IMG/VR virus record: IMGVR_UViG_3300045988_162372
Reading direction: 5' to 3' (one strand)
Length of the DNA: 64,000 nucleotides
Source: a virus
Notes under the pieces: generated by a model
Databases searched by the model: none
Told to the model about the DNA's origin: nothing
What the model saw: the letters and a program-made list of their open reading frames with translations, nothing else
Translations under genes and position numbers: made by a program
Shown here: in pieces, positions 1 to 64,000 of the stretch
Position numbering within the stretch: the first letter of the stretch is position 1
Layout: each line of letters starts with the position of its first letter

Positions 1-713
1 TTAAAGTGGGAAGTAAACTTGTCATCACACCAATATTTGATATTCTCGATAATCTTATTTACATCTTTCATCATTACCTCCTCACTGCTATATTTTGTTT
101 CAGAATGAATAAAATAATCGTAAGCACCACTATCTTTTGTTTGCAATTCAATATGCCACGGCTGTGAAGTACCAATATAACGCCTATCAAAAACTCGTGC
201 AATAATTGCAAGTGAATGAGGGTTATCACAAGTGAAGAAAATCATAAATCTATCCTTGCAATGGCCGCAACAACTTTCTGTTGTGCATACATCTGAAATT
301 GAATTTAGCACATCACAAATCTGAATGCATTCTTTATCCATATTTCCGTCATAATTATCTTTCTTTTCTTCCATATCTTCTTTGTTTTTAATTTCTATTG
401 ATATTGTCTCATTTACCATATTATATGTAGTAATAATTGAATTATTAGTAAATATAGGCTTTACAAATACTTTGTACCGTTGCATGGTAATATTATGTAT
501 CTCCATATTACTGAAAATATAAGGTTCTCCGACCTTTTCAAGTTTCTTGAAGACAACCGATGCACCATCCAATCTACCAGAACAATCCCCTGTTATGTGC
601 CTATCTGCCAAACATCCTTTATTATTAAATCCACAATTAATACAAGTAATATCCCTAATACATTGATACCATTCACCATTGTACTCGAATATCTCTCCTA
701 TCTGGTGTTCCAT
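1..713 (-). CDS. hypothetical Cys-rich protein; 3' end lies beyond the left window edge
   Basis: Minus-strand frame is open from ATG at 713 to position 1 with no stop, so it is absent from the supplied track. Hand translation MEHQIGEIFEYNGEWYQCIRDITCINCGF... has several CxxC pairs. Confidence 0.5.
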   Translation of the reverse strand, partial: MEHQIGEIFEYNGEWYQCIRDITCINCGFNNKGCLADRHITGDCSGRLDGASVVFKKLEKVGEPYIFSNMEIHNITMQRYKVFVKPIFTNNSIITTYNMVNETISIEIKNKEDMEEKKDNYDGNMDKECIQICDVLNSISDVCTTESCCGHCKDRFMIFFTCDNPHSLAIIARVFDRRYIGTSQPWHIELQTKDSGAYDYFIHSETKYSSEEVMMKDVNKIIENIKYWCDDKFTSHF

Positions 714-753
714 AACTAACTTAATTTTAATCCTAATTTATTATCATCTATTT

Positions 754-1158
754 TCACCAATTCGGGTTATCATGGATATTTCCAATTACCGTAACAGCCT
801 TGCAAACGCTCAAAGCGCAGTAGTATTTGCACTCTGCATCAAATACGAATGATGCGCTATTACCATCCCATATGACAACTGCATTCACTTCACCGTCTAT
901 TCCAGTGTAGAAGTTAGCATATTCCAATCCTTGCACAATATCACCCTCGTATATGTCCTTACCGTTCTTATCAGACAATCCAGTGAATTGCCCGATAGTA
1001 TCTTGATTGACAAGGAAAAGCTTAACTGTATCATTTACTTCATCTTTAATGTAATACTTGCCATCTTTGCAATATAACCATCCATACACCCAAAGATTGT
1101 TGTCGATACACTTGCCCCTGAATTTTATCGTTCTCATTTTATACTCACTTTTTTCCAT
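754..1158 (-). CDS. YopX-family phage protein
   Basis: 134 aa. IKFRGK...NLWVYGW...DIYEGDIV...VIGNIHDNP matches the YopX pattern as I remember it. Confidence 0.65.
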   Translation of the reverse strand: MEKSEYKMRTIKFRGKCIDNNLWVYGWLYCKDGKYYIKDEVNDTVKLFLVNQDTIGQFTGLSDKNGKDIYEGDIVQGLEYANFYTGIDGEVNAVVIWDGNSASFVFDAECKYYCALSVCKAVTVIGNIHDNPNW

Positions 1159-1264
1159 AATTTATATTTTTTTTATATAGTTTATGTATTATTATTTGAA
1201 CAATGCAAAAATGGCCAAAAACTTGGAATTATACAAATGCTATATGTTAATATTCTACAATGAG

Positions 1265-1543
1265 TTAATATTGTGGAAATTTCTTAGCAAAATTCTTTTT
1301 AAAATATTCTTTTCTGATTATTATACGGTGAGGTGTATTCACCTCTTTAAGAATAACACATCTTATAATTATATTCTCGTCAAAAAGTACCTCAATATCC
1401 TTGATATACATATATTCTGTGTTTGGTGTATTTTTGAAATAATATGCACACTCCTTATATAACTTATTACGTTTCGTTATCATATGATAAACAAAACATA
1501 TCATTCCAATAATCCACACAGAAACAACTATAAATGGAAACAT
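1265..1543 (-). CDS. small hypothetical membrane protein
   Basis: 92 aa with hydrophobic N-terminus MFPFIVVSVWIIGMICFVY. ORF only. Confidence 0.3.
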   Translation of the reverse strand: MFPFIVVSVWIIGMICFVYHMITKRNKLYKECAYYFKNTPNTEYMYIKDIEVLFDENIIIRCVILKEVNTPHRIIIRKEYFKKNFAKKFPQY

Positions 1544-1737
1544 GTCTATTTCGTTTTTATTTCTATATATTTGTTCTTAATATACCATAACAGCATCTCG
1601 CCCAATACATCATAGTTTTTTCAATCCCATTCCCAATTCTTGCAGGTGCTGCATTTGCTGCACATCTAAAACTTGCTTTGATTTCATAATTCTTATTTTT
1701 CAAATCCGATAGACAGTTTTAATGCCATGTCGGACAG

Positions 1738-1902
1738 TTACTGCAACTTGATTGAAATTTCGCTATATATCTCTTTGTATGATGGCTTAACAATATCGTA
1801 CTTCCATCCTACAATTTCGTATATAGACGTTTCTTTGCCTATTGCAATTTTATTCCCTAATAGAATATGAATTGCATCTTTCACTCTTCGTTTAATATTC
1901 AT
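1738..1902 (-). CDS. small hypothetical protein (54 aa)
   Basis: Hand-translated MNIKRRVKDAIHILLGNKIAIGKETSIYEIVGWKYDIVKPSYKEIYSEISIKLQ. It starts 2 nt from the stop of the upstream gene and is below the track length cutoff. Confidence 0.25.
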   Translation of the reverse strand: MNIKRRVKDAIHILLGNKIAIGKETSIYEIVGWKYDIVKPSYKEIYSEISIKLQ

Positions 1903-1903
1903 A

Positions 1904-2572
1904 TCATTTTACAAGATTAAAATCATAGACAAACACATAAGGATTACTTTCCCAAGTACCCTTACCACTCACCTTATCAATAAGTTCAGCATACGATTCT
2001 TTTGGAGATGCTTTGAAGTAAATCTTACTACCGTTTGTCTTGTCGTAATTTACATAGTATTTATGTGCAACTCCATCCCATTCCAATCCTTCCTTCAAGC
2101 AATCTTCATCGCTTATGTCTTGCAACCGCTGTATGCAGACGTTGGTGATGCGGATTTGGTGGGGCATGTATATAGATTTCACATACATTTTGTTAGTATA
2201 TGCAATAGGAGGTATAGCTACATCTTTACCATCTTTTATAAAGAACAAGAACTCATCAGTGTCTCTATAAGCGTAACATTTATATCCTGCATCTTTATAG
2301 GATTGAGCAATAGCAACTATTTCACCTACCTTATATTTAGGATGATTTAATAGATAATTGAAACATTCTTTCTTTTCTGTCTCAGACATATTCTTCACTC
2401 TTAATGCAAAGTCATTTTCCCAATTCTCTATGTCTTCGTCATCCCAATCAAAATCAGGATTAACCCTTTCAAAGGCATCAGATGTCTTTATTATTCTTCT
2501 TGTCTGAGTCTTTCTACCGTCAAGCACCGCTTTCGTGAGCAAAAATTTATCATTGAACATTATCTTCTGCAT
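1904..2572 (-). CDS. hypothetical protein, possibly ASCH/PUA-like fold
   Basis: 222 aa. The N-terminal LTKAVLDGRKTQTRR weakly resembles ASCH-domain phage proteins. Confidence 0.4.
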   Translation of the reverse strand: MQKIMFNDKFLLTKAVLDGRKTQTRRIIKTSDAFERVNPDFDWDDEDIENWENDFALRVKNMSETEKKECFNYLLNHPKYKVGEIVAIAQSYKDAGYKCYAYRDTDEFLFFIKDGKDVAIPPIAYTNKMYVKSIYMPHQIRITNVCIQRLQDISDEDCLKEGLEWDGVAHKYYVNYDKTNGSKIYFKASPKESYAELIDKVSGKGTWESNPYVFVYDFNLVK

Positions 2573-3000
2573 GACATCACCTCCATTGTTGCTTCATTCT
2601 GATGCCCATTAGCAAAATACGGCTGTTGATACTCACGTCCTTGCTCATCAATGCACTCAAAACGGAAATATAAACTGTATAGACATTTTATATTGTAATC
2701 GCTAATTACTCTGCCTATATGTGACCGATGTCTTGTTCCATTACCACATTCATTTGCCATTTTATCATAATCAGGAATGGCTGCGGCAACTATATTGCAA
2801 AACACTCTCCATTGCTTTTTAACAATTTCTGCATTGCGCTGCACGTATTGGTTATATTCAAGTTCGACTTTACGACCTATTACATCGTTAATACTATTGC
2901 ATTTTGACAACAATACGTCATATTCCAATGCCTGTTCTTCGGAATCAAACCTTGTTCCGTCATTGCATTCGTAAATAGTTATCTTCTTCATAATCCTCAC
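2560..3000 (-). CDS. hypothetical protein
   Basis: 146 aa ORF with a -7 box at 3165-3172 upstream. No motif recognised. Confidence 0.55.
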   Translation of the reverse strand: MRIMKKITIYECNDGTRFDSEEQALEYDVLLSKCNSINDVIGRKVELEYNQYVQRNAEIVKKQWRVFCNIVAAAIPDYDKMANECGNGTRHRSHIGRVISDYNIKCLYSLYFRFECIDEQGREYQQPYFANGHQNEATMEVMSCRR

Positions 3001-3164
3001 TTTTTAATTAGTTTAATTACTTTCTGCAATCCTACTTCGAGAGCTTGCTCATAATTATCAAATCTTTCATATAAATTGTTTCAAGGAAACCCCACCCTTT
3101 AGGATGGGGAGGAATTTAAACTTGCCTTTTATTTGTTAAACATTTAATTTTATAATTCACTTTG

Positions 3165-3172
3165 CAAAGATA
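3165..3172 (-). promoter_or_regulatory. Bacteroidetes -7 promoter box (TAnnTTTG on the - strand)
   Basis: + strand caaagata = TATCTTTG on the - strand, about 165 nt upstream of the 3000 start. Confidence 0.5.
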
Positions 3173-3287
3173 CAAATGTTTTCGTAGAAAACAAAATTAT
3201 TTTGCAAAAATCATAATATTTTATACGTTTTTTAATTTTACCAGATATTTTTTAATATAAAAGATAAAAAAAAAACAACTCACGGAA

Positions 3288-3677
3288 ATGCTGCTTACGA
3301 CAAAGGTACATATTGACAATGGTTTTAAGGACTTCCAAGTCCTTAAAATGATGTGCTATCATTCTGCAAGAATGTACAATGTCGGTTTGTATTCCGTCCG
3401 TCAGCATTTTTTCAATACGGAAGAATACCTGTCGTATTACAACAATTATCATCTCTGCAAGACAAACGAGAATTACTCTCTTCTCATTACGGATACTGGC
3501 CAACAAATTCTCAGAATTGTGGACAGGGATATGCACTCGTTCTTCGGTCTATTGAAACTGAAGAAACTGGGCAAATATTCCAACCCGATACACTTGCCGA
3601 AGTACAAGGACGAGGAAGGTCTTATGACCTGTTACATAATCTCTATGAAAAATATTATAACTAAAAGTTGCGATTAA
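3288..3677 (+). pseudogene. tnpB: truncated TnpB (IS200/IS605 OrfB-type) N-terminal fragment
   Basis: 129 aa. ...TGQQILRIVDRDMHSFFGLLKLKK...PIHLPKYKDEEG resembles the TnpB N-terminal region (FF...PKYK). The ORF stops after about 125 aa with no RuvC or Zn-finger part. Confidence 0.5.
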
Positions 3678-3694
3678 TAATACTTTATAAACCA

Positions 3695-4207
3695 CTATAT
3701 CACTATCACTTCTTTTTGGAAATTGCTGCTTTTTTGAACAGACACATTTTTATTTAATTTTTTATATATGTTAATAGAACAATCATGAAATCTCCATAAT
3801 AATTTTAAGTCTCTAATAGCTTCAGAATTATTTATGAAATCTTCTTTCTCTTTTTCTGATAATATTACTTCTTTATCTAATTTTCTTGTATTGTAAAAAT
3901 AGTCCTTTACACGTTTAAATAGTGCATTATTTTTTTCAGAATTTTTAACAATACATTCTTCGTATAATTTTAAATCTCTAAAAATTGAATCATTATTTTC
4001 TTTAATAACTTTTTGTTCAAGAAAATCAATCTGTCTTTTTTCAGGTTCTTTATTCTGAAAAATAAATTTCATTTGTTTAACATGTAATCCGAATGAAAAT
4101 GCTAAACTATGATACATTTGTCTTTTCTTATCCATATTTAATATTTTTATTGCTTTTTCATTTGGCTCGGATATCTTAAAAGTTTTGTGTTTTTTACTTT
4201 TTTCCAT
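3695..4207 (-). CDS. hypothetical protein in a very AT-rich segment
   Basis: 170 aa, Lys/Asn/Glu-rich, with a -7 box at 4237-4244. It abuts the truncated tnpB. Confidence 0.5.
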   Translation of the reverse strand: MEKSKKHKTFKISEPNEKAIKILNMDKKRQMYHSLAFSFGLHVKQMKFIFQNKEPEKRQIDFLEQKVIKENNDSIFRDLKLYEECIVKNSEKNNALFKRVKDYFYNTRKLDKEVILSEKEKEDFINNSEAIRDLKLLWRFHDCSINIYKKLNKNVSVQKSSNFQKEVIVI

Positions 4208-4236
4208 ATGTTTATCTCCTATTTTTATTTACATCA

Positions 4237-4244
4237 CAAAGATA
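4237..4244 (-). promoter_or_regulatory. Bacteroidetes -7 promoter box
   Basis: caaagata on the + strand, 30 nt upstream of the 4207 start. Confidence 0.55.
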
Positions 4245-4582
4245 AACAAAAAAGTGATAACAAACAAATATTTGTTACCACTTTAATATATTTTATAGAT
4301 TATTGAAGACTTCTTTTACTTCTTCCAAATAACCATCAAATTGTTTTGGCTTGTTTTGGAAAATCCATTCACAACCATCTATATCTACTGCAATCCACGC
4401 CATAAGTAATCTCTTATTTAATTTTCCTATATACAACATTGTTGATTTCGTTTATATAACAATTTTCTAATGCAAATAGACGATTTAAATATAATATACA
4501 CAAATACAAGATGTTAATAATACAAAAAAATCTCACTCTCATTTGACGAAAGTAAGACCTTTTTGTTGATAGAGGATATATT

Positions 4583-4882
4583 TTAAAACCCGACATTATG
4601 CCATATCTTCATATCACCACTGTTCCCTTCTGGGTGATTAACAACTCTATCAACTTTATCCACCGCATTCTTTACCGCCTCAATTGCATTTTTTATTTCC
4701 TCGCTGTCGTCCACATCAAAATCTTGATAAAAGGCATCAATTAGTTCATCGACTGAATCCTTGAATTTATAATAAGGTTCTTCGCATTGATATTTGCTTG
4801 CCCATTCTTTTAACATCTTGGATGCTATATCTAAAACTTTCTGTTTCAAGTCAGATTCTGTTAATACGATTGTTTGTTTCAT
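4583..4882 (-). CDS. hypothetical protein
   Basis: 99 aa acidic ORF. No motif recognised. Confidence 0.5.
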   Translation of the reverse strand: MKQTIVLTESDLKQKVLDIASKMLKEWASKYQCEEPYYKFKDSVDELIDAFYQDFDVDDSEEIKNAIEAVKNAVDKVDRVVNHPEGNSGDMKIWHNVGF

Positions 4883-5025
4883 AATAATATAAAATTACTT
4901 TGCTTTGCTTTATTTTAATATAAATATTAAAACGTAAACTTATAAATAACTAAATTGTACTTCTATTGATTCTATTTCTAAGACAATCGTAACGTTTTCA
5001 TTTGAAAAAAAAAAATCTCAAATCG

Positions 5026-5433
5026 TTATTGCTGTTTCTTGCTATGTATATATTTCTTATAATATATTATTCGGGTTGGTAAACCATATTCTTTCGCCAA
5101 ATCAATCATGTGTTTTGTTCCCCTGCTTTCACCATCCCAAAATGCGATTAAGGCATCAGCAACTTTAGTCATTTCCTTATTTCTTCTGTATCCTGCACTT
5201 TTACCATATTTTTTCCAATCAGCAGGATATTCTAATACTTTCAAACCAAATTCTTCTGCAAATTGTTTGCCTATTGTATCAGTACCTCTTGCACAACCGC
5301 ATATAATCTGAATATCACAATCTTTTAATACATCTGATAATATTTTTAAACATTTCTCTTTGAGAAGACTATAATCGTAGAATTGTCTTGAACCTGCTAT
5401 GATTACTTTAAATATTGGTTTATTATTTTTCAT
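5026..5433 (-). CDS. SLOG-fold protein (DUF2493-like)
   Basis: 135 aa. VIIAGSR...ICGCARGTDTIGKQFAEEFG...ADWKKYGKSAGYRRNKEM...ALIAFWDGESRGTKHMI matches the DUF2493/SLOG pattern as I remember it. Confidence 0.6.
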   Translation of the reverse strand: MKNNKPIFKVIIAGSRQFYDYSLLKEKCLKILSDVLKDCDIQIICGCARGTDTIGKQFAEEFGLKVLEYPADWKKYGKSAGYRRNKEMTKVADALIAFWDGESRGTKHMIDLAKEYGLPTRIIYYKKYIHSKKQQ

Positions 5434-5953
5434 TTAATTTTTCCAAAACATAATCAACAATTCTTTCAACTGATTTCTCATTTTTAACGCACTCGTAACT
5501 AATATCATACCTTTCAAGGATCGCCTTTACATCCTTATCAATTTGTTTTGCTTCATCAATAGTTTGTAGTCTTCCCTCAACCTGATAATCATTATTTCTT
5601 TCAATAAAGAATAATTTATTGTTGAAACGATTGTATTGTTCTATTATAAAATCATTAAAATAATCTGATTTTTCTTTATTATAATATATTGAAAGTAATA
5701 AAGGACTATCAGTTATAATAACATCTACTTTATCTTTTAAACGCCATATTTTATGGAATTGTTTGCCAAAAATATATATCTGGTCATCCATTGTCTTAAA
5801 TGATTCTTCCCAAACCTTATCTTTTGCAAATTCAAGAGCCATTTCGCAATTAATTCCTTTCTTTTTCAATTCGTAAAATACACCACTTGCAGTCGTTGAT
5901 TTCCCCGAACCTGGGCCACCAATTAGGTTAATAATCAATGTATTGTCTTTCAT
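5423..5953 (-). CDS. P-loop NTPase / nucleotide-kinase-like protein
   Basis: 176 aa with Walker A GGPGSGKST near the N-terminus. Confidence 0.6.
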   Translation of the reverse strand: MKDNTLIINLIGGPGSGKSTTASGVFYELKKKGINCEMALEFAKDKVWEESFKTMDDQIYIFGKQFHKIWRLKDKVDVIITDSPLLLSIYYNKEKSDYFNDFIIEQYNRFNNKLFFIERNNDYQVEGRLQTIDEAKQIDKDVKAILERYDISYECVKNEKSVERIVDYVLEKLNEK

Positions 5954-5958
5954 TTTAT

Positions 5959-6390
5959 TTATAAATTTAAATCGTTTAATACTTTTTCCACATTTCTCCT
6001 AAAAATTCCAACGTAATAATCAGATACACCTTCTGGGAAACGTTGGCTTAATTTTACACATTCCTTCTCTAACGTTTCTCTTGCATTTAACTGTGCTTGT
6101 TCTTTGGTAAAATGGCTGCACTCCCAATCAATTACCATCGCTTTCCAATCCATTTTCTTTTCGTTGAAATAATGGTCTAACCAATATTCAATATGATGGT
6201 TGTTATGATGCCGATGCCATCTTTGTACATCTGGATAAACCATGAATATCTTTAACCACGGCTTTTCAATATCATGGAAAAGATATTTGAATTTCCAACA
6301 TTTAAGATTCAACGCTGTCATTTGAAAAGCACACCAATGAGCAAACCAATATTTGAAACTGCTTCTTTCTTCTTTTGTAAACATAATCAA
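5959..6390 (-). CDS. hypothetical His-rich protein
   Basis: 143 aa. HDIEKPW and WHRHHNNHH hint at metal binding, but no family was recognised. Confidence 0.45.
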   Translation of the reverse strand: MIMFTKEERSSFKYWFAHWCAFQMTALNLKCWKFKYLFHDIEKPWLKIFMVYPDVQRWHRHHNNHHIEYWLDHYFNEKKMDWKAMVIDWECSHFTKEQAQLNARETLEKECVKLSQRFPEGVSDYYVGIFRRNVEKVLNDLNL

Positions 6391-6818
6391 TTACTTTTTT
6401 CCGTTTCTTTTGCGTATTCAGTATATGTATCAAAAACATATTCAAAATTTTCTACATAATCAGGGAATTTCAATATTAACTTAGGGTTGTTTAAAACTTT
6501 GTTATAAACTTTCTCTCCGCAACCAACAATATGCGCACACAAATCCCAAAAGCCGTCATCACTAACACTTAGCACTTCACTATTATTCGGAAAAGCATAT
6601 TTATCACCATATTTTAGCAAAGAATATTCTTTCACCTTGTCTTGCAATATTTCTCTAAACGCTTTTGCATAATGTTTTGCTTCAATAATATCGTCATTGG
6701 TTAATTTCATTTTCTTGAAAATCTCTTGTGCCAAACTGTATCTTTTCTTGGTTTGCAACTTGCACATATTTGGCCAATCCAGTTCTTTAACTAATTCCCA
6801 AAATATATTCTTGTTCAT
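6387..6818 (-). CDS. hypothetical protein
   Basis: 143 aa with a 4-nt overlap to the downstream gene. No motif recognised. Confidence 0.5.
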   Translation of the reverse strand: MNKNIFWELVKELDWPNMCKLQTKKRYSLAQEIFKKMKLTNDDIIEAKHYAKAFREILQDKVKEYSLLKYGDKYAFPNNSEVLSVSDDGFWDLCAHIVGCGEKVYNKVLNNPKLILKFPDYVENFEYVFDTYTEYAKETEKSN

Positions 6819-6822
6819 GTGT

Positions 6823-7311
6823 TTAATTTTGTTTCTTATTTAAAATCTTAATTACTTCATCGGCTTTTTCTTTCGTCAAACCACCATAATAGGCATCACA
6901 ATTGACAAAATTGTCTTTCTGTTCATATAACATATCAATATCGTCATCAATGATGCAATAGCTCTCTATTTTATCTTCTGGATGTTTATCAAGGTAGTCC
7001 TCCATATATTTCTTAATTTCCAATCCTCTTATTGTACCCAAATATGGAGTTATCTCAAAATCTAATGGACTACCTCTAAAACCTACATTCTTTAGAATGC
7101 TTCTTAAACCATCAGTATGTCTCCAAGAGCTTGATATGACAGTCTTAGCACTTGTCTCCTGAATGATTCTCATATATTGCTTAACAGCTTCTGGGTCAAA
7201 TTCTGATAAAGGATATGGTCTTACATCTCCACTCTCCGCACGTTTCCTATAATACGTTTCTGAATTAAAGACTCCATCCACGTCAATGAATATAATCTTA
7301 ATTTTACTCAT
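6823..7311 (-). CDS. HAD-superfamily phosphatase (RNA-repair-associated HAD type)
   Basis: 162 aa. IIFIDVDGVFN (DxDG motif I) and VISSSWR resemble the HAD domains found in RNA-repair proteins. Confidence 0.55.
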   Translation of the reverse strand: MSKIKIIFIDVDGVFNSETYYRKRAESGDVRPYPLSEFDPEAVKQYMRIIQETSAKTVISSSWRHTDGLRSILKNVGFRGSPLDFEITPYLGTIRGLEIKKYMEDYLDKHPEDKIESYCIIDDDIDMLYEQKDNFVNCDAYYGGLTKEKADEVIKILNKKQN

Positions 7312-7327
7312 CTCTTTTTTACCCTTA

Positions 7328-7558
7328 TTATATACTCCACAAAACTCTTTTGTCTTCTATATTATCAATTGCTTCAAAACTTGAATCAGTCATTGGTGTC
7401 CATTCCCCGTGTTGTACTGAAAAATCAACTGTATCAATTGATAGGTAAACATCTGTTACATTGTTTACCCCGTTTTCCTTTAAGAAACGGATAATTCTAT
7501 TTACGACTTCTGTATGCAAGTCTTTCCACTTTTCTTCAAGTTCGTTTTTCGGTGTCAT
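7328..7558 (-). CDS. hypothetical protein
   Basis: 76 aa ORF. Confidence 0.45.
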   Translation of the reverse strand: MTPKNELEEKWKDLHTEVVNRIIRFLKENGVNNVTDVYLSIDTVDFSVQHGEWTPMTDSSFEAIDNIEDKRVLWSI

Positions 7559-7584
7559 AACCCTTATAGTATCTGATTTATGTA

Positions 7585-7860
7585 TTATCTAATGAAATTC
7601 CACTTTGAAATTGTAAAACTATAATCATATTCATCATTTCTACATTTCTCAAATGAAGAATATGTCAATATATCTTTTCTTTCTGGTGTTACAATTATAA
7701 TTGTTCCCTCTTTGGGTAGCTCATTAACTTCCAAAGGCAATGCTTTGATGATTATATCTGAAAAACCTATCTTATCATCAGCATTTTCATTATAAAATAC
7801 CTTTGGCTCAGTATAATCTTCGACAATGAAATGTCTGTCATTTATTATTATCTCTTTCAT
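7585..7860 (-). CDS. hypothetical protein
   Basis: 91 aa ORF with a -7 box at 7893-7900. Confidence 0.5.
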   Translation of the reverse strand: MKEIIINDRHFIVEDYTEPKVFYNENADDKIGFSDIIIKALPLEVNELPKEGTIIIVTPERKDILTYSSFEKCRNDEYDYSFTISKWNFIR

Positions 7861-7892
7861 GAACGTAATATTGCTATTTTAAATTATCATCG

Positions 7893-7900
7893 CAAAGATA
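7893..7900 (-). promoter_or_regulatory. Bacteroidetes -7 promoter box
   Basis: caaagata, 33 nt upstream of the 7860 start. Confidence 0.55.
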
Positions 7901-7945
7901 CTACAAATTAACCATATTACCAAATAACATCTTAACTAAAGTTGG

Positions 7946-8811
7946 TTAATAATTCGTAATGAAGACCTCATCTGTACTTTTAGACTTGTTTTTTGCATGG
8001 TAACTGCAATTTCCGTAGCTATGATTAAAATGATGTACGTTATACTTCTTTGACCATTCAATCAACATTTCATTCTTGTTTCCCTTGTTTTCAAACACAT
8101 TGGATAAACCAAATCTTATTTCTCTTTCATTGAGATTATCCAATAATTCATATAATTGTCTCTCCTGTGTTTCATTCCATCCGTCCTGCTCATTGTATGA
8201 GGCACAAGTTATCAAATAAGGTGGGTCGCAATATACATAATCATCCTTTGACAACTTATCAACCTTTAATTCTGTGAAAGATTTATTTGTAAATATTACA
8301 TCTTTTATTGTCTTATGGAAATTAATCAGATTCTGTTCTATTGTCTTATTAAATTGACTTCTATTCTTTCCAAACGGCATGTTATATTCGCCTTTTGAAT
8401 TAAACCTTATCTGATGATTAAATGAGTAACATATCAAAACGAATAAGTCTATTGGATCTTTTTCTGTACTTTTATTATACATATTCCTGAAAACATTATA
8501 GCTTTCCTGATTATCTATTGTAAGATTATATTCCTCTATTTTGGAATATATTTCCTTTAAAATGTCATCAAGTGCCCTTGTCTGAAATGTCTTAAATATA
8601 TCAATAACTGACCCGTTAATGTCATTGGCTATACGTTTCTTGGCATTGACATTTGCAACTACATTTCCACCACCAGTAAATAAATCTACAAACGTATTTA
8701 TTTCATTTTTATGGGGGGGGGGAGTAAAATTATTGGTAATAGCTGTGGTAGCAATTTGTATTTTCCACCTGTGTAATTGAGTGGTGATTTAATCAATTTA
8801 TTTCCATCCAT
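7946..8811 (-). pseudogene. dam: Dam-type N6-adenine DNA methyltransferase, frameshifted at a G10 tract
   Basis: N-terminal frame from ATG 8811 reads MDGNKLIKSPLNYTGGKYKLLPQLLPIILLPPP and then hits a stop. One extra G would continue into HKNEINTFVDLFTGGGNV (AdoMet motif) and join ORF 7946-8482, which carries CDPPY. Confidence 0.7.
8713..8722. repeat. homopolymeric G10 (C10 on the coding strand) tract inside dam
   Basis: Counted directly: at gggggggggg ag. This is the frameshift site. Confidence 0.9.
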
Positions 8812-8829
8812 ATATTCTTTATTTTTCTG

Positions 8830-8837
8830 CAAAAATA
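8830..8837 (-). promoter_or_regulatory. Bacteroidetes -7 promoter box
   Basis: caaaaata, 19 nt upstream of the dam ATG at 8811. A second candidate box, caaatgta, lies at 8978-8985. Confidence 0.45.
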
Positions 8838-8877
8838 CAACAAGTTTTACTTATAAACAAATATACTATGTTAAACA

Positions 8878-8915
8878 AAATAAAAATACCACCGTATTTC
8901 ACAACAAAGTGGTAT
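8878..8915 (-). terminator. intrinsic terminator after the DGR RT
   Basis: - strand: ATACCAC...GTGGTAT (7-bp stem) followed by TTTTTATTTTG. Confidence 0.6.
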
Positions 8916-9026
8916 CATGATTTAGGCTTTTACCAAGTTCTAACAACAAAAGATATTTGACTATGCCTTTAATATTGCAAATGTACTACCTTTGTGTTAA
9001 ACTGCAAAATATTTTCTTGACTTTTT

Positions 9027-10232
9027 TCAATCTTTTATCTCAAAAACGTCTTTAGCAGTAACTTGTTTCGGCTTTTCTTTCCTGTTTATCTTTTCATATT
9101 TCTCATCAATAATTATCAAATCTTTCCATTTGTCAAGTAGACCTGAATTATTAAGAAAGAATTTCCTTATGTTGTAAGTGTTATAATGCTTCATATAACC
9201 AATATACGAGTTAACGGTCATTATAAGTTTATCCAATCTCTTTTCATCAGGATTATTGAATAAGTTTCTCAATTTATAATACAATGAACCTTTTGTTCTA
9301 TTCAAAACATATATTCTATTGGGTTTTATAACACTTCCAATAAACTGCACACCTTTTGTATAATGTTGAAAATATCTTTTATTTGGATGAATTGTCAATT
9401 TCAATTCCCTTTGGGCAAATTCAATTATCTTGTCCACCGAACTTTTCAATTTCTCTTTATCCGAGGATACTATCATAAAGTCATCAACATATCTGCCATA
9501 ATATTTAAAACCAAGCGTTTCCTTGATAAATCTATCGAGTTTTGTCAAAAAGAAATTGGCAAAAATCTGTGATGTCAAATTACCAATGGGTAGTCCTCTT
9601 TCATATCCTACATTAAACAAACTCTTATTGGAGTCTAATTTAGCCCATAACGACTGGTCACCTCTTTTCTCGCAATTTAATTCTGGATGATGTAGAACAA
9701 TCTGTTTGCATAATTCCCTAAGTTTCTCTTTCTTCCTATCATTTTCATAATATTCCACAATAAAATCGTCTATCATATCAGCCAATAACTGCTTATTAAT
9801 GCTCATAAAGAACGACTTTATATCCATCTTTAAAATCCAAGCATCCTTTGTATAATTCTCGGTACATTCCTTTATATACTCAAACATTGTTTTAACGCCA
9901 TACAATACACCCTTGCCCTCCATACACGAAAAGCTTTCTTTGATAAAATATTTTTCAAAATATGGCATTAATTCCTTGATGACAAGATGGTGTACAATTC
10001 TATCCCTGAAATCGGCAGCAAATACCTCACGATAAACTGGAAATGTAACAACAAATGCTATTGACTTACCAATTTCGTATGTTCCATCGTTAATATCATC
10101 ACATAAACGTGTGACTTTTTCTATATAGTCAATTTCGAACTCTCGTGCATTACTTGTATTTCTTTTGTTCTTAATACAATCTTCATACGCCTCGAAAACC
10201 TCACCGTAGCTAAAACAATATGCTTTTGCCAT
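9027..10232 (-). CDS. DGR reverse transcriptase
   Basis: 401 aa with YVDDF catalytic motif and the DGR-typical LPIGNLTSQ motif. It lies immediately downstream of a TR. Confidence 0.9.
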   Translation of the reverse strand: MAKAYCFSYGEVFEAYEDCIKNKRNTSNAREFEIDYIEKVTRLCDDINDGTYEIGKSIAFVVTFPVYREVFAADFRDRIVHHLVIKELMPYFEKYFIKESFSCMEGKGVLYGVKTMFEYIKECTENYTKDAWILKMDIKSFFMSINKQLLADMIDDFIVEYYENDRKKEKLRELCKQIVLHHPELNCEKRGDQSLWAKLDSNKSLFNVGYERGLPIGNLTSQIFANFFLTKLDRFIKETLGFKYYGRYVDDFMIVSSDKEKLKSSVDKIIEFAQRELKLTIHPNKRYFQHYTKGVQFIGSVIKPNRIYVLNRTKGSLYYKLRNLFNNPDEKRLDKLIMTVNSYIGYMKHYNTYNIRKFFLNNSGLLDKWKDLIIIDEKYEKINRKEKPKQVTAKDVFEIKD

Positions 10233-10270
10233 ATAGTGTTTATGAATTAATTATTTTATACATAAATAAA

Positions 10271-10295
10271 GGTTGGCTGTAAATTATAGCCAACC
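10271..10295 (-). other. hairpin in the TR-RT spacer (candidate DGR RNA spacer structure)
   Basis: ggttggct / agccaacc, an 8-bp stem with a 9-nt loop, between TR and the RT start. Confidence 0.5.
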
Positions 10296-10350
10296 AAATC
10301 ATCCTTTTTGGGGATTAATTTCTGTAAAAAAACAGCCTGTGCATTTTATA

Positions 10351-10475
10351 ATCAAAGGAAGGACGCACGTAATTGCTATTCCACTTATTGTTCCAATTGT
10401 TCAGATTCGCATTGTTCGTATTGCAATTCCAAGCATTCGTGGAGCTATTCTCGGCAGAAGCCCAGTAATTCGTAC
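10351..10475 (-). repeat. DGR template repeat (TR)
   Basis: 125 nt align without gaps to 11221-11345. All 21 mismatches are T on the + strand (A on the coding strand) in this copy. Its translation is Asn-rich (NSSTNAWNCNTNNANLNNWNNKWNSNYVRPSF). Confidence 0.9.
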
Positions 10476-10646
10476 ATTGTGCTATCTGGAATACATCAAT
10501 CAAGACATATTATTAACGACCCTTTCGAGCTGTGTAGCACCCTTATAAAATTTCGCCGAATGGGATTCGGTAATCTTTCACAAGCTTCGGTCTCTCCTGT
10601 TTGCATGATTTTCTAATCACTTAACGCAAAACAAAACTCTGCCTTT

Positions 10647-11036
10647 TCAATGATAAATAGTTTCTTGTTTTGAAAAATTTGCGGTTTTTTCGGTAAAACC
10701 TCTCCATTTTATGAATTGTTCATGTATATTTTTCATCAATGGGTAAATGTTGGAAAATTCCTTTGCACTTAATAGCTTTAAATCTATACATAATTTCATG
10801 CACAACTTTATATTCTCAAAATAACACTGGAATTGTTTCATATATTTTAATCTCTCTGACATATTCTCCGTAGTGTTAATTATGTTAATCAAAGACAACA
10901 TTCTAATTGCAGATCGTTTTGCTTCTTCACCAATTATATATTTATAAGATTTATTAATTTTATTTATTTTCGGTAATAATAATTTTACCATCTCATAGGA
11001 GTCAACAAAAATCTGTAGTTTTGTATAATGTCCCAT
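10647..11036 (-). CDS. avd: DGR accessory variability determinant (Avd-like four-helix-bundle protein)
   Basis: 129 aa, helical and basic, in the canonical position between target and TR. Confidence 0.7.
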   Translation of the reverse strand: MGHYTKLQIFVDSYEMVKLLLPKINKINKSYKYIIGEEAKRSAIRMLSLINIINTTENMSERLKYMKQFQCYFENIKLCMKLCIDLKLLSAKEFSNIYPLMKNIHEQFIKWRGFTEKTANFSKQETIYH

Positions 11037-11084
11037 AATACTTGTTTCATTTTTTATTTTTATTATTTATGTGGAAATTAAAAG

Positions 11085-11115
11085 TTCTATGCGCTCGCTA
11101 CACTCACGCATAGAA
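11085..11115 (-). other. hairpin between the DGR target and avd
   Basis: ttctatgcg / cgcatagaa, a 9-bp stem with a 13-nt loop. Confidence 0.5.
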
Positions 11116-11138
11116 ACTTCAGCCTTTCATTACAATTA

Positions 11139-11162
11139 ATTGTGGGGATTTATCCCCACAAT
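11139..11162 (-). other. near-perfect palindrome/hairpin 43 nt downstream of the target stop (terminator and/or DGR homing-associated hairpin)
   Basis: attgtggggat tt atccccacaat, an 11-nt inverted repeat. Confidence 0.6.
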
Positions 11163-11205
11163 AAACAAGCGTTGCTTGCTAAATACGCTTAAGGCTAATA
11201 GAGGC

Positions 11206-13848
11206 TTAATCAGCCTCAATAGCAAAGGAAGGACGCACGTAATAGCTACCCCACTTAATGCCCCAAAAGCCCAGAAGCGCATAGTTCGTACCGCAATGCC
11301 AAGCATACGTGGAGCTACCCTCGGCAGAAGCCCAGTAAGTCGTACCATCTCTCATTGGATAGCAATTTCCTGTAGTATAACCACCTTCACCTGCAATAAT
11401 CTTATCACATGCTTTCTTTATAAGATACATTTGAGTAAATTGATCCCATAAATCTGCTCCGTCAGGTAAGAAACAACGTTTATTGGCAACACTACCAGAA
11501 CCGTGTGATGTAAGATTGTACATATTTACGAATTCCACTGCATCATACTTATCAGTACCAGTCTTCAAGTAGCCACTTTCTGCTGTATATGTCGCCATAC
11601 TTTTATCTACACGCCAATCATTGATAGCCTTTGTATATGCTTCACCATTATAACGAGTGGTATTTCTAGTTGCTGTTGCACCTTCTTCATCCCATGTAAA
11701 TTTATTGTAGCCAACTTCTACATTTGATGTATTGGTAATCGTTGTGATATCCTCAGCATTTACTTGTCCATTCGTCCACTGTCTTGTAGTGTCGTTTAAT
11801 ACAGTTGCATAAATCTTATGAACCGCACCACCCGCATCACTTGCAACTACGTTGCCAGCACCATTTGCAATAGTCGGTGTTGAAACAGTAGGATTAATAT
11901 AAGTATCTGCATACACAATACCAATGGGTACATTACTTGAACTATATTTATAGTCTTTAGGATCTACCATCGTGTTATCGGCAAGAACAATTGCACCAAC
12001 TTTACCTTCAGAGAATTTTCTGTTGCCATCACCTCCTAATTCAAGACAAACAGTATTATTATCGGAAAGATTTGTTTTTGCAAAAGCACCATACCATCTT
12101 TGAATACCTTCATAAGTATTCCAATCAGGATTAGCTTCTGGAAGAGCAGATGCAAGTGCTGTACATCCGCCAAAAATGCCTCTTGCATTAGCAACCTTCA
12201 AGTTTGCAAGACAAGTTGCAGGAATTGAAGTAAGACTTGTGCAGTTACCAAACATTCTTTCCATCATAAGGTTTTTACCAGTCATTGCTTCAAGCAATCC
12301 ACTAGGAATTGAAGTAATACCGCTACCATAGAAAGCATCTCTACAGTTAATATTATCTGACTTGATATTATAGAAAGCATCAGAAGCAAATCCTGTAATA
12401 CCCTTACAGTTGTAGAAAGCCTGTCTCATATCAGTTAATTTACTTAAACCTCCAATAAATTCTCTATCAACTGTACCAGTGATCGATGTACAACCATAGA
12501 ATAAACGATATATAGTCGTTACATTAGGACAATCAGCGAACAAATCAGATGAAATCTCACCATTCATTTTTGAACAATTTGCAAATACTTCTGACGCATT
12601 CGTAAGTGCTGTTAACCCTGCAAACATTCCAGTAGGTATTGAGCCAGTCATATTGGTATTATAAGCAAACATACCTGCTACGGTTGTTACGTTAGGACAA
12701 CCATCAATTATTTTAATAGGTATAGGCTCTGTTAATCCTGTGCAATCTCTAAAAGTATAAGAAAAGTCTGTTGCTTTTTCACATCCACTAAACAATCCTT
12801 TATTAGTATTTGCATTAAACGGCAAACTCTTTAATGAAGTACATTTTCTAAATGCATATGAAAAACTGGTAACATCAATGAACGAGTTAGTAGTGTCATA
12901 CATAGGGATATCAGCTAGTTTACTACATCCTCTAAATGCTGATTCCATATTTGTAAGCAATGTATTACCCCACGCAATAACAGCAATTAAATAATTTCTC
13001 ATTGCATAATTGTCACTATTAACGATATTAGTACCATCAGAATCCTGAACATATTCACCATCTTCAACCCAATTGGATTGATCATCGCCTTGTGTATAAA
13101 TTCTCTTGTAAGTACCATTGATAGTTACGTCATATACACCTGCACTTGCATAAGTATGCCAAATAGCTGCTTTATTATCAGCATAAGATTTTGCTTCATC
13201 AAAAATGCATTCAGGACTACCATCACCCCAGTCAACCGTATAACTATAAGTTGCTGTTGTACTTGGTTCAAAACTACCATCATCGCCGACTGACATTGTT
13301 GAGATACCGCTCTCTGTAACGCTATAGCCTAAATTTTCAGCAGCAGCTATGAATTCAGCAGCTTCTTCTTCCGAAAGATAATTATCAATATCATTCATAG
13401 GAATAGTAAAGTTACCATCCATGATGGTATTCCCATATACATCCTGAATTAAATGTTCACTATAATCTGGCTCATTATCTACAGGTTCTGCTGTATCGCC
13501 AGGATTTAAGTCCATAGTTGCAGGATCCATAGCAATAAGTTCTTTTGCAATCGTATTTAACGTTGCACCATTGTTACCTGCTACACCAAACTGCATAGGA
13601 AGTACAACTGTACGTTTGTATGTCGTTGTAGCTTCTGGAATTTGGAATTCCAACACCATAGCGTTGGCACTTTTCAAACGTCTGATAAGTTCTGCATAAC
13701 GGGCAAATGTTTCCGTATCACTCACATTAGTAATACCATTAAAACGCAACGCATTTGCAATATCTTCTTTTGAGCTTGCAATATTTGCCTTTGCACCTTC
13801 AAGCTCCTGATATACAGCTTCAAGTTTTGTTTTTATTACGTTCGACAT
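11206..13848 (-). CDS. DGR target: putative receptor-binding/tail-fibre protein with BspA-type leucine-rich repeats and a C-terminal variable lectin-like domain
   Basis: 880 aa. The central part has repeated F..C..L..I/P units (FRGCSKLADIP, FRKCTSLKSLP, FGNCTSLTSIP). The C-terminus ...YWASAEGSSTYAWHCGTNYALLGFWGIKWGSYYVRPSF is encoded by the VR. Confidence 0.85.
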   Translation of the reverse strand: MSNVIKTKLEAVYQELEGAKANIASSKEDIANALRFNGITNVSDTETFARYAELIRRLKSANAMVLEFQIPEATTTYKRTVVLPMQFGVAGNNGATLNTIAKELIAMDPATMDLNPGDTAEPVDNEPDYSEHLIQDVYGNTIMDGNFTIPMNDIDNYLSEEEAAEFIAAAENLGYSVTESGISTMSVGDDGSFEPSTTATYSYTVDWGDGSPECIFDEAKSYADNKAAIWHTYASAGVYDVTINGTYKRIYTQGDDQSNWVEDGEYVQDSDGTNIVNSDNYAMRNYLIAVIAWGNTLLTNMESAFRGCSKLADIPMYDTTNSFIDVTSFSYAFRKCTSLKSLPFNANTNKGLFSGCEKATDFSYTFRDCTGLTEPIPIKIIDGCPNVTTVAGMFAYNTNMTGSIPTGMFAGLTALTNASEVFANCSKMNGEISSDLFADCPNVTTIYRLFYGCTSITGTVDREFIGGLSKLTDMRQAFYNCKGITGFASDAFYNIKSDNINCRDAFYGSGITSIPSGLLEAMTGKNLMMERMFGNCTSLTSIPATCLANLKVANARGIFGGCTALASALPEANPDWNTYEGIQRWYGAFAKTNLSDNNTVCLELGGDGNRKFSEGKVGAIVLADNTMVDPKDYKYSSSNVPIGIVYADTYINPTVSTPTIANGAGNVVASDAGGAVHKIYATVLNDTTRQWTNGQVNAEDITTITNTSNVEVGYNKFTWDEEGATATRNTTRYNGEAYTKAINDWRVDKSMATYTAESGYLKTGTDKYDAVEFVNMYNLTSHGSGSVANKRCFLPDGADLWDQFTQMYLIKKACDKIIAGEGGYTTGNCYPMRDGTTYWASAEGSSTYAWHCGTNYALLGFWGIKWGSYYVRPSFAIEAD
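11221..11345 (-). repeat. DGR variable repeat (VR)
   Basis: It ends 12 nt before the target stop codon. The 3' 23 nt (11221-11243 region, acgtgcgtccttcctttg on the - strand) are identical to the TR and GC-rich, like an IMH (initiation of mutagenic homing) element. Confidence 0.9.
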
Positions 13849-13890
13849 AATTTGATAAAAATCTATTGTTATTATGTTATTATTTTATAA

Positions 13891-14478
13891 TTAGATGGTT
13901 AATTGAGAATGTATCTCTTGCGCACGAGGCATCAATGTGCCATCAATATAAGATATTGCTTCATTGATTTCTTGCTCAACAGCACCTACTCTATTCTCCA
14001 ACGCTTGCAGGTTTTCGATTGCGCCACCAGTCATCTCGCTGATTTTCTGATTAAGCACAATACCTTGTGCGGCAGACAATGCAACATCACTTGAATTGGT
14101 TGTAAGGTTGTTAGCGACACCACCATTAGCTGCATTGTTTAATTTTGTATCCAGTTCTGCCTGTTGTGCGGTAGAAATAGGTTTGTCTACGTCTGATGTG
14201 TTATCCACATTCCCAAGACCAACTTGTTCTTTGGTCACACCGTGAGGATTGTCATTACGTGCTTCATGCATAGCAAGAGATTCGCCGATTGTCTGCATCA
14301 TACCGTTTATCAATACACTTACTACTTCATCATCGGCATTCTTTGTGGATAGTGTTTCAACACCAGAAGCGTAGTTGATAGCAATCTCACCATAATTCAA
14401 TTGGTCTGCGGTAGGTATTTTAGGATTTCCATCCTCAAGTACTACATTGCTTCGTTTGTTTAAAACTGTTCTACTCAT
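13891..14478 (-). CDS. tail-fibre-associated protein
   Basis: 195 aa. NPHGVTKEQVGLGNVDNTSDVDKPISTAQQ is the common phage tail-fibre repeat motif. Confidence 0.6.
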   Translation of the reverse strand: MSRTVLNKRSNVVLEDGNPKIPTADQLNYGEIAINYASGVETLSTKNADDEVVSVLINGMMQTIGESLAMHEARNDNPHGVTKEQVGLGNVDNTSDVDKPISTAQQAELDTKLNNAANGGVANNLTTNSSDVALSAAQGIVLNQKISEMTGGAIENLQALENRVGAVEQEINEAISYIDGTLMPRAQEIHSQLTI

Positions 14479-14514
14479 TGATTACTTTTGATTTTTAATA
14501 AATTAGATTATTTT

Positions 14515-14862
14515 TTAGACATTATCTTCACACCATTTGATACGTGCCTCTAATGCACTTGTATCTTGTGCTTGCCAAGCATCTATTGTATTATTCATTG
14601 AATAGCCTTGTGCCGCACTCCACGGAACTTGTGATAGATCAATACTCTGGCTTTCCTCTGTGGAATTGTAGATGTCAGAGATGTCCATTTTCTTTGATAG
14701 TGCCTCAGACAATGCTGTGGAAATAGGTTTGTTTGCGTCTGCAACATTCTCAACCTTGTCCAGACCCCATATTTGTGCGTTTGTTACCTCATGAGGATTA
14801 CTTGCAGCAATATGGGCATCATACTGTGTTTTTAATTCGTTAGGGTTTAATGGCATTTCCAC
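14515..14862 (-). CDS. tail-fibre-associated protein
   Basis: 115 aa carrying the same motif in variant form: NPHEVTNAQIWGLDKVENVADANKPISTAL. Confidence 0.55.
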   Translation of the reverse strand: MEMPLNPNELKTQYDAHIAASNPHEVTNAQIWGLDKVENVADANKPISTALSEALSKKMDISDIYNSTEESQSIDLSQVPWSAAQGYSMNNTIDAWQAQDTSALEARIKWCEDNV

Positions 14863-15331
14863 TTTTTTTAATTGTTATTATTCATAAGATTTCTCTTTTT
14901 CATCTAATTTCGGCACAAAAATAGAAAGAACCAACAAACTATTATATGCCTTCTATGAATTAATAGTCTATCAGCCTTTGCAATTTATATGGAGGTACGA
15001 ATGCCATTCCATATTTATATGCCGTCATGTATGAAACTGGTAATAACCACATAAGACTGATAATAATCAATCATTCATATATAAATATTGTGTTTTGACG
15101 AGAAATAATCAAGAAATCTTATAAAATATTCGTTTATTTTTTTAGTAACAATGAGTAATTCCAAGCATCAATAATATAATATTTTCAAGTAACTGATTAT
15201 ACATTAACGCTTTCTCACAATATTTATATTTCAGTTCAATATATTTGATATATAATTTCTCTTTAAGCATATATTTTCTTTTATTCTTTTCTATTATTAT
15301 ATACTTCACAATGTCTATTTTCAATAGTAAC

Positions 15332-15372
15332 AAAAAAAAAACGTGCGATGAAAATTAATCCCACCACACGTT
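15332..15372 (-). terminator. intrinsic terminator
   Basis: - strand: AACGTG...CACGTT stem followed by a T10 run. Confidence 0.6.
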
Positions 15373-15400
15373 TATAATGAATGATTATCAAATAATAATG

Positions 15401-15607
15401 TTATCTATTGTCATTCATCCATTTAATTGACTTATAGAGTTCGTTTATTGTCTTATCCTTAAAATGACTTTTTGAACTGATTTCTTTTATTAAACCCAGT
15501 ACCGTATCATTATGTGGATTATTCTTGTAGATTTTCTTGATTATATACTTTCGTTTCTCATCTGTCGTTTTCATATTTTCTTTTTTTCTATTTAATTTCT
15601 GTGCCAA
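15401..15607 (-). CDS. hypothetical protein
   Basis: 68 aa basic ORF. An alternative start is at 15574. Confidence 0.4.
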   Translation of the reverse strand: MAQKLNRKKENMKTTDEKRKYIIKKIYKNNPHNDTVLGLIKEISSKSHFKDKTINELYKSIKWMNDNR

Positions 15608-16469
15608 ATTCTATTGCTTTTGCATAAACCTCATCATTTTTCAAGTCAATATCCCCAATGGATGCCATACAATCCTTGAGAATGGTCATTTTCTTGCATA
15701 TCTCAGGCTTGTATGTAACAATATCCTTGATACTCTCCTTTACACAAAAGTCAGTTGCCACACCACAAATATAGACTTTATCATATGTGTTTAATTTATC
15801 TAACAATTGGGTATTCAAAGTGGTATCATTTGTTTCATTCTTAAATTCTACTGGCGCATAGAAATCACCTTCCACTTTCTTTGAAAGTATTTCTTCAGAT
15901 ATATTGCCTATTGTTGGAATGTTTGTTGTTTCAAGAATATAAGGTGTATATATGCATCCATCCGCTACGCTATATCCTGCCAATGGGATTTCTGCTTTGA
16001 ATATTGAATAATGTTCTGTATAAGGATTTGTTCCTTTCTTAATATATTCCACATTATCTTTATTCTCCAAAACTTTCTTTAACTCATTACATATTTCACA
16101 TCCCCATGTGTTTTCTACGCAATGTGGAGGCCATGCAATCAATTTTTTACCTTTTTTCTCCAATTCTTTCAGGTAAGCAATAAGATATGCCTTATAATAA
16201 TGCGCTCGTACTTTTTTGCTTAACACATCATCCAATGTTATCTCGGTAAACGGTTCAACGTGCTTGTTCTCGCTATCATACCAAAACTCCGTACTTGCAA
16301 TATTATTCTTTGGATGATAATCCCTTGAAACAAATATCTTATCAACATCATTCTCTTTTAGAAAATTTGCAATATTTTTTGCTACCTTATCTCCATTGGG
16401 AACACAAAGACTTCCATTTTTATGAATGAAGTCATTCTGCATATCAATTATGACAATTGCTGTTTTCAT
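15588..16469 (-). CDS. pncA: nicotinamidase / isochorismatase-family hydrolase
   Basis: 293 aa. VIIDMQNDF, DYHP, WPPHCV and ICGVATDFCV match the PncA catalytic pattern (Asp, Lys, Cys). Confidence 0.7.
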   Translation of the reverse strand: MKTAIVIIDMQNDFIHKNGSLCVPNGDKVAKNIANFLKENDVDKIFVSRDYHPKNNIASTEFWYDSENKHVEPFTEITLDDVLSKKVRAHYYKAYLIAYLKELEKKGKKLIAWPPHCVENTWGCEICNELKKVLENKDNVEYIKKGTNPYTEHYSIFKAEIPLAGYSVADGCIYTPYILETTNIPTIGNISEEILSKKVEGDFYAPVEFKNETNDTTLNTQLLDKLNTYDKVYICGVATDFCVKESIKDIVTYKPEICKKMTILKDCMASIGDIDLKNDEVYAKAIEFGTEIK

Positions 16470-16475
16470 TATTTT

Positions 16476-16754
16476 TCAGATTATAATTAAATTGTTAAAC
16501 ATATCTTTCAATTCAGTTAACGAGATAATCTTTGAATTTTCAGTATTCATAATATCATCAATTTCATTCTTGTCAATAATAACCTCATTGTTTTGTATTT
16601 CAATTAGTGTTACGTTGTTTTCATGTCTAATATACACACAATCGACAAGGACTCCTTTTATGCTATTAATATCCTTAATAATATAAATGAATTTCTCATT
16701 TTCATTTATATCAGTCAGGATTATATGTAATATATTATCGTTCCTTACTACCAT
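16476..16754 (-). CDS. hypothetical protein
   Basis: 92 aa ORF. Confidence 0.45.
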   Translation of the reverse strand: MVVRNDNILHIILTDINENEKFIYIIKDINSIKGVLVDCVYIRHENNVTLIEIQNNEVIIDKNEIDDIMNTENSKIISLTELKDMFNNLIII

Positions 16755-16822
16755 TGCGATTTATGTGGCATATCTTTTATACAACTATACCCATAACATA
16801 AGTATATGATAGTAATATTTTC

Positions 16823-17050
16823 TCAAAGTTTTTTCAAATTGATTATCTTGATTGGGTCTTGTTCCACTTTTCTCGTTGCGTAATGATAGATAACCACTAT
16901 TGAATCGTTAACTTTTATAACGTTAACATACCTATCTTCATATATGATATTCTTCCTCTGCTCCAGCCTTACTCGTTTAACGTCTTCATCTATACAAGAT
17001 GAAAAAGTAAACAAAGAACATAATACTATTAATGTAATTATTTTTCTCAT
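16823..17050 (-). CDS. small lipoprotein
   Basis: 75 aa with a MRKIITLIVLCSLFTFSSC lipobox-like signal. Confidence 0.5.
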   Translation of the reverse strand: MRKIITLIVLCSLFTFSSCIDEDVKRVRLEQRKNIIYEDRYVNVIKVNDSIVVIYHYATRKVEQDPIKIINLKKL

Positions 17051-17509
17051 TTATTTATTTGCAATCTTTTCAATCATATTATACAACTCCTCACCAATCT
17101 GGTTTTTGAAGTACCTTCCTTTTACAAAATCATTATATACTTGTTTTCTAATACGTTTCCTCGTCTTTCCATCAGCATATTGAGGGCAATTCGCCATAAC
17201 TAGAAAATCAAAATACCTGTTGATAATAATAGTTGCTGCCTGTGTCCTTGAAAGTTTAATGTTTGTTGCCCTTGCAAAGGGTGTTTCAATTGTTTTACTC
17301 ATTGTGTTGTCATTCATTTCTTTAATTGCTGACTTTCTAAACAATAAATCAAAATAATTATCATACCAATTGCCAAGAGATTTGATTGCTGCATCTATTA
17401 TGACTTTCTTTTTTTCATCAACTGGCTTCTTGTTACCATTTTCATCAAGGGTAACGAAAGGTATTCTATAATATTTGGTAAAATATTCCTTATATTCTTT
17501 TCTATCCAT
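17051..17509 (-). CDS. hypothetical protein
   Basis: 152 aa ORF abutting the downstream gene. Confidence 0.55.
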   Translation of the reverse strand: MDRKEYKEYFTKYYRIPFVTLDENGNKKPVDEKKKVIIDAAIKSLGNWYDNYFDLLFRKSAIKEMNDNTMSKTIETPFARATNIKLSRTQAATIIINRYFDFLVMANCPQYADGKTRKRIRKQVYNDFVKGRYFKNQIGEELYNMIEKIANK

Positions 17510-17530
17510 AATATATCTATATTTTTCTGA

Positions 17531-17920
17531 TTATTTTTGTTTCTTATCTCTAAAATTTGCATTAAATAAGTTCAATGCTTCAGACATACAAGCGATAAAA
17601 GTCGATTTATGTAATATGCTCCAACTTTTATCAACTAAAAACCAAGAGCCGTCATCTTCTCCCAATACTGCCGTGAAATAAGATTTATTTTTCTTGTCAA
17701 AGATGATTGCAACTCCTGTCTCATATAATGTCAATGCATACGCCCTTACTGTCTCGGTATCTTCATAATATCTTGCAACAATTCCTCCTTTCTCCATTGC
17801 ATGTTTGTAGCCTTTATAGACTTTGCCATTGTTAACAATGGAAATCTCTTCATAATCATCACTTTCTGGTGACCATGCCGTATCCTCTCTGATTATTCTG
17901 TCAATTTCTTGCCTATTCAT
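17531..17920 (-). CDS. hypothetical protein
   Basis: 129 aa ORF. Confidence 0.55.
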   Translation of the reverse strand: MNRQEIDRIIREDTAWSPESDDYEEISIVNNGKVYKGYKHAMEKGGIVARYYEDTETVRAYALTLYETGVAIIFDKKNKSYFTAVLGEDDGSWFLVDKSWSILHKSTFIACMSEALNLFNANFRDKKQK

Positions 17921-17926
17921 ATGTTC

Positions 17927-18208
17927 CTAATTATGCTCGCTCGTATCTGTTTCTTCTCCAAATATCTCAACAGCCATCTCTTTTGCTGATTTTTCACCCT
18001 TTCTCCGATGCATTTCACACATTCCATGTCCATCCCTTGAAATGTGTATAAGACCATCGTCAGACTCATCTTTGAACACACCACAATAATAACCCATCGG
18101 AAAATTGTCAACCACAAGTAGATAACGATGAATGCAATTACAACAACAATCACCATTATCTACCCATGATTTTCGACAATCCTTATCTGTGTAACTATTG
18201 ATTAACAT
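17927..18208 (-). CDS. hypothetical Cys-rich protein
   Basis: 93 aa with CCCNC...GMCEMH. Preferred over the overlapping alternative frame 17917-18156. Confidence 0.45.
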   Translation of the reverse strand: MLINSYTDKDCRKSWVDNGDCCCNCIHRYLLVVDNFPMGYYCGVFKDESDDGLIHISRDGHGMCEMHRRKGEKSAKEMAVEIFGEETDTSEHN

Positions 18209-18227
18209 AAGACAATAAATTCGACCA

Positions 18228-19277
18228 TTAAATCTTGTCTTTCAAGAAATCCTTTTCAAGAACATCCTGCCCAAGATTTTCAACCATTGTTTCCCAAGTC
18301 AAATCATCAGCAATCGTGGTATCAATCCAATCGGCTATATAATAAAGTTTGTTCGAACCTGCAATCACACCGAAAAGTATAGGGTCTTTCGCCTTGTCAA
18401 CCTCTTTCTTCTTCTCAGCAGGTGTCATCTCAACAGCGTTTCCTTGTGGATCATAATGAAGGATTACATAATTGTCAAACACTTCAAGCATATCAACTTC
18501 TATCTTCTTCTTGATGATATCCAACGGAATTGTTCTTACATAATTAGCAATGTAATCCAAAGACAATGCTTTAGGACAATTCTTTGCGAATTTCACAAGT
18601 GTTTCCTCTGTAAGAACCCTATACATTCCCTTTGCATAGAGAATGGACTCGTATTTATTGATAATCAAGTTTTCAAACAGTTTTTCTTTCAATGCGGCTT
18701 GTCCAGTCTTCTCAGTATAACCTATACAAGCAACATATTCATTCAAACGGTTACGGTATTTGTTAGCTTCTTCACTACTACTCAGTTTCACATCTGCAAA
18801 GAATTTAACCACATCGAATTTCTGTATTGTTTGCTTCTCCTGTTTTTCTGCATTCTTTTTTCTGAAATATCTTTTTACTGTATTCCATAAGGTTTCTTTC
18901 TCAGGATGCTTACTCTCCCATCTGTCAACAGAAAGTACAAAGTTGTTTGCACTCATTGTAGTTTTCTCAATGTTATGACGCATCTTATCCGATAGTGTCA
19001 AGTTAAAATCCGTCATATTTTCTTTTGCATTATTTGCAAAATAGTCTCTCAACGTTTCATAGTTGATTTCAGCTAACTTGTTATCAAGCACCGTAAAGTC
19101 TTGAAGTGACATATTCTGATTAAACTCAGAATTGTACTGTTTATCCTTCTTTTTCGACGCTTTCTTCTCAGCCATTATTTTATACTTTGGAAGATCTTGA
19201 TCAAGTTTAATTGTATCAAGGAATAAATTAACCCTTGTCTGTTCTTCGTTCAAAATAGGAATTTTCTTTTTTGCCAT
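18228..19277 (-). CDS. hypothetical protein
   Basis: Start moved to MAKKKIP (19277), because the track start at 19313 overlaps the -7 box at 19311-19318. Confidence 0.6.
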   Translation of the reverse strand: MAKKKIPILNEEQTRVNLFLDTIKLDQDLPKYKIMAEKKASKKKDKQYNSEFNQNMSLQDFTVLDNKLAEINYETLRDYFANNAKENMTDFNLTLSDKMRHNIEKTTMSANNFVLSVDRWESKHPEKETLWNTVKRYFRKKNAEKQEKQTIQKFDVVKFFADVKLSSSEEANKYRNRLNEYVACIGYTEKTGQAALKEKLFENLIINKYESILYAKGMYRVLTEETLVKFAKNCPKALSLDYIANYVRTIPLDIIKKKIEVDMLEVFDNYVILHYDPQGNAVEMTPAEKKKEVDKAKDPILFGVIAGSNKLYYIADWIDTTIADDLTWETMVENLGQDVLEKDFLKDKI

Positions 19278-19310
19278 AATCAATTTAATTTTTAAAGTTT
19301 TTCTTTGCTG

Positions 19311-19318
19311 CAAAGATA
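19311..19318 (-). promoter_or_regulatory. Bacteroidetes -7 promoter box
   Basis: caaagata, 34 nt upstream of ATG 19277. Confidence 0.55.
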
Positions 19319-19431
19319 TAACAAATACCTGAATTATAGAAGTATTTTAATGTAAAAAATGTTAAAGAAGAGCAATCTTTCTTATATAAGACTACTCTTC
19401 TTCTGAAAATAAAATAATAGATTTATATTTT

Positions 19432-19674
19432 TTAATTATTCAATCTCACACATTCATTTGGAGGTAGGACTTCAAATGCTGATTCATCAAATGACCCATA
19501 TGTGCCAAATTTTATTCTTCTGCTGTTTGTTTCATTCATCACAACAGTACCCATATCTTCTTCGCTGAATAACACCACATAAGCCTTTCCATCAATAAAA
19601 TTTCTTCCCAAATAGGGATATTTTTTGGGTGTAATATTCTTATCGTTTGTCGCCATACTATTATTAAATATCAA
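19432..19674 (-). CDS. hypothetical protein
   Basis: 80 aa with a 4-nt overlap to the upstream gene. Confidence 0.5.
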   Translation of the reverse strand: MIFNNSMATNDKNITPKKYPYLGRNFIDGKAYVVLFSEEDMGTVVMNETNSRRIKFGTYGSFDESAFEVLPPNECVRLNN

Positions 19675-20225
19675 TATTTAAGATTATCCATTCTATGCAT
19701 CAAATCAGCCGCATCACTATAATCCTTTTTCTTTTTTACATCAACTGATGCCTTGTCTTTCAAAGTTTCAATTGCCTTCAAGAAAGCATTATTAAACTCG
19801 TCCTCAGTACATTTGTTCTCGAATATGTCACTAAGGGTTATATATGATGACATACTACTAACTCTCAGAACGTGTTCGTCATTTACGTTTTCTATAACAC
19901 TCACTATGTCGGCAACAACAGCATTATGCCTAAAATCTGAAACCGATAGAATCTTAATGTAACGTTTGGACTGATTATCTTTATTGCATAGACAAGTATC
20001 TACCAAATTAACATTGTTCTTGATAATATATGCTTGATATGCACTCTCTTTCGCTTCACGTAGTGAATGGAGTGCATCATAAATCTCGTTTTGTTTCTTG
20101 TCATTTTCCTTTAACAAGATTATATTGGCATTGATTTTCTCATTCAATTCTTCAATAGACATATCATTTATGCCCTTACTGCAACTTTTTGTATCACATA
20201 CTTTTGCACAAACTTTATCACTCAT
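19671..20225 (-). CDS. hypothetical protein
   Basis: 184 aa ORF. Confidence 0.55.
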   Translation of the reverse strand: MSDKVCAKVCDTKSCSKGINDMSIEELNEKINANIILLKENDKKQNEIYDALHSLREAKESAYQAYIIKNNVNLVDTCLCNKDNQSKRYIKILSVSDFRHNAVVADIVSVIENVNDEHVLRVSSMSSYITLSDIFENKCTEDEFNNAFLKAIETLKDKASVDVKKKKDYSDAADLMHRMDNLKY

Positions 20226-20266
20226 TTTTAATATAATTTATATAAATCGTTATTATTTATGCTATC

Positions 20267-21463
20267 TCAATCTTGGAAATGCTTTATTCCGCCTTCATAA
20301 TCATTTATAGCGCAATCATTTCCCTCACATTCCTCATCCCAAGATTTGAAATGACGAATGGTTGATTTTCCATAATCATCATCTGTTGAAGATGATACAA
20401 AATCAGGAAAATGGTCTGAAGTCATACTTGTATTACATGAATCCGTAAAAGATTTTCCTATATTATTATTGAACTCATACATTTCTTCAAAACTTTTCAA
20501 TGCTTCTGCTATTGTTGTAGTTTCACTGATAAGCTTAGAATGCATAAAGTTATAAAAACTCTCATATTTCTCTTTATTATCCTTTTTCATAGGTTTATCG
20601 TCTTCATTTGTTTTAATATTATATTTTACTTTCAATTCATCATTATATTTTGTATTATTTCTTTCATAATGGCTCAAATATTGTATTATATTCTGTATTT
20701 GTTCTTTCTTTAATTCATTTAATATTTCAGAATTTTCAACAACATCTAAGAACATATGATTCTTTGCATTCCTAACAAATATCCTGCAAAGTTCGTATTG
20801 GGTTATTGTGTCTTCTGGTGCAGTAAAAACGGTTCCAATATTTGACAGAAACGTTTCTATGTCTGGAATGACTTCCTTAACAATCACGGAACTATCTCTA
20901 ACAGTAAAAGCAAAATTGCGTAATAAGCCAAAAATGATGCCAATTTGCGAATAATATAATTCTTGCCATTTTGGAATTGTTAGCTTATTGGATACATAAT
21001 AATCTTTTAACGCTTTATTTAAAAGAACAAATCCCTCCATTTGCTCCCTTATTTTCATATTTAAATCCAAATAGGCTTCTTGTTCTAACTTGCCATCTGT
21101 CAACATTACTTTAAATGTATAATTATGTATGTAAATGCTCTTAAATCTATATATGTCTTTTCCTTTCCTATAAAATTCAGACATCTTATCAGAATTTATT
21201 TGCAAAAACATATCATTTTTTTCTTCTGCGAACTTTTCCAATTCGAATTTAATAATTGCAATATGTTCATCTATCTTATTCTCTGTTTCCTTCCATAAAT
21301 GTGATATTTCTACCGTTGAACGTTCAAGTGATGTAAGCTCTCTTTCCTTATATTGAGAGAACAAATCATGATAGAAGTTATCATTGACAAATTCTTCATA
21401 ATTAGAAGATGGCTTCGGTATCATAGCCTCCGTACTTGCCATATCATTAAAAATTTCTTCCAT
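20267..21463 (-). CDS. hypothetical protein
   Basis: Start moved to MEEIFNDM (21463), because the track start overlaps the -7 box at 21492-21499. Confidence 0.6.
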   Translation of the reverse strand: MEEIFNDMASTEAMIPKPSSNYEEFVNDNFYHDLFSQYKERELTSLERSTVEISHLWKETENKIDEHIAIIKFELEKFAEEKNDMFLQINSDKMSEFYRKGKDIYRFKSIYIHNYTFKVMLTDGKLEQEAYLDLNMKIREQMEGFVLLNKALKDYYVSNKLTIPKWQELYYSQIGIIFGLLRNFAFTVRDSSVIVKEVIPDIETFLSNIGTVFTAPEDTITQYELCRIFVRNAKNHMFLDVVENSEILNELKKEQIQNIIQYLSHYERNNTKYNDELKVKYNIKTNEDDKPMKKDNKEKYESFYNFMHSKLISETTTIAEALKSFEEMYEFNNNIGKSFTDSCNTSMTSDHFPDFVSSSTDDDYGKSTIRHFKSWDEECEGNDCAINDYEGGIKHFQD

Positions 21464-21491
21464 GTTTAATTGTATTTCTTTTTTTATACTG

Positions 21492-21499
21492 CAAATATA
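21492..21499 (-). promoter_or_regulatory. Bacteroidetes -7 promoter box
   Basis: caaatata, 29 nt upstream of ATG 21463. Confidence 0.5.
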
Positions 21500-21542
21500 C
21501 AACTTTCCAAACGGACTTCCAAATTATTTTGAAGAAATTTAT

Positions 21543-22604
21543 TCAAATTAATGCACTATCATACTCATTTACAACATCAAAAGCTTGTCTGAACTCTTTC
21601 ACTCTATCCATTTCATCGCAATGTGTAAGTTCAAGTTCAAATTTATATCCTTTAGCATCATTGTTTATCCTATTTTTTAAGGATGAGATGTCTAATTTGC
21701 CATATCTAAAAATACCTTGATTTTCATTATAATGGTTTGTCCTATCCTCTTTTATATCTTTTGATAACTCTTGTCTTTGCGTATGATTTTCCATCTCACC
21801 ATCACCGTGCCTAGTAAGATACGGTCTGGTTACATAATGCGCTGTAACTTCTTCAACGTTCTTAATTTGTTTTACTATTTCCAAAGAATATGCTATACCA
21901 GTATTAGACGGCGTAGTATCAGCAGTATCTTTCCCTGTATCAGAAAGTAATAATCCTTGACCATTTTCAAAGATTAAGTTCTCATATTCAAGAGTGTCAA
22001 TAGGCTGTACAATTGTTTTCTCTTTCATGAAATAACAATCATTGATAAAATGCTTTTGCAGAACTACAGAATTCCAAATAGGTAGCCATGCGCCTCTTAT
22101 CGTCAATTCTTTCTCATAGTATGCCTTAACCTTATTAAGATAGGCTATCTTATCGTCTAACCTAATGAACTCATCAAATAATAAATTTAACCCACTATTC
22201 CATCTTCTTATAGTATTCCAGATTCCCATTCCACAAGAAGCCTTTCTTTTTCTTTGCTGTTCAGAAATAAGGTTTGCCAACGCATCATAAGGAGTTGACC
22301 ATCTACATCTTGCATCCCTATATATGCGTTTTGGCTTTACAATGAGTGAATTGTATTCATTCACAAATTGGATAGGGTTAAGAATAAAAAAGCAAGAATA
22401 ATAATTGTCAGCACCGTAATATGTTCCAGCTCCAAAATGTTGGAATGTAATATTTCCATCTTCTGTTAATATAGAATGCCCCCTTTGAGAACCCCCATTA
22501 GTAAGGACATTCAATACATTGTTAGAACACTTACTATATCTTGCAACTACAGTACCTTTACCTTCATCACCATAATTTGCTCCAATTACTATCCTTGCTT
22601 TCAT
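21543..22604 (-). CDS. short adenylosuccinate-synthetase-family enzyme (PurA/PurZ-like)
   Basis: 353 aa. GDEGKG P-loop, GGSQRGH (compare GGxNAGH) and FENGQGLLL (compare FEGAQG). About 80 aa shorter than bacterial PurA. Confidence 0.65.
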   Translation of the reverse strand: MKARIVIGANYGDEGKGTVVARYSKCSNNVLNVLTNGGSQRGHSILTEDGNITFQHFGAGTYYGADNYYSCFFILNPIQFVNEYNSLIVKPKRIYRDARCRWSTPYDALANLISEQQRKRKASCGMGIWNTIRRWNSGLNLLFDEFIRLDDKIAYLNKVKAYYEKELTIRGAWLPIWNSVVLQKHFINDCYFMKEKTIVQPIDTLEYENLIFENGQGLLLSDTGKDTADTTPSNTGIAYSLEIVKQIKNVEEVTAHYVTRPYLTRHGDGEMENHTQRQELSKDIKEDRTNHYNENQGIFRYGKLDISSLKNRINNDAKGYKFELELTHCDEMDRVKEFRQAFDVVNEYDSALI

Positions 22605-22607
22605 ATA

Positions 22608-23480
22608 TTACCATCTTATTTCATCTTGTTCGTTAATCATTGTTTCAGTCTTACTTACAGATGTTGTATTATTGACTGATTCAGAAATACACTCTTCAAT
22701 TGTCTGTGCAAGATTGTTAACAGTTGAAGTCTTGAAATGAGTTCCAAGTAGCTGTCCGAATGTATTCTCAATCTCGTTTTTATGCCACCTATAGGAATCT
22801 CTCGGACTATCTACAGCAATATGGAAAACGTCATACTTTTCGCATACTTGTGAATATAATTCTTTCGTTTCGACATCTTTCTGTTCCGTTCCGTTAGTTG
22901 CAGCATTCAAATTTCTGTAAGGCAAATAAGGATTCAACGGCTCATCACCCATTGTAATGATAATACCCTTTCTTCCTTGCTTTTCAAAGCAATCCAACTT
23001 GGCATGTTTCAACCCCATATACCATGCGGCAGTATAACTTTCGTAGTTATTTCCTCCACCACCATGTTCCATATAAATCTTGTCAAGAGATTCGGCAATT
23101 CTAATATCACTTTCAAACTGTGACATTTGAATAGGTGCATCATCATATGCCAAATCGCCAATACCCATTACACAGAACTCAATATCTGTAAACTTCTCGT
23201 AGAGATTCTTGATAATCACACCAAGAGCCGATGCTACCTCTGAGCAAGCCTCTCCCATTGAACCAGTCACATCCAATGCAAGAATAACTGGAATTGTATT
23301 GGGATGCTCATCACTATTGCAACACTCCCTGATAGAGAATTTCTTTGGGTCTAATGACTCATCAATTCTTGTGGCTTTATATTCCTGACCACTAACTCTA
23401 CCAGTATCTTTATCATAACTTCTGCCAAGCGAAGTTGAATAAACTGCAAAACTACGACTTGAAAATGAACCTGCTCCCAT
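22608..23480 (-). CDS. von Willebrand factor A (vWA) domain protein
   Basis: 290 aa with the MIDAS (metal-ion-dependent adhesion site)-like motif ILALDVTGSMGE. Confidence 0.6.
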   Translation of the reverse strand: MGAGSFSSRSFAVYSTSLGRSYDKDTGRVSGQEYKATRIDESLDPKKFSIRECCNSDEHPNTIPVILALDVTGSMGEACSEVASALGVIIKNLYEKFTDIEFCVMGIGDLAYDDAPIQMSQFESDIRIAESLDKIYMEHGGGGNNYESYTAAWYMGLKHAKLDCFEKQGRKGIIITMGDEPLNPYLPYRNLNAATNGTEQKDVETKELYSQVCEKYDVFHIAVDSPRDSYRWHKNEIENTFGQLLGTHFKTSTVNNLAQTIEECISESVNNTTSVSKTETMINEQDEIRW

Positions 23481-24073
23481 TATTCTTCCTCCTCACTATC
23501 TTCTGTATTATCTTCAACATCAAAATCAAACATCCCTTCAAAAGGATTATTCTTGTTTCCCATAAACATCGACATTGCCATCATCTGTCCAAGCCCGCTG
23601 TTGGTATTGCCTGAATTTCCACCCATCATCTGGCTGAACATCATCATTTTCATCATATTTCCAAGGCCCTTACCGTTCTTGAAGGAATTGCCAAACATGG
23701 ATACAATCTTTCCATAGAAATATGTGCTGCCCATAAAAACATGTCTTTCAGGAACAACCTGACGAACCTCACTGTTTTCGTAATCAATCACTGTGATAAT
23801 CTTCTTATCAACGGCAGTAACACACTTAGGCTTGCCACCTACAAGAATAATATCGCCAACTTCTACTTTATTAGTAGGAATAACGAAAAACATTTCATCA
23901 CCAACGTTGAAACAGAAATTAGTAACATTGGTAAGCGTTCCTTTTGTTACATTGTAAGTTTTATAACCATTGCTGCACTTGACTGCAATATTACCATTCA
24001 TTGTCAAACGGCACATACCAGGTGCAACCTTTCCAAACATGCCGTTAAAACTACTTTGCAAATTTTCTAACAT
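23480..24073 (-). CDS. hypothetical protein with a Met/Gly-rich low-complexity tail
   Basis: 197 aa ending ...GNMMKMMMFSQMMGGNSGN...DSEEEE. Its stop and start overlap the vWA gene. Confidence 0.55.
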   Translation of the reverse strand: MLENLQSSFNGMFGKVAPGMCRLTMNGNIAVKCSNGYKTYNVTKGTLTNVTNFCFNVGDEMFFVIPTNKVEVGDIILVGGKPKCVTAVDKKIITVIDYENSEVRQVVPERHVFMGSTYFYGKIVSMFGNSFKNGKGLGNMMKMMMFSQMMGGNSGNTNSGLGQMMAMSMFMGNKNNPFEGMFDFDVEDNTEDSEEEE

Positions 24074-24115
24074 AAGTCTTAAATTTTAAGTGTATAATTG
24101 AATTTTTTATCACTG

Positions 24116-24123
24116 CAAAGATA
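24116..24123 (-). promoter_or_regulatory. Bacteroidetes -7 promoter box
   Basis: caaagata, 43 nt upstream of the 24073 start. Confidence 0.55.
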
Positions 24124-24178
24124 CTACTTTTCTTTTTTATATCCAAGGTTTTATCTTAAAAAATTGTTAAAAATAACA

Positions 24179-24637
24179 TTATTTTTTAAGAAGACTTCCA
24201 AGAACTTTGGAAATAATTTTACCGTTTGCTGATGGATATTTTTCTTTAACAATATTCATAAGTGGTTTCATATCTTTCATCGAAAGACTTTCTCCTGCTT
24301 TCTTGGTGAGGATATATGCTGATATACAGCCTCTCGTGTATTCTTCGATTTCTTCATCAGTCGGTTGTTCTGGAACAAACTGTTTGATAACATCAATTTC
24401 TTTTTGCTCATTATCAGCCAAATCCTTTCTTCCACCATCAATATATTGACGAATAGAGTCTTCCCTTTGTGACAGCATTTTCAAAAGAATTTTTGTTTCA
24501 GATATTTCATCCAAAGTAACACCATCTTTTTCTGCTTTTACCATCTCTGATTTAATCAGTTTCAAAACATTAAGCAATTCAATGTTTCTTTCCTTCATTG
24601 CATTTGCAATGAGTTTATCAATTTCTGTGTGTAACAT
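24179..24637 (-). CDS. GatB/YqeY-domain protein
   Basis: 152 aa with a layout typical of YqeY-like proteins (LKLIKSEM...SQREDSIRQY...GKIISKVL). Confidence 0.55.
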   Translation of the reverse strand: MLHTEIDKLIANAMKERNIELLNVLKLIKSEMVKAEKDGVTLDEISETKILLKMLSQREDSIRQYIDGGRKDLADNEQKEIDVIKQFVPEQPTDEEIEEYTRGCISAYILTKKAGESLSMKDMKPLMNIVKEKYPSANGKIISKVLGSLLKK

Positions 24638-24651
24638 AATCTTTTTATAAT

Positions 24652-25095
24652 TTAAAAATTAATCGAATAATCTAATTTTGCTCTACTATTAAGATGTACA
24701 ATAATTCTATAATCATTTCTCGCTTCTTTCGGGTAAGTCGTTTTCAGAAATTCTTTTACTTCCTTATTACCAAACAAACAAAGAACCAAAACTCCACTAT
24801 CAGTCTTGGGCATTGAATCTTCTTTAAACAGACAGATGAAATTATATTCATCATTAATATTTTCCCTAATATAAGAAGAAATCGGTATTAAAAACTTCTT
24901 CCCATTTGTTTCAATGATAATACCTTGTTCATAAGGTATTTTTGAGGCATATTTCTTAAGCGATTCATTTTTGTCGTCTCCGATAAAGAAGCATAACACA
25001 TCTTTTCCACTACCTGTCAACTGATAAATTTTTAATTCATTAGATTTACCTGTTGATTCTTCATATTCGTCATAAAAGCAAATATTTGTAAACAT
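24652..25095 (-). CDS. hypothetical protein
   Basis: 147 aa ORF. Confidence 0.5.
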   Translation of the reverse strand: MFTNICFYDEYEESTGKSNELKIYQLTGSGKDVLCFFIGDDKNESLKKYASKIPYEQGIIIETNGKKFLIPISSYIRENINDEYNFICLFKEDSMPKTDSGVLVLCLFGNKEVKEFLKTTYPKEARNDYRIIVHLNSRAKLDYSINF

Positions 25096-25120
25096 ATCAT
25101 ATAAATTTTATAATATTTTC

Positions 25121-25288
25121 TCACTTTTTCTTCTTAATTATAGGAAGATTGCCTTGTCTTTTATAATAACACAGATCACACATATTCCTTGCAACTGTCA
25201 TTCTATATCCTCGAATACTATAATAAGTGTTTGTTACATTGCATATAGGGCATTTCCATGCTTTGTGACAATAATCATTTCTTATCAT
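25121..25288 (-). CDS. small zinc-ribbon protein (55 aa)
   Basis: Hand-translated MIRNDYCHKAWKCPICNVTNTYYSIRGYRMTVARNMCDLCYYKRQGNLPIIKKKK. Overlaps the cca stop by 14 nt and is below the track cutoff. Confidence 0.4.
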   Translation of the reverse strand: MIRNDYCHKAWKCPICNVTNTYYSIRGYRMTVARNMCDLCYYKRQGNLPIIKKKK

Positions 25289-26672
25289 TTTTAAATTGTT
25301 TAATTTTATTCAATAATTCTTCCTTTGTTATCTTTGGATTGACAAACGCAAATTTCATTAGCCAATACAAACATTCCTTAACCTTTGCGCAGGGTTCAAT
25401 TCCTAACGCTTTCATTACATCATTGCCATTTACAGGTAATTTATAGTTTCCCATGCTCATACCTTCCTTCTTAAACTCTTCCAAACGTTTAATAATATTC
25501 TCTACCTGACTTGGCATACAATATTCAGGACTATGAGCATTGTTATCAGCATCAATCAATTCAAGGCACTTCATCATATTGTCCCCAAGTTCATATTGCA
25601 TTTTCCTGAGTGTCTTGTCTTTCATATGGTTACAATTATCCCCAAAGTTTTTCGTTCTCATGTGGTTTTTAACCAAAATCTGCACTGTTTTAATGAAATC
25701 ATTGGAATACTTCAAACGTCTGAGAATTGTATCGCACATCTCAGCAGAAACAAGTTCATGCTTATAGAAATGTACATTGCCATTATCATCAACAGTTCTT
25801 GTCTTGATTTTACCGATATCATGCAATAATGCTGCCATACGAAGTTGCAAATCATTCCTTGTATTCTCAACAACTTTCAATGTATGTTCCCAAACATCTC
25901 CAAAATGGTACTTGTTTTGACTGAGATTATAAGTTTTTTCCAATTCAGGAATAACATATTTCATTGCACCAATGTCTTTTATAAGGTTCAATGCCATTAC
26001 AGGATTATCGCAAACAAGCATTTTATTAAATTCATCTTGAATACGTTCTTTGGTAATAATTGAAAGTCTATCCACATTTCTTTTCATACCCTCAAAGGTT
26101 TCTTTCTCTATTTTCCATCCATAACGACTTGAGAAACGACACACCCTAAGTATCCTTAAAGGATCATCCAAAAATATCACGTCGGGTTCACTTGTTGTTC
26201 TAATTATATGATTTTTAATGTCACTATAACCCCTATCAGTTAAATCCAAATATACATTCTTTGAGATATCATAATACAAGGAATTAATTGTTAAATCTCT
26301 CCGTTTGCAATCCTCTTCAATACTTCCAAATACAACTTCTGGATTACGACTATTTTTATCCTTATATTGTTCCTTTCTTGTCTGCACAACTTCCAATTCA
26401 ATATCAGGAAACGCCGCCAATTGAAACATTGCAGTACCGTATGTAGGATATACAACTGGTTCATGTGTGAGCAACTTTTCTTTATATAACCAATTGGCAA
26501 AGTCAATACCTCCATCAGGCAAATCAATACAAAGGTCAATATCTTTTATTTCGTGTCCTAAAATCTCATCACGGACACATCCACCAACTGCAAAACAGTG
26601 GTTTTCAAACAAAGTGCCTTCAATAATGTCTTGAAGATAATCACATATCTGTATGTATAATTCGTGTGCCAT
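25275..26672 (-). CDS. cca: tRNA nucleotidyltransferase (CCA-adding enzyme) with HD domain
   Basis: 465 aa. GGCVRDEILG...DIDL polymerase-beta head motif and LLHDIGK HD motif. Confidence 0.8.
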   Translation of the reverse strand: MAHELYIQICDYLQDIIEGTLFENHCFAVGGCVRDEILGHEIKDIDLCIDLPDGGIDFANWLYKEKLLTHEPVVYPTYGTAMFQLAAFPDIELEVVQTRKEQYKDKNSRNPEVVFGSIEEDCKRRDLTINSLYYDISKNVYLDLTDRGYSDIKNHIIRTTSEPDVIFLDDPLRILRVCRFSSRYGWKIEKETFEGMKRNVDRLSIITKERIQDEFNKMLVCDNPVMALNLIKDIGAMKYVIPELEKTYNLSQNKYHFGDVWEHTLKVVENTRNDLQLRMAALLHDIGKIKTRTVDDNGNVHFYKHELVSAEMCDTILRRLKYSNDFIKTVQILVKNHMRTKNFGDNCNHMKDKTLRKMQYELGDNMMKCLELIDADNNAHSPEYCMPSQVENIIKRLEEFKKEGMSMGNYKLPVNGNDVMKALGIEPCAKVKECLYWLMKFAFVNPKITKEELLNKIKQFKNDKK

Positions 26673-26704
26673 TATTCTATTATAAAATTTTCAATATTGT
26701 TACA

Positions 26705-27229
26705 TTATCCACCGTAAACAAATATCACATTATTTTCCCAATCAAATATCTTGTAGATGAACATATAGTTAGCAATTTCTTCAATCCAAGTATAAGGATA
26801 ACATATCCTCCACTTATATTCATCAGCAATACGAGTTTCAAACACATGGTTCAATGTATCCAATTCGTATCTGTAACTTCTAACGAGTTCTTCTTTAACT
26901 TTTTCTTCATCCTTATACTTTTCTTTGAATTTCTTTTCTGTATCCATCACATTTCTTACAGCAAGCTCTATAAGATTCTTGAATTGTTCTTTGTTCATCT
27001 TGCCGTAGAAACAATCTTCTTCTATATTTAAACTTGCATTGAATAATCGGCTAACATATTTCTCATCTTCATTCAGAAGAGTTGGCATAAGACTATAAGC
27101 CGTATCATATAACATTTGTTCTTTATTTAAATCCTCTTCATAAGAAAATAATTCTTCATCAGATTTAACAGTCTGAACTTTATCTGCTAAAGTTTTAGGT
27201 ATATTATAAAAACTTAATCTAAATCCCAT
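26705..27229 (-). CDS. hypothetical protein
   Basis: 174 aa ORF. Confidence 0.55.
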   Translation of the reverse strand: MGFRLSFYNIPKTLADKVQTVKSDEELFSYEEDLNKEQMLYDTAYSLMPTLLNEDEKYVSRLFNASLNIEEDCFYGKMNKEQFKNLIELAVRNVMDTEKKFKEKYKDEEKVKEELVRSYRYELDTLNHVFETRIADEYKWRICYPYTWIEEIANYMFIYKIFDWENNVIFVYGG

Positions 27230-27236
27230 ACATATA

Positions 27237-27563
27237 CTATTTTAAATTCATTGTTCCCCATAACCATTCATTATAGGGAATGTTTTTAGCCTTATTAAAT
27301 TCATCAATATCTTTATAAATTTCTTTTTCATCAATATCATTAGGGACAAATTCAATCTCACACGGTTTTGTAATTGGCCCAAACATATTGCTTTCAACAA
27401 TATGGCCAAAATACAAGGGAGCAAAAGCTGCCATTTGTTCAAAAATGACATATTTTGGGTTAGTATCACTAAACATAATATTTTCTTGAATTGGAATACA
27501 CCAATGAAATTTGTTGGGCTTTAATCTAAAAACTTTTCCTATATCTTCTGTCGTAAGTATCAT
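27237..27563 (-). CDS. hypothetical protein
   Basis: 108 aa ORF. Confidence 0.5.
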   Translation of the reverse strand: MILTTEDIGKVFRLKPNKFHWCIPIQENIMFSDTNPKYVIFEQMAAFAPLYFGHIVESNMFGPITKPCEIEFVPNDIDEKEIYKDIDEFNKAKNIPYNEWLWGTMNLK

Positions 27564-27565
27564 GT

Positions 27566-28897
27566 CTATTTCAATTTTAATTGTTCTTTTCTGATGTTGA
27601 TCAGCAAATCATTTACAAATTCAACGTCAATATCTTCTGGGAGAGTAGATGCAGCAATAGCTTCATCCATTACCTTTTTACGTTCATCAAGCATTGATAT
27701 TACTTCATCATACTCATACTTATGATTTTTTACATCAAGCAAAAATTCTCTATCTATTCCACGTCTATTAACTATGAAACCCTTACCTTGTGCAATCTCC
27801 GTACACATTGCAATAAGTCTGAAAGCATGTGATACATTCTTCGCATCATAATTTTTATTCAAATTGCTTTCATAACGTACTGGATTACGATGTTTTTCCC
27901 AATCTTTATAATCCCGATAATCAATACAATGCTTCTGATAACCTGTCTGATTGTAACTAACCCAACAGATAGGTTTTTCTCCTTTTGAAACAGAGGAAAG
28001 GCGTAGTTCGTTAGACATTCCATCTTCACCTACCATTCCTTTGTAACCAATAGGTATTTGCTTATTGTACCAATTACACAATTGTAAAACATTATGTATA
28101 TCATAAAAATCTCTAATGAAATCCACCAAATTACAGAGCTGTTTTATACGATATTTACGAAGTAAATCCTCATTTTCCCCACTTCCTTTTATTTCAGCAA
28201 CAATATCTTTCATTTCATATTTGTATATTTCATTATAAGCGTTGTCTTTCTGAAAGATATTACTCAAAGTAAGTAAATCTATTTCTTCATTTAAAAAGAA
28301 ATTTCCCCAATCATAGTAACATCCATACACGTCATGCATATTCGGAATATTCACAAGTCCGCAATATTGCTGTTTCAACCCTCTATGTTCCAACCAATTT
28401 TTAATGTTGCTACTACCTTGATTGTAAAAGGTATAAACAAAATCAAGAGGCTCAAGACGTTTTGTTACTGGGTTTACAATCTTCTTATTCAAACCTCTAC
28501 ACTTGCGTATTTGTTCAACCGCATATCCCCCAAAAGGTTTAAAGCATTGCTTGGTTATGAATTTATCCCTATATTTCTTAAGCTCTGTCATAATGGGATG
28601 TTCATATAATACTGCATTTCCATCCGCAAACAATGCTTCGAGAACAGTGGGGTTACTCTTAAGTAAAAGTAACATGAATTTGTTTAACTCATACCACATA
28701 ATATCATTAGTTTCATTATGTATCTCACTTTGATAATCCAATCCTAGACCAATAAGTTGCTCTGCTGGTGCTAAGTATACGCCTCCATAGTCTTCATCGG
28801 AAGATGGTGTACTAAGACCATATAAATGTGAACCTCTGCGGAACTCATATAACAATAAACCTTGTTTTTTAATGTCTTCAAATGTATATTTCTTCAT
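27566..28897 (-). CDS. RlaP-like nucleotidyltransferase (RNA-repair-associated pol-beta family)
   Basis: 443 aa. The N-terminal RGSHLYGLSTPSSDEDYGGVY matches the predicted nucleotidyltransferase (RlaP) signature as I remember it. Confidence 0.55.
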   Translation of the reverse strand: MKKYTFEDIKKQGLLLYEFRRGSHLYGLSTPSSDEDYGGVYLAPAEQLIGLGLDYQSEIHNETNDIMWYELNKFMLLLLKSNPTVLEALFADGNAVLYEHPIMTELKKYRDKFITKQCFKPFGGYAVEQIRKCRGLNKKIVNPVTKRLEPLDFVYTFYNQGSSNIKNWLEHRGLKQQYCGLVNIPNMHDVYGCYYDWGNFFLNEEIDLLTLSNIFQKDNAYNEIYKYEMKDIVAEIKGSGENEDLLRKYRIKQLCNLVDFIRDFYDIHNVLQLCNWYNKQIPIGYKGMVGEDGMSNELRLSSVSKGEKPICWVSYNQTGYQKHCIDYRDYKDWEKHRNPVRYESNLNKNYDAKNVSHAFRLIAMCTEIAQGKGFIVNRRGIDREFLLDVKNHKYEYDEVISMLDERKKVMDEAIAASTLPEDIDVEFVNDLLINIRKEQLKLK

Positions 28898-28900
28898 ATT

Positions 28901-29206
28901 TTAATTCTCTTTTTTAAGTTCTTCGATTTTCTGTTGTAATATTTTCACTTCAAATTCGGCAACATTTAATTTATTTTGTAACCATTCCAATTTAGATTCT
29001 TTTTCTTTACCAACCTCAACAAATATAGCTTCCTCACTATTGATATCCGTGCAAATATATCCTTTGGAATTGACTGGTACAGCATCACAATTGTCTTCCA
29101 ACGCACACCCTGCACAACGCCATTCTTCTTCATATGGTTTACAAACCATATAATCTTTTCCATTAAGAGTTATAATATCCCCTATTTTATAATCTGTTGT
29201 TTTCAT
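28901..29206 (-). CDS. hypothetical Cys-containing protein
   Basis: 101 aa with a -7 box at 29225-29232. Confidence 0.5.
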   Translation of the reverse strand: MKTTDYKIGDIITLNGKDYMVCKPYEEEWRCAGCALEDNCDAVPVNSKGYICTDINSEEAIFVEVGKEKESKLEWLQNKLNVAEFEVKILQQKIEELKKEN

Positions 29207-29224
29207 AATTTTCTAATTCTACCG

Positions 29225-29232
29225 CAAATATA
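29225..29232 (-). promoter_or_regulatory. Bacteroidetes -7 promoter box
   Basis: caaatata, 19 nt upstream of the 29206 start. Confidence 0.5.
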
Positions 29233-29276
29233 CAAAAAAATTCCCATAACTCGAAAATTATAGGAATTAAATTATG

Positions 29277-29666
29277 TTAAAACCAAATATGTATTTCGTC
29301 ATTTCCTTTTTTATCACCTGAATGATAAAAATCTGTCATCTTCCCATTGATTGCACCGTAGCCCATTCCGTCATCTTGGAGTATCAAAGGAACAGTATCT
29401 AGGAGTTCGTTATCATTTTCAATATAAAATCTATCATTTTTCTTATCCTCCTTGAAACCGATATTCATTAACCCTTCTCTTAATGTGATATGAGGAATTA
29501 GAAATCCTTGAAAATCAAAATCAGCTTCAGTTAAATCCTCAACTTTTCTATTACCAAGTTTATAACCGTCTGGATATTTTGCGATTGATTTTTTTGTTTC
29601 CTTAAGCCATTTCGGTTCTTTTTTCTTCTTTTTCTTTTTCATCTCTTTCTTTAATTCTGTAAACAT
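29277..29666 (-). CDS. hypothetical protein
   Basis: 129 aa with a Lys-run N-terminus. Overlaps the upstream gene by 65 nt (41 nt if the start is at 29642). Confidence 0.45.
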   Translation of the reverse strand: MFTELKKEMKKKKKKKEPKWLKETKKSIAKYPDGYKLGNRKVEDLTEADFDFQGFLIPHITLREGLMNIGFKEDKKNDRFYIENDNELLDTVPLILQDDGMGYGAINGKMTDFYHSGDKKGNDEIHIWF

Positions 29667-30168
29667 AATACTCTGCCATCAATGCCACGCATTCAGCTTC
29701 CAAGTCAATGTTTTGCTCTTTTAATTTCTCACAATCTTCCTGTGTTATATCGTGAATTGTCTTATTGTTTAATACTTCTTTGATTGTGTTATAAATATCC
29801 AATTCCACTAACTTATTATAATGGTCTTTGGCCATATACTTCAACATCTCAACACAAGTGTTGTCATTGATAATCTTTTCGAAAAAATCAACATCAAAGT
29901 CATTAATTTCTTTATAATATGGATCCATTATAACTCTCCGAATTATTGGAAAGATTACAACTGAAAAATCACTAAATGGAAAAATATCATCAACATATTT
30001 ATCTTCATTGATAAGTTTCTTTGCCATTGTATGCATTGCTTTTGCCACACATTTCTTTTTGAAATTATCTTCAATTCTATCCAAAAATCCTAATCTGTTC
30101 CAAAAATCAACAATTTCCTCGTCTGTATTGCAATCTTCAAATTTTAAATCTTTCACAAGTTCTATCAT
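29602..30168 (-). CDS. hypothetical protein
   Basis: 188 aa ORF. Confidence 0.55.
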   Translation of the reverse strand: MIELVKDLKFEDCNTDEEIVDFWNRLGFLDRIEDNFKKKCVAKAMHTMAKKLINEDKYVDDIFPFSDFSVVIFPIIRRVIMDPYYKEINDFDVDFFEKIINDNTCVEMLKYMAKDHYNKLVELDIYNTIKEVLNNKTIHDITQEDCEKLKEQNIDLEAECVALMAEYYVYRIKERDEKEKEEKRTEMA

Positions 30169-30232
30169 AATGTTCTAATTTAAATTGTTTATATATTATA
30201 AGATAACAAATCAACACAATAATATCAAGCCA

Positions 30233-30967
30233 TTAACCCTTATAAAAATCATATCCAAATAACGCAAAATCCCCTTTGCAAGGATCATCTGGAAATATTT
30301 CTTTCAGTCTATCGGTTATTTCCACAACGGTTTTCCAATCATTACTTTTCCTATTTGTCAAACCTAATTCTCTTGCTGTATTCCCAACATGAACATCAAG
30401 AGGTATATACAATTCCGAACTTTCCACTCCGTTCCATATGCCAATATCAACTGGTGAATCTTTTCTAACCATCCACCGTAGAAACATACACATTCTCTTA
30501 CAAGCACTGGTTGGCATCACAAACTTCTTCGACTTTGAACATATTTCTTGTAATTTATATGGTAATTCCTTGCCCTGATGTAGCCAATGTTCGGCAAGGA
30601 ATTCTAACTTTCCATAACAGTCATATGTCTCAAATAAAATGCCAAATATTCTATGCAAATCCTCATATTTAACAAACCGATAAAAAACATCGTTATTGTC
30701 TTTGAATTTTTCATATTTCCGATTCATCAACCATTCATAAGGTTTCCCTTCAAACATATCATCAATCACTTTGCACTTCTTGACAATTTGTTTCCTGTTA
30801 CCAAACGCAAGATAGGCACTTATAAAACCACTGACTTCTATGTCTTGTATTTTAGTGTATTGTCTGGGAAATATGATAGGATCTTCTTTGAAATACTCCA
30901 TATCTTCATATTTCTCAGCCAACTCTATCAATAATTGTTTTCTATCGTATTCTTGTAGATAATACAT
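30233..30967 (-). CDS. TIGR02757 (DUF2400) family protein
   Basis: 244 aa. FKEDPIIFPRQY...DIEVSGFISAYLAFGNRKQI matches my memory of the family N-terminus. Confidence 0.55.
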   Translation of the reverse strand: MYYLQEYDRKQLLIELAEKYEDMEYFKEDPIIFPRQYTKIQDIEVSGFISAYLAFGNRKQIVKKCKVIDDMFEGKPYEWLMNRKYEKFKDNNDVFYRFVKYEDLHRIFGILFETYDCYGKLEFLAEHWLHQGKELPYKLQEICSKSKKFVMPTSACKRMCMFLRWMVRKDSPVDIGIWNGVESSELYIPLDVHVGNTARELGLTNRKSNDWKTVVEITDRLKEIFPDDPCKGDFALFGYDFYKG

Positions 30968-31178
30968 TGTCTGTAATATGTTTTAAGTGTTCTGAAATCC
31001 GTATATTTTCCATTATCCTCGGCAAATATTGGTCAAGCAATTCCAATGTCTCTTTATGGTTAACATCCATATCAAGATTCCAATATATTCTCTTCCGTAC
31101 TTCCAGGTGTTCGTTTTTAAGATATTTATCAACGAATTCTTGAAGATTTTGATATAGTATTTTGTCTTGATTACTCAT
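30942..31178 (-). CDS. hypothetical protein
   Basis: Start placed at MSNQDKILYQ. The track start at 31208 is the alternative. Confidence 0.4.
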   Translation of the reverse strand: MSNQDKILYQNLQEFVDKYLKNEHLEVRKRIYWNLDMDVNHKETLELLDQYLPRIMENIRISEHLKHITDNVLSTRIR

Positions 31179-31339
31179 AAAAATCTTTCTTCTTAATAAG
31201 TGTCTCATTATATTCTTTCCAACTTTTCCTTTTATTCAAAAATGTTATCGGTACATCCTTTGCTGATGGGAATAAAGTTAAAGATATAAAGGGGCTAACA
31301 TCACATTAACTCCTTTATATCGTTTTATGTGGTTATTTA

Positions 31340-32413
31340 TCACTTCTTAAAGAAGAGAACTACTCTATTCCAATTGTTTTCCGTGTATGGCTGTTCAGCA
31401 TCGCCAATGCCTTCAGTTTCAATTCTATTAGCGTCAATACCGAATGTGTTTACCAATACTTTCTTAACAGATTCTGCTCTCTTGGTAGACAACATTTTAT
31501 TATAAGAGGTTGAACCAGTTTTCTTATCTGCATAACCTTTCAAAACAATGTTAAGTGTAGTATCGTTCTTCATCGCTTCTGCAATGCAGCTAAGATTTGC
31601 CATCTGTACCTCGTCAACCTTGTATTTGTTGATTTGGAAGGAAACGACATTGGGAAGCGTAGGAGAAACGTCTTTGGTACTGATATAAACAGTATCATGT
31701 ACTGCCTTTGCTTTTTCAAGACTATCAGCCAAAGATTGATTAGCTGCTCGTAAATCATTAATCTTCCGATTCAACGCATTATATTCAACAGGATCAATTA
31801 CATTGACAAACTTGAAATTATGTGTGCCATTTGAATTCTTAAATTTGTAAGTTACACCAACTGATAAACTAACATATGAATGATCAATCGCTTTATCAGG
31901 AAGATAGGTATATGCAGGAATAATATTTAATTGCCAAGCCTTCTTTTTATCGAAGTTCCAATTAATTTCTACGCCGCCTTTTACAGCTACACTATTGCTG
32001 ACATAATCATAGGTATGAAACCATCCTGTACCAAGTACACCAACAAACTCCCAATTTCTCGGCTCTCCCCTATATCCGCCAAATATATTTGAGAAGTTAA
32101 ACAAAGCGTCAACTCCGAGCATTGTATGGTCTACAACTGTCTTCCCCAACTCGGAGAAACCTCCTTCCAATTCAATCTGCGCTCCGATATTAGGATTGAA
32201 ATATTTTCCAAATTTAATCGTTGCCATCGGATTGATGTTGGGCCAAAATGCATTAGTCTGGTGATGATTTTGCAAAGACCAACTTCCGCCTCCATAAACG
32301 CCAATAAAAGCGTTGTCATACCATTTACTGTCTTTAACATCTGTCTGCAAGGTCTGCGCATTTACATTCATACACAGAATTGCTGAAAGAAACAAAAACA
32401 AAATCTTCTTCAT
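31340..32413 (-). CDS. OmpA-family outer-membrane protein with signal peptide
   Basis: 357 aa. Signal MKKILFLFLSAILCMNVNA and a C-terminal OmpA-like domain (LKGYADKKTGSTSYNKMLSTKRAESV...NRVV). Confidence 0.7.
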   Translation of the reverse strand: MKKILFLFLSAILCMNVNAQTLQTDVKDSKWYDNAFIGVYGGGSWSLQNHHQTNAFWPNINPMATIKFGKYFNPNIGAQIELEGGFSELGKTVVDHTMLGVDALFNFSNIFGGYRGEPRNWEFVGVLGTGWFHTYDYVSNSVAVKGGVEINWNFDKKKAWQLNIIPAYTYLPDKAIDHSYVSLSVGVTYKFKNSNGTHNFKFVNVIDPVEYNALNRKINDLRAANQSLADSLEKAKAVHDTVYISTKDVSPTLPNVVSFQINKYKVDEVQMANLSCIAEAMKNDTTLNIVLKGYADKKTGSTSYNKMLSTKRAESVKKVLVNTFGIDANRIETEGIGDAEQPYTENNWNRVVLFFKK

Positions 32414-32459
32414 AATTTTTTACTTTTTTATAATTTTAAATTGTTTATTTTTAATACCG

Positions 32460-32467
32460 CAAAGATA
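32460..32467 (-). promoter_or_regulatory. Bacteroidetes -7 promoter box
   Basis: caaagata, 47 nt upstream of the 32413 start. Confidence 0.55.
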
Positions 32468-32524
32468 CGGTAATTTTTCTATTCGACAAAATAATTCCAA
32501 AGAAATCTACTAATTTTCTTATCT

Positions 32525-32749
32525 TTAATACTTTTTTACATTGAATCTATCTTTCAATTTCTCCAAATCTGTTTGTGTAATTTCCTTGTCATTGCTCTTA
32601 TTCTTTTCTTTCTTTGGTTTATCCTCAATCTTGTCCTTATTGAATTTTCTACTCAATGCTTGCACCCTTTCAGAAGCACAAAACGGACATTCTTCACCAC
32701 TGTAATAAAAATGATGGATACTGCAATACTTTTTAATGCTGTCAGTCAT
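32525..32749 (-). CDS. small zinc-ribbon protein
   Basis: Start placed at MTDSIKKYCSIHHFYYSGEECPFC, avoiding overlap with the upstream gene. Confidence 0.45.
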   Translation of the reverse strand: MTDSIKKYCSIHHFYYSGEECPFCASERVQALSRKFNKDKIEDKPKKEKNKSNDKEITQTDLEKLKDRFNVKKY

Positions 32750-32789
32750 AAGAATAAAAGTTTTAAATGAAATTTGTATATATGTAAAA

Positions 32790-33260
32790 TTACTTTTTAG
32801 GAACAATGCCATAGGCAATACAGCCCATTCTAATATCATTATTAACATTCTTACCATCGTAGATAATCTTATCTCCGAATATAGAAATGACTTCTGTGCC
32901 TGTTGGAAGCAATGGAAACAACCACAATGGAATAAGCATCAGTCCCTTTGTATTTAAATACTTTTGTTTCTTTTCCTTGAATTCCTCTTCTGTAATCTTT
33001 TCCTCTTTAAACAAATTTTCAAGATAATTAATGTCTTCCTTAATATCATCATCGTTTGCCCATTTTCCAAAACGCAGTTCCTCACAATCCTTAGCTGTAA
33101 GGTTTGCCCAATCAATGTATTGTTGCAAATGGCTATGAGCCTCACTAAGTGCTGAATTAACGTCTTTCCTTGCAAAAGCATCAGTCCATTTCGAATACTG
33201 CTGTTGCTCGGTAACTCTATTCATTACCCATGTCAGAATGTCAATAATTTCTTTCTTCAT
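32790..33260 (-). CDS. hypothetical protein
   Basis: Start placed at MKKEIIDIL (33260), just downstream of the upstream gene's stop. Confidence 0.5.
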   Translation of the reverse strand: MKKEIIDILTWVMNRVTEQQQYSKWTDAFARKDVNSALSEAHSHLQQYIDWANLTAKDCEELRFGKWANDDDIKEDINYLENLFKEEKITEEEFKEKKQKYLNTKGLMLIPLWLFPLLPTGTEVISIFGDKIIYDGKNVNNDIRMGCIAYGIVPKK

Positions 33261-33280
33261 ATTATAACTTTTATAATGTT

Positions 33281-33961
33281 TTAATTTTCCTTTGATTCTT
33301 TGATAAAATATCTTTTGATTACCAGATTCAAAATGCTGAAAATACAAGACTTCTTATACATTTCTTTTTTCTCTTCTTCTGTCAATGTGAATTGATAATC
33401 TGTTTCATGGCGATATTCTCTCTTATTGTCTAATATTTCTTTTTTCTTTGCGCTTCTTTTATATAAAATATCTGAAACATTTCTGAATGGTTGATGAAAC
33501 GTAACAGTATCTCCGTTTGAAAGTCTTATCTTATAAGATACAAATATTTCTTTATCATCTCTTTCCTCAGACCATTCTTCTATAATTCTGTCTGAGAACA
33601 TTCGTAAATTAAGTATGAACTGTTTTTTAATATCATAGAAGATCCTGCTTTCTTTCGGAGTAAATCGTTTCTCTTTAATATAGGCATTTACTTCTGCACA
33701 TAGCAATATCGCCCTGTCTATTATATCATCATTGATTTTGTATTCAGCCACTTGAGATAATAGAAATGGAAAATATTCATTTATCTTTGTCGGTACAATA
33801 GGCTTTCCGTTTATTTCAAATAAACGATGTACATTTTCATATATGATTTTCCTTATATGTTCCCTGTATTTAATTGTTCCTTTATCCATTATTACAGATG
33901 ATGAAGGATTAAACACATATGCCATTATCCAATCTGTAAAATATTGCTCTATAGCATCCAT
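33281..33961 (-). CDS. hypothetical protein
   Basis: 226 aa with a -7 box at 33992-33999. Confidence 0.55.
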   Translation of the reverse strand: MDAIEQYFTDWIMAYVFNPSSSVIMDKGTIKYREHIRKIIYENVHRLFEINGKPIVPTKINEYFPFLLSQVAEYKINDDIIDRAILLCAEVNAYIKEKRFTPKESRIFYDIKKQFILNLRMFSDRIIEEWSEERDDKEIFVSYKIRLSNGDTVTFHQPFRNVSDILYKRSAKKKEILDNKREYRHETDYQFTLTEEEKKEMYKKSCIFSILNLVIKRYFIKESKEN

Positions 33962-33991
33962 AAGATTTTTATTAATTTTGATTTAACGATG

Positions 33992-33999
33992 CAAAGATA
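33992..33999 (-). promoter_or_regulatory. Bacteroidetes -7 promoter box
   Basis: caaagata, 31 nt upstream of the 33961 start. Confidence 0.55.
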
Positions 34000-34032
34000 G
34001 AATATTATCAGTGTTCTACCAAATATTTTTAG

Positions 34033-34410
34033 TTAAAAAATGATAACATATAGGATTTTCAATATGAAATACAATATGATGGCAACAACATTGAAATATA
34101 TGCCATCTGTATCAATCGTATCATTTGGTATATAATTATCTGATTTCCAATTCTCTCTAAAACTCTTAAAATCAGGAATATTGATAGTAAACCACAATAT
34201 CTTTACTTGTTTAATTGGTATATAACAATGTATAACTTCTATGACAGTTCCTACGAACAAGCCAAATATAATACTTGTCAATATACCCATTCCAAGTATA
34301 TCGAAAATAAACATAAAGATGAGTGTTCCAACAAATAGCCATACCTGATGTTTTGTCGCATTTTTGAATATTTGCCAAATTTTCTTGATTTTATTTATAA
34401 TTTCAGACAT
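34033..34410 (-). CDS. membrane protein (3-4 predicted transmembrane segments)
   Basis: 125 aa with long hydrophobic runs (VWLFVGTLIFMFIFDILGMGILTSIIFGLFVGTVI). Confidence 0.5.
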   Translation of the reverse strand: MSEIINKIKKIWQIFKNATKHQVWLFVGTLIFMFIFDILGMGILTSIIFGLFVGTVIEVIHCYIPIKQVKILWFTINIPDFKSFRENWKSDNYIPNDTIDTDGIYFNVVAIILYFILKILYVIIF

Positions 34411-34458
34411 TATTATATAGTATAAAGATTGTAAATTATAGTATTTTATAAATAGTCT

Positions 34459-34785
34459 ATGAAACGAGGAATTGTGTATCTAATATATGACTCATCACAA
34501 AATTTATATAAGATTGGTGTCACAAAGGGGACTGGTGAGAAACGTCTTAAACAATTACAAACAGGTAATGCATCTGAATTGCAAATCATCCACACTCACG
34601 AAACTGAATTCCCTTATCGTCTTGAAACGATGCTGCATAATAAGTTCAAAAACAATCAAATATTAAATGAATGGTACGAATTACCAATTGAAATTGTACT
34701 TAACTTTAAAACGGTCTGTATCGAAACAGAAAACATCATTAATATAATGAAAGATAACTATTTCTTTGCTAAGAATCTTCGTTAG
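34459..34785 (+). CDS. T5orf172 / GIY-YIG-like domain protein
   Basis: 108 aa. GIVYLIYDSSQNLYKIGVT...RLKQLQTGN...NEWYEL matches the T5orf172 pattern. It is one of the few + strand genes. Confidence 0.55.
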   Translation: MKRGIVYLIYDSSQNLYKIGVTKGTGEKRLKQLQTGNASELQIIHTHETEFPYRLETMLHNKFKNNQILNEWYELPIEIVLNFKTVCIETENIINIMKDNYFFAKNLR

Positions 34786-35164
34786 TTTTATTCCTTTTTT
34801 CCTTGATTTTATCAATAGCCTCTTTGATTGCCCTTTGCTTCAGCTTCTTTGCTATTACATCCCCATGGCATAAATCTCCTTTATGACAATAACAACCAAT
34901 GTAGATTGTGTCATATTTCTTATATGCCTCATACATCCTATCCCATTCGTCTTGAAATTGTTTGTTTAATTTCAACATTTCATTGAAATATAATTCATAT
35001 AGCTGTACTGCTTCTTCTCTCGAACCCACAACATACTTAGCTAAGGTTTTCTTACTTTTAATATGTGTATATGGATTACTCATTACGTTGGGGCGAGAAA
35101 CATCAAAACTGTTCTCTCCACTATGTTCCTCTTCCAATTTGCAGTATCTAACTACTTTTGCCAT
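34769..35164 (-). CDS. DUF4326-like protein
   Basis: 131 aa with IGCYCHKGDLCHGDVI near the C-terminus. Confidence 0.45.
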   Translation of the reverse strand: MAKVVRYCKLEEEHSGENSFDVSRPNVMSNPYTHIKSKKTLAKYVVGSREEAVQLYELYFNEMLKLNKQFQDEWDRMYEAYKKYDTIYIGCYCHKGDLCHGDVIAKKLKQRAIKEAIDKIKEKRNKTNEDS

Positions 35165-35230
35165 ATTGCACGTTTTATTTTGAAAAAGTTATCCCTACCT
35201 TTGTCATGATAGGGATAACCGTATAAATAA

Positions 35231-36037
35231 TCATTTCTTTATCTTGCTTAAATCCAAAAATGTGGAAGTATTTCCACCAGTAATAACTGTTGGTACTGTT
35301 CCATTCCATTTATCTATCCACATTTGTTGTAGGATTTGTGGAGTTAAGGCTTGCGACTTCAATTCATTGGCTTCCTTTTCTGCTCTTGCCTTTACTAATA
35401 CCTTCTCGGCTTCTGCTTTAACGACTTCCAGCTCGTTTTGCGCTCTTTGGGCTTCTTGAATAGCTGCTGTTTTAGCTGTTACTGCATCCACAATTGACTG
35501 AGGATATTTCAATCCCGATGTTAACTGCTCCAATTGAAAATTTTCTTTACTAAGTGATGCAGATAAATAACTCTCAATAGCTTTTTCGATGCTATCCCTG
35601 TGACTTACAATATAATCAGTCGTAAATGTATTTAATTGTATTCTAAAAGCATCTTTAATATAGTTATAAAGTGTTGTATTTATCACTTCCTTTAAATCCT
35701 TTCTATATTTCTTAAATATCTGAGGTGATTTACCGTCTATGATTTTTAAAGATACTGTAGGATCCACAATAAATTCAGAACCATCTTGTGCATTAATATT
35801 GAATGGTTCATAATCTATTGTTTGAACGTAAGCAGGATATTCATATATCTCAGTTGTTATTGGATTATACCATATAGTTCCAGTTACTAAAGAAACATCA
35901 TCTACTCCCTTGTTCGAACCATACTTATTTACCTTAATTCCCTCATAACCTGCGTCGACACGTTCATAACAGGAACTCAAACTTGCCGTCATTAAAACAG
36001 CACAAATCAAATACAAAATTTTTTTCAATTTCAACAT
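35231..36037 (-). CDS. SPFH/band-7 (prohibitin-like) lipoprotein
   Basis: Start placed at MLKLKKILYLICAVLMTASLSSC (lipobox). The body and C-terminal coiled coil (AQRAQNELEVVKAEAEKVLVKARAEKEA) are typical of SPFH proteins. Confidence 0.6.
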   Translation of the reverse strand: MLKLKKILYLICAVLMTASLSSCYERVDAGYEGIKVNKYGSNKGVDDVSLVTGTIWYNPITTEIYEYPAYVQTIDYEPFNINAQDGSEFIVDPTVSLKIIDGKSPQIFKKYRKDLKEVINTTLYNYIKDAFRIQLNTFTTDYIVSHRDSIEKAIESYLSASLSKENFQLEQLTSGLKYPQSIVDAVTAKTAAIQEAQRAQNELEVVKAEAEKVLVKARAEKEANELKSQALTPQILQQMWIDKWNGTVPTVITGGNTSTFLDLSKIKK

Positions 36038-36069
36038 AATGATAAAACTATTAAAGTTAAAAATAATAT

Positions 36070-36276
36070 TTATTCTTCTTTTCTCCACAAATTTCTTATA
36101 TTAAGAAAACATCTTGTTTTATAAGATACAAATAACATTATCACCATCAAAAATATACCAACAATATTTTCAATTGTATTTGCTGCTGTTATCATCGACA
36201 ATCCACTATTGATCACAAACAATAGTATAATAACCCACACTACAAATAGCAATACGTCTAAAAACTTAATCTTCAT
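36070..36276 (-). CDS. small membrane protein
   Basis: 68 aa with two hydrophobic segments. A further 42-aa membrane ORF lies at 36266-36394. Confidence 0.4.
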   Translation of the reverse strand: MKIKFLDVLLFVVWVIILLFVINSGLSMITAANTIENIVGIFLMVIMLFVSYKTRCFLNIRNLWRKEE

Positions 36277-36409
36277 CTTCGTTTTTTCCTTTCTTTAATT
36301 TTCCTTGTTTATAGTACAAATAATCCCTAAACATCCAATATGTGTAATAACATATTACCCAAACGCAAACAATACATGCAATACATAACCACATAATTCT
36401 CAAAATATA

Positions 36410-36925
36410 TTAGTTTGCCAAATGTCTTTTACTCACAATACCTTCCATTACCGAGTCATTTCCATCTATTGCATAATCAACATCTTTGTTGTATTCAAAT
36501 GGAGGTCTTTCATATAAGAAGCAAACGCTTGTTAAAATACCATCCAATGATGTTTCCCTAAAACTACCATAAGGTATATGATATCGCTGCAATATTCTTT
36601 CTACTCCTTTTAAATCCTTGCTGTCACTGGCATTGAGAATGACTATTGTTTTATTATATTTTGCCCACGCATCATATAGCTCAGACTGTTCTTGATTTTG
36701 TAATTGATATTCCACAATTGAATGTGCTGCTTGTATTCCTTTTTGTATCGGACTTAATTGTTTCAAAACAATGCAGTACATCTTTAATAAATCTACTTGT
36801 ATATCTACGTCCATCTCTGTATTATATATGATTTTAAATTTTGCTTTTAATTTCTTTTGTTTATCAACCTTTTCTAACCCGATATTCTTTAAATCCACTA
36901 TGCATATATCTTCACATTGTGTCAT
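36410..36925 (-). CDS. peptidyl-tRNA hydrolase PTH2-like protein
   Basis: 171 aa. LSPIQKGIQAAHS...KTIVILNASDSKDL...LTSVCFL resembles the PTH2 fold pattern (GK.AAQ.AH ... KVVL). Tentative. Confidence 0.4.
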   Translation of the reverse strand: MTQCEDICIVDLKNIGLEKVDKQKKLKAKFKIIYNTEMDVDIQVDLLKMYCIVLKQLSPIQKGIQAAHSIVEYQLQNQEQSELYDAWAKYNKTIVILNASDSKDLKGVERILQRYHIPYGSFRETSLDGILTSVCFLYERPPFEYNKDVDYAIDGNDSVMEGIVSKRHLAN

Positions 36926-36966
36926 TTAAAAATTAAACATTTAACTCTCTTATTATTTTAACACTG

Positions 36967-36974
36967 CAAAGATA
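36967..36974 (-). promoter_or_regulatory. Bacteroidetes -7 promoter box
   Basis: caaagata, 42 nt upstream of the 36925 start. Confidence 0.55.
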
Positions 36975-37052
36975 CAACAAAAATTTCATACTTGCAAGCG
37001 AATTAATATAATTTTATAGATATTTATCATTATAGATGATATTATTGAAAAT

Positions 37053-37448
37053 ATGGAAGGAAAAGTTATCATAGAAAATTATATAAGAAGCGTTGTCAAT
37101 GACTTCATCCAAGACGTGAAGAAAGAGAGTGCAATAAGAAAAGTTATCAGAAAAACTGTCAATGAGATGCTTGACAAAATAAATGAAGATAAGGCTGATA
37201 GCAAAGAGGGGGATAGTGAAAGTATGCGTATCAAACGTAACACTGTAATGAAACTATTGCGTAATGACAGATTAAAGGTTTCTAAATTTGCTTATGATAT
37301 TTGGCATCCAAAAGACCAATCTGACAAGGATACCGCACGTTCTTTGTTTTCCAAAAAGGTGAATGGAACACCTGATGCTGATGGGAATGTTAGGGAATTT
37401 ACCGATGAAGAAATTTCCAAGTTGTATAAATTGTTAAGAGGAACTTAA
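37053..37448 (+). CDS. hypothetical protein
   Basis: 131 aa + strand ORF. Confidence 0.5.
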   Translation: MEGKVIIENYIRSVVNDFIQDVKKESAIRKVIRKTVNEMLDKINEDKADSKEGDSESMRIKRNTVMKLLRNDRLKVSKFAYDIWHPKDQSDKDTARSLFSKKVNGTPDADGNVREFTDEEISKLYKLLRGT

Positions 37449-37543
37449 AAAACTTGTATAAATTATATTTTTGTCTCAAAAGAAAAAGTGGGTTATCATT
37501 TTGTCCTGATAATCCACTTTTAGTATATTATATAAGGCGATTT

Positions 37544-37924
37544 TCAACTCTCATCTTCAACTCTGTGCCATATATGTTGATAATCCTTGCATACATACTT
37601 TCCTACCGTCAACCCTCCTTTCAAACAGAATTGATGTAGGATTTCTTCAATATTTAAAAGATTCTCATTGATATATTTATCCAACTCCACCATATAAAGC
37701 TGTGCCTCTTTTTCGTATAGAGTACCATTCTCCATATCTTCTTCTGTTCCTGGAACTGCCTTGTCTGTCAATCCCAAAATAAGTGCCATCTGTTCATATT
37801 TGTAAGTACCGCCATAGAGGTTGTCTTTCGCAATACCTACCGTTTCATCTGTCAATGCTTGTACATTCAGATTTCTAATTAGTTTCAAATGGTCTTCTGT
37901 TAAATTCACATATATTCTTGCCAT
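37544..37924 (-). CDS. hypothetical protein
   Basis: 126 aa ORF. Confidence 0.5.
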   Translation of the reverse strand: MARIYVNLTEDHLKLIRNLNVQALTDETVGIAKDNLYGGTYKYEQMALILGLTDKAVPGTEEDMENGTLYEKEAQLYMVELDKYINENLLNIEEILHQFCLKGGLTVGKYVCKDYQHIWHRVEDES

Positions 37925-37933
37925 AATTGTATC

Positions 37934-38812
37934 CTATTTAAATTTGTTTATTTTTATGTGCTGCATTTTTTCAATACTAATTTTTATAATCTGTCTTACC
38001 CGTTCCTTTGTAAGCCCAAACATATCAGCAATTGTTTCAGGTGTTCGTTCTTTATGTTCAATTCCAAAGAAGTATTTAACAACTTCCCTATCTCTTTCTG
38101 GAAGATGACTCAATAGGAATTTTATTAAACTGCTTTTACTATCCTCTTCAATATATTCCTCAACATTGTTGCTTGCAGTCTTATTTGCAAATTCCCCAAC
38201 TAATTCATAATCGACATCATCCTCAACAGATGTAGTGAGGGGTGAATCAATGGATTGAATGGTGTATTGCATTAAGTCTTCTTTATTCGGAATAGTAACA
38301 TTATATTCCTTTTCAAGAATTTCAACCAACTCTTCCTCTGTTGGATATCTATTATGTTCTCCAAAGAATTTCTCCCTGCCTTTATTTGCATATTGATATA
38401 CTTTTTGAGCATTTACGGGCTGTATGGTACGTTCTTTTTCTATAAGGTAATTGTTTATATATTTCCTTATCCAAAAAACAGCATACGTGATAAAACGTCC
38501 TTTAAAACTTAAATCGTAATTATCAATTGCAGTCATCAATCCGATATTTGCCTCATTTATCAAATCAAGCAAATTGTTCTGATTTGAAAAACGTCTTGCA
38601 ACAGAAGCGACAAATCTTTGGTTACACATTACCAATTTTTGCTTTGCTTTCTCCCTTTCCTTAGAAGAGTTACTGTTTCTTGCAATTTCTAATAACTTCT
38701 TTTCCTCATGTATGTTTAACAAAGGATAATCTCTTATATCATTAAAATATGCAAGGGTAACTTCATTTCTATTCCAATAATTGCTACTTTGGACTTTACA
38801 ATCTACTATCAT
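37934..38812 (-). CDS. sigma-70 family RNA polymerase sigma factor
   Basis: 292 aa. Region 2 (RFITYAVFWIRKYINNYL) and region 4.2 helix-turn-helix (TPETIADMFGLTKERVRQI). Confidence 0.8.
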   Translation of the reverse strand: MIVDCKVQSSNYWNRNEVTLAYFNDIRDYPLLNIHEEKKLLEIARNSNSSKEREKAKQKLVMCNQRFVASVARRFSNQNNLLDLINEANIGLMTAIDNYDLSFKGRFITYAVFWIRKYINNYLIEKERTIQPVNAQKVYQYANKGREKFFGEHNRYPTEEELVEILEKEYNVTIPNKEDLMQYTIQSIDSPLTTSVEDDVDYELVGEFANKTASNNVEEYIEEDSKSSLIKFLLSHLPERDREVVKYFFGIEHKERTPETIADMFGLTKERVRQIIKISIEKMQHIKINKFK

Positions 38813-39354
38813 TGTTTACGTTTCAAGATTACCATACTTCTGTTATTCTCATCACGTGGCATATTTTCTGGAATTGCCACATCTTCCATATATGTAATGA
38901 ACTTATACAAGCAAGTCTTTGATTCTTCACGTCTAGTAAGTTCCCTACCTTTCATAGTCAAAACAACTTTTACCTTATTCCCGTCCTTAATAAACTCTTT
39001 CGCCTTATTTACTTTAATAAGCAAATCATGTTCAGAGATATTGGTATTAAGCTGTACTTCTTTCAAGACTGATGTAACTTTCTTCTTAGCTTTCGCTTGT
39101 TTCTTCAACTCGTAAAGATATTTAGAATAATTTTCCATTTTTACAATTGCAGGTCTCGCTTTTCCATTGATTTCAATCAAATCAAGCTCATTCTTATCTG
39201 CAATTCGCTTTGCCTCTTCCAAAGAAACTACCTTATTAAATCCTTCCTCATTAATTGGACTGTAAATAAGTCTTACTATATCATACCCAGTAATATCTTC
39301 ATTGATACGAGGTTCATTAAAAGTCACATTCTTTTTTGAAAAATTGTTTGCCAT
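38809..39354 (-). CDS. infC: translation initiation factor IF-3
   Basis: 181 aa. INEDITGYDIVRLI..., LDLIEINGKARPAIVKMENYSKYLYE, then a Lys-rich linker and the C-domain VKVVLTMKGRE. Collinear with bacterial IF-3. Confidence 0.75.
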   Translation of the reverse strand: MANNFSKKNVTFNEPRINEDITGYDIVRLIYSPINEEGFNKVVSLEEAKRIADKNELDLIEINGKARPAIVKMENYSKYLYELKKQAKAKKKVTSVLKEVQLNTNISEHDLLIKVNKAKEFIKDGNKVKVVLTMKGRELTRREESKTCLYKFITYMEDVAIPENMPRDENNRSMVILKRKQ

Positions 39355-39403
39355 ATTGCTTTATTAGTAAGTTAAATAATAAAATTCAGTAATTTATAAA
39401 ATG

Positions 39404-39985
39404 TTATTTTTCTGAGAGATACATCTTCTTGAACATATCATCTTTCATACTCCACAATTTTTGATATTTCTCGTAATCTGTATCCTTAAGTCTAGTTATT
39501 TTTTCTTTTTGTAATTTTATTTCTTTCATTCTGTCCAATTGTACATAATCATAAACATCCAAGTCCATTCCTTTTGTACAATCTTCCATTATTCGTAAAA
39601 TTTTATCTTTATCCCCATTTCCGTCAAACAATGAATTACCTAAAACAGTTGTTGCAACTTTTTTACCCTTAAATTCGGCAGTAGCCGTCCTTAAACAATT
39701 CTCAAGAGCATCATAATCAAGAAATACTCGATTTTTGTTTGGATAATTACAGATATACATTAAAGAAATCGTAGGATTATCGTTCTCTTCAATCGTAAGC
39801 CTTGTACCCATCTTTCTAAAATCTCCGTATCCTGTTGTATCGTTTTTCTTGTCAATATATGGGTATTTCATTCTCATTTTTGATTGAAAACCGTTAGTAA
39901 GCATACAATATATGCTTGTACCGACTAAAATTACATCGTAATCATCAGTTTTCCATATCAAATCTTCATTTGTTATAATCTTCAT
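39404..39985 (-). CDS. hypothetical protein, possibly macro-domain-like
   Basis: 193 aa. YDVILVGTSIYCMLTNGFQSKMRMKYP weakly resembles macro-domain N-termini. Confidence 0.3.
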   Translation of the reverse strand: MKIITNEDLIWKTDDYDVILVGTSIYCMLTNGFQSKMRMKYPYIDKKNDTTGYGDFRKMGTRLTIEENDNPTISLMYICNYPNKNRVFLDYDALENCLRTATAEFKGKKVATTVLGNSLFDGNGDKDKILRIMEDCTKGMDLDVYDYVQLDRMKEIKLQKEKITRLKDTDYEKYQKLWSMKDDMFKKMYLSEK

Positions 39986-40418
39986 TTCTTTTCAATAATT
40001 TTTGATAAAAAATCAAATGAGTTTCATGTGTCCTACTCTCTAACTCTTTATATGTCATCCATCTATATCTATCAATTTCAGGGGTTTTACCATCTTCTGT
40101 AAAATTTGAATGACATTCGTTAGGGTCGATATTAGGGTATTCTAAACCAAAGGCAATTGCTGTCTTTCTTGGATTTTGAAGAACACTTCCAAGAGGTATT
40201 AAATAGCTACTTTGGCAATCTTTCATCGAAAGACCAGTTTCTTCTTTAAATTCTCTTATTGCGGCATCCACCCAATGTTCATCTCCTTCTGTACCACCCT
40301 TTAGAAACGCCCAATAATCAATGTTTTTCCATCTTTCGCCTCCTGGATGTCCTACAAAGAACTCCATCTCATTGTTTTTATTCACTCTAAAAGGAATGAT
40401 TCCTGCTGAATATTTCAT
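39966..40418 (-). CDS. NUDIX hydrolase
   Basis: 150 aa with NUDIX box GGTEGDEHWVDAAIREFKEETGL. Confidence 0.8.
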   Translation of the reverse strand: MKYSAGIIPFRVNKNNEMEFFVGHPGGERWKNIDYWAFLKGGTEGDEHWVDAAIREFKEETGLSMKDCQSSYLIPLGSVLQNPRKTAIAFGLEYPNIDPNECHSNFTEDGKTPEIDRYRWMTYKELESRTHETHLIFYQKLLKRNEDYNK

Positions 40419-40425
40419 ATATTAT

Positions 40426-41547
40426 TTATTTAAAATTTGACGATTTTTTAAGTTCATAAATCTTATTCAGTTCATCGGATGATATTGTTCTTGGCATCTT
40501 CTGTCTGATATAAATGTGTAAATCTCCATATGTTCCATTTGTTTTTGGCATACCAAGTCCTTTTAATATATAGACATTTCCGTCTGTTGTTCCTTTATTG
40601 ATATCAAATTTGTGCATTTTGCCATCAATGCCCTTAACGGATTGCTTCTCTCCTATAATACAGTCTAATACTGGTACATCAATAAGCGTAACCAAATCAT
40701 ACTGATTATTAGGATCAATATCAAAATCTTTATGTTTTGCAATTTTGAATATTATTATAAGGTTTCCGATATCACCATCAGCACGTTCACAATAATTACC
40801 GCCACCTACTAATGGCATATATGCCCCATCACAACATCCTGATGGAATTTGAATATTCTTTGTAACTGTTTTCCTCTCTAAACCAGTTCCATGACAATAA
40901 CTACAAGCATTCACAATATACTCTCCCGTGCCATGACAAGTAGGACAAGTCGTTGTTTGCTGCATTACAGCAAAACCTGTACGAGAAGTCTTTATAATAT
41001 ATCCTTTTCCTTGACAAGTAGGACAAGTTTCCACTCTTCCGTTCTTTCCTAAACCACTTCCATGACAGTGTGAACAAGGTTCGTTTCTTTCGTAAGAAAA
41101 TTTTTTTGTTGCATGATTATATATTTCTTCAAGTGTAACTGTTAAATTTAGTTTAATATCCTTCCCCTTACGCTTCTCATATTTGAAATTTGCCCCATCG
41201 TCAAACGGATTGAACGGATTAAACCCAAAACCTTTGAAAAAATTATCAAAATCCATTGTACTGAAACCACTAAATCCACTATCAAAGGTTGCATTTTCAT
41301 CACCAAACTTATCGTACTTTTCCTTTTTCTCCTTATCCGAAAGGACTCCATAAGCTTCGGCAATTTCTTTGAATTTTTCCTCGGCTTCTTTTTTTTCTTT
41401 CTCAGATTTACCTGCATAACGATCTGGGTGGAATTTAAGGGCTAATTTTTTCCACTTCTTTTTAAGTAAAGAATCGAAATCTTTTCCTTTAAGTTTCTTT
41501 TCTTCATCTGTTATACCTAATATTTTATAATAGTCTTTCTTTGCCAT
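40426..41547 (-). CDS. dnaJ: DnaJ (Hsp40) co-chaperone
   Basis: 373 aa. J-domain (DYYKILGI...HPD) and four CxxCxGxG zinc-finger repeats. Confidence 0.9.
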   Translation of the reverse strand: MAKKDYYKILGITDEEKKLKGKDFDSLLKKKWKKLALKFHPDRYAGKSEKEKKEAEEKFKEIAEAYGVLSDKEKKEKYDKFGDENATFDSGFSGFSTMDFDNFFKGFGFNPFNPFDDGANFKYEKRKGKDIKLNLTVTLEEIYNHATKKFSYERNEPCSHCHGSGLGKNGRVETCPTCQGKGYIIKTSRTGFAVMQQTTTCPTCHGTGEYIVNACSYCHGTGLERKTVTKNIQIPSGCCDGAYMPLVGGGNYCERADGDIGNLIIIFKIAKHKDFDIDPNNQYDLVTLIDVPVLDCIIGEKQSVKGIDGKMHKFDINKGTTDGNVYILKGLGMPKTNGTYGDLHIYIRQKMPRTISSDELNKIYELKKSSNFK

Positions 41548-41568
41548 ATTCTTTACTTTTCAACGCTG

Positions 41569-41576
41569 CAAATTTA
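41569..41576 (-). promoter_or_regulatory. Bacteroidetes -7 promoter box
   Basis: caaattta (TAAATTTG on the - strand), 22 nt upstream of the dnaJ start. Confidence 0.45.
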
Positions 41577-41609
41577 TAGTTTTTATCTGTATTGCCAAAA
41601 TTATTATAG

Positions 41610-42752
41610 TTAATTATTATTAATATCTTTCATTGTTTCGTCGATACTATGATATACTTTTTCCCCGATAAAAAAATCATATTCTTTTAAGTTTGTAAAA
41701 TAAAGTAATTTAATATGATTCTTTCTACATAATTCTAATTTTGTAATATCTCTTTTATATAAATTATTTGTATGTCCTTTATCAAAGAATTTAACATATT
41801 TAAAATGCTGTACCCCTTGACATTCAATAGCTATATTATACTCTGGCAGATAAAAATCTAAACTAAGTTGACTTCTTCCTTGTTTCAAAAAAGAAGGCCT
41901 ATATTGATAATCATAGGCAATATTATTATCAGTTAAATAATTCATCCATTCTTTTTCCATTTTTGATAATTTACATTTAGGACAACCCTTGCCTTGTATG
42001 TGGTCATAAGCAATTTGTTCAAATTCACCATGAATAGGGCAAATAATCTTGACTTTATTATAATATCCGTTATATTGTGTTAATGAATAGTCATATCTAT
42101 TATGGTGAACTGCTCTTGCTTTTGTTATCCAATCCTCATTTGATGTCATTAATTTTTTATAGCTTTCTTCTTTTCTGCATTCAGGACATCCATAACCATT
42201 TAATGCTTTATATGCTAAAACTTCAATTTCTCCATGTATAGGACATATTAATTTTATTTTTTTCTTACTATTGATATAATTTACTTTGGAATAATCATAT
42301 TTGTTACCATATATCTCTTTTAATTTTTCTTTTACTTCTTCATTTGAAAATGAATTTTTACAATGAACAATATGGCTTGCACATTTTTTACAACCATACC
42401 CTAGTAAATGAGAACATGCTTTTTGCCAAAACTCACCATGAATAGGACAAATAATGCAAATTTTATCTGTTATTTTATCAAAATTTACTTTTGAATAATC
42501 GTATTTATCACCATGTTTTTCTCTTGCTCTCTTAATAAAATCTTGATATGTGATTTTTCTTCCATCAACAGAACATTTATGACAGCCGCATCCTTGTAAA
42601 TGGGAATGTGGCAAAACCCAAAATTCTCCATGAATAGGACAAATAATGCAAACTTTTGTTTTACTATTGATATAATTTACTTTGGAATAATCATACTTAT
42701 CGCCATGTATTTCTTTAGCTTTTTTAATAAAAATATCAGTATTCAGTCTCAT
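41610..42752 (-). CDS. homing-endonuclease-like protein: four Zn-ribbon repeats plus a C-terminal Vsr/PD-(D/E)xK-like nuclease
   Basis: 380 aa. Four repeats of GDKYDYSKVN...ICPIHGEF...GxGCxKC, then LSLDFYLPEYNIAIECQGVQHF. More AT-rich than the flanking dnaK and dnaJ. Confidence 0.55.
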   Translation of the reverse strand: MRLNTDIFIKKAKEIHGDKYDYSKVNYINSKTKVCIICPIHGEFWVLPHSHLQGCGCHKCSVDGRKITYQDFIKRAREKHGDKYDYSKVNFDKITDKICIICPIHGEFWQKACSHLLGYGCKKCASHIVHCKNSFSNEEVKEKLKEIYGNKYDYSKVNYINSKKKIKLICPIHGEIEVLAYKALNGYGCPECRKEESYKKLMTSNEDWITKARAVHHNRYDYSLTQYNGYYNKVKIICPIHGEFEQIAYDHIQGKGCPKCKLSKMEKEWMNYLTDNNIAYDYQYRPSFLKQGRSQLSLDFYLPEYNIAIECQGVQHFKYVKFFDKGHTNNLYKRDITKLELCRKNHIKLLYFTNLKEYDFFIGEKVYHSIDETMKDINNN

Positions 42753-42834
42753 AATTCTAATATATTATATATAATAAATATATAATAATTTCAAAAAACT
42801 TGATACTTGAATACTGATATATTAAAATTAACTT

Positions 42835-44766
42835 TTATTTTGCATCTTGAACTTCTGCATCGCTATCATCTGTGGGATTACTCGTATTTGCTGATGTGTG
42901 ATCGCTCGTATTTGAAGCAAAATTTCCAAATATGTCATTAAACGGATTACTTTCACCCGTTTGTTGAGAATTGTTTCCATAAGCCTTAGATGTAATTCCA
43001 TACCACCTATTATTTATATCATTCTCAACATTGGAAAGATTGTTATAATCTGAATTTTTCTTCATATTATTCAGCTCTTCAACCTTTCCGTTAAAGAAAT
43101 CCTTATCCTCTTGTGAAAGTTTGCTATCATATTCTTTCATGCTGTTTTCAGTCTGATAAATCAAACTCTCACAGCGATTTTGTTTATCGGCTTGTTCCTT
43201 GATTTTCTTATCCTCTACCTCATGTTCTTTTGCTTCTTGCTTAATACGCTCGATTTCTTCTTGAGACAAAGAATTATTGTTTTCAATGGTAATATGCTGT
43301 TCCTTACCAGTTGCCTTATCAGTTGCAGAAACAGTCAAAATTCCGTCTGCATTTAAATCAAATTTCACAACAACCTGCGGAACGCCTCTACGTGCTGGCA
43401 TAATACCATCTAAACTAAATATACCTAATGATTTATTATCCTTTGCCATTGTTCTTTCACCCTGTAAGACGTGAATTTGCACACTAGTTTGATTATCCGC
43501 TGCTGTTGTGAAGACTTGTTCTTTTGTGCAAGGAATAGTTGTATTAGCTTCAACCAATGTGGTCATTACGCCACCCATAGTTTCAATACCTAATGTTAAT
43601 GGTGTTACATCAAGTAATAAAATGTCAGAAGCATTCGAACCACCTACGATTGTATTAGCCTGGATTGCAGCACCTTCCGCAACTGCCAGATCAAGATTTG
43701 CACTCTTAATAAGTTTTGTACCAAATTCACTTGTTAGTCTCTCTTGTACATAAGGAATACGGCAAGAACCGCCTACCAAAAGAATGCCATCCAAATCACT
43801 TGCATTGATATTTGCTTTCTTCAAAGCTTCCTTACCACAATTGATAACCTTATCTACATACGGGGCAATCATTTGTTCAAACTTAGCTTTTGTAAGAGTT
43901 GCGGTAAGATGGAATGGGGTATTGTCTTTTACACCAATATAAGGAATGTTAATCTCCGCAGAAGGTGAACTACTTAATTCAATTTTAGCTTTTTCAGCAG
44001 CTTCAATTACACGACTCATGGCTTGGCTATCATTGGTAATGTCTACACCATTTTGTTCTTTACAAACATCAACAAGCCACTGTGCTACTATTTTATCCAG
44101 ATCACTACCACCAAGATATACATCTCCATAAGAAGAAAGTATTTCAACTACTCCATCTGAAATATCAGCAACTGAATTATCAAGCGTAGAACCACCATAG
44201 TCAACTACCATATATTTTCCACCCTTTTTCATATCAATATTAGATGCAAGTAGTGCGGCTGTCGGTTCTGCAATAATTCTCAATACATTTAATCCTGCCA
44301 ATTCACCTGCTTGTTTTGTTGCTTGTCGTTGAGCGTCATTAAAGAATGCAGGAACTGTGATTACAGCGTCAGTAATAGTTTCTCCTGTATAATCCTCTGC
44401 AATTTTTTTCATTTTCTGAAGAATCATAGAAGAGAGTTCTTCTGGTGAATATTCTCTACCTTCAATTGATACACGAGGTACGCCATTTCTATTAACTACA
44501 TCATATTGTACATGCTTGATGTGTTCTTTGATTTCATCATAAGTTCCACCCATAAAACGCTTAATCAATACAACCGTTTCTTTGGGATTTACTACTTTTT
44601 GCCTGTTCGCAGCAGCACCTACTTTACGTTCACCATTCTTAATCATAATCACTGATGGTGTTGTTCTACTACCTTCTTCATTTACGACTACGACTGACTT
44701 GCCATTCTCAATAATGGCGACTTCTGACAGGGTACTACCCAAATCAATTCCTATAGCTTTAGACAT
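42835..44766 (-). CDS. dnaK: DnaK (Hsp70) chaperone
   Basis: 643 aa with IGIDLGST, DYGGSTLD and VLLVGGSCRIP motifs. Full-length Hsp70. Confidence 0.95.
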   Translation of the reverse strand: MSKAIGIDLGSTLSEVAIIENGKSVVVVNEEGSRTTPSVIMIKNGERKVGAAANRQKVVNPKETVVLIKRFMGGTYDEIKEHIKHVQYDVVNRNGVPRVSIEGREYSPEELSSMILQKMKKIAEDYTGETITDAVITVPAFFNDAQRQATKQAGELAGLNVLRIIAEPTAALLASNIDMKKGGKYMVVDYGGSTLDNSVADISDGVVEILSSYGDVYLGGSDLDKIVAQWLVDVCKEQNGVDITNDSQAMSRVIEAAEKAKIELSSSPSAEINIPYIGVKDNTPFHLTATLTKAKFEQMIAPYVDKVINCGKEALKKANINASDLDGILLVGGSCRIPYVQERLTSEFGTKLIKSANLDLAVAEGAAIQANTIVGGSNASDILLLDVTPLTLGIETMGGVMTTLVEANTTIPCTKEQVFTTAADNQTSVQIHVLQGERTMAKDNKSLGIFSLDGIMPARRGVPQVVVKFDLNADGILTVSATDKATGKEQHITIENNNSLSQEEIERIKQEAKEHEVEDKKIKEQADKQNRCESLIYQTENSMKEYDSKLSQEDKDFFNGKVEELNNMKKNSDYNNLSNVENDINNRWYGITSKAYGNNSQQTGESNPFNDIFGNFASNTSDHTSANTSNPTDDSDAEVQDAK

Positions 44767-44880
44767 ATTTTAATTTCTTTAATTTATACTTTATTATTAA
44801 TAATTTATATGAAAATTTTTATAAGAAAGAGAAAGGAACTAAGTTTTGTCTTAATTCCATTCCTCTTATTTCTTTTTTTT

Positions 44881-45282
44881 TTATTTAACAATACTTGTAA
44901 TTGCTTCAAGTTTGTTCTTATATTGCATTACACTATCTTGCAATTGTTTATTTGTTTCACTAAGTTTCTTCACACTTGCCTCAAGCTCTTCAATACGCTT
45001 CTTATAGTCAGTTTCGTTTTTATCGCATCCACACTTGCAAGTGTCGTTTGATTTATCAGAAAACTCTTTTCTCTCATCAAAACCTTCGTTCTTTACACAC
45101 TTACCATTCTTGTATTCCTTGTCACTGTGTGTAACGTGCTTGCCATTTTCGTATTCATCGTAAACACTTCTGAAATAGGTTTCATTTTCTTTCTTATCTT
45201 CATTATCAGAAGATTTTCTGCTCTCACTTACTTCGCTTATTACGTCCATAAAGACATTCAAAAGTTCTTCAAATTTAGTCAT
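44881..45282 (-). CDS. hypothetical coiled-coil protein
   Basis: 133 aa. Not recognisably GrpE. Confidence 0.5.
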   Translation of the reverse strand: MTKFEELLNVFMDVISEVSESRKSSDNEDKKENETYFRSVYDEYENGKHVTHSDKEYKNGKCVKNEGFDERKEFSDKSNDTCKCGCDKNETDYKKRIEELEASVKKLSETNKQLQDSVMQYKNKLEAITSIVK

Positions 45283-45370
45283 ATCTTTATTCTTTTTATC
45301 AAGTTTATAATTTAACTTTCACTATCTATATATACAACAGTCGTGCCAAACTTATTAAACTGACAAAATG

Positions 45371-47491
45371 TCAGAATTTAGAAACAATATCTTTATAATA
45401 AGATTCTTCATTGTCAATATTCCCTCTTGTCTTCTCACTTACCAAATTATAGAATTCCTCCATCTTCGTTTTTGGCAGTACAGAGTTTTCCGAAAGATAT
45501 TTTGCTGATGCTTTCAACATTTTCAACCATTCATAACTTTTGAATGTTGAACGTACTTCATTCCAACATTTATCAATGGTTTGTTTAATTTCTTTATCAA
45601 TATCATCTTGATTAGTTGGTTTAAATATACTTCCACAATCTGTTGATTTTACATCATTAAGATAAGTGGTAACAAGTGAGCTATTACCTAAAAGATAATC
45701 TCTTACATAACGTGAAGCTAATGTAGTTGCCTTACGCAAATCACTAGAAGCACCAGTTGTCAAGTGTTCCCGTCCAAATATGACTTCTTCTGCAACATAT
45801 CCGCCCAATGATACTTTAATCATATCAAGTATTTCTTTTGCAGATTGAGGTCTGTCATTTGGTTTTATTTCAGGCATCATAAATCCACCCGAATTAACGT
45901 CAGTAGTTACTGAACGAACAGATTTAGGCATCTTATGAAACAGTTTTGCATACATTACAAAATGTCCAGATTCATGAACTGCAACTAATGCTTGTGTATC
46001 ATCTTTCTTGCTCTCACGCAAAATTTCAACCCTTAGTTTTTCCTTGAATTTATATCTTCCTACCTTTGTATCATCCTTATACACTTCAGCATAAGTATAT
46101 CCTCTTGAATGGGAATATTTAATAGTGTCAATTGTCTGACCTTCTTTGTAAGCTTTCTCAATAACAAAAGGTAATTTACTTCTTACTATTTCCTGAACTG
46201 TTGAAAATACAGGACGTGTACCATGTGTAGGAAATACACCTTCTTTATACAAGATATTGTTGATACTCTTATCGAAAACAAGTTTGTAACCAGTTTCCCT
46301 TAATGTAACATCAGCATATTTATCCAACTGCAATTGAATAATCTTCTTAAAGGTTTCAGAAGAAAAAGAAGGATAAATCACGTGTATATTCCCCAAACGT
46401 GCAATTTGTTCATTTCTGAAACGTCTTTTCAATGCTTCCTTAATATCTACAATTGTTAACTTTTTAGTCATTTCGTGAAATTGGTCAGGTGACATATCTG
46501 GATTTACATCAAAACTGATACGGTATGCTTCATCCAAATTTGCAATCACAAAGATAACTGAATCTTTGAAATTAAGTGTATAACCTTTCTGATAATATTC
46601 AGAACATTCATTAACCAACATGAATATTTCATCAATATTCATTGTCTTAATCATATTATGGAAATCTATTTTATCAATTTGTTTTCTCGTTCTATCATAA
46701 TACTCATAAATCCTTTCAAGATAATGATCTCTAATAAACATTTCATTACTCGAATTAATACTATCAGCAATTAAAACTGGTCTATCATAACCACAATCAC
46801 CTTCAATATATTCGCCTCCTTTTGGGTTTTTTTCTTCCTTCAGATGAAAATTAAAAAAATTTCCAAATGTTTTCTTTTCATATTCACCAAATCCTTTCAG
46901 ACATTCATCGGCATTTACCCATACTCCATTTTTTAATTGAATAGGTGTCTGTCTGTTGATAATCTCCATATATCTCATAAGACGAAGCATGGAACGTACA
47001 TTGCCATAATTATGCTTCTTCTCAAGAATACCAGTATCTAACAATTCCCAAAATGTTTTCAAACCACTTTTCTTATCCTTTTCGCATCCTGTTTCATCTA
47101 ATGTTGCTGCATATTGGAATTCATCGTAAATGAACATGCGATTTGAACGTTCGCTTGAAAGTTGCTCTTCGATAGTATCTTCGATTTCCCATGCATTCAT
47201 TTCGTCTATCTGTGCGAAGTTAAAATAAACGTAATCTCTTTCGATTTGCAAAAGTTCTGAAATACGTTTAACTAATTGTGTCTTTCCGCAGCCACTCATT
47301 CCAAACAGATTGATAATCATAGGACGTTCCTGCAATTCAGGAAACAAAAACCATGTTCTCAAATTATCCATAACTGTATCAATTTGATAGTCAATACCAA
47401 CAAATTCTTTTTTCAACTGTACAATGGCATCATTAATCAATTGATTTTTAGCGTTAACTTTCTCAATGTCAATCTTAATATTATTTTCCAT
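45371..47491 (-). CDS. soluble AAA+ ATPase / M41 (FtsH-like) zinc metalloprotease fusion
   Basis: 706 aa. Walker A GMSGCGKTQ, HESGH zinc motif and FtsH-like GGYVAEEVIFG...TTGASSDL. No N-terminal transmembrane segments. Confidence 0.7.
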   Translation of the reverse strand: MENNIKIDIEKVNAKNQLINDAIVQLKKEFVGIDYQIDTVMDNLRTWFLFPELQERPMIINLFGMSGCGKTQLVKRISELLQIERDYVYFNFAQIDEMNAWEIEDTIEEQLSSERSNRMFIYDEFQYAATLDETGCEKDKKSGLKTFWELLDTGILEKKHNYGNVRSMLRLMRYMEIINRQTPIQLKNGVWVNADECLKGFGEYEKKTFGNFFNFHLKEEKNPKGGEYIEGDCGYDRPVLIADSINSSNEMFIRDHYLERIYEYYDRTRKQIDKIDFHNMIKTMNIDEIFMLVNECSEYYQKGYTLNFKDSVIFVIANLDEAYRISFDVNPDMSPDQFHEMTKKLTIVDIKEALKRRFRNEQIARLGNIHVIYPSFSSETFKKIIQLQLDKYADVTLRETGYKLVFDKSINNILYKEGVFPTHGTRPVFSTVQEIVRSKLPFVIEKAYKEGQTIDTIKYSHSRGYTYAEVYKDDTKVGRYKFKEKLRVEILRESKKDDTQALVAVHESGHFVMYAKLFHKMPKSVRSVTTDVNSGGFMMPEIKPNDRPQSAKEILDMIKVSLGGYVAEEVIFGREHLTTGASSDLRKATTLASRYVRDYLLGNSSLVTTYLNDVKSTDCGSIFKPTNQDDIDKEIKQTIDKCWNEVRSTFKSYEWLKMLKASAKYLSENSVLPKTKMEEFYNLVSEKTRGNIDNEESYYKDIVSKF

Positions 47492-47517
47492 ATATCTAAT
47501 AAAATACTTTTACTTTT

Positions 47518-48258
47518 CTATTTCCAAAAACAGTATAAACAAGAATTTTCACATCTATGTGGTTTACCTCTCAACAATTCAGTTTTATTTGCAGGACAAT
47601 GACAAGATTTTCTCTGTTCTTTATTACCAACCAATGTGATTTTCTCCTTAAGTCCTAATATATCAATGTCTTTTTGCGATAAACAAGAAATGCTTTCAAT
47701 ATCAGGCTCTCCGCATACCTCCACATCAAAATTGAAATTGCTCCCGTAAGCCTTTAATATTTTATATATTTCAAGTCTGTCCTGCAAAGGGGCGTGAAAT
47801 GTGTCATAAGGTATCGGTAATCCTTTATCAGTGAATCTTTCTTTGACGTGTTTGTACATATCAAGAATTGAAAATCTAACCCTTGTTATCTTATCACCTT
47901 TAAATGCTTCAATTACATTTATCATTGTTTGTTTTCCTTTTTCAGTAGGAATACAAGGATCAATTCTCAAGACTACTTGACTAATAGGAAATCCTTTTTC
48001 TATTAACTGTAAAAATTTCTCATGTGTTTGCTCAATAGTAGGAACAAATGGCTCAAGAACAGTAGAACCATAACCCGTACAAGTAAGATGAAGAATTATT
48101 TTATCTTTATTTTCAATCAATTTCTCAATCAGTTTATCCGTTAGGCGTTTTGTGATAATAATATTGCAATCATACAAATTATCAAACGCTGACAAGTTAA
48201 ATGCTATCTCACCTGCTTCGGTGATTCCACATCTTTGTGTTTTATCTGCTATTGCCAT
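47518..48258 (-). CDS. DUF1848-like protein
   Basis: 246 aa with a C-terminal Cys cluster CHCPANK...HRCENSCLYCFW. Confidence 0.4.
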   Translation of the reverse strand: MAIADKTQRCGITEAGEIAFNLSAFDNLYDCNIIITKRLTDKLIEKLIENKDKIILHLTCTGYGSTVLEPFVPTIEQTHEKFLQLIEKGFPISQVVLRIDPCIPTEKGKQTMINVIEAFKGDKITRVRFSILDMYKHVKERFTDKGLPIPYDTFHAPLQDRLEIYKILKAYGSNFNFDVEVCGEPDIESISCLSQKDIDILGLKEKITLVGNKEQRKSCHCPANKTELLRGKPHRCENSCLYCFWK

Positions 48259-48278
48259 ATTAATAGAAATTAGTGTAT

Positions 48279-49253
48279 TTAAAACATGCAGCTTCCTTCC
48301 ATTGTATCCAAAATAGAGAAGTTAGTTGGGATAACAATAGGCATCTTCTTACGTTTAAAATCGCTTTTCACGTAACGGGAAACAACTTTATCTACCATTT
48401 CCTTATTATATTTCTCGTACAATTTCTCGATATAACTTGTAAAAGAGCTTGCATCACTAAAATAAACAACCGTTTGAAGAATGTCATCCACTTGGTTATA
48501 ATTATCCGCACCTATCTGTTCCAAATCACTGTTTGAAATTCCAAGACCGTCTGTAGGAGTAAGTCTGATGGATGCCCACAATGCATTATACATCTTTTCA
48601 TATGTATGAGACAAAGTGATATCATCATCTATAAGATTTTCCGCTTTCTTTTTGTATTCATATGCGATATATTTCGCCAACTGATATACTTCAGTTTTCC
48701 ATAAACCTCCAATAGGATTGAAATCCCCTTGATCCCCGTGAATTGTGAAGAAACCAAGATAATGTTCTGTGAGGTTATCTGTATCAATGACAAGACCCTT
48801 ATTGATACCTGCCAAATTGTACAAATAAGTCATTCTAAGACGTGCTTGAATATTACCATTTGCAATAGGTGTCTGATTTTCGGATCTATCTTCAATACCC
48901 TTATACGAGAAACCCTTTACTTTTTTATCTTCTTCATGCTCTACTATTTCCCCAAGCATATTTTCGTAAATCCATGAAAGATTTACAACACGAAAATCAT
49001 CGCAAAATGCGTTACCTACAAGTTTTGAAGCATCATATTCTTCACTATGCATTACTTGATTTTTAATAGGAAGACTTCTACCAATAAATTTAATTTGTCG
49101 ATTACTCCTTAGTGACACCTCATGACAAATGGCGGCACAAACTGTTGAATCAATACCACCACTAATACCTAACACCATAGAATCTAAGCCGTTTGACACA
49201 ATGTAATTTTCAGTGGTCTCAATCAAGTGTTCAAATACTTTGCTATTTTCCAT
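48279..49253 (-). CDS. nadE: NAD+ synthetase (NadE-like, PP-loop ATPase)
   Basis: SGGIDS PP-loop in LGISGGIDSTV. Start moved to MENSKVF because the track start abuts the -7 box at 49283-49290. Confidence 0.7.
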   Translation of the reverse strand: MENSKVFEHLIETTENYIVSNGLDSMVLGISGGIDSTVCAAICHEVSLRSNRQIKFIGRSLPIKNQVMHSEEYDASKLVGNAFCDDFRVVNLSWIYENMLGEIVEHEEDKKVKGFSYKGIEDRSENQTPIANGNIQARLRMTYLYNLAGINKGLVIDTDNLTEHYLGFFTIHGDQGDFNPIGGLWKTEVYQLAKYIAYEYKKKAENLIDDDITLSHTYEKMYNALWASIRLTPTDGLGISNSDLEQIGADNYNQVDDILQTVVYFSDASSFTSYIEKLYEKYNKEMVDKVVSRYVKSDFKRKKMPIVIPTNFSILDTMEGSCMF

Positions 49254-49282
49254 AATTTTTTGTATTACTAATTTAGACACTG

Positions 49283-49290
49283 CAAAGATA
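49283..49290 (-). promoter_or_regulatory. Bacteroidetes -7 promoter box
   Basis: caaagata, 30 nt upstream of ATG 49253. Confidence 0.55.
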
Positions 49291-49334
49291 CGGTAATGTT
49301 CTTATATCTCCAAATAAATAATAATTAATTTTTG

Positions 49335-49697
49335 TTAATTTGATAACAATTTTTTAATATCAAAATTCTTTACCTTAACAGCAATAACTACACCAATATC
49401 TTTCATTACATAGATACGACAATAAGCGAACTTCGGTTGAAGTACCTTTTCCACCTCATATTTAAAATCATTGAATACATTAAGGATATCTGCTTTCTTT
49501 GCCTTAATAGCTTTCTTGTCATCAACATCTAATGCAAATTGACAATATTCAAAATCATCCATATCATAAGATTTTTTATCTTGGTTACTTGCCTCAATCA
49601 CAAATCCCTCATCTTCGATAAGATTATAAGTAGTGAATAACATCTTTTTAAATGGATTATTTAACAATTGTTCCATTAATTTATTTTTCGTAATCAT
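49335..49697 (-). CDS. hypothetical protein
   Basis: 120 aa ORF. Confidence 0.5.
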   Translation of the reverse strand: MITKNKLMEQLLNNPFKKMLFTTYNLIEDEGFVIEASNQDKKSYDMDDFEYCQFALDVDDKKAIKAKKADILNVFNDFKYEVEKVLQPKFAYCRIYVMKDIGVVIAVKVKNFDIKKLLSN

Positions 49698-49816
49698 GTC
49701 ATTAAAATTTTTATCTAATTTATTATTCTATTAAAAATAAAACAAACGCAAAACAAAATAATTGCTCTGCGTTCAAAATCCTTTTTGACATATTGGAATA
49801 CTTAACTTATTTTAAG

Positions 49817-49887
49817 TTGCGGCACCATGAATCGAACATGGATCTGAAGATTATGAGTCTCCCGCTTTACCTTTGAGCTATACCGCA
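49817..49887 (-). tRNA. tRNA-Met or Ile2 (anticodon CAT), elongator type
   Basis: Acceptor TGCGGTA/TGCCGCA, anticodon arm GGAGA-CTCATAA-TCTTC, T arm CCATG-TTCGATT-CATGG. No encoded CCA. Confidence 0.8.
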
Positions 49888-49935
49888 ATTTCTATTATAA
49901 ATAGTACATATCTCTAAAAATACTTTTTTTCTAAG

Positions 49936-50007
49936 CGGTCTATAAGAGAGTCGAACTCTTGTCTTAGCATCGACAGTGCCACATCCTAACCGTTGAACGA
50001 ATAGACC
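49936..50007 (-). tRNA. tRNA-Asp (GTC)
   Basis: Acceptor GGTCTAT/ATAGACC, anticodon loop CTGTCGA, T loop TTCGACT. Confidence 0.8.
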
Positions 50008-50009
50008 AA

Positions 50010-50152
50010 ATTAAGCAGAGAAAGGGTTAAGTTGGTGTCTTATAAACGATTATTACTGGAATCGAACCAGTTACCCTATATACCCAAAATATATGCTCTA
50101 ACCTAATGAGCTAAACAATCCGAAGTAACCAACTTTGTCACTACTGCTTTAT
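50010..50152 (-). ncRNA. clamp module A: bipartite leader/trailer stem enclosing tRNA-Pro
   Basis: Leader ATAAAGCAG-TAGTGA-CAAAGTTGGT-TACTTCG. Trailer ACCAACTT-AACCCTTTCT-CTGCTTAAT. The two helices (8 bp, and 8 of 9 bp) flank the conserved loop. Confidence 0.6.
50047..50120 (-). tRNA. tRNA-Pro (TGG)
   Basis: Acceptor GATTGTT/AATAATC (one G-U pair), D arm GCTC-ATTAGGTTA-GAGC, anticodon arm TATAT-TTTGGGT-ATATA, T arm ACTGG-TTCGATT-CCAGT. Confidence 0.8.
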
Positions 50153-50162
50153 ATTTTAAATA

Positions 50163-50283
50163 AACTCAAAGAAAATTAAGACAGCGTTTTGATTTCGACA
50201 GGAATCGAACCTGTAACACAAACCTTGGAAGGGTTTTTATCTACCATTGATATACGAAGTATCTGTCTTCTCACTATTGAGTT
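50163..50283 (-). ncRNA. clamp module D: bipartite stem enclosing a tRNA-Gly-like body
   Basis: Leader AACTCAA-TAGTGA-GAAGACAG-ATACTTCG. Trailer CTGTCTT-AATTTTCT-TTGAGTT. Both helices are 7 bp. Confidence 0.6.
50190..50261 (-). tRNA. tRNA-Gly (TCC)-like with a defective acceptor stem
   Basis: D arm TATC-AATGGTA-GATA, anticodon arm AAACC-CTTCCAA-GGTTT, T arm ACAGG-TTCGATT-CCTGT, 3' acceptor CGAAATC. The only 5' partner is the clamp's conserved TACTTCG (5 of 7 pairs). Confidence 0.5.
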
Positions 50284-50306
50284 ATCTCTTTATTTCTTTC
50301 ACATTG

Positions 50307-50314
50307 CAAATGTA
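50307..50314 (-). promoter_or_regulatory. Bacteroidetes -7 promoter box for the distal tRNA cluster
   Basis: caaatgta (TACATTTG on the - strand), 24 nt upstream of module D. Confidence 0.5.
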
Positions 50315-50458
50315 CAACTTTATTTCGAAACTACCAAATATTTTCCAAACTTTTTACAAAAAAAAATCAATCATCTTAATTTATATGATTGAATTTCATA
50401 AGTAACCATTAATGTTAATTCTTAACTTCCCCACCCTCAAACAGAAATTGGAGCATCT

Positions 50459-50551
50459 TTAATTCCAATTTCCGTACTTCATTATTCTTTCACCGTTAAT
50501 GACCATTCCCTCATATATGAGGTTAAGGACTTTCTTAATTACCTTCTTCAT
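50459..50551 (-). CDS. possible micro-ORF (30 aa)
   Basis: Hand-translated MKKVIKKVLNLIYEGMVINGERIMKYGNWN. Its ATG overlaps the stop of the upstream micro-ORF (TCATGA). Confidence 0.2.
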   Translation of the reverse strand: MKKVIKKVLNLIYEGMVINGERIMKYGNWN

Positions 50552-50691
50552 GACTTCTTCGAAATTGAATAATTATCATAAATGTAAGGCGGTATTGTAC
50601 AACTAGGATATATGCAGTTATTAGCATATTGTTTAAAATACCATTTCACGGCTCTTTTTGTTAAATTAAACATCTTTTTCATAACTTTCAT
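50548..50691 (-). CDS. possible small ORF (47 aa)
   Basis: Hand-translated MKVMKKMFNLTKRAVKWYFKQYANNCIYPSCTIPPYIYDNYSISKKS. Confidence 0.25.
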   Translation of the reverse strand: MKVMKKMFNLTKRAVKWYFKQYANNCIYPSCTIPPYIYDNYSISKKS

Positions 50692-50841
50692 CTTTTAAGA
50701 ATTAAATTAAATTATTATTAAAGTCTACATTTTCATTCATTACACCAATAAATATATGTCATTCATAAAAAATATGTTAAATAACATATTTTATTGATAC
50801 AAATCAATAAGACTAAAATAATGAATTATTATTTATTCTTG

Positions 50842-50928
50842 CGGAGAGCGGTGTACTCGAAACACAGACAAGCATTATGTCCGAAGCAACTTAGCAGGTT
50901 GTCCCTACACCTCGTAGGTTCACTCTCC
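50842..50928 (-). tRNA. tRNA-Ser (GCT), long variable arm
   Basis: Acceptor GGAGAGT/GCTCTCC, anticodon loop CTGCTAA, long variable region, T loop TTCGAGT. Some stems are imperfect. Confidence 0.65.
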
Positions 50929-51066
50929 AAAAATGACAGTTCCTATCCACACCCTAACTGTCAAAGGATAACTGGGATACGCTCAGTACAAGGTTTTCGA
51001 CTTGTTATCAACAAGACCTCAGTGTTACGTTGCTCCGTCTAACTAGTATTGTAGAGCTTCATGTTG

Positions 51067-51154
51067 CGGAGGCGGAAGGATTCGAACCTTCGGTACGCTC
51101 ATCACGCACGACGGTTTTCAAGACCGTTGCATTAAACCACTCTGCCACACCTCC
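51067..51154 (-). tRNA. tRNA-Ser (TGA), long variable arm
   Basis: Acceptor GGAGGTG/CGCCTCC, anticodon arm ACGGT-CTTGAAA-ACCGT, T arm GAAGG-TTCGAAT-CCTTC. Confidence 0.85.
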
Positions 51155-51370
51155 AATTTTACGCTGCCAATAGATAAACAGCTTACAGATATTCATCTAG
51201 TTTTTCTTCTACGTTTCAAAAACTTGATACTCGCCTGTTTCCTCACATTAACTAAAAACTACGTTCAGAGTAACGTTACCTCTCTATATCCGACAATTAA
51301 GGGTGTCAGAACATACCATACATTTTTGTAACTGTGCAATGTATAAAACATCCAGGTTCTCTATTTTATA

Positions 51371-51444
51371 GGGGGAAAGGTAGGAGTCAAACCTACTTCT
51401 GAAGAGCCACAATCTTCCATTCTAATCGTTGAACTACAATCCCC
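51371..51444 (-). tRNA. tRNA-His (GTG) with encoded G-1
   Basis: Anticodon arm GAAGA-TTGTGGC-TCTTC, T arm GTAGG-TTTGACT-CCTAC, an extra 5' G opposite C73. Two U-U mismatches in the acceptor stem. Confidence 0.6.
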
Positions 51445-51470
51445 ATATTAACTTTCTTTATCTCATTATG

Positions 51471-51541
51471 AGGCTCGTATTGGAGTTAAACCAATTTAAA
51501 CGGTTTTGCAGACCGCTGCATGTTCGACCTGCCCACGAGCC
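51471..51541 (-). tRNA. tRNA-Cys (GCA)
   Basis: Perfect acceptor GGCTCGT/ACGAGCC, U73, anticodon arm GCGGT-CTGCAAA-ACCGT, T arm ATTGG-TTTAACT-CCAAT. Atypical D arm. Confidence 0.7.
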
Positions 51542-51552
51542 ATTTTGTTAAG

Positions 51553-51625
51553 CATAGGCGGCACGACTCGAACATGCGACCAATGGTTTTGGAGACCATG
51601 ATTCTACCAACTGAATTACGCCTAT
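51553..51625 (-). tRNA. tRNA-Trp (CCA)
   Basis: Acceptor ATAGGCG/CGCCTAT, anticodon arm ATGGT-CTCCAAA-ACCAT, T arm GCATG-TTCGAGT-CGTGC. Confidence 0.8.
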
Positions 51626-51816
51626 GTATTAAATGTATTTTAAATAGAAATAACAGCTTGCTGCCCTTATTAATGCCTTACTCCGCAAGATAATAAAATT
51701 ATGTTTGAAATTAGGAAAGGAGGTAAATTGTATTCAAACATCTCGATTTTCACCTGATAGGGAGGATGACTTTAATTTGCAACCTATCAAAACATTATCG
51801 GCTTATTATTCTTCTG

Positions 51817-52290
51817 TTATTCTATTGTGATTGAAATCTTCTCACCTATTTCATGTACTTCTGTTAATTTTTCCATCAGCTCATGAAAGGTTGCTGTTGA
51901 ATTGACAACTTGCCCTTTGATTTTATTTTGACCAACAAGTAAACAGCCTAATGTATCTTCTGGCTTATTCCCAACATGGATTAAAACACCTTCATAACCA
52001 GGAACATTCATCAATCTTGGCAACTTTCCATCATAAGGTTTTGCCCAACTTCTATCTTTGAATTTAGGGCTTACAACATCCATATTGATTTCATAAGTTC
52101 CTGTCGGAATTGCTGTTTGACCATATACTTTCTTTTTCTTGATTTCCTCAATGGCCATATCGTTGGATAAACCTCTATCAACATCTTCAAGAGTGTCACA
52201 TTCGTAAACACCATCAACATACAATTTACCAATGGTATAAGTTTTTTGTTTTGCTATTCGTTTAAGTAATAATTTCATATTGCCATTCAT
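51817..52290 (-). CDS. DUF5675-like phage protein
   Basis: 157 aa. KRIAKQKTYTIGKLYVDGVYECDTLEDVDRGL and GCLLVG match my memory of this phage family. It is embedded in the tRNA island. Confidence 0.45.
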   Translation of the reverse strand: MNGNMKLLLKRIAKQKTYTIGKLYVDGVYECDTLEDVDRGLSNDMAIEEIKKKKVYGQTAIPTGTYEINMDVVSPKFKDRSWAKPYDGKLPRLMNVPGYEGVLIHVGNKPEDTLGCLLVGQNKIKGQVVNSTATFHELMEKLTEVHEIGEKISITIE

Positions 52291-52333
52291 TTTTTTTTTT
52301 GATTATTAATAAATAGCACTATGAAATCGAAAG

Positions 52334-52407
52334 TGTACCCACCGTGACTCGAACACGGGACTCTCACATTAAAAGTGTGATACTCTAACCAACTGAGTTA
52401 TGGATAC
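52334..52407 (-). tRNA. tRNA-Lys (TTT)
   Basis: Acceptor GTATCCA/TGGGTAC, D arm ACTC-AGTTGGTTA-GAGT, anticodon arm TCACA-CTTTTAA-TGTGA, T arm CCGTG-TTCGAGT-CACGG, A73. Confidence 0.85.
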
Positions 52408-52413
52408 TTATTG

Positions 52414-52487
52414 TGGAGCGTGTGAGACTCAAACTCACGACCTTCTGAGTGCAAATCAGATGCTCTCGTCAACTGAGCTAACGCCCC
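52414..52487 (-). tRNA. tRNA-Ala (TGC)
   Basis: Acceptor GGGGCGT/ACGCTCC with the G3-U70 identity pair. Anticodon loop TTTGCAC. Confidence 0.85.
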
Positions 52488-52496
52488 AAGGGGTTG

Positions 52497-52583
52497 TAGC
52501 CGAAGCGGGACTCGAACCCAGCACGGACATTACTGCCCAAGGGATTTTAAGTCCCTCATGTCTACCTATTCCATCATTCGGCC
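52497..52583 (-). tRNA. tRNA-Leu (TAA), long variable arm
   Basis: Acceptor GGCCGAA/TTCGGCT, anticodon arm AGGGA-CTTAAAA-TCCCT, T loop TTCGAGT, A73. Confidence 0.8.
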
Positions 52584-52593
52584 AAATTATATA

Positions 52594-52911
52594 TTAGAAA
52601 TACATATATTCAAATTCTTCATTCAATGGTATATTCTTACCTATTAAATCAGAACGTCTTATTTTTCTTCCTAATCCTTCTTCCATACATTTATAACAAA
52701 GATATAAATGTTCGTCTTCGATATTGCTCATTCTATATCCTGCTCTTACATGATGTTCTTCATATCTTTGTTCCGCTTCTTTTTCATATTTTTCAAGATT
52801 TAATTTTTTAACCACCTCTTTCCACCTGTTATCATTCAACATTGGAGATTGGCAATCACCATATAAAAATTTTCTGCCACAATTTTTGCATATACATACT
52901 GAACTTTTCAT
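52594..52911 (-). CDS. small zinc-ribbon protein
   Basis: Start moved to MKSSVCICKNCGRK, because the track start would overlap tRNA-Thr. Second Cys pair: CYKC. Confidence 0.5.
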   Translation of the reverse strand: MKSSVCICKNCGRKFLYGDCQSPMLNDNRWKEVVKKLNLEKYEKEAEQRYEEHHVRAGYRMSNIEDEHLYLCYKCMEEGLGRKIRRSDLIGKNIPLNEEFEYMYF

Positions 52912-52932
52912 ATTTTTTAATCTATTGATTTG

Positions 52933-53006
52933 AGCCTCTGGTCGGGTATGATCCGACAACCTCCTGATTACAAATCAGGTGCAACTACCAATTGTGCTAC
53001 AGAGGC
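52933..53006 (-). tRNA. tRNA-Thr (TGT)
   Basis: Perfect acceptor GCCTCTG/CAGAGGC, anticodon arm CCTGA-TTTGTAA-TCAGG. The T arm GTCGG-ATCATAC-CCGAC has an unusual loop. Confidence 0.7.
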
Positions 53007-53011
53007 AATTA

Positions 53012-53096
53012 AAGATAAAGAAAATCATCAAGAGTTTTGTAAAGTTCCATAATTCTCATATTTTTCACGAAGTATCTCTTGAATCACTATTATCTT
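53012..53096 (-). ncRNA. clamp module E: bipartite stem with only a 33-nt non-tRNA insert
   Basis: Leader AAGATAA-TAGTGA-TTCAAGAG-ATACTTCG. Trailer CTCTTGA-TGATTTTCT-TTATCTT. Both helices are 7 bp. Confidence 0.55.
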
Positions 53097-53106
53097 ATAT
53101 TTTTAA

Positions 53107-53230
53107 GGATAGAAGTTGGATTCCAACCAACAAACCGCACTTACCACGAGCTTCACGACCATGCTCTCGACTTTGCATTTCTGCTTTCAGATGAACTGTC
53201 ATTAGGTCGTTTTACCATCATTTTCTATCC
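53107..53230 (-). ncRNA. 124-nt tRNA-like RNA of unusual architecture
   Basis: Perfect 8-bp terminal stem GGATAGAA/TTCTATCC. A T-arm-like hairpin GTTGG-TTGGAAT-CCAAC abuts the 3' strand, with a D-arm-like GCTC-GTGGTAA-GTGC just upstream. A 6-bp helix ACGACC/GGTCGT encloses 44 nt. Confidence 0.45.
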
Positions 53231-53236
53231 TCTTTG

Positions 53237-53308
53237 TACTCGGTACGAGAATCGAACTCGTATTTTAAGAATGAAAATCTTACGTCCTAACCGTTAGACG
53301 AACCGAGC
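53237..53308 (-). tRNA. tRNA-Glu (TTC)
   Basis: Acceptor GCTCGGT/ACCGAGT, anticodon arm TAAGA-TTTTCAT-TCTTA, T arm ACGAG-TTCGATT-CTCGT. Confidence 0.8.
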
Positions 53309-53445
53309 ATAAAAATCAACCTTTTTACATTGATATATTAGGTTAAATGCGCACTTCCTATATTACCAAGAGGTAAACGTTTGATTAGGTTACTCGCAAA
53401 CCCGTAGAGAACATCCAATCCTCGCTGTCTCTCTTTTCCGCAGCG

Positions 53446-53530
53446 TTGGGGTGGTGAGATTCGAACTCACTCAGCCTTTACGACAACAGATTTACAGTCT
53501 GTCCCAGCTCTCCCACTCTGGCGCACCCCA
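53446..53530 (-). tRNA. tRNA-Tyr (GTA), long variable arm
   Basis: Perfect acceptor TGGGGTG/CACCCCA, anticodon arm ACAGA-CTGTAAA-TCTGT, T arm GTGAG-TTCGAAT-CTCAC. Confidence 0.85.
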
Positions 53531-53540
53531 ATTTATTTAG

Positions 53541-53614
53541 TAGGCATACTTGGACTTGAACCAAGGATCTCTACATTATCAGTGTAACGATTTAACCAAC
53601 TAATCTATATGCCT
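53541..53614 (-). tRNA. tRNA-Ile (GAT)
   Basis: Acceptor AGGCATA/TATGCCT, anticodon loop CTGATAA, T arm CTTGG-TTCAAGT-CCAAG. Confidence 0.8.
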
Positions 53615-53997
53615 ATAAATTTTATTAATATTGTAAGCAAGGCACAGGTTTGTCTACAAGCCTAACCACTAATACCTACACCCTTATGGTCTTACCACTT
53701 GGACTTGTTTTCTGCATGGAATAATCCACCGTTTTTAGTTTCAACTTACAATATTAATAAGCATAGCCTTTGTTATTCTTTTTACAGTGTCTATATCGTA
53801 TTATTGGTAACTCGTTCGACCATGACTAACCAACTATATTTTTCTAACCAAATAATACGCTTAATTATAAAATGATAACATTAACGTAGTATATTTACCA
53901 CTCTATAATACGACTTAACTGTCAATTATAAATTATACATATATACACACCATAACTACGTCTTTCAGTGATGAAGTTTCACTGCCCTATTGTGTTG
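53615..53997 (-). ncRNA. ORF-free structured spacer with three stem-closed domains
   Basis: Closing helices: ttaatattgtaag/cttacaatattaa (53626-53758, 13 bp), cgtattatt-gg/ccaaataatacg (53797-53859, about 12 bp), acgtagt/actacgt (53884-53961, 7 bp). Confidence 0.35.
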
Positions 53998-54072
53998 TGG
54001 ACATTCCTTGAATCGAACAAGGTTAAATGGATTTTCAGTCCATCGCAATATCACCAGACCTGCCCAATGTCC
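53998..54072 (-). tRNA. tRNA-Phe (GAA)
   Basis: Perfect acceptor GGACATT/AATGTCC, anticodon arm ATGGA-CTGAAAA-TCCAT, T arm CCTTG-TTCGATT-CAAGG. Confidence 0.85.
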
Positions 54073-54083
54073 TTAAAAAATAA

Positions 54084-54230
54084 ATGTAAAGAGAACAATT
54101 AAAGTTTGTGTTAAAATTAAAAGTTCTGCAAACTTTCGTGTATACCATTTCACCACATATCCGAAAATTGAGGATATGGTCGGAATCGAACCGACAAAAT
54201 CGAAGTAACAAACTTTTCACTACTTTACAT
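54084..54230 (-). ncRNA. clamp module B enclosing a circularly permuted tRNA-Cys(GCA)-like body
   Basis: - strand order: leader ATGTAAAG-TAGTGA-AAAGTTTGT-TACTTCG; ATTTT; T arm GTCGG-TTCGATT-CCGAC; 3' acceptor CATATCC; 9-nt loop TCAATTTTC; 5' acceptor GGATATG; D arm GTGA-AATGGTAT-ACAC; anticodon arm AAAGT-TTGCAGA-ACTTT; trailer ACAAACTTT-AATTGTTCT-CTTTACAT. Confidence 0.6.
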
Positions 54231-54232
54231 AG

Positions 54233-54304
54233 AGCAGGTGAACAGAATCGAACTGTCATCCTCTGCTTGGAAGGCAGACGCACTAACCGTTGTGCTACAC
54301 CTGC
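54233..54304 (-). tRNA. tRNA-Gly (TCC)
   Basis: Perfect acceptor GCAGGTG/CACCTGC, anticodon arm TCTGC-CTTCCAA-GCAGA, T arm GACAG-TTCGATT-CTGTT. Confidence 0.85.
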
Positions 54305-54311
54305 AAAAAAT

Positions 54312-54454
54312 AACAATAGAGAAACTTCAAAACAGTTTTTTGTATTATCAATTCTTAAAAGGAATTTGCTCTAACCGACTGAGCTAATCTGAATATCAGA
54401 TGATGGACTCGAACCACCGCTTAACGAAGTAACTGTTTTATCACTACTATTGTT
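54312..54454 (-). ncRNA. clamp module C enclosing a circularly permuted tRNA-Lys(TTT)-like body
   Basis: - strand order: leader AACAATAG-TAGTGA-TAAAACAGT-TACTTCG; TTAAGC; T arm GGTGG-TTCGAGT-CCATC; acceptor hairpin ATCTGA-TAT-TCAGAT; TA; D arm GCTC-AGTCGGTTA-GAGC; anticodon arm AATTC-CTTTTAA-GAATT; trailer AACTGTTTT-GAAGTTTCT-CTATTGTT. Confidence 0.6.
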
Positions 54455-54457
54455 TTG

Positions 54458-54528
54458 CGGGAGTAGAAGGAATCGAACCTTCACCTAATGATTAACAGTC
54501 ATTTGCTCGACCTTCGAGCTATACTCCC
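54458..54528 (-). tRNA. tRNA-Asn (GTT)
   Basis: Perfect acceptor GGGAGTA/TACTCCC, anticodon arm AATGA-CTGTTAA-TCATT, T arm GAAGG-TTCGATT-CCTTC. Confidence 0.85.
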
Positions 54529-55212
54529 AATTGTGTTTCCTCTATTATCACAACAGTAGAAACACTTAAATAGTTACTACCATAAAAAATTCATAAAAAT
54601 ATCAATTATGTGTTGTTACACCAAAATCAATATAATGCTGTAAATCCCTTTTCAGTTCAACTGGTCACTTTCATAACCAATAGCTCTACAACATTTGAAC
54701 CGTACTCCTGATTATACAAATTTATTTTAGTTATAAGTGCAAGGTTTTTATATCATCAGTTTGTGTACAAGTTTCTTTTAACATTTATCGGACTAAGTTG
54801 CGTTTCTTCCTATCACCAGAAGGCGTTAATAGATCCCGTGCGCAGATACTCATTATATGATAGCTACTCTCAAGCCTACATTTAATTGATAATTTTTATT
54901 ATATTCCCCTAACAGCACTCCTGTCAATCACTCCATCCTAAAGGTTAGAGCTTGAGCAAAGGGGATTAACCCTTTGACATGGCATATTGACAAAGGCTCT
55001 TACATGGTCTTGGAAACACCAATTCCACTTGCGTTCATAATAGACTGTTGCCCTCTTCAATATTATTAGAAGGTTCAAGATTTCTGGTTTGGGAATTAAG
55101 CTACTGTAAACCTTTGTTCGCTTTTCGTTATATTAAGTTGTTCCAATATGTCAAAGAACTCATCTTGCTTTTATCTTTGTCAAAATCTCAACTGCAACCC
55201 TTGTTTTGATTT
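54529..55212 (-). ncRNA. about 680-nt ORF-free, promoter-driven region (candidate large structured ncRNA)
   Basis: No ORF of 60 aa or more on either strand. It looks less AT-rich than ordinary spacers here. A -7 box sits at 55220-55227, and there are many local helices (for example CAAAGGG-TTAATC-CCCTTTG and GTGTTTC...GAAACAC). Confidence 0.4.
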
Positions 55213-55219
55213 GACATTG

Positions 55220-55227
55220 CAAAGATA
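55220..55227 (-). promoter_or_regulatory. Bacteroidetes -7 promoter box
   Basis: caaagata at the head of the 680-nt noncoding region and the tRNA array. Confidence 0.5.
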
Positions 55228-55288
55228 CTGCAAGTTTTTGAAATCTCCAAATTTTTATTGTTAAAAATTGTAGAATTTTCAAATTTTG

Positions 55289-55363
55289 TTGGGATTGAAG
55301 GAGTCGAACCTTCCTTTTCAGATCCAAATTCTGACGTAATCAAGACCGATATACGAAACCCCA
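55289..55363 (-). tRNA. tRNA-Gln (TTG)
   Basis: Acceptor TGGGGTT/AATCCCA, anticodon arm TCAGA-ATTTGGA-TCTGA, T arm GAAGG-TTCGACT-CCTTC. Long D loop. Confidence 0.7.
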
Positions 55364-55393
55364 ATCTTTTTCAAAGAACTCTTCTTTATTTTG

Positions 55394-55484
55394 TCAGGAT
55401 GGAGGGATTCGAACCCCCGTTTGACTGTTACATCTACTCTCCTGCTCCCAAAGCAGGCATGTTGACCTACTACACCACATCCTG
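55394..55484 (-). tRNA. 91-nt tRNA with Pro anticodon (TGG) and a 22-nt unpaired variable-region insert
   Basis: Perfect acceptor CAGGATG/CATCCTG, D arm GTGT-AGTAGGTCA-ACAT, anticodon arm CCTGC-TTTGGGA-GCAGG, insert AGAGTAGATGTAACAGTCAAAC, T arm GGGGG-TTCGAAT-CCCTC, A73. Confidence 0.55.
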
Positions 55485-55505
55485 TTTATTTTCTTTTTCA
55501 CTCTG

Positions 55506-55513
55506 CAAAGATA
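55506..55513 (-). promoter_or_regulatory. Bacteroidetes -7 promoter box
   Basis: caaagata, 22 nt upstream of the 91-nt tRNA. Confidence 0.55.
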
Positions 55514-55544
55514 CAAACAATTTTTGAAACTACCAAATATTTTC

Positions 55545-56048
55545 TCAAAAATCTTTTGTTCTTTTTCTTATTTCACAAACATCATATCCAAGCAACCCTT
55601 CATTATAACTTTCCACGTAATATACTATCCATTTATCGTAGTAATCCAATCTTGGAAAGAACGTATCAGCATCATTAACCCTTTTCTTTATTCTTGTAAG
55701 ATATATCTTATCCACAATATCCTTTTCAAGTGCTTCCTTGTAAATACTTCCACCACCTATAATATATATGTCTTTTTCATATTCCTTTGCTTTCTTCATT
55801 GCTTCTTCAAGACTGTGAACCCATATCAGATTTCCTTCGTCTTTATTGTCACTTCTACTGACAACAATGTTTATTCTATCTTTCAATGGTTTTCCAATAC
55901 TTTCATATGTTTTTCTTCCCATAATGACTACATTACTAGTCGTTAATCTTTTAAAATTTTGCATATCTTCTTTCAAATGAAAGAGAAGTTTGTTATCTTT
56001 TCCTATTGCATCATTCTCGCTTACCGCTACTATAATAATTGTTTCCAT
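55545..56048 (-). CDS. folA: dihydrofolate reductase
   Basis: 167 aa with IVAVSENDAIGKDNKL, VIMGRKTYESIG and IIGGGSIY motifs. Confidence 0.85.
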   Translation of the reverse strand: METIIIVAVSENDAIGKDNKLLFHLKEDMQNFKRLTTSNVVIMGRKTYESIGKPLKDRINIVVSRSDNKDEGNLIWVHSLEEAMKKAKEYEKDIYIIGGGSIYKEALEKDIVDKIYLTRIKKRVNDADTFFPRLDYYDKWIVYYVESYNEGLLGYDVCEIRKRTKDF

Positions 56049-56157
56049 AATCCTTTTTAAATTTTAATTACCATTACTAAATAAAGAAAGCTGTAAATTA
56101 AACTTTTTCTTTGTTTACTTACAGCTTCTGGGAATATATGTTGATTGAATTGAGGAC

Positions 56158-56322
56158 TTAATTTGTCATTTTTCGTTTTATTCCTTTCGCTGCTTTCAAC
56201 TTTTTATTTTCTGACCATGTGGGTTGTAATGGTTGATTTGCATTAAAACAAGAAATTTCATAATGATAATTTCCATTACCATTATAACTAAAACATCCGT
56301 ATGTAAATTGTTTACTGTTCAT
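56158..56322 (-). CDS. small hypothetical protein (54 aa)
   Basis: Hand-translated MNSKQFTYGCFSYNGNGNYHYEISCFNANQPLQPTWSENKKLKAAKGIKRKMTN. Confidence 0.25.
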   Translation of the reverse strand: MNSKQFTYGCFSYNGNGNYHYEISCFNANQPLQPTWSENKKLKAAKGIKRKMTN

Positions 56323-56863
56323 CTGTTTTTTCTTGTTTCTTCGTCTATTTCAAAATATAAATATATCAAACTTTTCAAAAGTTATCAATATTTTTAAAAA
56401 AATCATAATAAAAATAAAAAATATTGGGTATAGCAGCCATGTACAAACCATATAGTCAAGAAATATACTAACTAAACTACCTCATGGATTTCATCTTCCT
56501 TTTATGCTTTCATTCATTAAGCAATAGAAGAATTTAACCTTTCAGTTTTAAGGTTTCAGCCTTAATGGGGAAAATAAACGATATCAAATCTACACTCTCC
56601 CAAAAACTTTAACCTTTCAGGTTTGATATTTAATCTTTAAGCCTTGAGCTTTTCTGTTCAATCTGTCCAGAAAAATAGTCTTAACTATAATTCTCAAAAG
56701 TCTTAAAATATTATATTATCTAACCATTCAAAATTATTAACCCAAATCTTGAAAAGGGATTCCTTGTTTAAGGGTTTTCGCTATAACCAATATTTTTTTG
56801 TTCAATTGAAGTCATCCTATAAAGGATGACCTCTCTTATATATTAAACACTTCTCACAGTCTT

Positions 56864-57487
56864 TTACACCTCAACAGTTACAGTTGCATTTGCCTCAGAT
56901 AAAACAGCGTCTACCTCTGTCATAAAGCCGTCAATCTCGTTTCTCAGAGTTTCCAACTTCTGTTTTAGATTAATCGGGTCTACTGCCTTGATTGCGTTTG
57001 TTTCGTTGTAACTCTTTGTCAGAGCCTCTACTGTGCTTGCGTCCGCCTTTGAACTATCTTTACCAGTTGCACTAAGGATAAGGTTGTTCAACTTTTCCTC
57101 GTTAGTTCTACTTTCATTTTCAAACTTTGCGAGATACTCCTGATATAGACGATTCAAACGCTTGTATTCAAGCTCCTTATAAGAAATTACAGTCTTGTAG
57201 TCGATAGCCTCGGCAATTGTCATTGCCATTCCATTAACTATTACTGTATGTGTTGCATTCGCCAAAATCAAAGCCCTCTTCAAGTCATATCTACGTTGAA
57301 TAAGTGCTTCAAGAGACTCTACATCTGCCTTTGCATTAGATGTAAATTCATCTTCTGATACAGGTTTCAAGAACTTATCACCTTTCTTAATGCCAATCAC
57401 ATCAAGTTTGGCAACACCATTATTGATTCTCTTATCAAGAGTTTTCAACTCACTCAACACTCTGTGCAATGTCATCTTCTGTGTCAT
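56864..57487 (-). CDS. coiled-coil protein, possibly DIP1984/septicolysin-like
   Basis: 207 aa with a helical pattern (LHRVLSELKTLDKRI ... ILANATHTV ... MTIAEAIDYK). Weak recollection of the family. Confidence 0.3.
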   Translation of the reverse strand: MTQKMTLHRVLSELKTLDKRINNGVAKLDVIGIKKGDKFLKPVSEDEFTSNAKADVESLEALIQRRYDLKRALILANATHTVIVNGMAMTIAEAIDYKTVISYKELEYKRLNRLYQEYLAKFENESRTNEEKLNNLILSATGKDSSKADASTVEALTKSYNETNAIKAVDPINLKQKLETLRNEIDGFMTEVDAVLSEANATVTVEV

Positions 57488-57532
57488 AACAAAAAACTTT
57501 AAATGTTAAACCTAATATTTATTTTCTTTTTG

Positions 57533-57606
57533 TACCCCAAGTTGGATTCAAACCAACGGCCCACATCTTAGAAGGATGTTGCTCTATTCAACTGAGCTAT
57601 TGGGGC
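57533..57606 (-). tRNA. tRNA-Arg (TCT)
   Basis: Acceptor GCCCCAA/TTGGGGT, D arm GCTC-AGTTGAATA-GAGC, anticodon arm ACATC-CTTCTAA-GATGT, T arm GTTGG-TTTGAAT-CCAAC. Confidence 0.85.
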
Positions 57607-57626
57607 ATCCTTTTTCTTTCACGTTG

Positions 57627-57634
57627 CAAAGATA
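57627..57634 (-). promoter_or_regulatory. Bacteroidetes -7 promoter box
   Basis: caaagata, 21 nt upstream of tRNA-Arg. Confidence 0.55.
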
Positions 57635-59134
57635 CTACTTATTTTTGATACAGCCAAATTTTTCATCATAAAAATTTGTTAAAAAGATATTTTTTCTTTC
57701 TTTCCACTTGAAATTCAAGTATTTTTCCAATTCTTTGGTTGTAAAAGTTGAAAAACCTCCGTTCTTGTATCTTCCAAGAGAATGTATATAGTTTACAAAC
57801 TCGTTACTGTTTATAGTTTCTTCAACGAACTGCCTTACCTCACTACTTCTAAAATCATCCTTGGAAAGGATATAAAAACCGCTATATATCCCTGTTTCGC
57901 TACAACAATAATGTAATTTAATGTCTTCCCTTGTTTTTATCAAGTTGTTTATTGCATATTTGTTCTTGTTTACATCATTAATTGCCTGACTTCTTCCATA
58001 AAGATACCAATTTTCCTTTGCTGTATCAACTTTTAACTCGTATGCTTTTCGCAAGAGTATGTTTTGAATAGGGATACTCAATTCTTCAAATTTCAAAGGT
58101 TTTCCTTCCTTGTCATAAGGGTATATTATGCTTTGAAGTATATTTTTTGATGCCTTTGTACAAAATATCATGTTGGGGTCTCCCAAGAAACCTGCCATTT
58201 CAGACATTTTACCAATAAACAATTTGTCGTTAAGTGTAGCAAAGCCGTTTTTTACAGTAAACACTTTATCTGTTGCTTCTATATCATCAATATGCCTCAA
58301 TATACTTAATATTTCATTACATTTGAAGTAAAAATTTGATTTATCGCCAATTTTATATTCTTTCAATAGTGCATTATTAACTTCTTTACATATTCCCTCT
58401 TCATTAAAAGTATATACCTTTGTAGTTTCATTATGAAACCAATTACCAAGTTCTGTTATCATTGTAAAAGTAGTGGCTTCATTGAATACCTTTTTATGCT
58501 GCATATCGGTAATTGATATAATACCATCTTTCTCTAAGAGCCATTCCCTGAATTGTTGTGCATAAAGACTGGTAGTCCATGAGCTTGGTGTAATGTATAT
58601 GAGTTTTCCTGTATGTTTCAGCATTTTAATCCCAATCCAAAAGAACATCACATAAGAATCAAATGTACCTTTCGCATCTCCACATATCTGCTTGTATTTC
58701 AATCGTTTTTCTTGTGATAAATCATGAATTTTGCAATACGGTGGATTACCTACAACAAAATCCATTAATTTATACTTATTTAAACAATCAACAGTATCTG
58801 CATTACATATATCCCATTCAACACCTGTAATACTATACTTTGCTGCAACACTATTAAGTCTTAAAACTGTCTTTCTACATAGATTACTATCAATCTCAAT
58901 ACCATGAATATATTTTTCAAGACCTTTCTTTAATTCGTTTTTTGAAATATTCCTATCCAATATACCATGTTTGATATACCTATCAACAATTTCTGCAAGA
59001 AAAGCACCATCTCCACAACTATTATCAATAATGTGTTTATCATGTATATCTGCTGACGGTCTATACCCTATTTTGTCAAGCATCATATTGACTACCCAAT
59101 CTGGCGTAAATATTTGTTCATTGTGCATAACCAA
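57635..59134 (-). CDS. N6-adenine DNA methyltransferase (Eco57I-like gamma class)
   Basis: 499 aa. The N-terminal FTPDWVVNMM, DNSCGDGAF (AdoMet motif) and VGNPPY catalytic motif. Confidence 0.75.
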   Translation of the reverse strand: MVMHNEQIFTPDWVVNMMLDKIGYRPSADIHDKHIIDNSCGDGAFLAEIVDRYIKHGILDRNISKNELKKGLEKYIHGIEIDSNLCRKTVLRLNSVAAKYSITGVEWDICNADTVDCLNKYKLMDFVVGNPPYCKIHDLSQEKRLKYKQICGDAKGTFDSYVMFFWIGIKMLKHTGKLIYITPSSWTTSLYAQQFREWLLEKDGIISITDMQHKKVFNEATTFTMITELGNWFHNETTKVYTFNEEGICKEVNNALLKEYKIGDKSNFYFKCNEILSILRHIDDIEATDKVFTVKNGFATLNDKLFIGKMSEMAGFLGDPNMIFCTKASKNILQSIIYPYDKEGKPLKFEELSIPIQNILLRKAYELKVDTAKENWYLYGRSQAINDVNKNKYAINNLIKTREDIKLHYCCSETGIYSGFYILSKDDFRSSEVRQFVEETINSNEFVNYIHSLGRYKNGGFSTFTTKELEKYLNFKWKERKNIFLTNFYDEKFGCIKNK

Positions 59135-59241
59135 TCATTCTTACATTTTGATATTTCAATTATATTAAAAATTAAAAGTTGGTTATTATACAAACATTTA
59201 CATCCATATGACAACCAACTTGCATTCGAAATTTTCAGTGC

Positions 59242-60909
59242 TTAAATTTCAATCGCTTCTATTTCTTTCAAGATTGCACCAAAGCCCTTAGTATTGGACT
59301 TGATTACATCAAAGATGTTTGCACTCCATCCTGCAATATTCAAAACACGTTCTGGTTTGTAGAACACATTATTTCCCCTGGTGTTGTGTATATCTACTAC
59401 AATGATATTGCAAAGAGGATTAATCTTTCTGAATTGTTTTATCAAATCTTGGAATGTTGCACTTCTTTCAGTTCCACTTGTCCCGTACCAAGACGTAGAA
59501 CCGCTTGAGCCAATTTGACAATCTGAAAAGACAATGATGTTGTCAATTTTCTTCTTTTCTCTTACAGCTTGTCTAAAGAAGTCATAAATACCTTGCTCAG
59601 TTCCTCCACCACAGTTTGCACCTTTATCAAACGACCTCTTGTTGAAATCAAGCAATCTTTGGCTTCTATCAATTTTTACTGGGATAAGTCTGTCACCAAA
59701 CAATCCAATATATACATTCTTCTGACGGTATGCCATCATACTTCCAAACAAATTGCCAATCATAGCAGTAGTTGTTTTGGAAAACGCTGACACTCTTGAA
59801 CTTCCACCACCATCCCCGCGTACCGATCCCGAATGATCAATCAATATTGCAGTATTTCCTTCCAATTCTGGAATATTCTGACAAGAAATCTGCAATGCAT
59901 CTTCAATTGCATCCAGTACCTTTTCCTTCAATTTAGCAAACTCCGTAGCGGTTATTGTCTGATTGTTGTAATCTTCCTCAAATGCAATAGAGGTATCACT
60001 CTTTTTATCAGAAAAACTCATCTTTTCGATTTCCTCGTAAGCTGTTGCGAAACGGAAAGGAAGCAATCTTGAATTCAAGACAGCGGTTTCGTTTGTCAAC
60101 TGTGCGCAAGCATCATCTACGCTCTTAGGCGCATAAAGAATAATGTTTCTCAGATTTCTCAAGAGATTCATTATAGGCATACCCTTAACATTAGACAATA
60201 CGTTTTCGATTGCCTCTTTCTTGGCAGCTTCTTTCTCTTGCACACTCTTCCCTTGTGTCTTTTGTCCTGCCTTTGTCATTTCCTTTTCCAACACCTTTGA
60301 GGCATACAGTCCTGCAAGTGATTCACCATTGACAAGGTTGTGATAAGCCTGTTGGTTTCTCTGTGTCCCCTTTGGATGGAAAAGATTAACCAAATCAAGC
60401 ATTTTAACCTGACGACTGTTCATCTTGTACTTATCAATCTGATAAACATCCAAACGCTCCAATGCAGTCTTAAAACCTTTCTTGATAGCATTAGGTATTT
60501 TTCTGATTTTCTTCAAATCCATCTTGTTCTGAACAGCATAGGCTGACAGAATTTCAGACATATCATCTGGACGAACAACAATCTTATTGTAGAATCTCTT
60601 CGACCATTCTGTACCAGATGCTCTCTTTGCAATTGTTGCTGCAATCAAATGTGATACTGAACGTAGATTTCCTTCATTACGCACGTATAGTGCCAACTTT
60701 GCGGCGAACAAAGGATCCACCTCGTTCAACTTGTTCACAATTCTGTTTACAACTTCCTTTTCTGTCTCGTAATAATGATCACCAGACAAGAATGTTGTCA
60801 TACAAGTTGATACCAACTCTTCTTTTGCTGAAAGTTGATATGCGTTCTCACCCATTGCATTTACTACTGTAGGCTTTACGCCTTCTGCTTTTGCGTTGTA
60901 CTTACTCAT
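59242..60909 (-). CDS. rsr: Ro60 ortholog (TROVE domain + vWA domain)
   Basis: 555 aa. The N-terminal NAMGENAYQLSAKEEL...FYE...DPLFAAKLALYVRNEGNLR is TROVE-like. The C-terminal vWA has the MIDAS motif LIDHSGSVRG. Confidence 0.7.
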   Translation of the reverse strand: MSKYNAKAEGVKPTVVNAMGENAYQLSAKEELVSTCMTTFLSGDHYYETEKEVVNRIVNKLNEVDPLFAAKLALYVRNEGNLRSVSHLIAATIAKRASGTEWSKRFYNKIVVRPDDMSEILSAYAVQNKMDLKKIRKIPNAIKKGFKTALERLDVYQIDKYKMNSRQVKMLDLVNLFHPKGTQRNQQAYHNLVNGESLAGLYASKVLEKEMTKAGQKTQGKSVQEKEAAKKEAIENVLSNVKGMPIMNLLRNLRNIILYAPKSVDDACAQLTNETAVLNSRLLPFRFATAYEEIEKMSFSDKKSDTSIAFEEDYNNQTITATEFAKLKEKVLDAIEDALQISCQNIPELEGNTAILIDHSGSVRGDGGGSSRVSAFSKTTTAMIGNLFGSMMAYRQKNVYIGLFGDRLIPVKIDRSQRLLDFNKRSFDKGANCGGGTEQGIYDFFRQAVREKKKIDNIIVFSDCQIGSSGSTSWYGTSGTERSATFQDLIKQFRKINPLCNIIVVDIHNTRGNNVFYKPERVLNIAGWSANIFDVIKSNTKGFGAILKEIEAIEI

Positions 60910-60961
60910 AACTTCTCACTGTTTTAATAGTTATTAAAAAGAAATTTTCCAAATCACACTG

Positions 60962-60969
60962 CAAAAATA
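60962..60969 (-). promoter_or_regulatory. Bacteroidetes -7 promoter box
   Basis: caaaaata, 53 nt upstream of the rsr start. Confidence 0.5.
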
Positions 60970-61003
60970 CGACTAATTTTTGATATTACCAAATATCTAA
61001 TAG

Positions 61004-61300
61004 TTAATTTTTCTTATTGTATAAAATAAAATCAATTTTATCCATTAACCAAAGAATAATATCATCTTTTTTAGGGGCTGAATATAATGAATAATGCCAT
61101 CCATGTACACCTGCCCATATTTTATTTATATTAAAATTAAACTTATTTGAAAATCTATATAATTGCTTTGTTTTGACATCATAAGCACAATCAGTTTCTT
61201 CTGAATAATTTAAAATATGTGCTAACATTTCAGCTTGTTCAAAAGTGACATACATGTTATCACAATTATCCACTAATACCGTATTATTTTGCTTTTCCAT
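61004..61300 (-). CDS. hypothetical protein
   Basis: 98 aa ORF. Confidence 0.5.
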   Translation of the reverse strand: MEKQNNTVLVDNCDNMYVTFEQAEMLAHILNYSEETDCAYDVKTKQLYRFSNKFNFNINKIWAGVHGWHYSLYSAPKKDDIILWLMDKIDFILYNKKN

Positions 61301-61317
61301 TGTTGCCTTATTATTAT

Positions 61318-62142
61318 TTATTTAATATATAAGCTTTCATAAACAATACTATCATTTGACTTTCCTATAGTCCTTTTAAAGGAACTGTTTCCACTTTTGA
61401 TATATAAATGTTGGGAATACAAGTCTGAAGGCACTTCGTATGTATTATCAACATTTCCACTTATCCCATCATAGGACATGGCATATTTACATTTCAATCC
61501 TCTCATCCATTTCCACATTTTATCATTCTCAAACCCACCAAGATACATTCCTTTCGTATTTGCATAAGGTGGATCAAGATATATAAAATCATTCTCATTC
61601 GGTTCTATATACTCATAGGAGCAATTAATGAATGTAACATCATATCTATTCAATAGTTCACTCCATTCACGAATAATCTTGTCAAGTTTCTCAGGTAATA
61701 TTCCATTTCTTGTAATATGGAATGAATTGTTAAACTGACCATTCTGATTATATCTAGGCATACCGTTTGTCGTTGTTCTCATAATGAACATAAAATCTAA
61801 CGGATACTTGGTTTTATTAAATCTTTCCCTTACTTTTTCAAAATATAACTTTTTCCTTGTCTTATCATCATCCATATTTAACTCATTCCATAATAAGCTG
61901 TAATGTATGGAAACATCATCGGGATTTGATTTAATCAGTCGCCATAACTCTATCAGTTCAGTATTTAGGTCTGAACAAATATATCTGTTTACTTTTATAT
62001 TGCTTTCAAGGAGTGTTCTCAATACAGAGCAGCCACCACAGAAAGGCTCATAATATGTGTCAATTTCGTTTGGAAAATACTTGATTATCTCACTTGCTTG
62101 AGAGCGTTTGCTTCCGCTCCATTTAATTACTGGTTGAAACAT
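61318..62142 (-). CDS. dam: Dam-type N6-adenine DNA methyltransferase (intact)
   Basis: Start moved to MFQPVIKWSGSKRSQ, because the track start overlaps the -7 box. YEPFCGGCS AdoMet motif and LDPPY. Confidence 0.8.
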   Translation of the reverse strand: MFQPVIKWSGSKRSQASEIIKYFPNEIDTYYEPFCGGCSVLRTLLESNIKVNRYICSDLNTELIELWRLIKSNPDDVSIHYSLLWNELNMDDDKTRKKLYFEKVRERFNKTKYPLDFMFIMRTTTNGMPRYNQNGQFNNSFHITRNGILPEKLDKIIREWSELLNRYDVTFINCSYEYIEPNENDFIYLDPPYANTKGMYLGGFENDKMWKWMRGLKCKYAMSYDGISGNVDNTYEVPSDLYSQHLYIKSGNSSFKRTIGKSNDSIVYESLYIK

Positions 62143-62158
62143 GATTTGTATTTTTCTG

Positions 62159-62166
62159 CAAATATA
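62159..62166 (-). promoter_or_regulatory. Bacteroidetes -7 promoter box
   Basis: caaatata, 17 nt upstream of ATG 62142. Confidence 0.5.
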
Positions 62167-62354
62167 CAACTAATTTCTGTAATAACCAAAAATATTTATA
62201 GTTAAATAATATATAATAACTTATCACTTATAATGTTTACTTTTCTAAAGGAATTATGGCAAATGGTTAAAATGCTGTTTTCATCCAAACCGAATGACTC
62301 TAATGAACTGAAACTGTTAGCTATGCACTGTTTTCCTTTCAAGGCTATAAATAT

Positions 62355-62756
62355 ATGATGTGGTGCGGAAAGATGATTTATCGTAAAAAGAACGAAGAAA
62401 GAATATTATCGGAGATTAATACTCCCTCTTTTCTTAAAAATAAAACACATGAAACAACACATTTGAAACAAGCTCAAGTAAAAGGAAGAAATTCATGGTT
62501 GAGATACTACCTTATCTATGTATGGGAGTGGATTAAAGGTAATCCTATCACTAGCCCTGCAAGCTCCGCATACTACACGATACCGTTTGAAATGGAAGCA
62601 TACGCCAATGAGGAAGACCCTAACTATCCTCTGAATTATGATGGTAAATATCTACATTGTTATAATATCAAAAATAGAAAGAAAACATATCGTAAATATG
62701 GTAACAGTCGTGCATGGAAAGAATATATCAAAACTATTGAAAAAACCATCGAATAA
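62355..62756 (+). CDS. hypothetical protein with an HExxH motif
   Basis: 133 aa. HETTH in KTHETTHLKQ could be a metallopeptidase motif. Weak. Confidence 0.4.
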   Translation: MMWCGKMIYRKKNEERILSEINTPSFLKNKTHETTHLKQAQVKGRNSWLRYYLIYVWEWIKGNPITSPASSAYYTIPFEMEAYANEEDPNYPLNYDGKYLHCYNIKNRKKTYRKYGNSRAWKEYIKTIEKTIE

Positions 62757-62805
62757 GACTATTTATTATAGATGAATAAAGACTGTTTAAAATAGAATAT
62801 AAATT

Positions 62806-63216
62806 ATGCAAGTAAAAGAGATATGTGACGCAGTAACAAGGCTTTACCTGTATGCTGACAATACAAAATTTATACATTATAGCACCCCCAAGAACCACAT
62901 GCACAAATTATGTGATGAAGTTCGTGATGAGATTTTAAAATTTGTCGACGAACTTGCCGAAAGTTGTTTCGGTTTTCTTGGAAAGCCCTCTTATGGAGAT
63001 TTTTCAATCAAAACTGATATTACTACAAGTGATGATTTGAGAAACCTTTGCGATAGTTGTATGGGGGTTGTTGCTCCTATTAGAACTGAATGTGAAAAAG
63101 ATGAAAAACTCTCAGGTATTGTTTCCATTATTGACGATTTTTATCAATATCTAGGTAAGGCAAAATTCCTCTGTACTTTTGATAAATTGTCTAATAGTGA
63201 TAATGCTAAAGAATAA
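62806..63216 (+). CDS. hypothetical helical protein (weakly Dps/ferritin-like)
   Basis: 136 aa ORF. The similarity is only impressionistic. Confidence 0.4.
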   Translation: MQVKEICDAVTRLYLYADNTKFIHYSTPKNHMHKLCDEVRDEILKFVDELAESCFGFLGKPSYGDFSIKTDITTSDDLRNLCDSCMGVVAPIRTECEKDEKLSGIVSIIDDFYQYLGKAKFLCTFDKLSNSDNAKE

Positions 63217-63238
63217 TCAAAATAAATTATATTATAAG

Positions 63239-63379
63239 ATGCCCTGCAATTGTAAAAAACGTGTTGTCAAGACACAACCTAAAAAAATACAAAAAGCACC
63301 CCCTAAGAAACCTGATAGCAATGGAGGCGTATCTCAAACAAGTACAATAAGACGTATTATAAGAAGGACTGGTAGATAA
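63239..63379 (+). CDS. small basic protein (46 aa)
   Basis: Start placed at MPCNCKKRVVK. Followed by a terminator hairpin. Confidence 0.35.
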   Translation: MPCNCKKRVVKTQPKKIQKAPPKKPDSNGGVSQTSTIRRIIRRTGR

Positions 63380-63397
63380 TTCTATCAGTCCTTTTTT
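63365..63397 (+). terminator. intrinsic terminator
   Basis: aggactg / cagtcct, a 7-bp stem with a 14-nt loop, followed by TTTTTT. Confidence 0.6.
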
Positions 63398-63568
63398 ATA
63401 ATCTATTATTCTTTTGATTTATTATTTCCATCTTTTACTTCATTTTCAAACTCGTTATTTAAAACCGCTGATTCTGCCATAAGATAAGAATCCATTGTTA
63501 CTTCAGCTTCACTCGCTACAGCTGAACGATATAATGTAGTTGCAGTATTAAGGTAATGATATACGTGT

Positions 63569-64000
63569 TCACCCAGTAATGGGTTCACACGATTTATTAT
63601 CTTGACGTTTCATAGGGTGACTTGTGTCATTGCCCTCACCGTCCGTGTTTATCCCAGTTACCTCTGGGATTTTATTTTCTACCGCAACCTGCGCTTGCGG
63701 ATGCAAGCCAAAGTTGCGTATGTTTATTGCCGCATTCACATCCCTGTCGTGGCTTGTGCCACATTTGGGGCAGACCCAATTTCTGTCTTTCAATGTCAGG
63801 TCTTTCTTGACATATCCGCAACAAGAACAAGTCTTACTGCTTGGCTCAAACCTGCCAATGAATATCACGTTTTTCCTGTTCCACTCAGCCTTGTATGCAA
63901 GTTGCCTTACAAATTCATTCCATGCAACACTTGAAATTGCGTTTGCCAAATGATGATTTTGCATCATCCCTTGCACATTAAGGTTCTCAAGGCAGATTGT
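63569..64000 (-). mobile_element. tnpB: TnpB (IS200/IS605 OrfB) C-terminal part; 5' end lies beyond the right window edge
   Basis: The frame is open to position 64000. [11 protein letters not shown] (RuvC-II Glu), CSCCGY...[18 protein letters not shown] (zinc finger + RuvC-III Asp). Confidence 0.8.

Follow-up and report, generated by a model that had tools for sequence, protein, structure and literature searches.

The locus at positions 9,027 to 13,848 of the 64-kb stretch of phage DNA analysed here (the window) raises the question of whether it carries a DGR that still operates and, if so, what kind of protein it diversifies. All parts of this 4,822-nt cassette lie on the minus strand, and open reading frame calls combined with a repeat search place them in the order target, avd, TR, RT. 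This is the canonical order that the original prediction had recognized, and it is that of BPP-1. The core parts are as follows.

11206..13848, minus strand: target gene, 880 aa (DUF285, 5.3e-12; phrog_9915, 2.2e-42)
11221..11345, minus strand: variable repeat (VR), codons 835-876 of the 880 in the target
10647..11036, minus strand: avd (accessory variability determinant), 129 aa, pI 9.5 (phrog_3206, "Avd protein of DGR," 4.9e-13)
10351..10475, minus strand: template repeat (TR), with 39 A, 14 AAY codons, and a 3' constant IMH*-like segment at 10353-10372
9027..10232, minus strand: DGR reverse transcriptase (RT), 401 aa, intact (Pfam RVT_1, 1.5e-19; phrog_1423, 1.3e-81)

Independent direct alignment of TR and VR reproduced the gapless 125-nt pairing described previously, with 21 mismatches. 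The repeat finder returned a single 123-nt direct repeat (10353-10475 and 11223-11345, offset 870), and no second VR was found within the 64-kb window. On the coding strand, every one of the 21 mismatches falls on a TR adenine (A>G 10, A>T 7, A>C 4), for which the hypergeometric probability, given 39 A in 125 nt, is P = 1.7e-13. The adenines themselves all occupy codon position 1 or 2 (39/39, with 0 in position 3), most of them in AAY codons, and the AAY count bears out the earlier remark that the TR is rich in such codons, just as the VR does cover the last ~42 residues of the target. The claim that 21 differences arose at template adenines needs one amendment. All of them are on A, but the 3'-most, TR A 10352/VR C 11222, is C in 10/10 distinct VRs, among them those belonging to another target gene. 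This marks it as a fixed IMH-versus-IMH* boundary difference and not a product of mutagenesis, leaving 20 real A-to-N changes.

Judged by its PDB match, PHROG membership, motifs, and closest relatives, the RT belongs to the DGR clade. It carries IGNLTSQ at residue 216 and YVDD at residue 248, corresponding to the DGR signatures [I/L/V]GxxxSQ (motif 4) and catalytic YxDD. Its top PDB match is BPP-1 Brt (8ub7; 5.8e-26, 94.8 bits), and the runner-up is a group II intron RT (8e-9, 38.4 bits). The profile search proposed with the original prediction placed it with DGR RTs: phrog_1423 is common to the window RT, BPP-1 Brt (1.9e-125), and the Bacuni_F1 RT (1.1e-63). The nearest GenBank phage RTs are those of Bacteroides uniformis phages F1/F2/F4 (45-48% identity over 92% of length), and the identical RT protein occurs in 90 blocks of a public assembly collection. 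Similarly, phrog_3206 is common to the window Avd and BPP-1 Bbp7/Avd (8.8e-29); Avd also matched Pfam bAvd (8e-6) and NCBIfam DivGenRetAVD (1.8e-7), both under the curated cut-offs. A trivial explanation, in which part of a gene was simply duplicated next to an RT of another kind (from a group II intron, a retron, or a defence system) and the A bias is accidental, retains next to no probability: the RT's best-named NCBIfam matches, to group II intron maturase, retron St85, and Drt3a, are of this kind, but all lie far under their cut-offs (85 bits versus 300, 66 versus 235, and 59 versus 200, respectively), and the explanation is refuted by these scores together with the lack of any Rfam intron or retron RNA in 8400-15000, the A-only pattern, repeated in 10 independent VRs, and the presence of an avd gene.

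Around these genes and repeats lie five non-coding or boundary segments.

10476..10646, minus strand: avd-TR intergenic region, the presumed 5' part of the DGR RNA
10233..10350, minus strand: TR-RT spacer, 118 nt, the presumed 3' part of the DGR RNA, with an 8-bp hairpin at 10271-10295
11223..11242, minus strand: IMH-like constant 3' end of the VR, TTACGTGCGTCCTTCCTTTG, the same in TR and VR and locally G+C-rich
11194..11222, minus strand: 29-nt flank downstream of the TR homology, with hairpin GAGGCT-N5-AGCCTC at 11201-11217
11139..11162, minus strand: 10-bp hairpin, ATTGTGGGGA / TCCCCACAAT, with a 4-nt loop, between target and avd

Across seven strains, variable columns number 1/169 in the avd-TR region, 2/127 in the TR, and 3/118 in the spacer, versus 22% in the target body. 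The spacer has a fold z-score of -1.8 and a putative role in priming. The only A of the 20-nt IMH-like segment is unaltered in 10/10 distinct VRs. Related phages have an unrelated second target gene, which encodes a 346-aa Lcl_C protein devoid of fibre features and sits in differing accessory-gene slots; the 29-nt flank recurs at its VR, with one substitution each. The 6-bp hairpin within this flank spans the target stop codon, and its stem is retained through loop changes (GATTA, GTTTA, AATTA), with one stem mismatch in a single strain (L011). The DNA fold of 11100-11230 has z = -5.4; the stem of the 10-bp hairpin is retained and its loop is variable across the seven strains, and this hairpin is absent downstream of the second-target VRs. 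It may terminate the target gene or act as a DGR cruciform. Both hairpins lie downstream of the VR, neither has a counterpart downstream of the TR, and TR/VR divergence starts at the fixed A/C.

On the BPP-1 paradigm, an RNA spanning avd, TR, and spacer would be transcribed, and an RT-Avd complex would reverse-transcribe its TR part, placing random nucleotides opposite template adenines. The resulting cDNA would then take the place of the VR in the 3' end of the target gene, with the 3' boundary of the repeat set by the IMH (11223-11242) plus ~29 nt of target-specific flank bearing the small hairpin. Up to ~3e16 amino-acid combinations could be generated on the ligand-binding face of an Lcl_C/DUF1566 domain, for which the DUF285 leucine-rich-type repeats would be the displaying scaffold.

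Evidence of activity comes from comparisons between public assemblies and samples, using contigs with an identical RT protein. Six such contigs from different samples each have a different VR, and their TRs are near-identical. The window and one near-isogenic contig (L001) differ at 20 positions in 4,822 nt, 19 of them within the VR; that is, 1 difference in ~4,700 nt outside the VR versus 19/127 inside, all at A sites. When 10 distinct VRs were compared with their own TRs, 191 differences were A-to-N (A>G 83, A>T 74, A>C 34) and 18 were non-A. Variants of the TR itself reappear in the cognate VR: at position 19 in 2/2 loci and at position 58 in 3/3 loci having the variant. In an alignment of 21 target proteins, 6 of them from the loci and 15 being listed members of a 42-member cluster (90% identity), mean column entropy is 0.885 within the VR block and does not exceed 0.27 outside it. 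These between-sample comparisons support ongoing mutagenic homing, with TR information passing into the VR. In one locus, L005, the VR shows four non-A differences from its own TR, so the adjacent TR does not account for every VR.

Could these data instead reflect a DGR by descent that is now inactive, with VR differences that are ancient, inherited polymorphisms which recombination has passed between co-circulating strains? Differences between samples could have accumulated over the long term, and recombination at the locus is plausible because strains also diverge strongly in the target body; the mismatched L005 VR and a degenerate 188-aa relic of the second-target family in L012 also fit such a history. 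Recombination would, however, hardly produce the VR-confined A-site differences between the window and L001 without importing flanking differences, the RT, Avd, TR, and flanking non-coding RNA regions are intact and strongly conserved, and TR variants recur in cognate VRs. We regard an inactive element as very improbable. We conclude, as had been proposed, that the cassette is an intact DGR, evidently active, and that the sequence it rewrites is the final ~40 codons of a large surface-type protein with repeats.

The 880-aa target comprises an N-terminal region with a weak PKD-like match at ~190-245, DUF285 repeats at ~295-600, and an Lcl_C/DUF1566 domain at ~730-880 that contains the VR. The repeats had been described as BspA-type, an assignment that does not hold: LRR_5 (BspA-type) scores 19.5 bits, under its gathering threshold of 27.7, whereas the leucine-rich-type DUF285 scores 46 bits against a Pfam cut-off of 25. 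The guess of a DUF1566, C-type-lectin-like variable domain fared better, despite the target having no direct match to Pfam Lcl_C (PF07603), even at E <= 10. A profile seeded on the target retrieved 2,006 relatives, 10/10 of those sampled were above the Pfam Lcl_C threshold (36.8-76.8 bits versus 34.9), and Lcl_C matches were present in 30/41 members of alignment A2. Structure prediction of the C-terminal part, suggested at the outset, gave an AlphaFold (AF2) model with pLDDT 86 and pTM 0.81. Foldseek matched it best to the C-terminal domain of Legionella Lcl (8q4e, prob 1.00), to BACOVA_04982 (4eps), a pilus-tip protein of Bacteroides, and to phage DUF1566 proteins, and also to invasin/intimin; the E-values were modest (0.04 in PDB, 0.004 in BFVD). 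BACOVA_04982 is a known DGR target type. Profile search and model together support a variable domain that is probably Lcl_C (formerly DUF1566), with a C-type-lectin-like fold.

What the whole protein does is suggested by its context, beginning with two genes directly upstream.

13891..14478, minus strand: 195-aa protein with phage tail-fibre repeats, directly upstream of the target (Pfam Phage_fiber_rpt, 1.7e-6, 28 bits versus a cut-off of 27; many tail-fibre PHROGs)
14515..14862, minus strand: 115-aa protein sharing this tail-fibre repeat motif (tail-fibre families in PHROG, E-values down to 2.5e-6; no Pfam match)

Both tail-fibre-motif genes noted earlier are present, and it is solely from the repeats in these two neighbours that the target takes the label "tail fibre." The wider description of the target as tail-fibre-like and receptor-binding draws solely on the same two small genes. 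Its N-terminal 295 aa have no match among GenBank phages (a weak Dit_N match in this part has E = 0.045), and no recognizable tail or structural module surrounds the cassette, the neighbours being metabolic and DNA-modification genes (an isochorismatase-family protein, a Dam methyltransferase, and an HAD phosphatase).

These features fit an active DGR whose target, instead of being a host-receptor-binding tail fibre, adheres to non-host ligands (mucus glycans or other surfaces, for example) or is a protein outside the virion that works in or on the infected cell. The closest solved folds of the variable domain are those of adhesins (Lcl, the pilus-tip protein, invasin/intimin), and the second target of related strains has no fibre features. 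Pointing the other way are the tail-fibre-repeat genes, which share the strand of the target, one BFVD structural match annotated as tail fibre protein, and the fact that most characterized phage DGR targets are tail proteins (PMC8144416). We consider a target other than a receptor-binding tail fibre a serious possibility, though on balance an unlikely one. From its context, the 880-aa protein would be a virion fibre or an adhesin, diversified for host or ligand recognition.

The carrier is a huge phage with ~32% G+C, represented by contigs of 270-367 kb from gut metagenomes; the original prediction was made unaware of this setting and of the second target gene. Jug (jumbo gut) phages, of 360-402 kb and with predicted Bacteroides/Phocaeicola hosts (PMC12363816), resemble it in size (related contigs here are 351-367 kb), low G+C, gut metagenome origin, frequent homing-endonuclease and IS insertions, and a large tRNA array. 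The Jug phage paper makes no mention of a DGR or reverse transcriptase.

Among known systems, BPP-1 (mtd-avd-TR-brt) shares the succession of a VR at the target 3' end, avd, TR, a ~120-145-nt spacer (144 nt there, corresponding in position to the 118 nt here), and RT, as well as the PHROG families of RT and Avd, adenine-only mutagenesis, an AAY-rich TR, a constant G+C-rich 3' TR/VR segment, and a hairpin downstream of the VR only. It differs in its RT (328 aa versus 401 aa, with only local similarity), in a TR that abuts avd (169 nt lie between them here), in a genome ~8 times smaller, and in its target, the 381-aa Mtd with an Mtd-type CLec, whereas here a monomer-sized 880-aa repeat protein carries Lcl_C/DUF1566, the CLec2 class of Wu et al. 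(PMC5758913). The Bacteroides phages Bacuni F1/F2/F4 (PMC8143477), with the closest RTs among GenBank phages, have the order DUF1566 target, avd, TR, RT, a VR in the last 35-42 residues, near-isogenic phages differing almost solely in the VR, and a second, distant target gene, as do related strains of the phage here. They are, however, 40-kb siphoviruses of 51% G+C (>350 kb and ~32% here), their targets are 253-aa pilus-tip-like proteins (here the target is fused to DUF285 repeats), and their TR lies ~40 nt from the RT start, compared with the 118-nt spacer. The Legionella pneumophila DGR (LdtA; DUF1566, category d, CLec2) likewise has its VR in a DUF1566/Lcl_C-type domain, and Legionella Lcl supplies the best solved-structure match; that system is cellular, with a lipoprotein target, and has neither a phage context nor an LRR-type scaffold. 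We hold with high confidence that the cassette is a functional DGR of the BPP-1/Bacteroides-phage type carried by a huge (>350 kb) gut phage.

DGRs are a well-known system, common among gut phages, and in this respect the locus is a solid but ordinary addition. A broader and rather doubtful reading is that, in this clade of huge phages, the DGR serves as a trans-acting diversifier of movable accessory genes. The last ~42 codons, the IMH, and the 29-nt hairpin-bearing flank may form a portable module, a candidate that occurs in two or more genes unrelated in other respects, those of the 880-aa DUF285 protein and the 346-aa Lcl_C protein. In addition, some VRs, such as that of L005, may have been written by a TR allele that is not the resident one. 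If so, writing by non-resident TRs would imply homing in trans during co-infection, and the DGR together with the adjacent Dam methyltransferase, switched by a poly-C tract, would constitute a small "programmed variation island" combining two hypervariation mechanisms.

Every ORF between 9 and 14 kb is encoded on the minus strand, and the DGR is laid out there as follows.

9027-10232, minus strand: reverse transcriptase (RT), 401 aa (ORF call)
10351-10475, minus strand: template repeat (TR)
10647-11036, minus strand: accessory variability determinant (avd), 129 aa (ORF call)
11206-13848, minus strand: target ORF, 880 aa (ORF call)
11221-11345, minus strand: variable repeat (VR), codons 835 to 876 of the 880-aa target

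A repeat finder returned a single long direct repeat (10353-10475 and 11223-11345, offset 870), and alignment of TR and VR on the coding strand was gap-free over 125 nt with 21 differences. All 21 fall at TR adenines (10 A>G, 7 A>T, and 4 A>C), an outcome with a chance probability of 1.7e-13. Realignment thus bore out the original prediction of a gap-free 125-nt pair that differs only where the TR has A, but one of the 21 differences is not a product of mutagenesis: the "A>C" at 10352/11222 is fixed, with C in 10 of 10 VRs, and therefore marks the start of the divergence between IMH, the constant 3′ segment of the VR, and IMH*, its nonidentical counterpart at the TR. The TR, which is the copy downstream of the VR, contains 39 A. 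Read in the target frame, it has 14 AAY codons, with 20 adenines at codon position 1, 19 at position 2, and none at position 3, a layout that maximizes amino acid diversity without stop codons. No further VR-like sequence was found in the 64-kb window.

Profile and structure-database searches upheld the RT and avd assignments and placed the RT among those of DGRs. The RT matches RVT_1, with IGNLTSQ at residue 216 and YVDD at residue 248. Of the solved structures, 8ub7 matches the RT best (E = 5.8e-26, 94.8 bits), followed by a group II intron RT at 38 bits; we identified the 8ub7 chain as BPP-1 Brt from a 103-aa stretch that matches brt of this Bordetella phage at 100% identity. Among PHROG profiles, phrog_1423 takes in the RT (1.3e-81), and phrog_3206, "Avd protein of DGR," takes in the 129-aa protein (4.9e-13). 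Brt and Avd of BPP-1 are assigned to this same pair of families, as are their counterparts in Bacteroides phage Bacuni_F1. All matches of the RT to the NCBIfam group II, retron, and Drt3a models were well under cutoff. The Avd models of Pfam and NCBIfam matched the 129-aa protein below cutoff only, and a search of PDB sequences with Avd gave no match. Neither an Rfam family in 8400-15000 nor a megablast match of 8500-14500 to GenBank phages was detected. The closest RTs in GenBank phages, at 45 to 48% identity, are those of the Bacteroides uniformis phages F2, F4, and Bacuni_F1, and the published order of the Bacuni-phage DGR, DUF1566 target, avd, TR, RT (PMC8143477), is the order found here.

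Evidence for diversification came from related contigs of a public assembly collection, in which the exact RT protein occurs in 90 blocks on contigs of up to 364 kb. Exact-protein look-up was far more productive for recovering loci than exact-pattern scans for the VR flank, which gave no matches in viral contigs and one in metagenome contigs. Six contigs from different samples (L001 to L006) were used to evaluate activity. Their TRs equal the window TR or are one base away, while their VRs are all different, with the differences at TR-A positions. In the 4,822 nt that begin at the target start and end at the RT stop, L001 and the window differ at 20 positions, of which 19 are within the 127-nt VR stretch. 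When 10 distinct VRs were each scored against the cognate TR, or against the window's TR where no cognate TR was available, there were 191 A-to-N changes (83 A>G, 74 A>T, and 34 A>C) and 18 others. Point variants of the TR recur in the cognate VRs: a T>G at TR position 19 in L003 and L005 is G in both, and a T>C at position 58 in L002, L004, and L006 is C in all three. Information therefore flows from TR to VR. The DGR is canonical, intact, and, as judged between samples, evidently diversifying, and the original description of an intact, apparently active system agrees with the finding of a different VR in each of the six contigs beside near-identical TRs.

At the protein level, we aligned the targets of the six loci with 15 listed members of a 42-member cluster (90% identity). 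Mean column entropy reached 0.885 across the VR block, no other part of the alignment exceeded 0.27, and the variation falls on the AAY positions. Among strains, variable columns number 1 of 169 between avd and TR, 2 of 127 in the TR, and 3 of 118 in the TR-RT spacer. Near-invariant noncoding parts beside a variable target body are consistent with a DGR RNA that functions and a target that evolves fast. In the target body itself (11348-13848, VR excluded), 22% of columns are variable, compared with 1 to 2% in the adjacent avd, TR, and RT, which suggests that, besides DGR mutagenesis, the repeat scaffold undergoes exchange by recombination or is under diversifying selection.

One VR departs from its own template. 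The L005 VR (4886-5012 of that locus) has four non-A differences from the TR beside it (5756-5882), and the same four variants are present in a VR of another contig (L011, 8865-8991) that belongs to a different, 346-aa gene. Another TR allele therefore exists or existed, and the pattern implies that the L005 VR was probably either written in trans (homing) or moved by recombination.

The 346-aa gene belongs to a second target family. In related phages, 346-aa Lcl_C proteins (e.g., L010:10001-11041 and L011:7966-9006) end in a VR that matches the window TR at 83 of 87 (L010) and 78 of 87 (L011) non-A positions. In L010, the gene lies between sigma-70 and DUF4326 genes. The syntenic slot of the window, at about 35.2 to 37.0 kb (35165-37052), instead holds genes for a PTH2-like 171-aa protein, a 68-aa protein, and a 285-aa Band_7 protein; the slot is empty in L017 and has an extra 331-aa gene in L023, and a 367-kb contig carries a truncated, degenerate copy of 188 aa. 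The clade therefore has nonadjacent targets, as the Bacuni phages likewise do, while the window has the adjacent one only. L010 also has a 401-aa gene close to its second target; checked as a candidate for the RT, it proved not to be one.

The last 20 nt of the repeat, TTACGTGCGTCCTTCCTTTG, are the same in the VR (11223-11242) and the TR (10353-10372); this IMH-like segment is locally G+C-rich, and its one A is invariant. Three hairpins accompany the repeats.

11201-11217: hairpin GAGGCT-GATTA-AGCCTC, spanning the target stop codon, 3′ of the VR only
11139-11162: hairpin with a 10-bp stem and 4-nt loop, 3′ of the VR only
10271-10295: 8-bp hairpin in the 118-nt TR-RT spacer (BPP-1 has a 144-nt spacer at the matching position)

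The DNA fold of 11100-11230, which includes the 10-bp hairpin, has a z score of −5.4, and across strains both hairpins 3′ of the VR have conserved stems and varying loops. Related phages have a copy of the 29-nt stretch that holds the first hairpin (11194-11222), with a single substitution per locus, 3′ of the VR of their 346-aa gene, which is unrelated to the target here; similarity stops beyond this flank, and their VR is not followed by the second hairpin. Since the flank recurs at the second-target VR before divergence sets in, the IMH plus the 29-nt flank is the likely recognition element, and the hairpin at 11139-11162 is more likely a terminator of the target gene. A scan for sigma-70 promoters and terminators did no better than shuffled sequence, as expected if the host is a member of the Bacteroidota with other promoters.

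The domain make-up of the target was only partly as predicted. The repeat region described as BspA-type leucine-rich repeats is present, matching Pfam DUF285 above cutoff (5.3e-12, residues about 360 to 483), but LRR_5 (the BspA type), like PKD, scored below cutoff. A family of unknown function, phrog_9915, spans residues 295 to 570; the N-terminal 295 aa have no match in GenBank phages, and the C-terminal 275 aa have no Pfam match even at E ≤ 10. Searches of PDB sequences with the target and with the C-terminal alignment (phmmer and profile) yielded nothing real.

The predicted C-type-lectin/DUF1566-like character of the variable domain was supported through relatives and by modeling. Among the homologs of the C-terminal 275 aa is the 346-aa family with its Lcl_C domain (PF07603, previously named DUF1566). 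When the last 151 aa and relatives were made into a profile, it recovered 2,006 representative proteins at E ≤ 0.001; in 10 of 10 sampled, the matched region scored above the gathering threshold of Lcl_C. A word-indexed homolog search with the domain profile found close relatives only. AlphaFold, supplied with 50 diverse domain sequences, modeled the 151 aa at pLDDT 86 and pTM 0.81. This model replaced a first run on 275 aa with a shallow 41-sequence alignment (pLDDT 56, VR below 40), for which Foldseek output was meaningless. The best solved matches of the 151-aa model are the C-terminal domain of Legionella Lcl (8q4e, probability 1.00), the Bacteroides ovatus pilus-tip protein BACOVA_04982 (4eps), which is a known type of DGR target, and invasin/intimin; the best viral matches are DUF1566 proteins and one tail fiber protein. 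Foldseek E values were modest (0.04 and 0.004). These matches place the target in the DUF1566/CLec2 class, category d of DGR targets (PMC5758913). Its "tail fiber" label comes from context, namely two small upstream genes with tail-fiber repeats. The wider neighborhood (isochorismatase-family, Dam methyltransferase, HAD phosphatase, and AAA_28 genes) is not a structural module.

The carrier is a huge phage, since contigs with the same genes measure 270 to 367 kb. All genes of the window are on one strand, G+C is about 32%, and several genes mark the wider context.

15588-16469, minus strand: isochorismatase/nicotinamidase-family protein
25275-26672, minus strand: CCA-adding tRNA nucleotidyltransferase
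27566-28897, minus strand: RlaP-type nucleotidyltransferase (RNA-repair pathway)
31340-32413, minus strand: OmpA-domain protein with signal-peptide-like N terminus
37934-38812, minus strand: sigma-70 factor, in a cell-like gene cluster (37934-47491) with the next five
38809-39354, minus strand: translation initiation factor IF3
39966-40418, minus strand: NUDIX protein
40426-41547, minus strand: DnaJ
42835-44766, minus strand: HSP70/DnaK
45371-47491, minus strand: FtsH-like AAA/M41 protease
49816-57606, minus strand: 21 tRNA genes for 19 amino acids, Gly and Pro twice

The tRNA array, typical of huge phages, has no Val tRNA and no suppressor tRNA. Lak and other 540- to 735-kb phages have HSP70s about 50% identical to the one encoded here. 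In size, G+C, gut source, and frequent endonuclease or IS insertions, the clade resembles the Jug phages, jumbo gut phages (PMC12363816), and would fit that group; matching of sample accessions to the published Jug genomes gave no hit. The paper describing them mentions neither a DGR nor a reverse transcriptase (PMC12363816).

Insertions that differ from strain to strain are found near the DGR and at other sites: a resolvase with TnpB (IS607-like) replacing the Dam gene (L002:7851-9696), a LAGLIDADG endonuclease gene in L003 and L005 (about 9023-10007), and another TnpB (L022:4-1152). Apart from these hot spots of mobile elements, the genome is highly conserved. The Dam gene, a D12-class N6-adenine methyltransferase directly downstream of the RT (8483-8811 into ORF 7946-8482, minus strand), is split by a run of 10 C; this tract (8713-8722) is the sole G/C homopolymer of at least 8 in the 64-kb window. 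A tract of 10 C (window, L001, and L005 to L008) puts the N-terminal 33 codons in a different frame from the part with DPPY and the SAM-binding FxGxG motif, and 11 C (L003 and L004) leaves the methyltransferase as an intact ORF of 288 aa; in L002, where the tract has 13 C, the methyltransferase body is replaced by the resolvase and TnpB-type IS. Homopolymer assembly error is a possible source of these length differences; judged from tract length and reading frame, the methyltransferase looks like a phase-variable (contingency) gene in a phage.

Elsewhere in the window, a divergent adenylosuccinate-synthetase-like protein of 353 aa (21543-22604, minus strand) best matches phrog_1211, "2-aminooxy adenylosuccinate synthetase" (PurZ-like; 1.7e-35). 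It scores well under the NCBIfam PurA cutoffs, keeps the GDEGKG loop, and has phage relatives at about 30% identity in Mycobacterium, Rhizobium, and Vibrio phages. The PurZ-like label raised the idea of a Z-base (2-aminoadenine) genome, which found no support, as PDB searches gave cellular PurA as the top matches (7e-8) and did not bring up any PurZ structure.

About one-third of high-quality gut phage genomes have both an RT and a TR-VR pair (85.7% of 25,620 of 79,250 genomes; PMC8241571). DGRs being so common in gut phages, the mechanism here is not news. What distinguishes this DGR is the huge-phage genome, the fusion of DUF285 repeats to an Lcl_C variable domain, and unusually clean natural evidence of transfer from TR to VR, exemplified by TR single-nucleotide polymorphisms copied into VRs and by two near-isogenic phages with almost all of their differences in the VR. 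An intact, diversifying DGR is documented in a prevalent clade of >350-kb gut phages, and if that clade is the Jug phages, the DGR is absent from its recent description. The 880-aa DUF285/Lcl_C protein is the likeliest ligand-recognition determinant of these phages and, because no host of theirs has been shown in culture, offers a handle for host-range work.

What the first reader, a model, noticed from the sequence alone, without database searches (positions are those of the whole stretch)
50010..54454. Five-copy structured RNA family: a covarying bipartite stem with a conserved UAGUGA / UUCU internal loop clamps tRNA or tRNA-like cargo
Five minus-strand elements share one architecture: L1 - TAGTGA - L3 - (A/T)TACTTCG - cargo - T3 - N4-6TTCT - T1.

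Leaders:
- A: ATAAAGCAG|TAGTGA|CAAAGTTGGT|TACTTCG
- B: ATGTAAAG|TAGTGA|AAAGTTTGT|TACTTCG
- C: AACAATAG|TAGTGA|TAAAACAGT|TACTTCG
- D: AACTCAA|TAGTGA|GAAGACAG|ATACTTCG
- E: AAGATAA|TAGTGA|TTCAAGAG|ATACTTCG

Trailers:
- A: ACCAACTT|AACCCTTTCT|CTGCTTAAT
- B: ACAAACTTT|AATTGTTCT|CTTTACAT
- C: AACTGTTTT|GAAGTTTCT|CTATTGTT
- D: CTGTCTT|AATTTTCT|TTGAGTT
- E: CTCTTGA|TGATTTTCT|TTATCTT

In every copy L3 pairs with T3 (7-9 bp) and L1 pairs with T1 (7-8 bp). The helix sequences differ between copies, which is compensatory covariation. The loop strands TAGTGA and TTCT and the junction TACTTCG are invariant. That pattern argues for selection on an RNA (or single-stranded DNA) structure, not for recent duplication.

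The cargo differs per copy: normal tRNA-Pro (A), permuted Cys-like (B), permuted Lys-like (C), Gly-like (D), 33 nt of non-tRNA sequence (E). The modules are packed within 2-11 nt of canonical tRNAs. I know of no described family with this layout. Possible roles: a processing or circularisation scaffold, a protein-binding platform (see the Ro60 gene), or tRNA decoys.
Basis: seen in the sequence. Interest (0 to 1): 0.9.

Follow-up and report, generated by a model that had tools for sequence, protein, structure and literature searches.

The report
Phage Y RNA-like clamps carrying tRNAs
Five small structured RNAs in this gut phage's tRNA cluster share a conserved "clamp" that most likely docks the phage's own Ro60 protein, making them a new, modular variant of the known Y RNA class, with whole tRNAs, rearranged tRNA look-alikes or short loops as the exchangeable part.

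Summary
Five minus-strand elements share TAGTGA-N9-10-TACTTCG leaders (5 found, 0.01 expected), and their 5' and 3' ends form two helices. Relatives occur in 31 other Ro60 (TROVE) phage loci: 77 motif hits on the Ro60 strand against 2 opposite. On 40 distinct clamps, 97% of cells pair (58% shuffled) and 15 of 16 pairs change on both sides. The "UAGUGA/UUCU loop" is really a bulged U, two more pairs (A-U in 33 copies, G-C in 7, no exceptions) and a small asymmetric loop.

The layout is not undescribed. It is the Y RNA plan: a terminal stem-bulge-stem plus a variable module. The 555-aa TROVE gene at 59242-60909 matches only Ro60 structures. In relatives the elements lie 19-1500 nt from that gene; in GenBank phage csAssE-Sib three sit in tandem just upstream of it. 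Permuted-cargo copies give sub-threshold Rfam YrlA hits (21-35 bits; threshold 69).

Differences from known Y RNAs:
- a different conserved motif;
- up to five copies per genome;
- cargo that includes complete tRNAs and permuted tRNA mimics keeping an anticodon arm;
- cargo loops or anticodons that switch between near-identical strains.

Verdict: new variant of a known kind. Ro60 binding is inferred, not shown.

The parts
54312..54454 (-). Element C. L1 54454-54447, UAGUGA 54446-54441, L3 54440-54432, UACUUCG 54431-54425, then the permuted tRNA-like cargo: T-arm, closed 6-bp acceptor hairpin, D-arm, anticodon arm with loop CUUUUAA. Trailer: T3 ACTGTTTTG, 3' loop AAGTTTCT, T1 CTATTGTT ending at 54312.
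   Evidence: Rfam YrlA full-length hit of 33.3 bits (gathering score 69).
54084..54230 (-). Element B. L1 54230-54223, UAGUGA 54222-54217, L3 54216-54208, UACUUCG 54207-54201, then the permuted cargo: T-arm, 7-bp closed acceptor hairpin, D-arm, and a stem-loop with apical UUGCAGA. The trailer ends at 54084.
   Evidence: Rfam YrlA 21.2 bits. The apical loop differs in five ways among strains.
53012..53096 (-). Element E. L1 53096-53090, UAGUGA 53089-53084, L3 53083-53075, UACUUCG 53074-53068, 32-33 nt of non-tRNA cargo, T3 53034-53028, 3' loop 53027-53019, T1 53018-53012. This is the minimal Y RNA-like form.
   Evidence: Covariance model R1 gives 34.1 bits, E 3.4e-5.
50163..50283 (-). Element D. 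L1 50283-50277, UAGUGA 50276-50271, L3 50270-50262, UACUUCG 50261-50255, which doubles as the 5' acceptor strand of a Gly(UCC)-like tRNA mimic (50190-50261, acceptor stem 5/7). T3 50184-50178, 3' loop 50177-50170, T1 50169-50163.
   Evidence: R1 gives 32.6 bits. The L001 ortholog keeps the fold through compensatory changes but has anticodon UUU.
50013..50149 (-). Element A. L1 50149-50144, UAGUGA 50143-50138, L3 50137-50128, UACUUCG 50127-50121, cargo tRNA-Pro(UGG) 50120-50047 in normal order with a 7/7 acceptor stem, 10-nt linker, T3 50036-50029, 3' loop 50028-50019, T1 50018-50013.
   Evidence: (tRNA 58.9 bits).
59242..60909 (-). Ro60 ortholog (TROVE protein, 555 aa), the predicted protein partner. 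It is on the same strand, 4.8-9.1 kb upstream of the elements, and is followed by a terminator-like hairpin at about 59135-59215.
   Evidence: Pfam TROVE 63.6 bits (cut-off 23). PHROG 850 match over the full length. PDB sequence hits to phiLo phiRo60 (9KOP, 9L5Y). AlphaFold model (pLDDT 62) whose 13 significant Foldseek PDB hits are all Ro60 proteins. Terminator-like hairpin.

Best explanation
The five elements are phage-encoded Y RNA-like RNAs, the RNA partners of the phage's own Ro60 (TROVE) protein.

Steps shown here:
- Each element's 5' and 3' ends pair into two covarying helices. These are separated by a bulged U, two further pairs and a small asymmetric internal loop, so the element is a stem-bulge-stem.
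- The 5' strand carries two conserved blocks, URGUGR and UAC(U/A)UCG.
- The enclosed module is exchangeable: a complete tRNA, a permuted tRNA mimic or a short loop.
- The family travels with Ro60 genes in gut phages, on the same strand and often directly adjacent.

Steps inferred:
- The elements are co-transcribed with the tRNA array. Their ends are cut out by the enzymes that process the flanking tRNAs (RNase P downstream, 3' trimming upstream).
- The Ro60 ring binds the clamp through the conserved 5'-strand bases.
- The variable module acts as the effector end, as in known Y RNAs. It either tethers Ro60 to proteins that recognise tRNA (host nucleases, modification or repair enzymes, PNPase-type partners) or offers a tRNA-shaped decoy, and it gates access to Ro60's central cavity.
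For: 1. Structure: MFE folds of all five copies. Covariation on 15 and 40 distinct clamps, with 99% and 97% of cells paired against 55-58% shuffled. Swap test 30/44 against 11/352. G.U 21 against A.C 2, which favours RNA from this strand.
2. Partner gene: Pfam TROVE. All 13 significant fold matches are Ro60 proteins over the full length.
3. Linkage: across 51 Ro60 loci (891 kb) there are 77 motif hits on the Ro60 strand and 2 on the other, and the widened motif gives 42 hits against 2.5 expected. Elements lie 19-56 nt after the Ro60 stop in L011, L013, L014 and L016, 33-60 nt before the start in L013, L014 and L017, and 440-1500 nt upstream in L007, L009, L010, L012, L018 and L019. Three sit in tandem directly upstream of the annotated 'Ro sixty-related protein' in GenBank phage csAssE-Sib. 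These clades have Ro60 proteins only 52-65% identical to the window's.
4. Resemblance to known Y RNAs: full-length sub-threshold Rfam YrlA hits to permuted copies of 33.3, 21.2, 34.5 and 28.5 bits. The T / acceptor-hairpin / D order matches YrlA, and a YUAY-like UUAC opens the module. Both tRNA topologies are known among bacterial Y RNAs, in YrlA and Yrn1.
5. Precedent: a phage Ro60 binding two phage-encoded stem-bulge-stem RNAs upstream of its gene has been shown experimentally.
Against: - There are no binding or expression data.
- In this window the elements lie 4.8-9.1 kb from the Ro60 gene, beyond the 4-kb criterion of Chen 2014, and a terminator-like hairpin follows Ro60.
- The classical 5' motif (GGUCCGA / GNCGAAN0-1G) is absent. 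CGA follows the junction in only 21/44 distinct copies and CGAA in 8/44.
- All Rfam YrlA scores are far below the gathering score.
- Three Ro60 loci with full flanks (L005, L020, L030) show no copy.
- All comparison loci were fetched through Ro60 homology, so co-occurrence alone is partly a sampling effect. The positional adjacency across divergent clades is the stronger argument.
- Element A's cargo looks like a fully functional tRNA-Pro.
Confidence: 0.7

Rival explanations
1. The clamps are pre-tRNA processing or maturation scaffolds that do not involve Ro60. Paired leader and trailer would control or guide cleavage, releasing the embedded tRNAs. For the permuted copies, they would hold two halves together for cutting in the acceptor loop, CCA addition or ligation.
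For: The elements lie inside a dense tRNA array, 1-11 nt from neighbouring tRNAs. UACUUCG abuts or overlaps tRNA position +1. Cargo A is a good tRNA-Pro (58.9 bits), while the other tRNA-Pro in the window is atypical. The phage encodes a CCA-adding enzyme and an RlaP RNA-repair nucleotidyltransferase. M. smegmatis YrlA can be cut by RNase P and receive CCA.
Against: About half of the distinct copies carry only 17-40 nt of non-tRNA cargo, and these are the ones next to Ro60. Several cargo tRNAs have defective acceptor stems of 4-5/7 pairs, or lack U33 (L027, L028). No bulge-helix-bulge motif is present, and no splicing endonuclease or RNA ligase was found in the window. This reading does not explain why the clamp follows the Ro60 gene across clades.
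Confidence: 0.12
2. The clamp is a structured RNA platform for a different protein, phage or host (for example an RNA-repair, modification or nuclease factor). Its association with the Ro60 gene would then be only shared ancestry or synteny.
For: The conserved motif is unlike known Ro60 sites. The window's copies are several kb from Ro60, behind a terminator-like hairpin. Three Ro60 loci have no copy. Other RNA-handling genes are present.
Against: The elements lie within 19-60 nt of the Ro60 reading frame in clades whose Ro60 proteins are only 52-65% identical to the window's and whose surrounding genes differ. 77 of 79 hits are on the Ro60 strand. The architecture and the YrlA-like cargo point specifically to Y RNAs.
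Confidence: 0.1
3. The signal acts on DNA. The inverted repeats would mark a mobile or recombination cassette (like a miniature transposon or an integron attC site) that shuttles tRNA-sized cargo.
For: Cargo can differ completely between identical clamps (L010b against L012b). Anticodons swap in otherwise identical elements. The arrangement looks like a cassette.
Against: The helix sequences are not conserved but covary, unlike transposon ends. G.U pairs outnumber A.C 21 to 2, and there is strong strand bias. The conserved bases lie in unpaired positions on one strand. No target-site duplications or associated recombinase were seen next to the elements.
Confidence: 0.04

Closest known systems
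YrlA (Rfam RF02553), the bacterial and phage Y RNA-like tRNA mimic (Chen et al. 2014, PMC4201824; structure 6CU1)
   Same: The 5' and 3' ends form a long stem with an asymmetric internal loop. A YUAY-like UUAC opens the module. T-arm, closed acceptor-like hairpin, then D-arm, in elements B and C, L004 and csAssE-Sib copy 1. Encoded on the Ro60 strand near Ro60. Full-length alignments to the Rfam model.
   Different: Scores of 21-35 bits against a gathering score of 69. No GNCGAAN0-1G near the 5' end; URGUGR and UACUUCG instead. B and C keep a complete anticodon-type arm, so the clamp emerges from the variable-loop position rather than replacing the anticodon stem. Other paralogs carry normal-order tRNAs or no tRNA-like part at all. 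Up to five copies per genome.
Yrl1 and Yrl2 of Thermus phage phiLo, with phiRo60 (PMC12135203; PDB 9KOP, 9L5Y)
   Same: A phage-encoded Ro60 with several phage-encoded stem-bulge-stem RNAs on the same strand near its gene. phiRo60 is the best sequence and fold match to the window's protein.
   Different: The phiLo RNAs were picked out by a CGAA motif in the bulge and have no tRNA cargo. Here the conserved blocks differ, CGAA is only occasional, and the cargo includes tRNAs. Binding is shown for phiLo and only inferred here.
Deinococcus radiodurans Yrn1 (Ro60/Rsr - Y RNA - PNPase 'RYPER' complex)
   Same: A Y RNA whose tRNA-like part is in normal order (D-like, anticodon-like arm, T-arm), with the Ro60-binding stem extending from the acceptor end, as in elements A and D.
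   Different: Yrn1 is only partly tRNA-like and carries the GGC.GA-type Ro60 site. A and D contain cargo that standard tRNA finders score as tRNAs.
Circularly permuted tRNA genes (red alga Cyanidioschyzon merolae; some archaea). From general knowledge, not tested against sequences here.
   Same: The 3' half (T-arm, 3' acceptor strand) precedes the 5' half (5' acceptor strand, D-arm, anticodon arm), with paired leader and trailer, as in B and C.
   Different: Those genes use a bulge-helix-bulge junction cut by the splicing endonuclease and are circularised. Here the junction is a bulged-U stem with an asymmetric loop, no such enzyme was seen, and the same clamp also encloses non-permuted and non-tRNA cargo.

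Membership tests
Y RNA (functional class: RNA bound by Ro60) | Physically bound by Ro60 | not testable with these tools
   Needs immunoprecipitation or an in vitro binding assay.
Y RNA (functional class: RNA bound by Ro60) | 5' and 3' ends pair into a long stem interrupted by a bulge or internal loop (stem-bulge-stem), with a variable module beyond it | tested here: met
   Folds. Covariation on 40 clamps with 97% of cells paired and 15/16 pairs changing on both sides.
Y RNA (functional class: RNA bound by Ro60) | Encoded close to a Ro60 gene (within about 4 kb in Chen 2014) on the same strand | tested here: inconclusive
   The strand is the same in all five window copies, but the distance is 4.8-9.1 kb. 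In relatives it is 19-1500 nt. 77 of 79 hits are on the Ro60 strand. L005, L020 and L030 have no copy.
Y RNA (functional class: RNA bound by Ro60) | Conserved CGA-containing 5'-strand motif (GGUCCGA, GNCGAAN0-1G or CGAA) | tested here: inconclusive
   There is no such motif near the 5' end. The invariant UAC(U/A)UCG is followed by A in 21/44 distinct copies and by AA in 8/44. Infernal aligns YrlA's gCgaA to CUUCGA in L004.
YrlA (Rfam RF02553) | Score at or above the Rfam gathering score of 69 bits | tested here: not met
   C 33.3, B 21.2, L004 34.5 and csAssE-Sib copy 1 28.5 bits. Nothing reached the gathering threshold.
YrlA (Rfam RF02553) | tRNA-like domain in the order T-arm, closed acceptor-like hairpin, D-arm | tested here: met
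   Met for B and C. Not applicable to A and D (normal order) or E (no tRNA-like part).
YrlA (Rfam RF02553) | The Ro60-binding stem replaces the anticodon stem, with no anticodon loop | tested here: not met
   C keeps a 5-bp stem with a 7-nt loop (CUUUUAA) after the D-arm. B keeps a stem-loop there whose register is ambiguous (5 bp with UUGCAGA, or a longer stem with a smaller loop). In both the clamp attaches at the variable-loop position.
YrlA (Rfam RF02553) | Conserved YUAY at the start of the variable region | tested here: met
   UUAC in A, B and C. AUAC in D and E, where the first position is not a pyrimidine.
Ro60 / TROVE protein (the neighbouring gene) | TROVE domain above Pfam's cut-off, and a full-length Ro60 fold (helical-repeat ring plus vWA-like domain) | tested here: met
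   Pfam 63.6 bits against a cut-off of 23. The model is of moderate confidence (pLDDT 62). Its 13 significant PDB matches are all Ro60, over 526-558 aligned columns, and the next hit has E = 0.3.
Ro60 / TROVE protein (the neighbouring gene) | Metal-ion-dependent adhesion site in the vWA domain | not tested
   Residue-level comparison was not done, and the model is weak in parts of the C-terminal domain.
Circularly permuted tRNA gene | Bulge-helix-bulge motif at the leader-trailer junction, for the splicing endonuclease | tested here: not met
   The junction is a 7-9 bp helix, a one-base bulge, 2 bp, a 3 x 5-8 nt loop and a 7-9 bp helix. I did not see the two 3-nt bulges separated by 4 bp that I recall as the bulge-helix-bulge definition.
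tRNA (cargo of A and D) | Rfam tRNA score above 29 bits and an intact 7-bp acceptor stem | tested here: inconclusive
   A scores 58.9 bits with 7/7 pairs. D scores 51.8 bits, but only 5/7 pairs form and the conserved UACUUCG serves as its 5' strand. Function in translation cannot be tested here.

The most novel reading that the evidence does not exclude
The clamp is a universal Ro60 docking handle that gut phages attach to interchangeable tRNA-shaped modules. The anticodon or apical loop of the module would be the specificity determinant and would be under diversifying selection. The RNAs would then act as Ro60-tethered decoys or sensors for host tRNA-targeting defences such as anticodon nucleases. 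At the same time, having normal-order, permuted and minimal forms under one clamp would make them living intermediates for the proposed origin of Y RNAs from tRNA transcripts.
Probability: 0.2. Interest if true: 0.85.

Novelty: new variant of a known kind. Interest (0 to 1): 0.62.

Why it matters
**Open questions about Y RNAs.** What the tRNA-like end of bacterial Y RNAs binds, and where Y RNAs came from, are both unresolved. This family places one conserved clamp around three kinds of module in a single genome: a genuine tRNA, tRNA mimics in both topologies, and bare loops. Close strains differ mainly in the anticodon or apical loop. That gives a natural series for testing what the effector end recognises, and for testing the tRNA-origin hypothesis.

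**Abundance.** The carriers appear to be widespread gut phages: crAss-like phages and jumbo phages of about 350-400 kb.

**Annotation.** At least two tRNAs annotated as ordinary in a GenBank phage record (tRNA-Tyr and tRNA-Lys of csAssE-Sib) are in fact clamp cargo with imperfect acceptor stems. Counts of phage tRNAs may therefore be inflated by Y RNA modules.

Tried and rejected
1. Rfam at gathering thresholds finds only tRNAs. The Rfam E-value scans run here (window 49500-58000, L004 9700-10000, L013 9800-11900 and L056 3450-4000) gave no Y_RNA hit, no ribozyme hit apart from one very weak Plasmodium RNase P match (18.6 bits, gathering 100), and no riboswitch hit. The short elements next to Ro60 in L013 hit nothing meaningful.
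2. My first loose descriptor scan gave 9 hits on reversed control sequence against 19 real ones, so I did not use it as evidence.
3. MAFFT on clamp-only sequences put the trailers out of register. I replaced it with equal-length curated fields. The register was chosen by pairing, which is a bias; I addressed it with slid controls and the swap test.
4. The covariance model R1 with filters off lost even the known copies, probably because of a hit-length limit. With default filters it penalises long cargo and misses A, B and C.
5. A megablast of the region against deposited phages found only tRNA fragments.
6. By eye, I considered a kink-turn or box C/D motif, hammerhead or hairpin ribozyme cores, and a UUCG tetraloop. 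As far as I recall those consensus motifs, the 3' strand has no conserved GA or CUGA, and UUCG lacks a closing pair.
7. I did not pursue retroelement-driven diversification of the cargo loops (a reverse transcriptase lies at 9027-10232). I did not look for a template repeat, and from general knowledge such systems rewrite adenines, which G/A-to-U/C anticodon changes do not resemble.
8. I did not run a forward test asking whether the motif occurs in phages without Ro60. Exact-pattern scans of the collections would be swamped by chance matches, and the stored flanks are too short to prove that Ro60 is absent.

Full report
**1. What is in the window.** The minus strand from 49.8 to 57.6 kb carries 21 tRNA genes. 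Five elements within it share the leader TAGTGA-N9-10-TACTTCG. The pattern occurs exactly five times in 64 kb, against 0.01 expected from shuffles. Their positions are C 54312-54454, B 54084-54230, E 53012-53096, D 50163-50283 and A 50013-50149. In each, the 7-9 nt before TAGTGA pair with the last 7-9 nt of the element, and the 7-10 nt after TAGTGA pair with a segment just before a U-rich stretch ending in CT. Both helices appear in the minimum-free-energy fold of all five.
- A holds a normal tRNA-Pro(UGG).
- D holds a Gly(UCC)-like tRNA whose 5' acceptor strand is the conserved TACTTCG itself (5 of 7 pairs).
- B and C hold permuted tRNA look-alikes: T-arm, closed acceptor hairpin, D-arm, then a stem-loop in the anticodon-arm position.
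- E holds about 33 nt with no tRNA features.

**2. The family exists elsewhere and covaries.** The window encodes a 555-aa TROVE-domain protein at 59242-60909 on the same strand. I used that protein to fetch 20 viral contigs, 3 contigs from genome assemblies and further metagenome contigs, 51 loci in all including the window.
- The exact motif or a slightly widened form (T[AG]GTG[AG] N7-12 TAC[AT]T[CG][GT]) gives 77 hits on the TROVE strand and 2 on the other across 891 kb. In the first 21 sources (the window plus 20 viral loci) it gave 42 hits where 2.5 are expected.
- On a curated alignment of 15 clamps, and then of 40 distinct clamps, 99% and 97% of cells form standard pairs. The figures are 55-58% after shuffling partners and 34-50% after sliding them. 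14/14 and 15/16 pairs change on both sides.
- The registers were chosen by pairing, so I added a swap test with identical search freedom. A leader finds a trailer scoring >=14 in its own downstream sequence in 30/44 cases, but in only 11/352 cases in the downstream sequence of unrelated elements.
- G.U pairs outnumber A.C 21 to 2. This fits an RNA folded from this strand, with the caveat that G.U counted as a pair when registers were chosen.

**3. Refined anatomy.** Every TAGTGx copy has a 3' loop ending in CT, and every TGGTGx copy has one ending in CC (33 A-U, 7 G-C, no exceptions). So the first U is a one-base bulge, the next two bases pair, and the true internal loop is UGR opposite 5-8 mostly U-rich bases. 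The layout is: outer helix, bulged U, R-Y and G-C pairs, asymmetric loop, inner helix, UAC(U/A)UCG, cargo. This is a stem-bulge-stem made by the RNA's two ends.

**4. The neighbouring protein is a Ro60.**
- Pfam TROVE scores 63.6 bits against a cut-off of 23.
- A phage RNA-binding-protein family matches over the full length.
- The only PDB sequence hits are phiRo60 of Thermus phage phiLo.
- An AlphaFold model of moderate confidence (pLDDT 62) has an all-helical N-terminal two-thirds and an alternating beta/alpha C-terminal domain.
- Its 13 significant Foldseek matches are all Ro60 proteins (phiLo, Xenopus, human, Deinococcus) over essentially the full length. The next match has E = 0.3.

**5. 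Linkage to Ro60.** In the window the elements lie 4.8-9.1 kb downstream of Ro60, and a terminator-like hairpin follows the gene. In relatives they are much closer:
- 19-56 nt after the stop codon in L011, L013, L014 and L016 (Ro60 only 52% identical);
- 33-60 nt before the start in L013, L014 and L017, and similarly close in L023;
- 440-1500 nt upstream in L007, L009, L010, L012, L018 and L019.

The nearest deposited genomes are crAss-like phage cr111_1 and phage csAssE-Sib. In csAssE-Sib three clamp elements stand in tandem directly upstream of the gene annotated 'Ro sixty-related protein'. One has permuted T / acceptor-hairpin / D cargo. The other two enclose what the record annotates as ordinary tRNA-Tyr and tRNA-Lys, both with imperfect acceptor stems that begin inside UACUUCGAA. 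Three loci with full flanks (L005, L020, L030) have no detectable copy, so the association is strong but not universal. All loci were sampled through Ro60 homology, so the adjacency across divergent clades carries more weight than co-occurrence does.

**6. Comparison with what is known.** Y RNAs are defined by a long stem formed by the two ends that carries the Ro60 site, plus a variable effector module.
- Bacterial and phage YrlA RNAs have a tRNA-like module in exactly the T / acceptor-hairpin / D order. They also have a conserved YUAY after the stem and a gene near Ro60 on the same strand. Deinococcus Yrn1 has the opposite, normal order.
- Rfam's YrlA model aligns end to end with C, B, L004 and csAssE-Sib copy 1, but at 21-35 bits against a threshold of 69. 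Formal membership is therefore not met.
- The proposed Ro60 motif GNCGAAN0-1G is absent. The family conserves URGUGR and UAC(U/A)UCG instead. CGA follows the junction in 21/44 distinct copies and CGAA in 8/44.
- In the L004 alignment, Infernal places YrlA's gCgaA on the junction's CUUCGA. The junction block may therefore be the counterpart of the Ro60 contact, but I cannot settle which block binds.
- For phage phiLo, experiments show a phage Ro60 binding two phage-encoded stem-bulge-stem RNAs upstream of its gene and engaging host PNPase. Single CGAA substitutions in a simplified Yrl2 mimic weaken binding only 3-4-fold.
- The jumbo-phage review notes TROVE proteins but describes no RNA partner. 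The 2026 paper on gut 'Jug' jumbo phages contains none of the terms I searched for (tRNA, TROVE, Ro60, noncoding and others). My literature searches found no description of this clamp.

**7. What differs from known Y RNAs.**
- (a) The conserved bases differ.
- (b) There are up to five paralogs per genome, embedded in the tRNA array.
- (c) One clamp encloses three kinds of cargo: normal-order tRNAs, permuted mimics that keep an anticodon-position stem-loop (so the clamp emerges from the variable-loop position rather than replacing the anticodon stem), and short loops.
- (d) The cargo is exchangeable on short evolutionary time scales.

**8. Evidence for cargo exchange.**
- L009a and L019a are identical over 138 nt except for anticodon positions 34-35 (GAU against UCU), while the surrounding DNA is only about 85% identical. 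L012a has UUU.
- Window D (UCC) and its L001 ortholog (UUU) keep all stems through compensatory changes.
- Window C (UUU) and L001 C (GUA) have fully covarying anticodon stems.
- L027 and L028, which encode the same Ro60 protein, differ in A-type cargo at one base, loop position 33. Neither has the U found there in functional tRNAs.
- The B-type apical loop has five versions, and L010b and L012b have identical clamps with unrelated 17-nt loops.
- Other orthologs keep their anticodon: the C type is UUU in most strains, and the L006/L023 type keeps NGU. Switching is therefore frequent but not universal.

**9. Mechanism.**
- Shown: the fold, its conservation and covariation, the Ro60 identity of the neighbouring gene, the linkage, and the modular cargo.
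- Inferred: co-transcription with the tRNA array and release by the enzymes that process the flanking tRNAs (the elements lie 1-11 nt from neighbouring tRNAs); binding of the Ro60 ring to the clamp through the conserved 5'-strand bases; and use of the variable module to tether Ro60 to tRNA-recognising proteins or to act as a tRNA-shaped decoy.
- Context: the window also encodes a CCA-adding enzyme, an RlaP-family RNA-repair nucleotidyltransferase, PTH2, IF3 and YqeY. This fits a phage that invests in tRNA and RNA maintenance. I found no RNA ligase in the window.

**10. Verdict.** This is a real, strongly supported structured-RNA family, best read as Y RNA-like partners of a phage Ro60 (confidence about 0.7). 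It is a new variant of a known kind rather than a new class. The most interesting open possibility is that the clamp is a docking handle for swappable tRNA or anticodon modules used in conflicts with the host.

Noticed in passing
L009 5914-6039, L019 1461-1586, L012 8663-8789; window 50163-50283 vs L001 20962-21086; L027 17705 vs L028 18706: The anticodon or apical loop of the cargo switches between otherwise near-identical elements. Examples are GAU, UCU and UUU; UCC and UUU; and loop position 33 as A, G or U. Clamps and tRNA stems meanwhile stay identical or covary. This looks like diversifying selection on the loop.
   Followed up: partly
L056 (GenBank OR575929.1, phage csAssE-Sib) 3494-3926: The tRNA-Tyr and tRNA-Lys annotated in this deposited genome are clamp cargo with imperfect acceptor stems. 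They sit in tandem, together with a YrlA-like copy, directly upstream of the annotated Ro60 gene. Phage tRNA counts may therefore include Y RNA modules.
   Followed up: yes
L002 and L003 9962-9989: A minimal hairpin, TTATTAA-TAGTGA-TAAA-TTCT-TTAATAA, lies 12 nt upstream of the Ro60 start codon. It has the outer helix and both conserved loop strands but no inner stem and no cargo. It could be a remnant or an autoregulatory Ro60 site in the mRNA leader, or it could be chance in AT-rich DNA.
   Followed up: no
window 55393-55484 (-): The second tRNA-Pro(UGG) is 92 nt long, with about 17 extra bases in the variable region. The L001 counterpart is 74 nt. It is unclear whether it is functional, which bears on whether element A's tRNA-Pro is redundant.
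   Followed up: partly
window 53098-53232 (-): A structured stretch of about 128 nt lies between tRNA-Glu and element E. It has a 10-bp terminal stem (GAGGAUAGAA / UUCUAUCCUU) with a T-arm-like hairpin next to its 3' strand. Folding z-score is -3.5, with 0/200 shuffles folding as well. It has no Rfam match.
   Followed up: partly
window 50856-51060 and 51170-51360 (-): These are long stretches inside the tRNA array with no tRNA or ORF call. The first ends in a T-arm-like GUGUUUCGAGUACAC followed by CGCUCUCC, which could pair with an upstream GGAGAG. This may be a long-variable-arm tRNA (Ser-GCU-like) that neither ARAGORN nor Rfam called.
   Followed up: no
window 9027-10232 and 11206-13848 (-): A reverse transcriptase gene lies next to an 880-aa DUF285 / leucine-rich-repeat protein. 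The arrangement resembles a diversity-generating retroelement with its target. I did not look for template and variable repeats.
   Followed up: no
window 24179-28897, 36410-39354 (-): A cluster of translation and RNA-maintenance genes: YqeY, a CCA-adding enzyme, an RlaP RNA-repair nucleotidyltransferase, PTH2 and IF3. Hsp70/DnaJ, an FtsH-like protease, a sigma factor and NAD synthase are also present. This is typical of very large phages.
   Followed up: partly
window 59135-59245 (-): Just after the Ro60 stop codon there is a small hairpin containing UUCGAAUG (a CGAA motif). It is followed by a strong 11-bp hairpin and a U-run that looks like an intrinsic terminator.
   Followed up: no
L030 19579-20250; L035 and L036 6060-7325; L045 5377-6642: One relative (L030) has an RNA ligase gene (PF09414) in its tRNA region but no detectable clamp. 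Several strains carry IS605/TnpB-type insertions a few kb upstream of Ro60.
   Followed up: no

What the first reader, a model, noticed from the sequence alone, without database searches (positions are those of the whole stretch)
54084..54454. Two circularly permuted tRNA-like genes (Cys-GCA and Lys-UUU) with the acceptor stem capped by a loop
In modules B and C the minus-strand order is: variable region, T arm, 3' acceptor strand, short loop, 5' acceptor strand, D arm, complete anticodon stem-loop. The 3' half therefore precedes the 5' half, and the break falls at position 43/44.

The halves match each other:
- B acceptor GGATATG/CATATCC is a perfect 7 bp joined by TCAATTTTC.
- C acceptor is TCAGAT/ATCTGA joined by the triloop TAT.

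Canonical tRNA features are kept:
- U8 (B), G18-G19, U33, T loops TTCGATT and TTCGAGT, and the G53-C61 pair.
- The nucleotide after the 3' acceptor strand fits the identity rules: U73 for Cys in B and A73 for Lys in C.
- B is followed by the same CAA trailer seen after 11 canonical tRNAs here.

Normal-topology Cys(GCA) and Lys(TTT) genes also exist in the island. Permuted tRNA genes are known from a red alga, some green algae and an archaeon. To my knowledge they are not known from bacteria or phages.

Alternatives:
- They mature by circularisation through the flanking clamp, followed by RNase P / 3' processing and CCA addition by the phage-encoded enzyme.
- They stay as non-chargeable tRNA mimics, either Y-RNA-like or as decoys for anticodon nucleases. 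tRNA-Lys(UUU) is the classic target of such nucleases.
Basis: partly seen in the sequence, partly recalled or inferred. Interest (0 to 1): 0.9.

Follow-up and report, generated by a model that had tools for sequence, protein, structure and literature searches.

The report
Phage Y RNAs mimicking whole tRNAs
The two "permuted tRNA genes" are real, but they are most likely not genes for working tRNAs: they belong to a known class of small tRNA-imitating RNAs (Y RNAs, partners of the Ro60 protein, which this phage also encodes), here in an unusually complete form that also carries an anticodon arm.

Summary
On the minus strand, module C (54453-54313) and module B (54228-54086) each read: flanking clamp, T arm, loop-capped acceptor hairpin, D arm, 5-bp/7-nt anticodon arm. 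Every helix covaries across 13 relatives.

This architecture is that of YrlA-type Y RNAs, which have been described since 2014 in more than 250 bacteria and 22 phages as resembling circularly permuted tRNAs with closed acceptor stems.

- The window encodes a Ro60/TROVE protein 4.8 kb upstream on the same strand.
- YrlA is the only non-tRNA Rfam family that matches, though below its threshold.
- The clamp carries a conserved signature (G-UAG[U/C]G ... UACUUCG ... UUUCU-C). DNA-pattern searches that did not use Ro60 find this signature next to Ro60 genes in phages and in cultured bacteria.

Maturation into decoding tRNAs is unlikely. There is no bulge-helix-bulge motif, acceptor hairpins are 6-10 bp long, and orthologues carry different anticodons.

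What is new is the complete anticodon arm, which published YrlA lacks. It is seen mostly in phage tRNA arrays. The same clamp also encloses normal-order tRNAs, and in one near-identical pair of those RNAs the only differences lie in the anticodon.

Verdict: a new variant of a known kind.

The parts
54313..54453 (-). Module C: complete Y RNA-like RNA (141 nt), made of a clamp plus a permuted tRNA-like domain with a Lys-type anticodon loop (CUUUUAA)
   Evidence: Sequence; MFE fold; Rfam YrlA 33.3 bits over the full model; model R1/R2 and covariation
54086..54228 (-). Module B: complete Y RNA-like RNA (143 nt), made of a clamp plus a permuted tRNA-like domain with anticodon loop UUGCAGA (GCA)
   Evidence: Sequence; MFE fold; Rfam YrlA 21.2 bits; R1 44.2 bits; covariation
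54431..54453 (-). C, 5' half of the clamp: P1a ACAAUAG (54453-54447), internal loop UAGUGAU (54446-54440), P1b AAAACAGUU (54439-54431). Presumed Ro60-binding side.
   Evidence: P1a and P1b covary, 98-100% paired. G-UAG[U/C]G is shared with Ro60-adjacent RNAs.
54419..54430 (-). C, linker ACUUCGUUAAGC. Together with the preceding U it contains the invariant UACUUCG motif; the final C occupies the position of C48.
   Evidence: Invariant in alignments A2 and A6; function unexplained
54402..54418 (-). C, T arm GGUGG-UUCGAGU-CCAUC
54387..54401 (-). C, acceptor-like hairpin AUCUGA-UAU-UCAGAU (6 bp, triloop)
   Evidence: all 6 pairs covary
54368..54384 (-). C, D arm GCUC-AGUCGGUUA-GAGC, preceded by U8-A9 at 54386-54385
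54350..54366 (-). C, anticodon arm AAUUC-CUUUUAA-GAAUU
   Evidence: all 5 pairs covary, 100% paired
54313..54337 (-). C, 3' half of the clamp: P1b AACUGUUUU (54337-54329), internal loop GAAGUUUCU (54328-54320), P1a CUAUUGU (54319-54313)
   Evidence: The UUUCU-C motif is 76-86% conserved although it was not part of the search pattern.
54208..54228 (-). B, 5' half of the clamp: P1a GUAAAG, loop UAGUGA, P1b AAAGUUUGU
54179..54195 (-). B, T arm GUCGG-UUCGAUU-CCGAC
54156..54178 (-). B, acceptor-like hairpin CAUAUCC-UCAAUUUUC-GGAUAUG (7 bp). The loop begins U-CAA, like the trailers of the canonical tRNAs.
54138..54153 (-). B, D arm GUG-AAAUGGUAUA-CAC
54120..54136 (-). B, anticodon arm AAAGU-UUGCAGA-ACUUU
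54086..54109 (-). B, 3' half of the clamp: P1b ACAAACUUU, loop AAUUGUUCU, P1a CUUUAC
59242..60909 (-). Ro60/Rsr-type protein (TROVE domain, 555 aa), the presumed protein partner
   Evidence: Pfam TROVE, E 2.5e-17; PDB 9KOP/9L5Y (Thermus phage phiLo Ro60), E 4e-10; relatives in 20 phage contigs
53012..53096 (-). Third clamp module: short, with no tRNA-like cargo
   Evidence: R1 39.8 bits; sequence and fold
50163..50283 (-). Fourth clamp module. It encloses a normal-order tRNA-Gly(UCC)-like RNA (50190-50261) whose 5' acceptor strand is the UACUUCG motif (5 of 7 pairs).
50012..50150 (-). Fifth clamp module. It encloses a complete normal-order tRNA-Pro(UGG) (50047-50120).

Best explanation
Modules B and C are two non-coding RNAs of about 140 nt belonging to the Y RNA-like (YrlA) class.

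Architecture:
- The 5' and 3' ends pair into a two-helix clamp. Its conserved core is G-UAG(U/C)G on the 5' side and UUUCU-C on the 3' side. The fold predicts that this core extends P1a past a bulged U.
- By homology and gene neighbourhood, the clamp is the docking site for the phage's own Ro60 protein (59242-60909).
- The rest folds like a tRNA whose acceptor end is closed by a loop, so there is no CCA end to charge.
- Unlike published YrlA, the Ro60 stem sits at the position of the variable arm. This leaves room for a full anticodon stem-loop stacked under the D arm.

Proposed working (inferred, not shown):
1. The RNAs are transcribed as part of the Asn-C-Gly-B-Phe stretch of the phage tRNA array.
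2. They are released by RNase P and 3' processing of the neighbouring tRNAs.
3. They assemble with Ro60.
4. They use the tRNA-shaped domain, anticodon loop included, as a handle or decoy for a host or phage protein that recognises tRNA. Candidates are an anticodon nuclease, a repair enzyme or a modification enzyme.

They are not decoding tRNAs.
For: Shown:
- All five helices are present and covary.
- YrlA is the only non-tRNA Rfam family hitting both modules end to end (33.3 and 21.2 bits).
- A TROVE/Ro60 gene lies 4.8 kb upstream on the same strand.
- The closest relative, L001 (Ro60 78% identical), has the same order: tRNA-Asn, C-type module, tRNA-Gly, B-type module, tRNA-Phe.
- DNA-pattern scans that did not use Ro60 returned modules lying 0.05-0.6 kb from a Ro60 homologue. 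Where tblastn found one, it was on the same strand in 98 of 98 cases. Examples are L021, L028, L031, L034, L035, L037, L041, L088, L097, L134, Clostridium tetanomorphum L317 and Acetivibrio straminisolvens L290.
- Cargo-less clamp modules sit immediately 5' of Ro60 in L011, L013, L015, L016 and L017.
- The 3' motif UUUCU-C is 76-86% conserved although it was not in the search pattern.
- Relatives of this clade score 33-45 bits on YrlA.

From the literature:
- YrlA has the order T arm, closed acceptor hairpin, D arm, with the ends paired into the Ro60-binding stem. It occurs in phages (PMC4201824; bioRxiv 10.1101/312249).
- Phage Ro60 binds phage Y RNA-like RNAs (PMC12135203).

Support for the anticodon loop mattering:
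- Most of the roughly 12 seven-nucleotide loops have U at position 33 and a purine at position 37.
- The normal-order clamp RNAs in L009 and L019 differ at only 2 of 122 nt, and both differences are in the anticodon.
Against: - No experiment links this Ro60 to these RNAs. Binding is inferred from synteny and a conserved motif.
- The motif does not match the published GNCGAA(N)G literally.
- Both modules fall well below Rfam's YrlA gathering score of 69 bits.
- In this window the modules are 4.8 kb from Ro60, not adjacent to it.
- Published YrlA lacks an anticodon loop.
- The same clamp also encloses an apparently fully functional tRNA-Pro (50047-50120). The clamp could therefore also, or instead, be a tRNA-precursor element.
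- The partner of the tRNA-like domain is unknown, even for canonical YrlA.
Confidence: 0.75

Rival explanations
1. They are true circularly permuted tRNA genes. The clamp would be cut and ligated to join positions 43 and 44. RNase P and 3' processing would then open the acceptor loop, the phage CCA-adding enzyme would add CCA, and working tRNA-Lys and tRNA-Cys would result.
For: - The permuted order is present, with intact D, T and anticodon arms.
- B has a 7-bp acceptor, U73 and a CAA trailer.
- The phage encodes a CCA-adding-type nucleotidyltransferase (25275-26672) and an RlaP RNA-repair nucleotidyltransferase (27566-28897).
- M. smegmatis YrlA is cleaved by RNase P and receives CCA (PMC4201824).
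Against: - The clamp is not a bulge-helix-bulge motif (7 x 9 nt internal loop).
- No splicing endonuclease or RNA ligase was found among the 30 ORFs scanned with Pfam.
- C has only a 6-bp acceptor closed by a triloop.
- Acceptor hairpins in relatives are 6-10 bp.
- Anticodons differ between syntenic orthologues.
- Many clade members lack the anticodon arm or carry a tetraloop in its place.
- Canonical tRNA-Lys(UUU) and tRNA-Cys(GCA) already exist in the island.
Confidence: 0.04
2. The clamp is a Ro60-independent processing or stability element of the tRNA-array transcript, for example a double-strand-specific nuclease site or a leader-trailer pairing. On this view B and C are evolutionary debris from tRNA-tRNA recombination and have no function of their own.
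For: - The same clamp encloses a complete tRNA-Pro and a tRNA-Gly-like RNA in normal order.
- B's acceptor loop looks like a tRNA trailer fused to the next tRNA's leader.
- This fits the proposed origin of YrlA from dimeric tRNA transcripts (bioRxiv 10.1101/312249).
Against: - The modules are conserved, with compensatory changes in every helix, across phages whose Ro60 proteins are only 50-78% identical.
- The clamp signature tracks Ro60 genes in bacteria that have no tRNA array at the site.
- Cargo-less clamps sit directly beside Ro60.
Confidence: 0.08
3. Module B only: RNase P opens the 7-bp acceptor hairpin, as in M. smegmatis YrlA. After trimming and CCA addition this gives a two-piece, clamp-held tRNA-like RNA with a free CCA end, which might even be charged. 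This reading is a refinement of the best explanation and is compatible with Ro60 binding.
For: - B has a 7-bp acceptor on a 5-bp T stem, a 9-nt loop starting U-CAA, and G at position +1.
- There is a precedent in PMC4201824.
- The window encodes a CCA-adding enzyme.
Against: - B-type orthologues have 6-8-bp acceptor hairpins with loops as short as 3 nt, so a cleavable geometry is not conserved.
- The anticodon identity is not conserved.
Confidence: 0.1

Closest known systems
YrlA (Y RNA-like A; Rfam RF02553), the Ro60/Rsr-bound tRNA mimic of Salmonella, Mycobacterium and more than 250 bacteria and phages
   Same: - The order T arm, loop-closed acceptor-like hairpin of variable length, UA, D arm.
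- The conserved elbow nucleotides.
- The 5' and 3' ends paired into a stem with an internal loop.
- Location on the same strand as a Ro60 gene.
- Occurrence in phages, and sometimes next to tRNA genes.
   Different: - Published YrlA 'lacks the anticodon loop', and its Ro60 stem replaces the anticodon stem. B and C have a separate, covarying 5-bp/7-nt anticodon arm, and the Ro60 stem emerges where a variable arm would.
- The stem motif is UAG(U/C)GA rather than GNCGAA.
- The Rfam scores are 33 and 21 bits against a threshold of 69.
- The modules are embedded in a phage tRNA array 4.8 kb from Ro60.
Circularly permuted tRNA genes of Cyanidioschyzon merolae, some green algae and Thermofilum pendens
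   Same: The 3' half is encoded before the 5' half, the acceptor stem is initially closed by a loop, and leader and trailer pair with each other.
   Different: - Those precursors carry a bulge-helix-bulge motif, which is cut by the splicing endonuclease, ligated into a circle and then opened to give real tRNAs with fixed identities.
- Here there is no such motif, acceptor lengths vary, and anticodons are not conserved.
- The pairing stem is a conserved Ro60-associated element.
Phage Y RNA-like RNAs Yrl1 and Yrl2 of Thermus phage phiLo, and the YrlA of mycobacteriophages, CcrColossus and Bacillus phage G
   Same: They are phage-encoded, lie next to a phage Ro60, and have a stem-bulge-stem Ro60-binding module. 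The window's Ro60 is homologous to phiLo Ro60.
   Different: phiLo Yrl1 and Yrl2 are described as stem-bulge-stem RNAs with a CGAA motif. No full tRNA-like domain with an anticodon arm, and no placement inside a tRNA array, is described for them.
Deinococcus radiodurans Yrn1
   Same: It is a Y RNA that can be drawn with a T arm and a potential 5-bp 'anticodon arm'.
   Different: - The Yrn1 loop has 6 nt.
- No clear D arm has been shown.
- The topology differs: the hairpin between the T-like and D-like elements occupies the anticodon position.
- Chen et al. consider Yrn1 to have evolved independently.
Class II tRNAs (long variable arm)
   Same: A helix projects between position 44 and the T stem, exactly where the clamp of B and C emerges. 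A five-helix tRNA shape is therefore sterically plausible.
   Different: In B and C that helix is open (it holds the 5' and 3' ends) and the acceptor is closed, the reverse of a tRNA.

Membership tests
YrlA-type bacterial/phage Y RNA | Core order: T arm, closed acceptor-like hairpin, two-nucleotide linker, D arm, with tRNA elbow nucleotides (GG in the D loop, UUCGA in the T loop, G53-C61) | tested here: met
   covariation of the T, acceptor and D helices
YrlA-type bacterial/phage Y RNA | 5' and 3' ends pair into a stem with an internal loop or bulge (the Ro60-binding module) | tested here: met
   P1a and P1b are 98-100% paired, and 14 of their 15 pairs change on both sides
YrlA-type bacterial/phage Y RNA | GNCGAA(N)G motif near the 5' end (PMC4201824) | tested here: inconclusive
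   B and C have G-UAGUGA. Relatives have UAGCGA or UAGCGG. Only a (C/U)GA core is shared, and the match is not literal.
YrlA-type bacterial/phage Y RNA | Encoded near a Ro60/TROVE gene and on the same strand | tested here: met
   The TROVE ORF 59242-60909 is on the same strand, 4.8 kb upstream. Clade relatives lie 0.05-0.6 kb away and on the same strand in 98 of 98 cases.
YrlA-type bacterial/phage Y RNA | Reaches the Rfam RF02553 gathering score (69 bits) | tested here: not met
   33.3 bits for C and 21.2 bits for B. Ro60-adjacent bacterial relatives of the same clade also reach only 33-45 bits.
YrlA-type bacterial/phage Y RNA | No anticodon loop; the Ro60 stem takes the place of the anticodon stem (bioRxiv 10.1101/312249) | tested here: not met
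   B and C carry a separate 5-bp/7-nt arm one nucleotide after the D stem. This is the main departure from the family.
YrlA-type bacterial/phage Y RNA | Physically bound by Ro60; carries tRNA modifications (pseudouridine 55, dihydrouridine) | not testable with these tools
   Needs RIP or EMSA and modification mapping
Circularly permuted tRNA genes (processed to mature tRNA) | 3' half precedes 5' half, and the halves are complementary in the acceptor stem | tested here: met
Circularly permuted tRNA genes (processed to mature tRNA) | Bulge-helix-bulge motif at the leader-trailer junction (3-nt bulge, 4-bp helix, 3-nt bulge) | tested here: not met
   The clamp is 6-7 bp, then a 6-7 x 9 nt internal loop, then 9 bp
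Circularly permuted tRNA genes (processed to mature tRNA) | Canonical 7-bp acceptor stem and a fixed anticodon identity conserved among orthologues | tested here: not met
   C has 6 bp and relatives have 6-10 bp. Anticodons: UUU versus GUA for C-type; GCA, AAG, AGG or UGA for B-type.
Circularly permuted tRNA genes (processed to mature tRNA) | Splicing endonuclease and RNA ligase available | tested here: inconclusive
   None was found among the 30 window ORFs scanned with Pfam. The other ORFs, the rest of the phage and the host were not examined.
Canonical tRNA (RF00005) | Detected by ARAGORN or reaches the Rfam gathering score | tested here: not met
   ARAGORN makes no call. The best partial Rfam tRNA hit is 27.2 bits against a gathering score of 29.
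Permuted (two-piece) tmRNA | Match to the tmRNA covariance models | tested here: not met
   12.9-17.8 bits against gathering scores of 47-84, over the T arm and acceptor only

The most novel reading that the evidence does not exclude
Phage Ro60 particles may display interchangeable, fast-evolving anticodon stem-loops on a common Y-RNA scaffold. The scaffold carries either a permuted tRNA body (B, C) or a normal-order one (50283-50163, 50150-50012). The system would act as a programmable set of tRNA decoys or baits aimed at anticodon-specific host factors such as anticodon nucleases. Ro60, and any exonuclease or repair enzyme it recruits, would act on whatever the bait captures. If so, the long-unknown partner of the YrlA tRNA-like domain would, in phages, be a tRNA-targeting defence protein.
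Probability: 0.25. Interest if true: 0.85.

Novelty: new variant of a known kind. Interest (0 to 1): 0.55.

Why it matters
What the tRNA-like half of bacterial Y RNAs binds has been an open question since 2014. Three observations here point to the anticodon loop as the working end and suggest direct experiments:
- These versions keep a complete anticodon arm.
- They sit in phage tRNA arrays.
- Their anticodons change between otherwise similar copies.

B and C also look like the intermediates predicted by the proposal that YrlA arose from dimeric tRNA transcripts: a T arm, a trailer/leader loop, then a D arm and anticodon arm.

There is a practical consequence too. Some "tRNA genes" annotated next to Ro60 in deposited crAss-like phage genomes are clamp-embedded Y RNA-like RNAs, for example the tRNA-Lys just upstream of Ro60 in csAssE-Sib. 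Counts of phage tRNAs, and codon-usage arguments based on them, may therefore be inflated.

Tried and rejected
- A plain MAFFT alignment of nine modules was not structurally consistent. I replaced it with a single-sequence covariance model and model-guided alignments.
- Rfam at gathering thresholds found only tRNAs in 14 related loci. The link to YrlA appears only below threshold.
Only the loci passing a clamp-pairing filter were used.
- Four hits of the first pattern scan (L022, L023, L029, L036) lie in G+C-rich, apparently coding DNA, have no clamp and no Ro60, and were dropped.
- A subset of genome hits (Chitinophagaceae and Saprospiraceae, TTCGGGACGAAGGGG...) match the pattern but show no clamp within 175 nt. 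They were not counted.
- The promoter and terminator scan showed no enrichment over shuffles.
- A blastn search against deposited phage genomes matched only the canonical tRNAs, not the modules.
- The reviews PMC10870794 and PMC6047535 are not held, and no supplement of Chen et al. 2014 is held.
- I considered a kink-turn in the clamp and rejected it: there is no GA on the 3' strand of B.
- I considered a UUCG tetraloop reading of UACUUCG and rejected it: no closing pair is conserved.
- I considered whether B and C are merely a dimeric-tRNA junction artefact and rejected it. The two acceptor strands pair with each other, and the outer halves of the supposed tRNAs are absent.
Full report
**What is there**

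All features below are on the minus strand. The finding's interval holds two elements separated by a canonical tRNA-Gly(UCC) (54304-54232). They are flanked by tRNA-Asn (54528-54457) and tRNA-Phe (54072-53997).

Module C (54453-54313) reads, 5' to 3':
- P1a: ACAAUAG
- internal loop: UAGUGAU
- P1b: AAAACAGUU
- linker: ACUUCGUUAAGC
- T arm: GGUGG-UUCGAGU-CCAUC
- acceptor hairpin: AUCUGA-UAU-UCAGAU
- UA
- D arm: GCUC-AGUCGGUUA-GAGC
- A
- anticodon arm: AAUUC-CUUUUAA-GAAUU
- a 12-nt A/U-rich linker
- P1b': AACUGUUUU
- loop: GAAGUUUCU
- P1a': CUAUUGU

Module B (54228-54086) has the same plan. Its acceptor is 7 bp (CAUAUCC/GGAUAUG) closed by UCAAUUUUC. Its D stem is 3 bp. Its anticodon arm is AAAGU-UUGCAGA-ACUUU.

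The free-energy folds of the whole inter-tRNA spacers return exactly these five helices. A strict descriptor for this order finds 2 sites in the window. In 100 dinucleotide-preserving shuffles the mean was 0.01 sites. ARAGORN and the Rfam tRNA model do not call either module.

**It is conserved**

A TROVE-domain (Ro60) protein is encoded at 59242-60909 on the same strand. It is homologous to the solved Ro60 of Thermus phage phiLo.

Its relatives occur in 20 IMG/VR phage contigs. The closest, L001 (78% identity), has the same order as the window: tRNA-Asn, a C-type module, tRNA-Gly, a B-type module, tRNA-Phe.

I built a covariance model from C and used it to align 13 permuted modules from 11 sources. 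On that alignment:
- 97.4% of cells are paired (62.8% in shuffles).
- 30 of 36 pairs change on both sides.
- None of 500 shuffles, and no slid register, comes close.
- The anticodon stem is 100% paired, with compensatory changes at all five pairs.

**What it is**

The Rfam scan gives YrlA (RF02553) as the only non-tRNA family matching both modules over the full model. The scores are 33.3 bits for C and 21.2 bits for B, against a gathering score of 69.

YrlA is the Ro60-bound Y RNA of bacteria. Chen et al. found it next to Ro60 in 254 bacterial species and 22 phages. They showed the order T arm, closed 'acceptor' hairpin, D arm, with the ends paired into the Ro60-binding stem (PMC4201824). [quoted passage not shown] The general architecture is therefore already known in bacteria and phages, contrary to the finding.

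**The link to Ro60 does not rest on the weak Rfam score**

The clamp has a conserved signature: G-UAG(U/C)G in the 5' loop, UACUUCG after P1b, and UUUCU-C in the 3' loop.

I scanned viral, metagenomic and genomic collections for the 5' part of this signature plus the T loop, without using Ro60.
- Wherever tblastn could see a Ro60 homologue in the fetched DNA, it was on the same strand in 98 of 98 cases, at a median distance of 0.4-0.6 kb.
- The hits include cultured bacteria. In Clostridium tetanomorphum the RNA is at 6481-6616 and Ro60 at 6728-7930 of L317. Acetivibrio straminisolvens (L290) is another example.
- The 3' motif, which was not in the pattern, is 76-86% conserved.
- These Ro60-adjacent relatives themselves score only 33-45 bits on Rfam YrlA. 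B and C therefore belong to a divergent YrlA clade that the Rfam threshold misses.
- Short clamp modules with no cargo lie directly 5' of Ro60 in L011, L013, L015, L016 and L017.

**Why they are not pre-tRNAs**

- The clamp is 6-7 bp, then a 6-7 x 9 nt internal loop, then 9 bp. It is not a bulge-helix-bulge motif.
- C's acceptor is 6 bp with a triloop. Across relatives the acceptor hairpin is 6-10 bp with loops of 3-16 nt. True tRNAs keep 7 bp.
- Anticodons are not conserved at orthologous positions. C-type modules carry UUU (window) or GUA (L001). B-type modules carry GCA (window, L017, L251), AAG (L001), AGG (L006) or UGA (L024, L030, L192).
- Many clade members have no arm after the D stem (L034, L035, L039 and the Clostridium RNAs). 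Others have a stem capped by a GCAA or UUCG tetraloop (L021, L207, L269).
- Canonical tRNA-Lys(UUU) and tRNA-Cys(GCA) already exist in the island.
- B alone might be opened by RNase P, as M. smegmatis YrlA is (PMC4201824). That geometry is not conserved in its orthologues.

**What is new**

1. Published YrlA lacks a complete anticodon arm. B and C have one, placed one nucleotide after the D stem. The Ro60 stem then emerges where a class II variable arm would.
   - After excluding dimeric-tRNA false hits, roughly 10-18 of 149 well-formed permuted modules have a 5-bp/7-nt arm.
   - Five contigs carrying such arms were scanned for tRNA genes (L032, L185, L192, L251, L261), and all five lie in dense phage-type tRNA arrays.
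   - Most of the seven-nucleotide loops have U33 and a purine at position 37.
2. The clamp is a reusable scaffold. The window has five clamp modules:
   - C (54453-54313);
   - B (54228-54086);
   - a cargo-less one (53096-53012);
   - one enclosing a normal-order tRNA-Gly(UCC)-like RNA whose 5' acceptor strand is the UACUUCG motif (50283-50163);
   - one enclosing a complete tRNA-Pro(UGG) (50150-50012).

   All four tRNA-like cargos duplicate an anticodon that a canonical tRNA of the island also carries.
3. Among normal-order clamp modules, L009 and L019 differ at 2 of 122 nt. Both differences are in the anticodon (GAU versus UCU). L012 has UUU. This is one clean case, not a statistic, but it points to the anticodon as the part under selection.

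**Mechanism**

Shown:
- the structure and its conservation;
- the association of the clamp signature with Ro60 genes.

Inferred:
- The RNAs are released from the array transcript by processing of the flanking tRNAs.
- They bind the phage Ro60 through the clamp.
- They present a tRNA-shaped domain, anticodon loop included, to a tRNA-recognising protein.

The window also encodes a CCA-adding-type enzyme (25275-26672), an RlaP RNA-repair nucleotidyltransferase (27566-28897; see PMC12776372) and a Band-7 protein (35231-36088). This fits the RNA-repair and tRNA-conflict setting in which Ro60 and YrlA are usually discussed (PMC7824862; bioRxiv 10.1101/312249). Decoy or bait for anticodon nucleases is the most interesting specific reading, but nothing here tests it.

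**Context**

By its Ro60, the phage is nearest to uncultured gut crAss-like phages: cr111_1 (62% identity) and csAssE-Sib (56%). In csAssE-Sib, a clamp module (L394 11785-11914) lies immediately 5' of the 'Ro sixty-related protein' and contains the gene annotated as an ordinary tRNA-Lys. A 2024 preprint had already guessed that some tRNA genes next to a Ro60-like protein of coliphage Bas63 might be Y RNAs (PMC11482910). The present loci give that idea a concrete sequence signature.

**Verdict**

Interest is moderate to good, because the variant bears on what the tRNA-like domain of Y RNAs is for.

Noticed in passing
window 50163-50283 and 50012-50150 (minus strand): Two more clamp modules enclose normal-order tRNAs that ARAGORN calls as tRNA-Gly(UCC) and tRNA-Pro(UGG). 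In the Gly case the conserved UACUUCG motif serves as the 5' acceptor strand (5 of 7 pairs). The Pro case is a complete tRNA with a 7-bp acceptor nested inside the clamp.
   Followed up: partly
window 53012-53096 (minus strand): A short clamp module (85 nt) with no tRNA-like cargo, resembling the short modules found immediately 5' of Ro60 in L011, L013, L015, L016 and L017.
   Followed up: partly
L009 5916-6037, L019 1463-1584, L012 8665-8787: Orthologous normal-order clamp modules. L009 and L019 differ at exactly 2 of 122 nt, and both differences are in the anticodon (GAU versus UCU). L012 has UUU plus a few other changes.
   Followed up: partly
L394 11785-11914 (csAssE-Sib, OR575929); L393 9934-10992 (cr111_1, MT774387): In the deposited csAssE-Sib genome, a clamp-embedded tRNA-like RNA just upstream of Ro60 is annotated as an ordinary tRNA gene (tRNA-Lys). 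In cr111_1 the Ro60 gene is annotated 'hypothetical protein', and a short cargo-less clamp module (L393 11259-11326) lies upstream of it. Whether the tRNA-Arg and tRNA-Gln annotated further upstream in cr111_1 sit inside clamps was not shown.
   Followed up: partly
window 9027-10232 and 11206-13848 (minus strand): A reverse transcriptase (RVT_1) lies next to an 880-aa DUF285/leucine-rich-repeat protein. This may be a diversity-generating retroelement. Template and variable repeats were not looked for.
   Followed up: no
window 25275-26672, 27566-28897, 35231-36088, 40426-47491 (minus strand): The window encodes a CCA-adding/poly(A)-polymerase-type enzyme with an HD domain, an RlaP RNA-repair nucleotidyltransferase, a Band-7/SPFH protein, and a chaperone/protease set (DnaJ, DnaK, FtsH-like AAA-M41). 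This is an RNA-repair and proteostasis toolkit in the same phage.
   Followed up: no
window 55393-55484 (minus strand): The second tRNA-Pro(UGG) is 92 nt long, with a variable region of about 21 nt (GAGUAGAUGUAACAGUCAAAC). That is unusual for a class I tRNA.
   Followed up: no
window 54898-54927 (minus strand): A perfect sigma-70 consensus (TTGACA, 18 nt, TATAAT) lies 370 nt upstream of tRNA-Asn, at the head of the Asn-C-Gly-B-Phe stretch. The phage also encodes a sigma-70-like factor (37934-38812). Promoter-like sites overall are not enriched over shuffles.
   Followed up: no
L008 17282-17684; L192 1265-1662: Related phage contigs carry tmRNA genes (tags GKKTYALAA and GETTYALAA) within the same tRNA/Y-RNA arrays.
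   Followed up: no
L285, L287, L301, L331, L332, L336 (Chitinophagaceae and Saprospiraceae genome contigs): A recurrent sequence, ...UACUUCGGGACGAAGGGGUCGCUGGUUCGAAUCCAGUCAUCCCGAC..., matches the search pattern but shows no clamp within 175 nt. It may be a different tRNA-like RNA or a variant with a long variable arm.
   Followed up: no
L297 3031-6278 (contig binned as a Candidatus Peribacteria genome): Six clamp modules lie within about 3.3 kb, one with the anticodon-like loop CUCAUAA. This looks like a phage-type array inside a metagenome-assembled genome.
   Followed up: no
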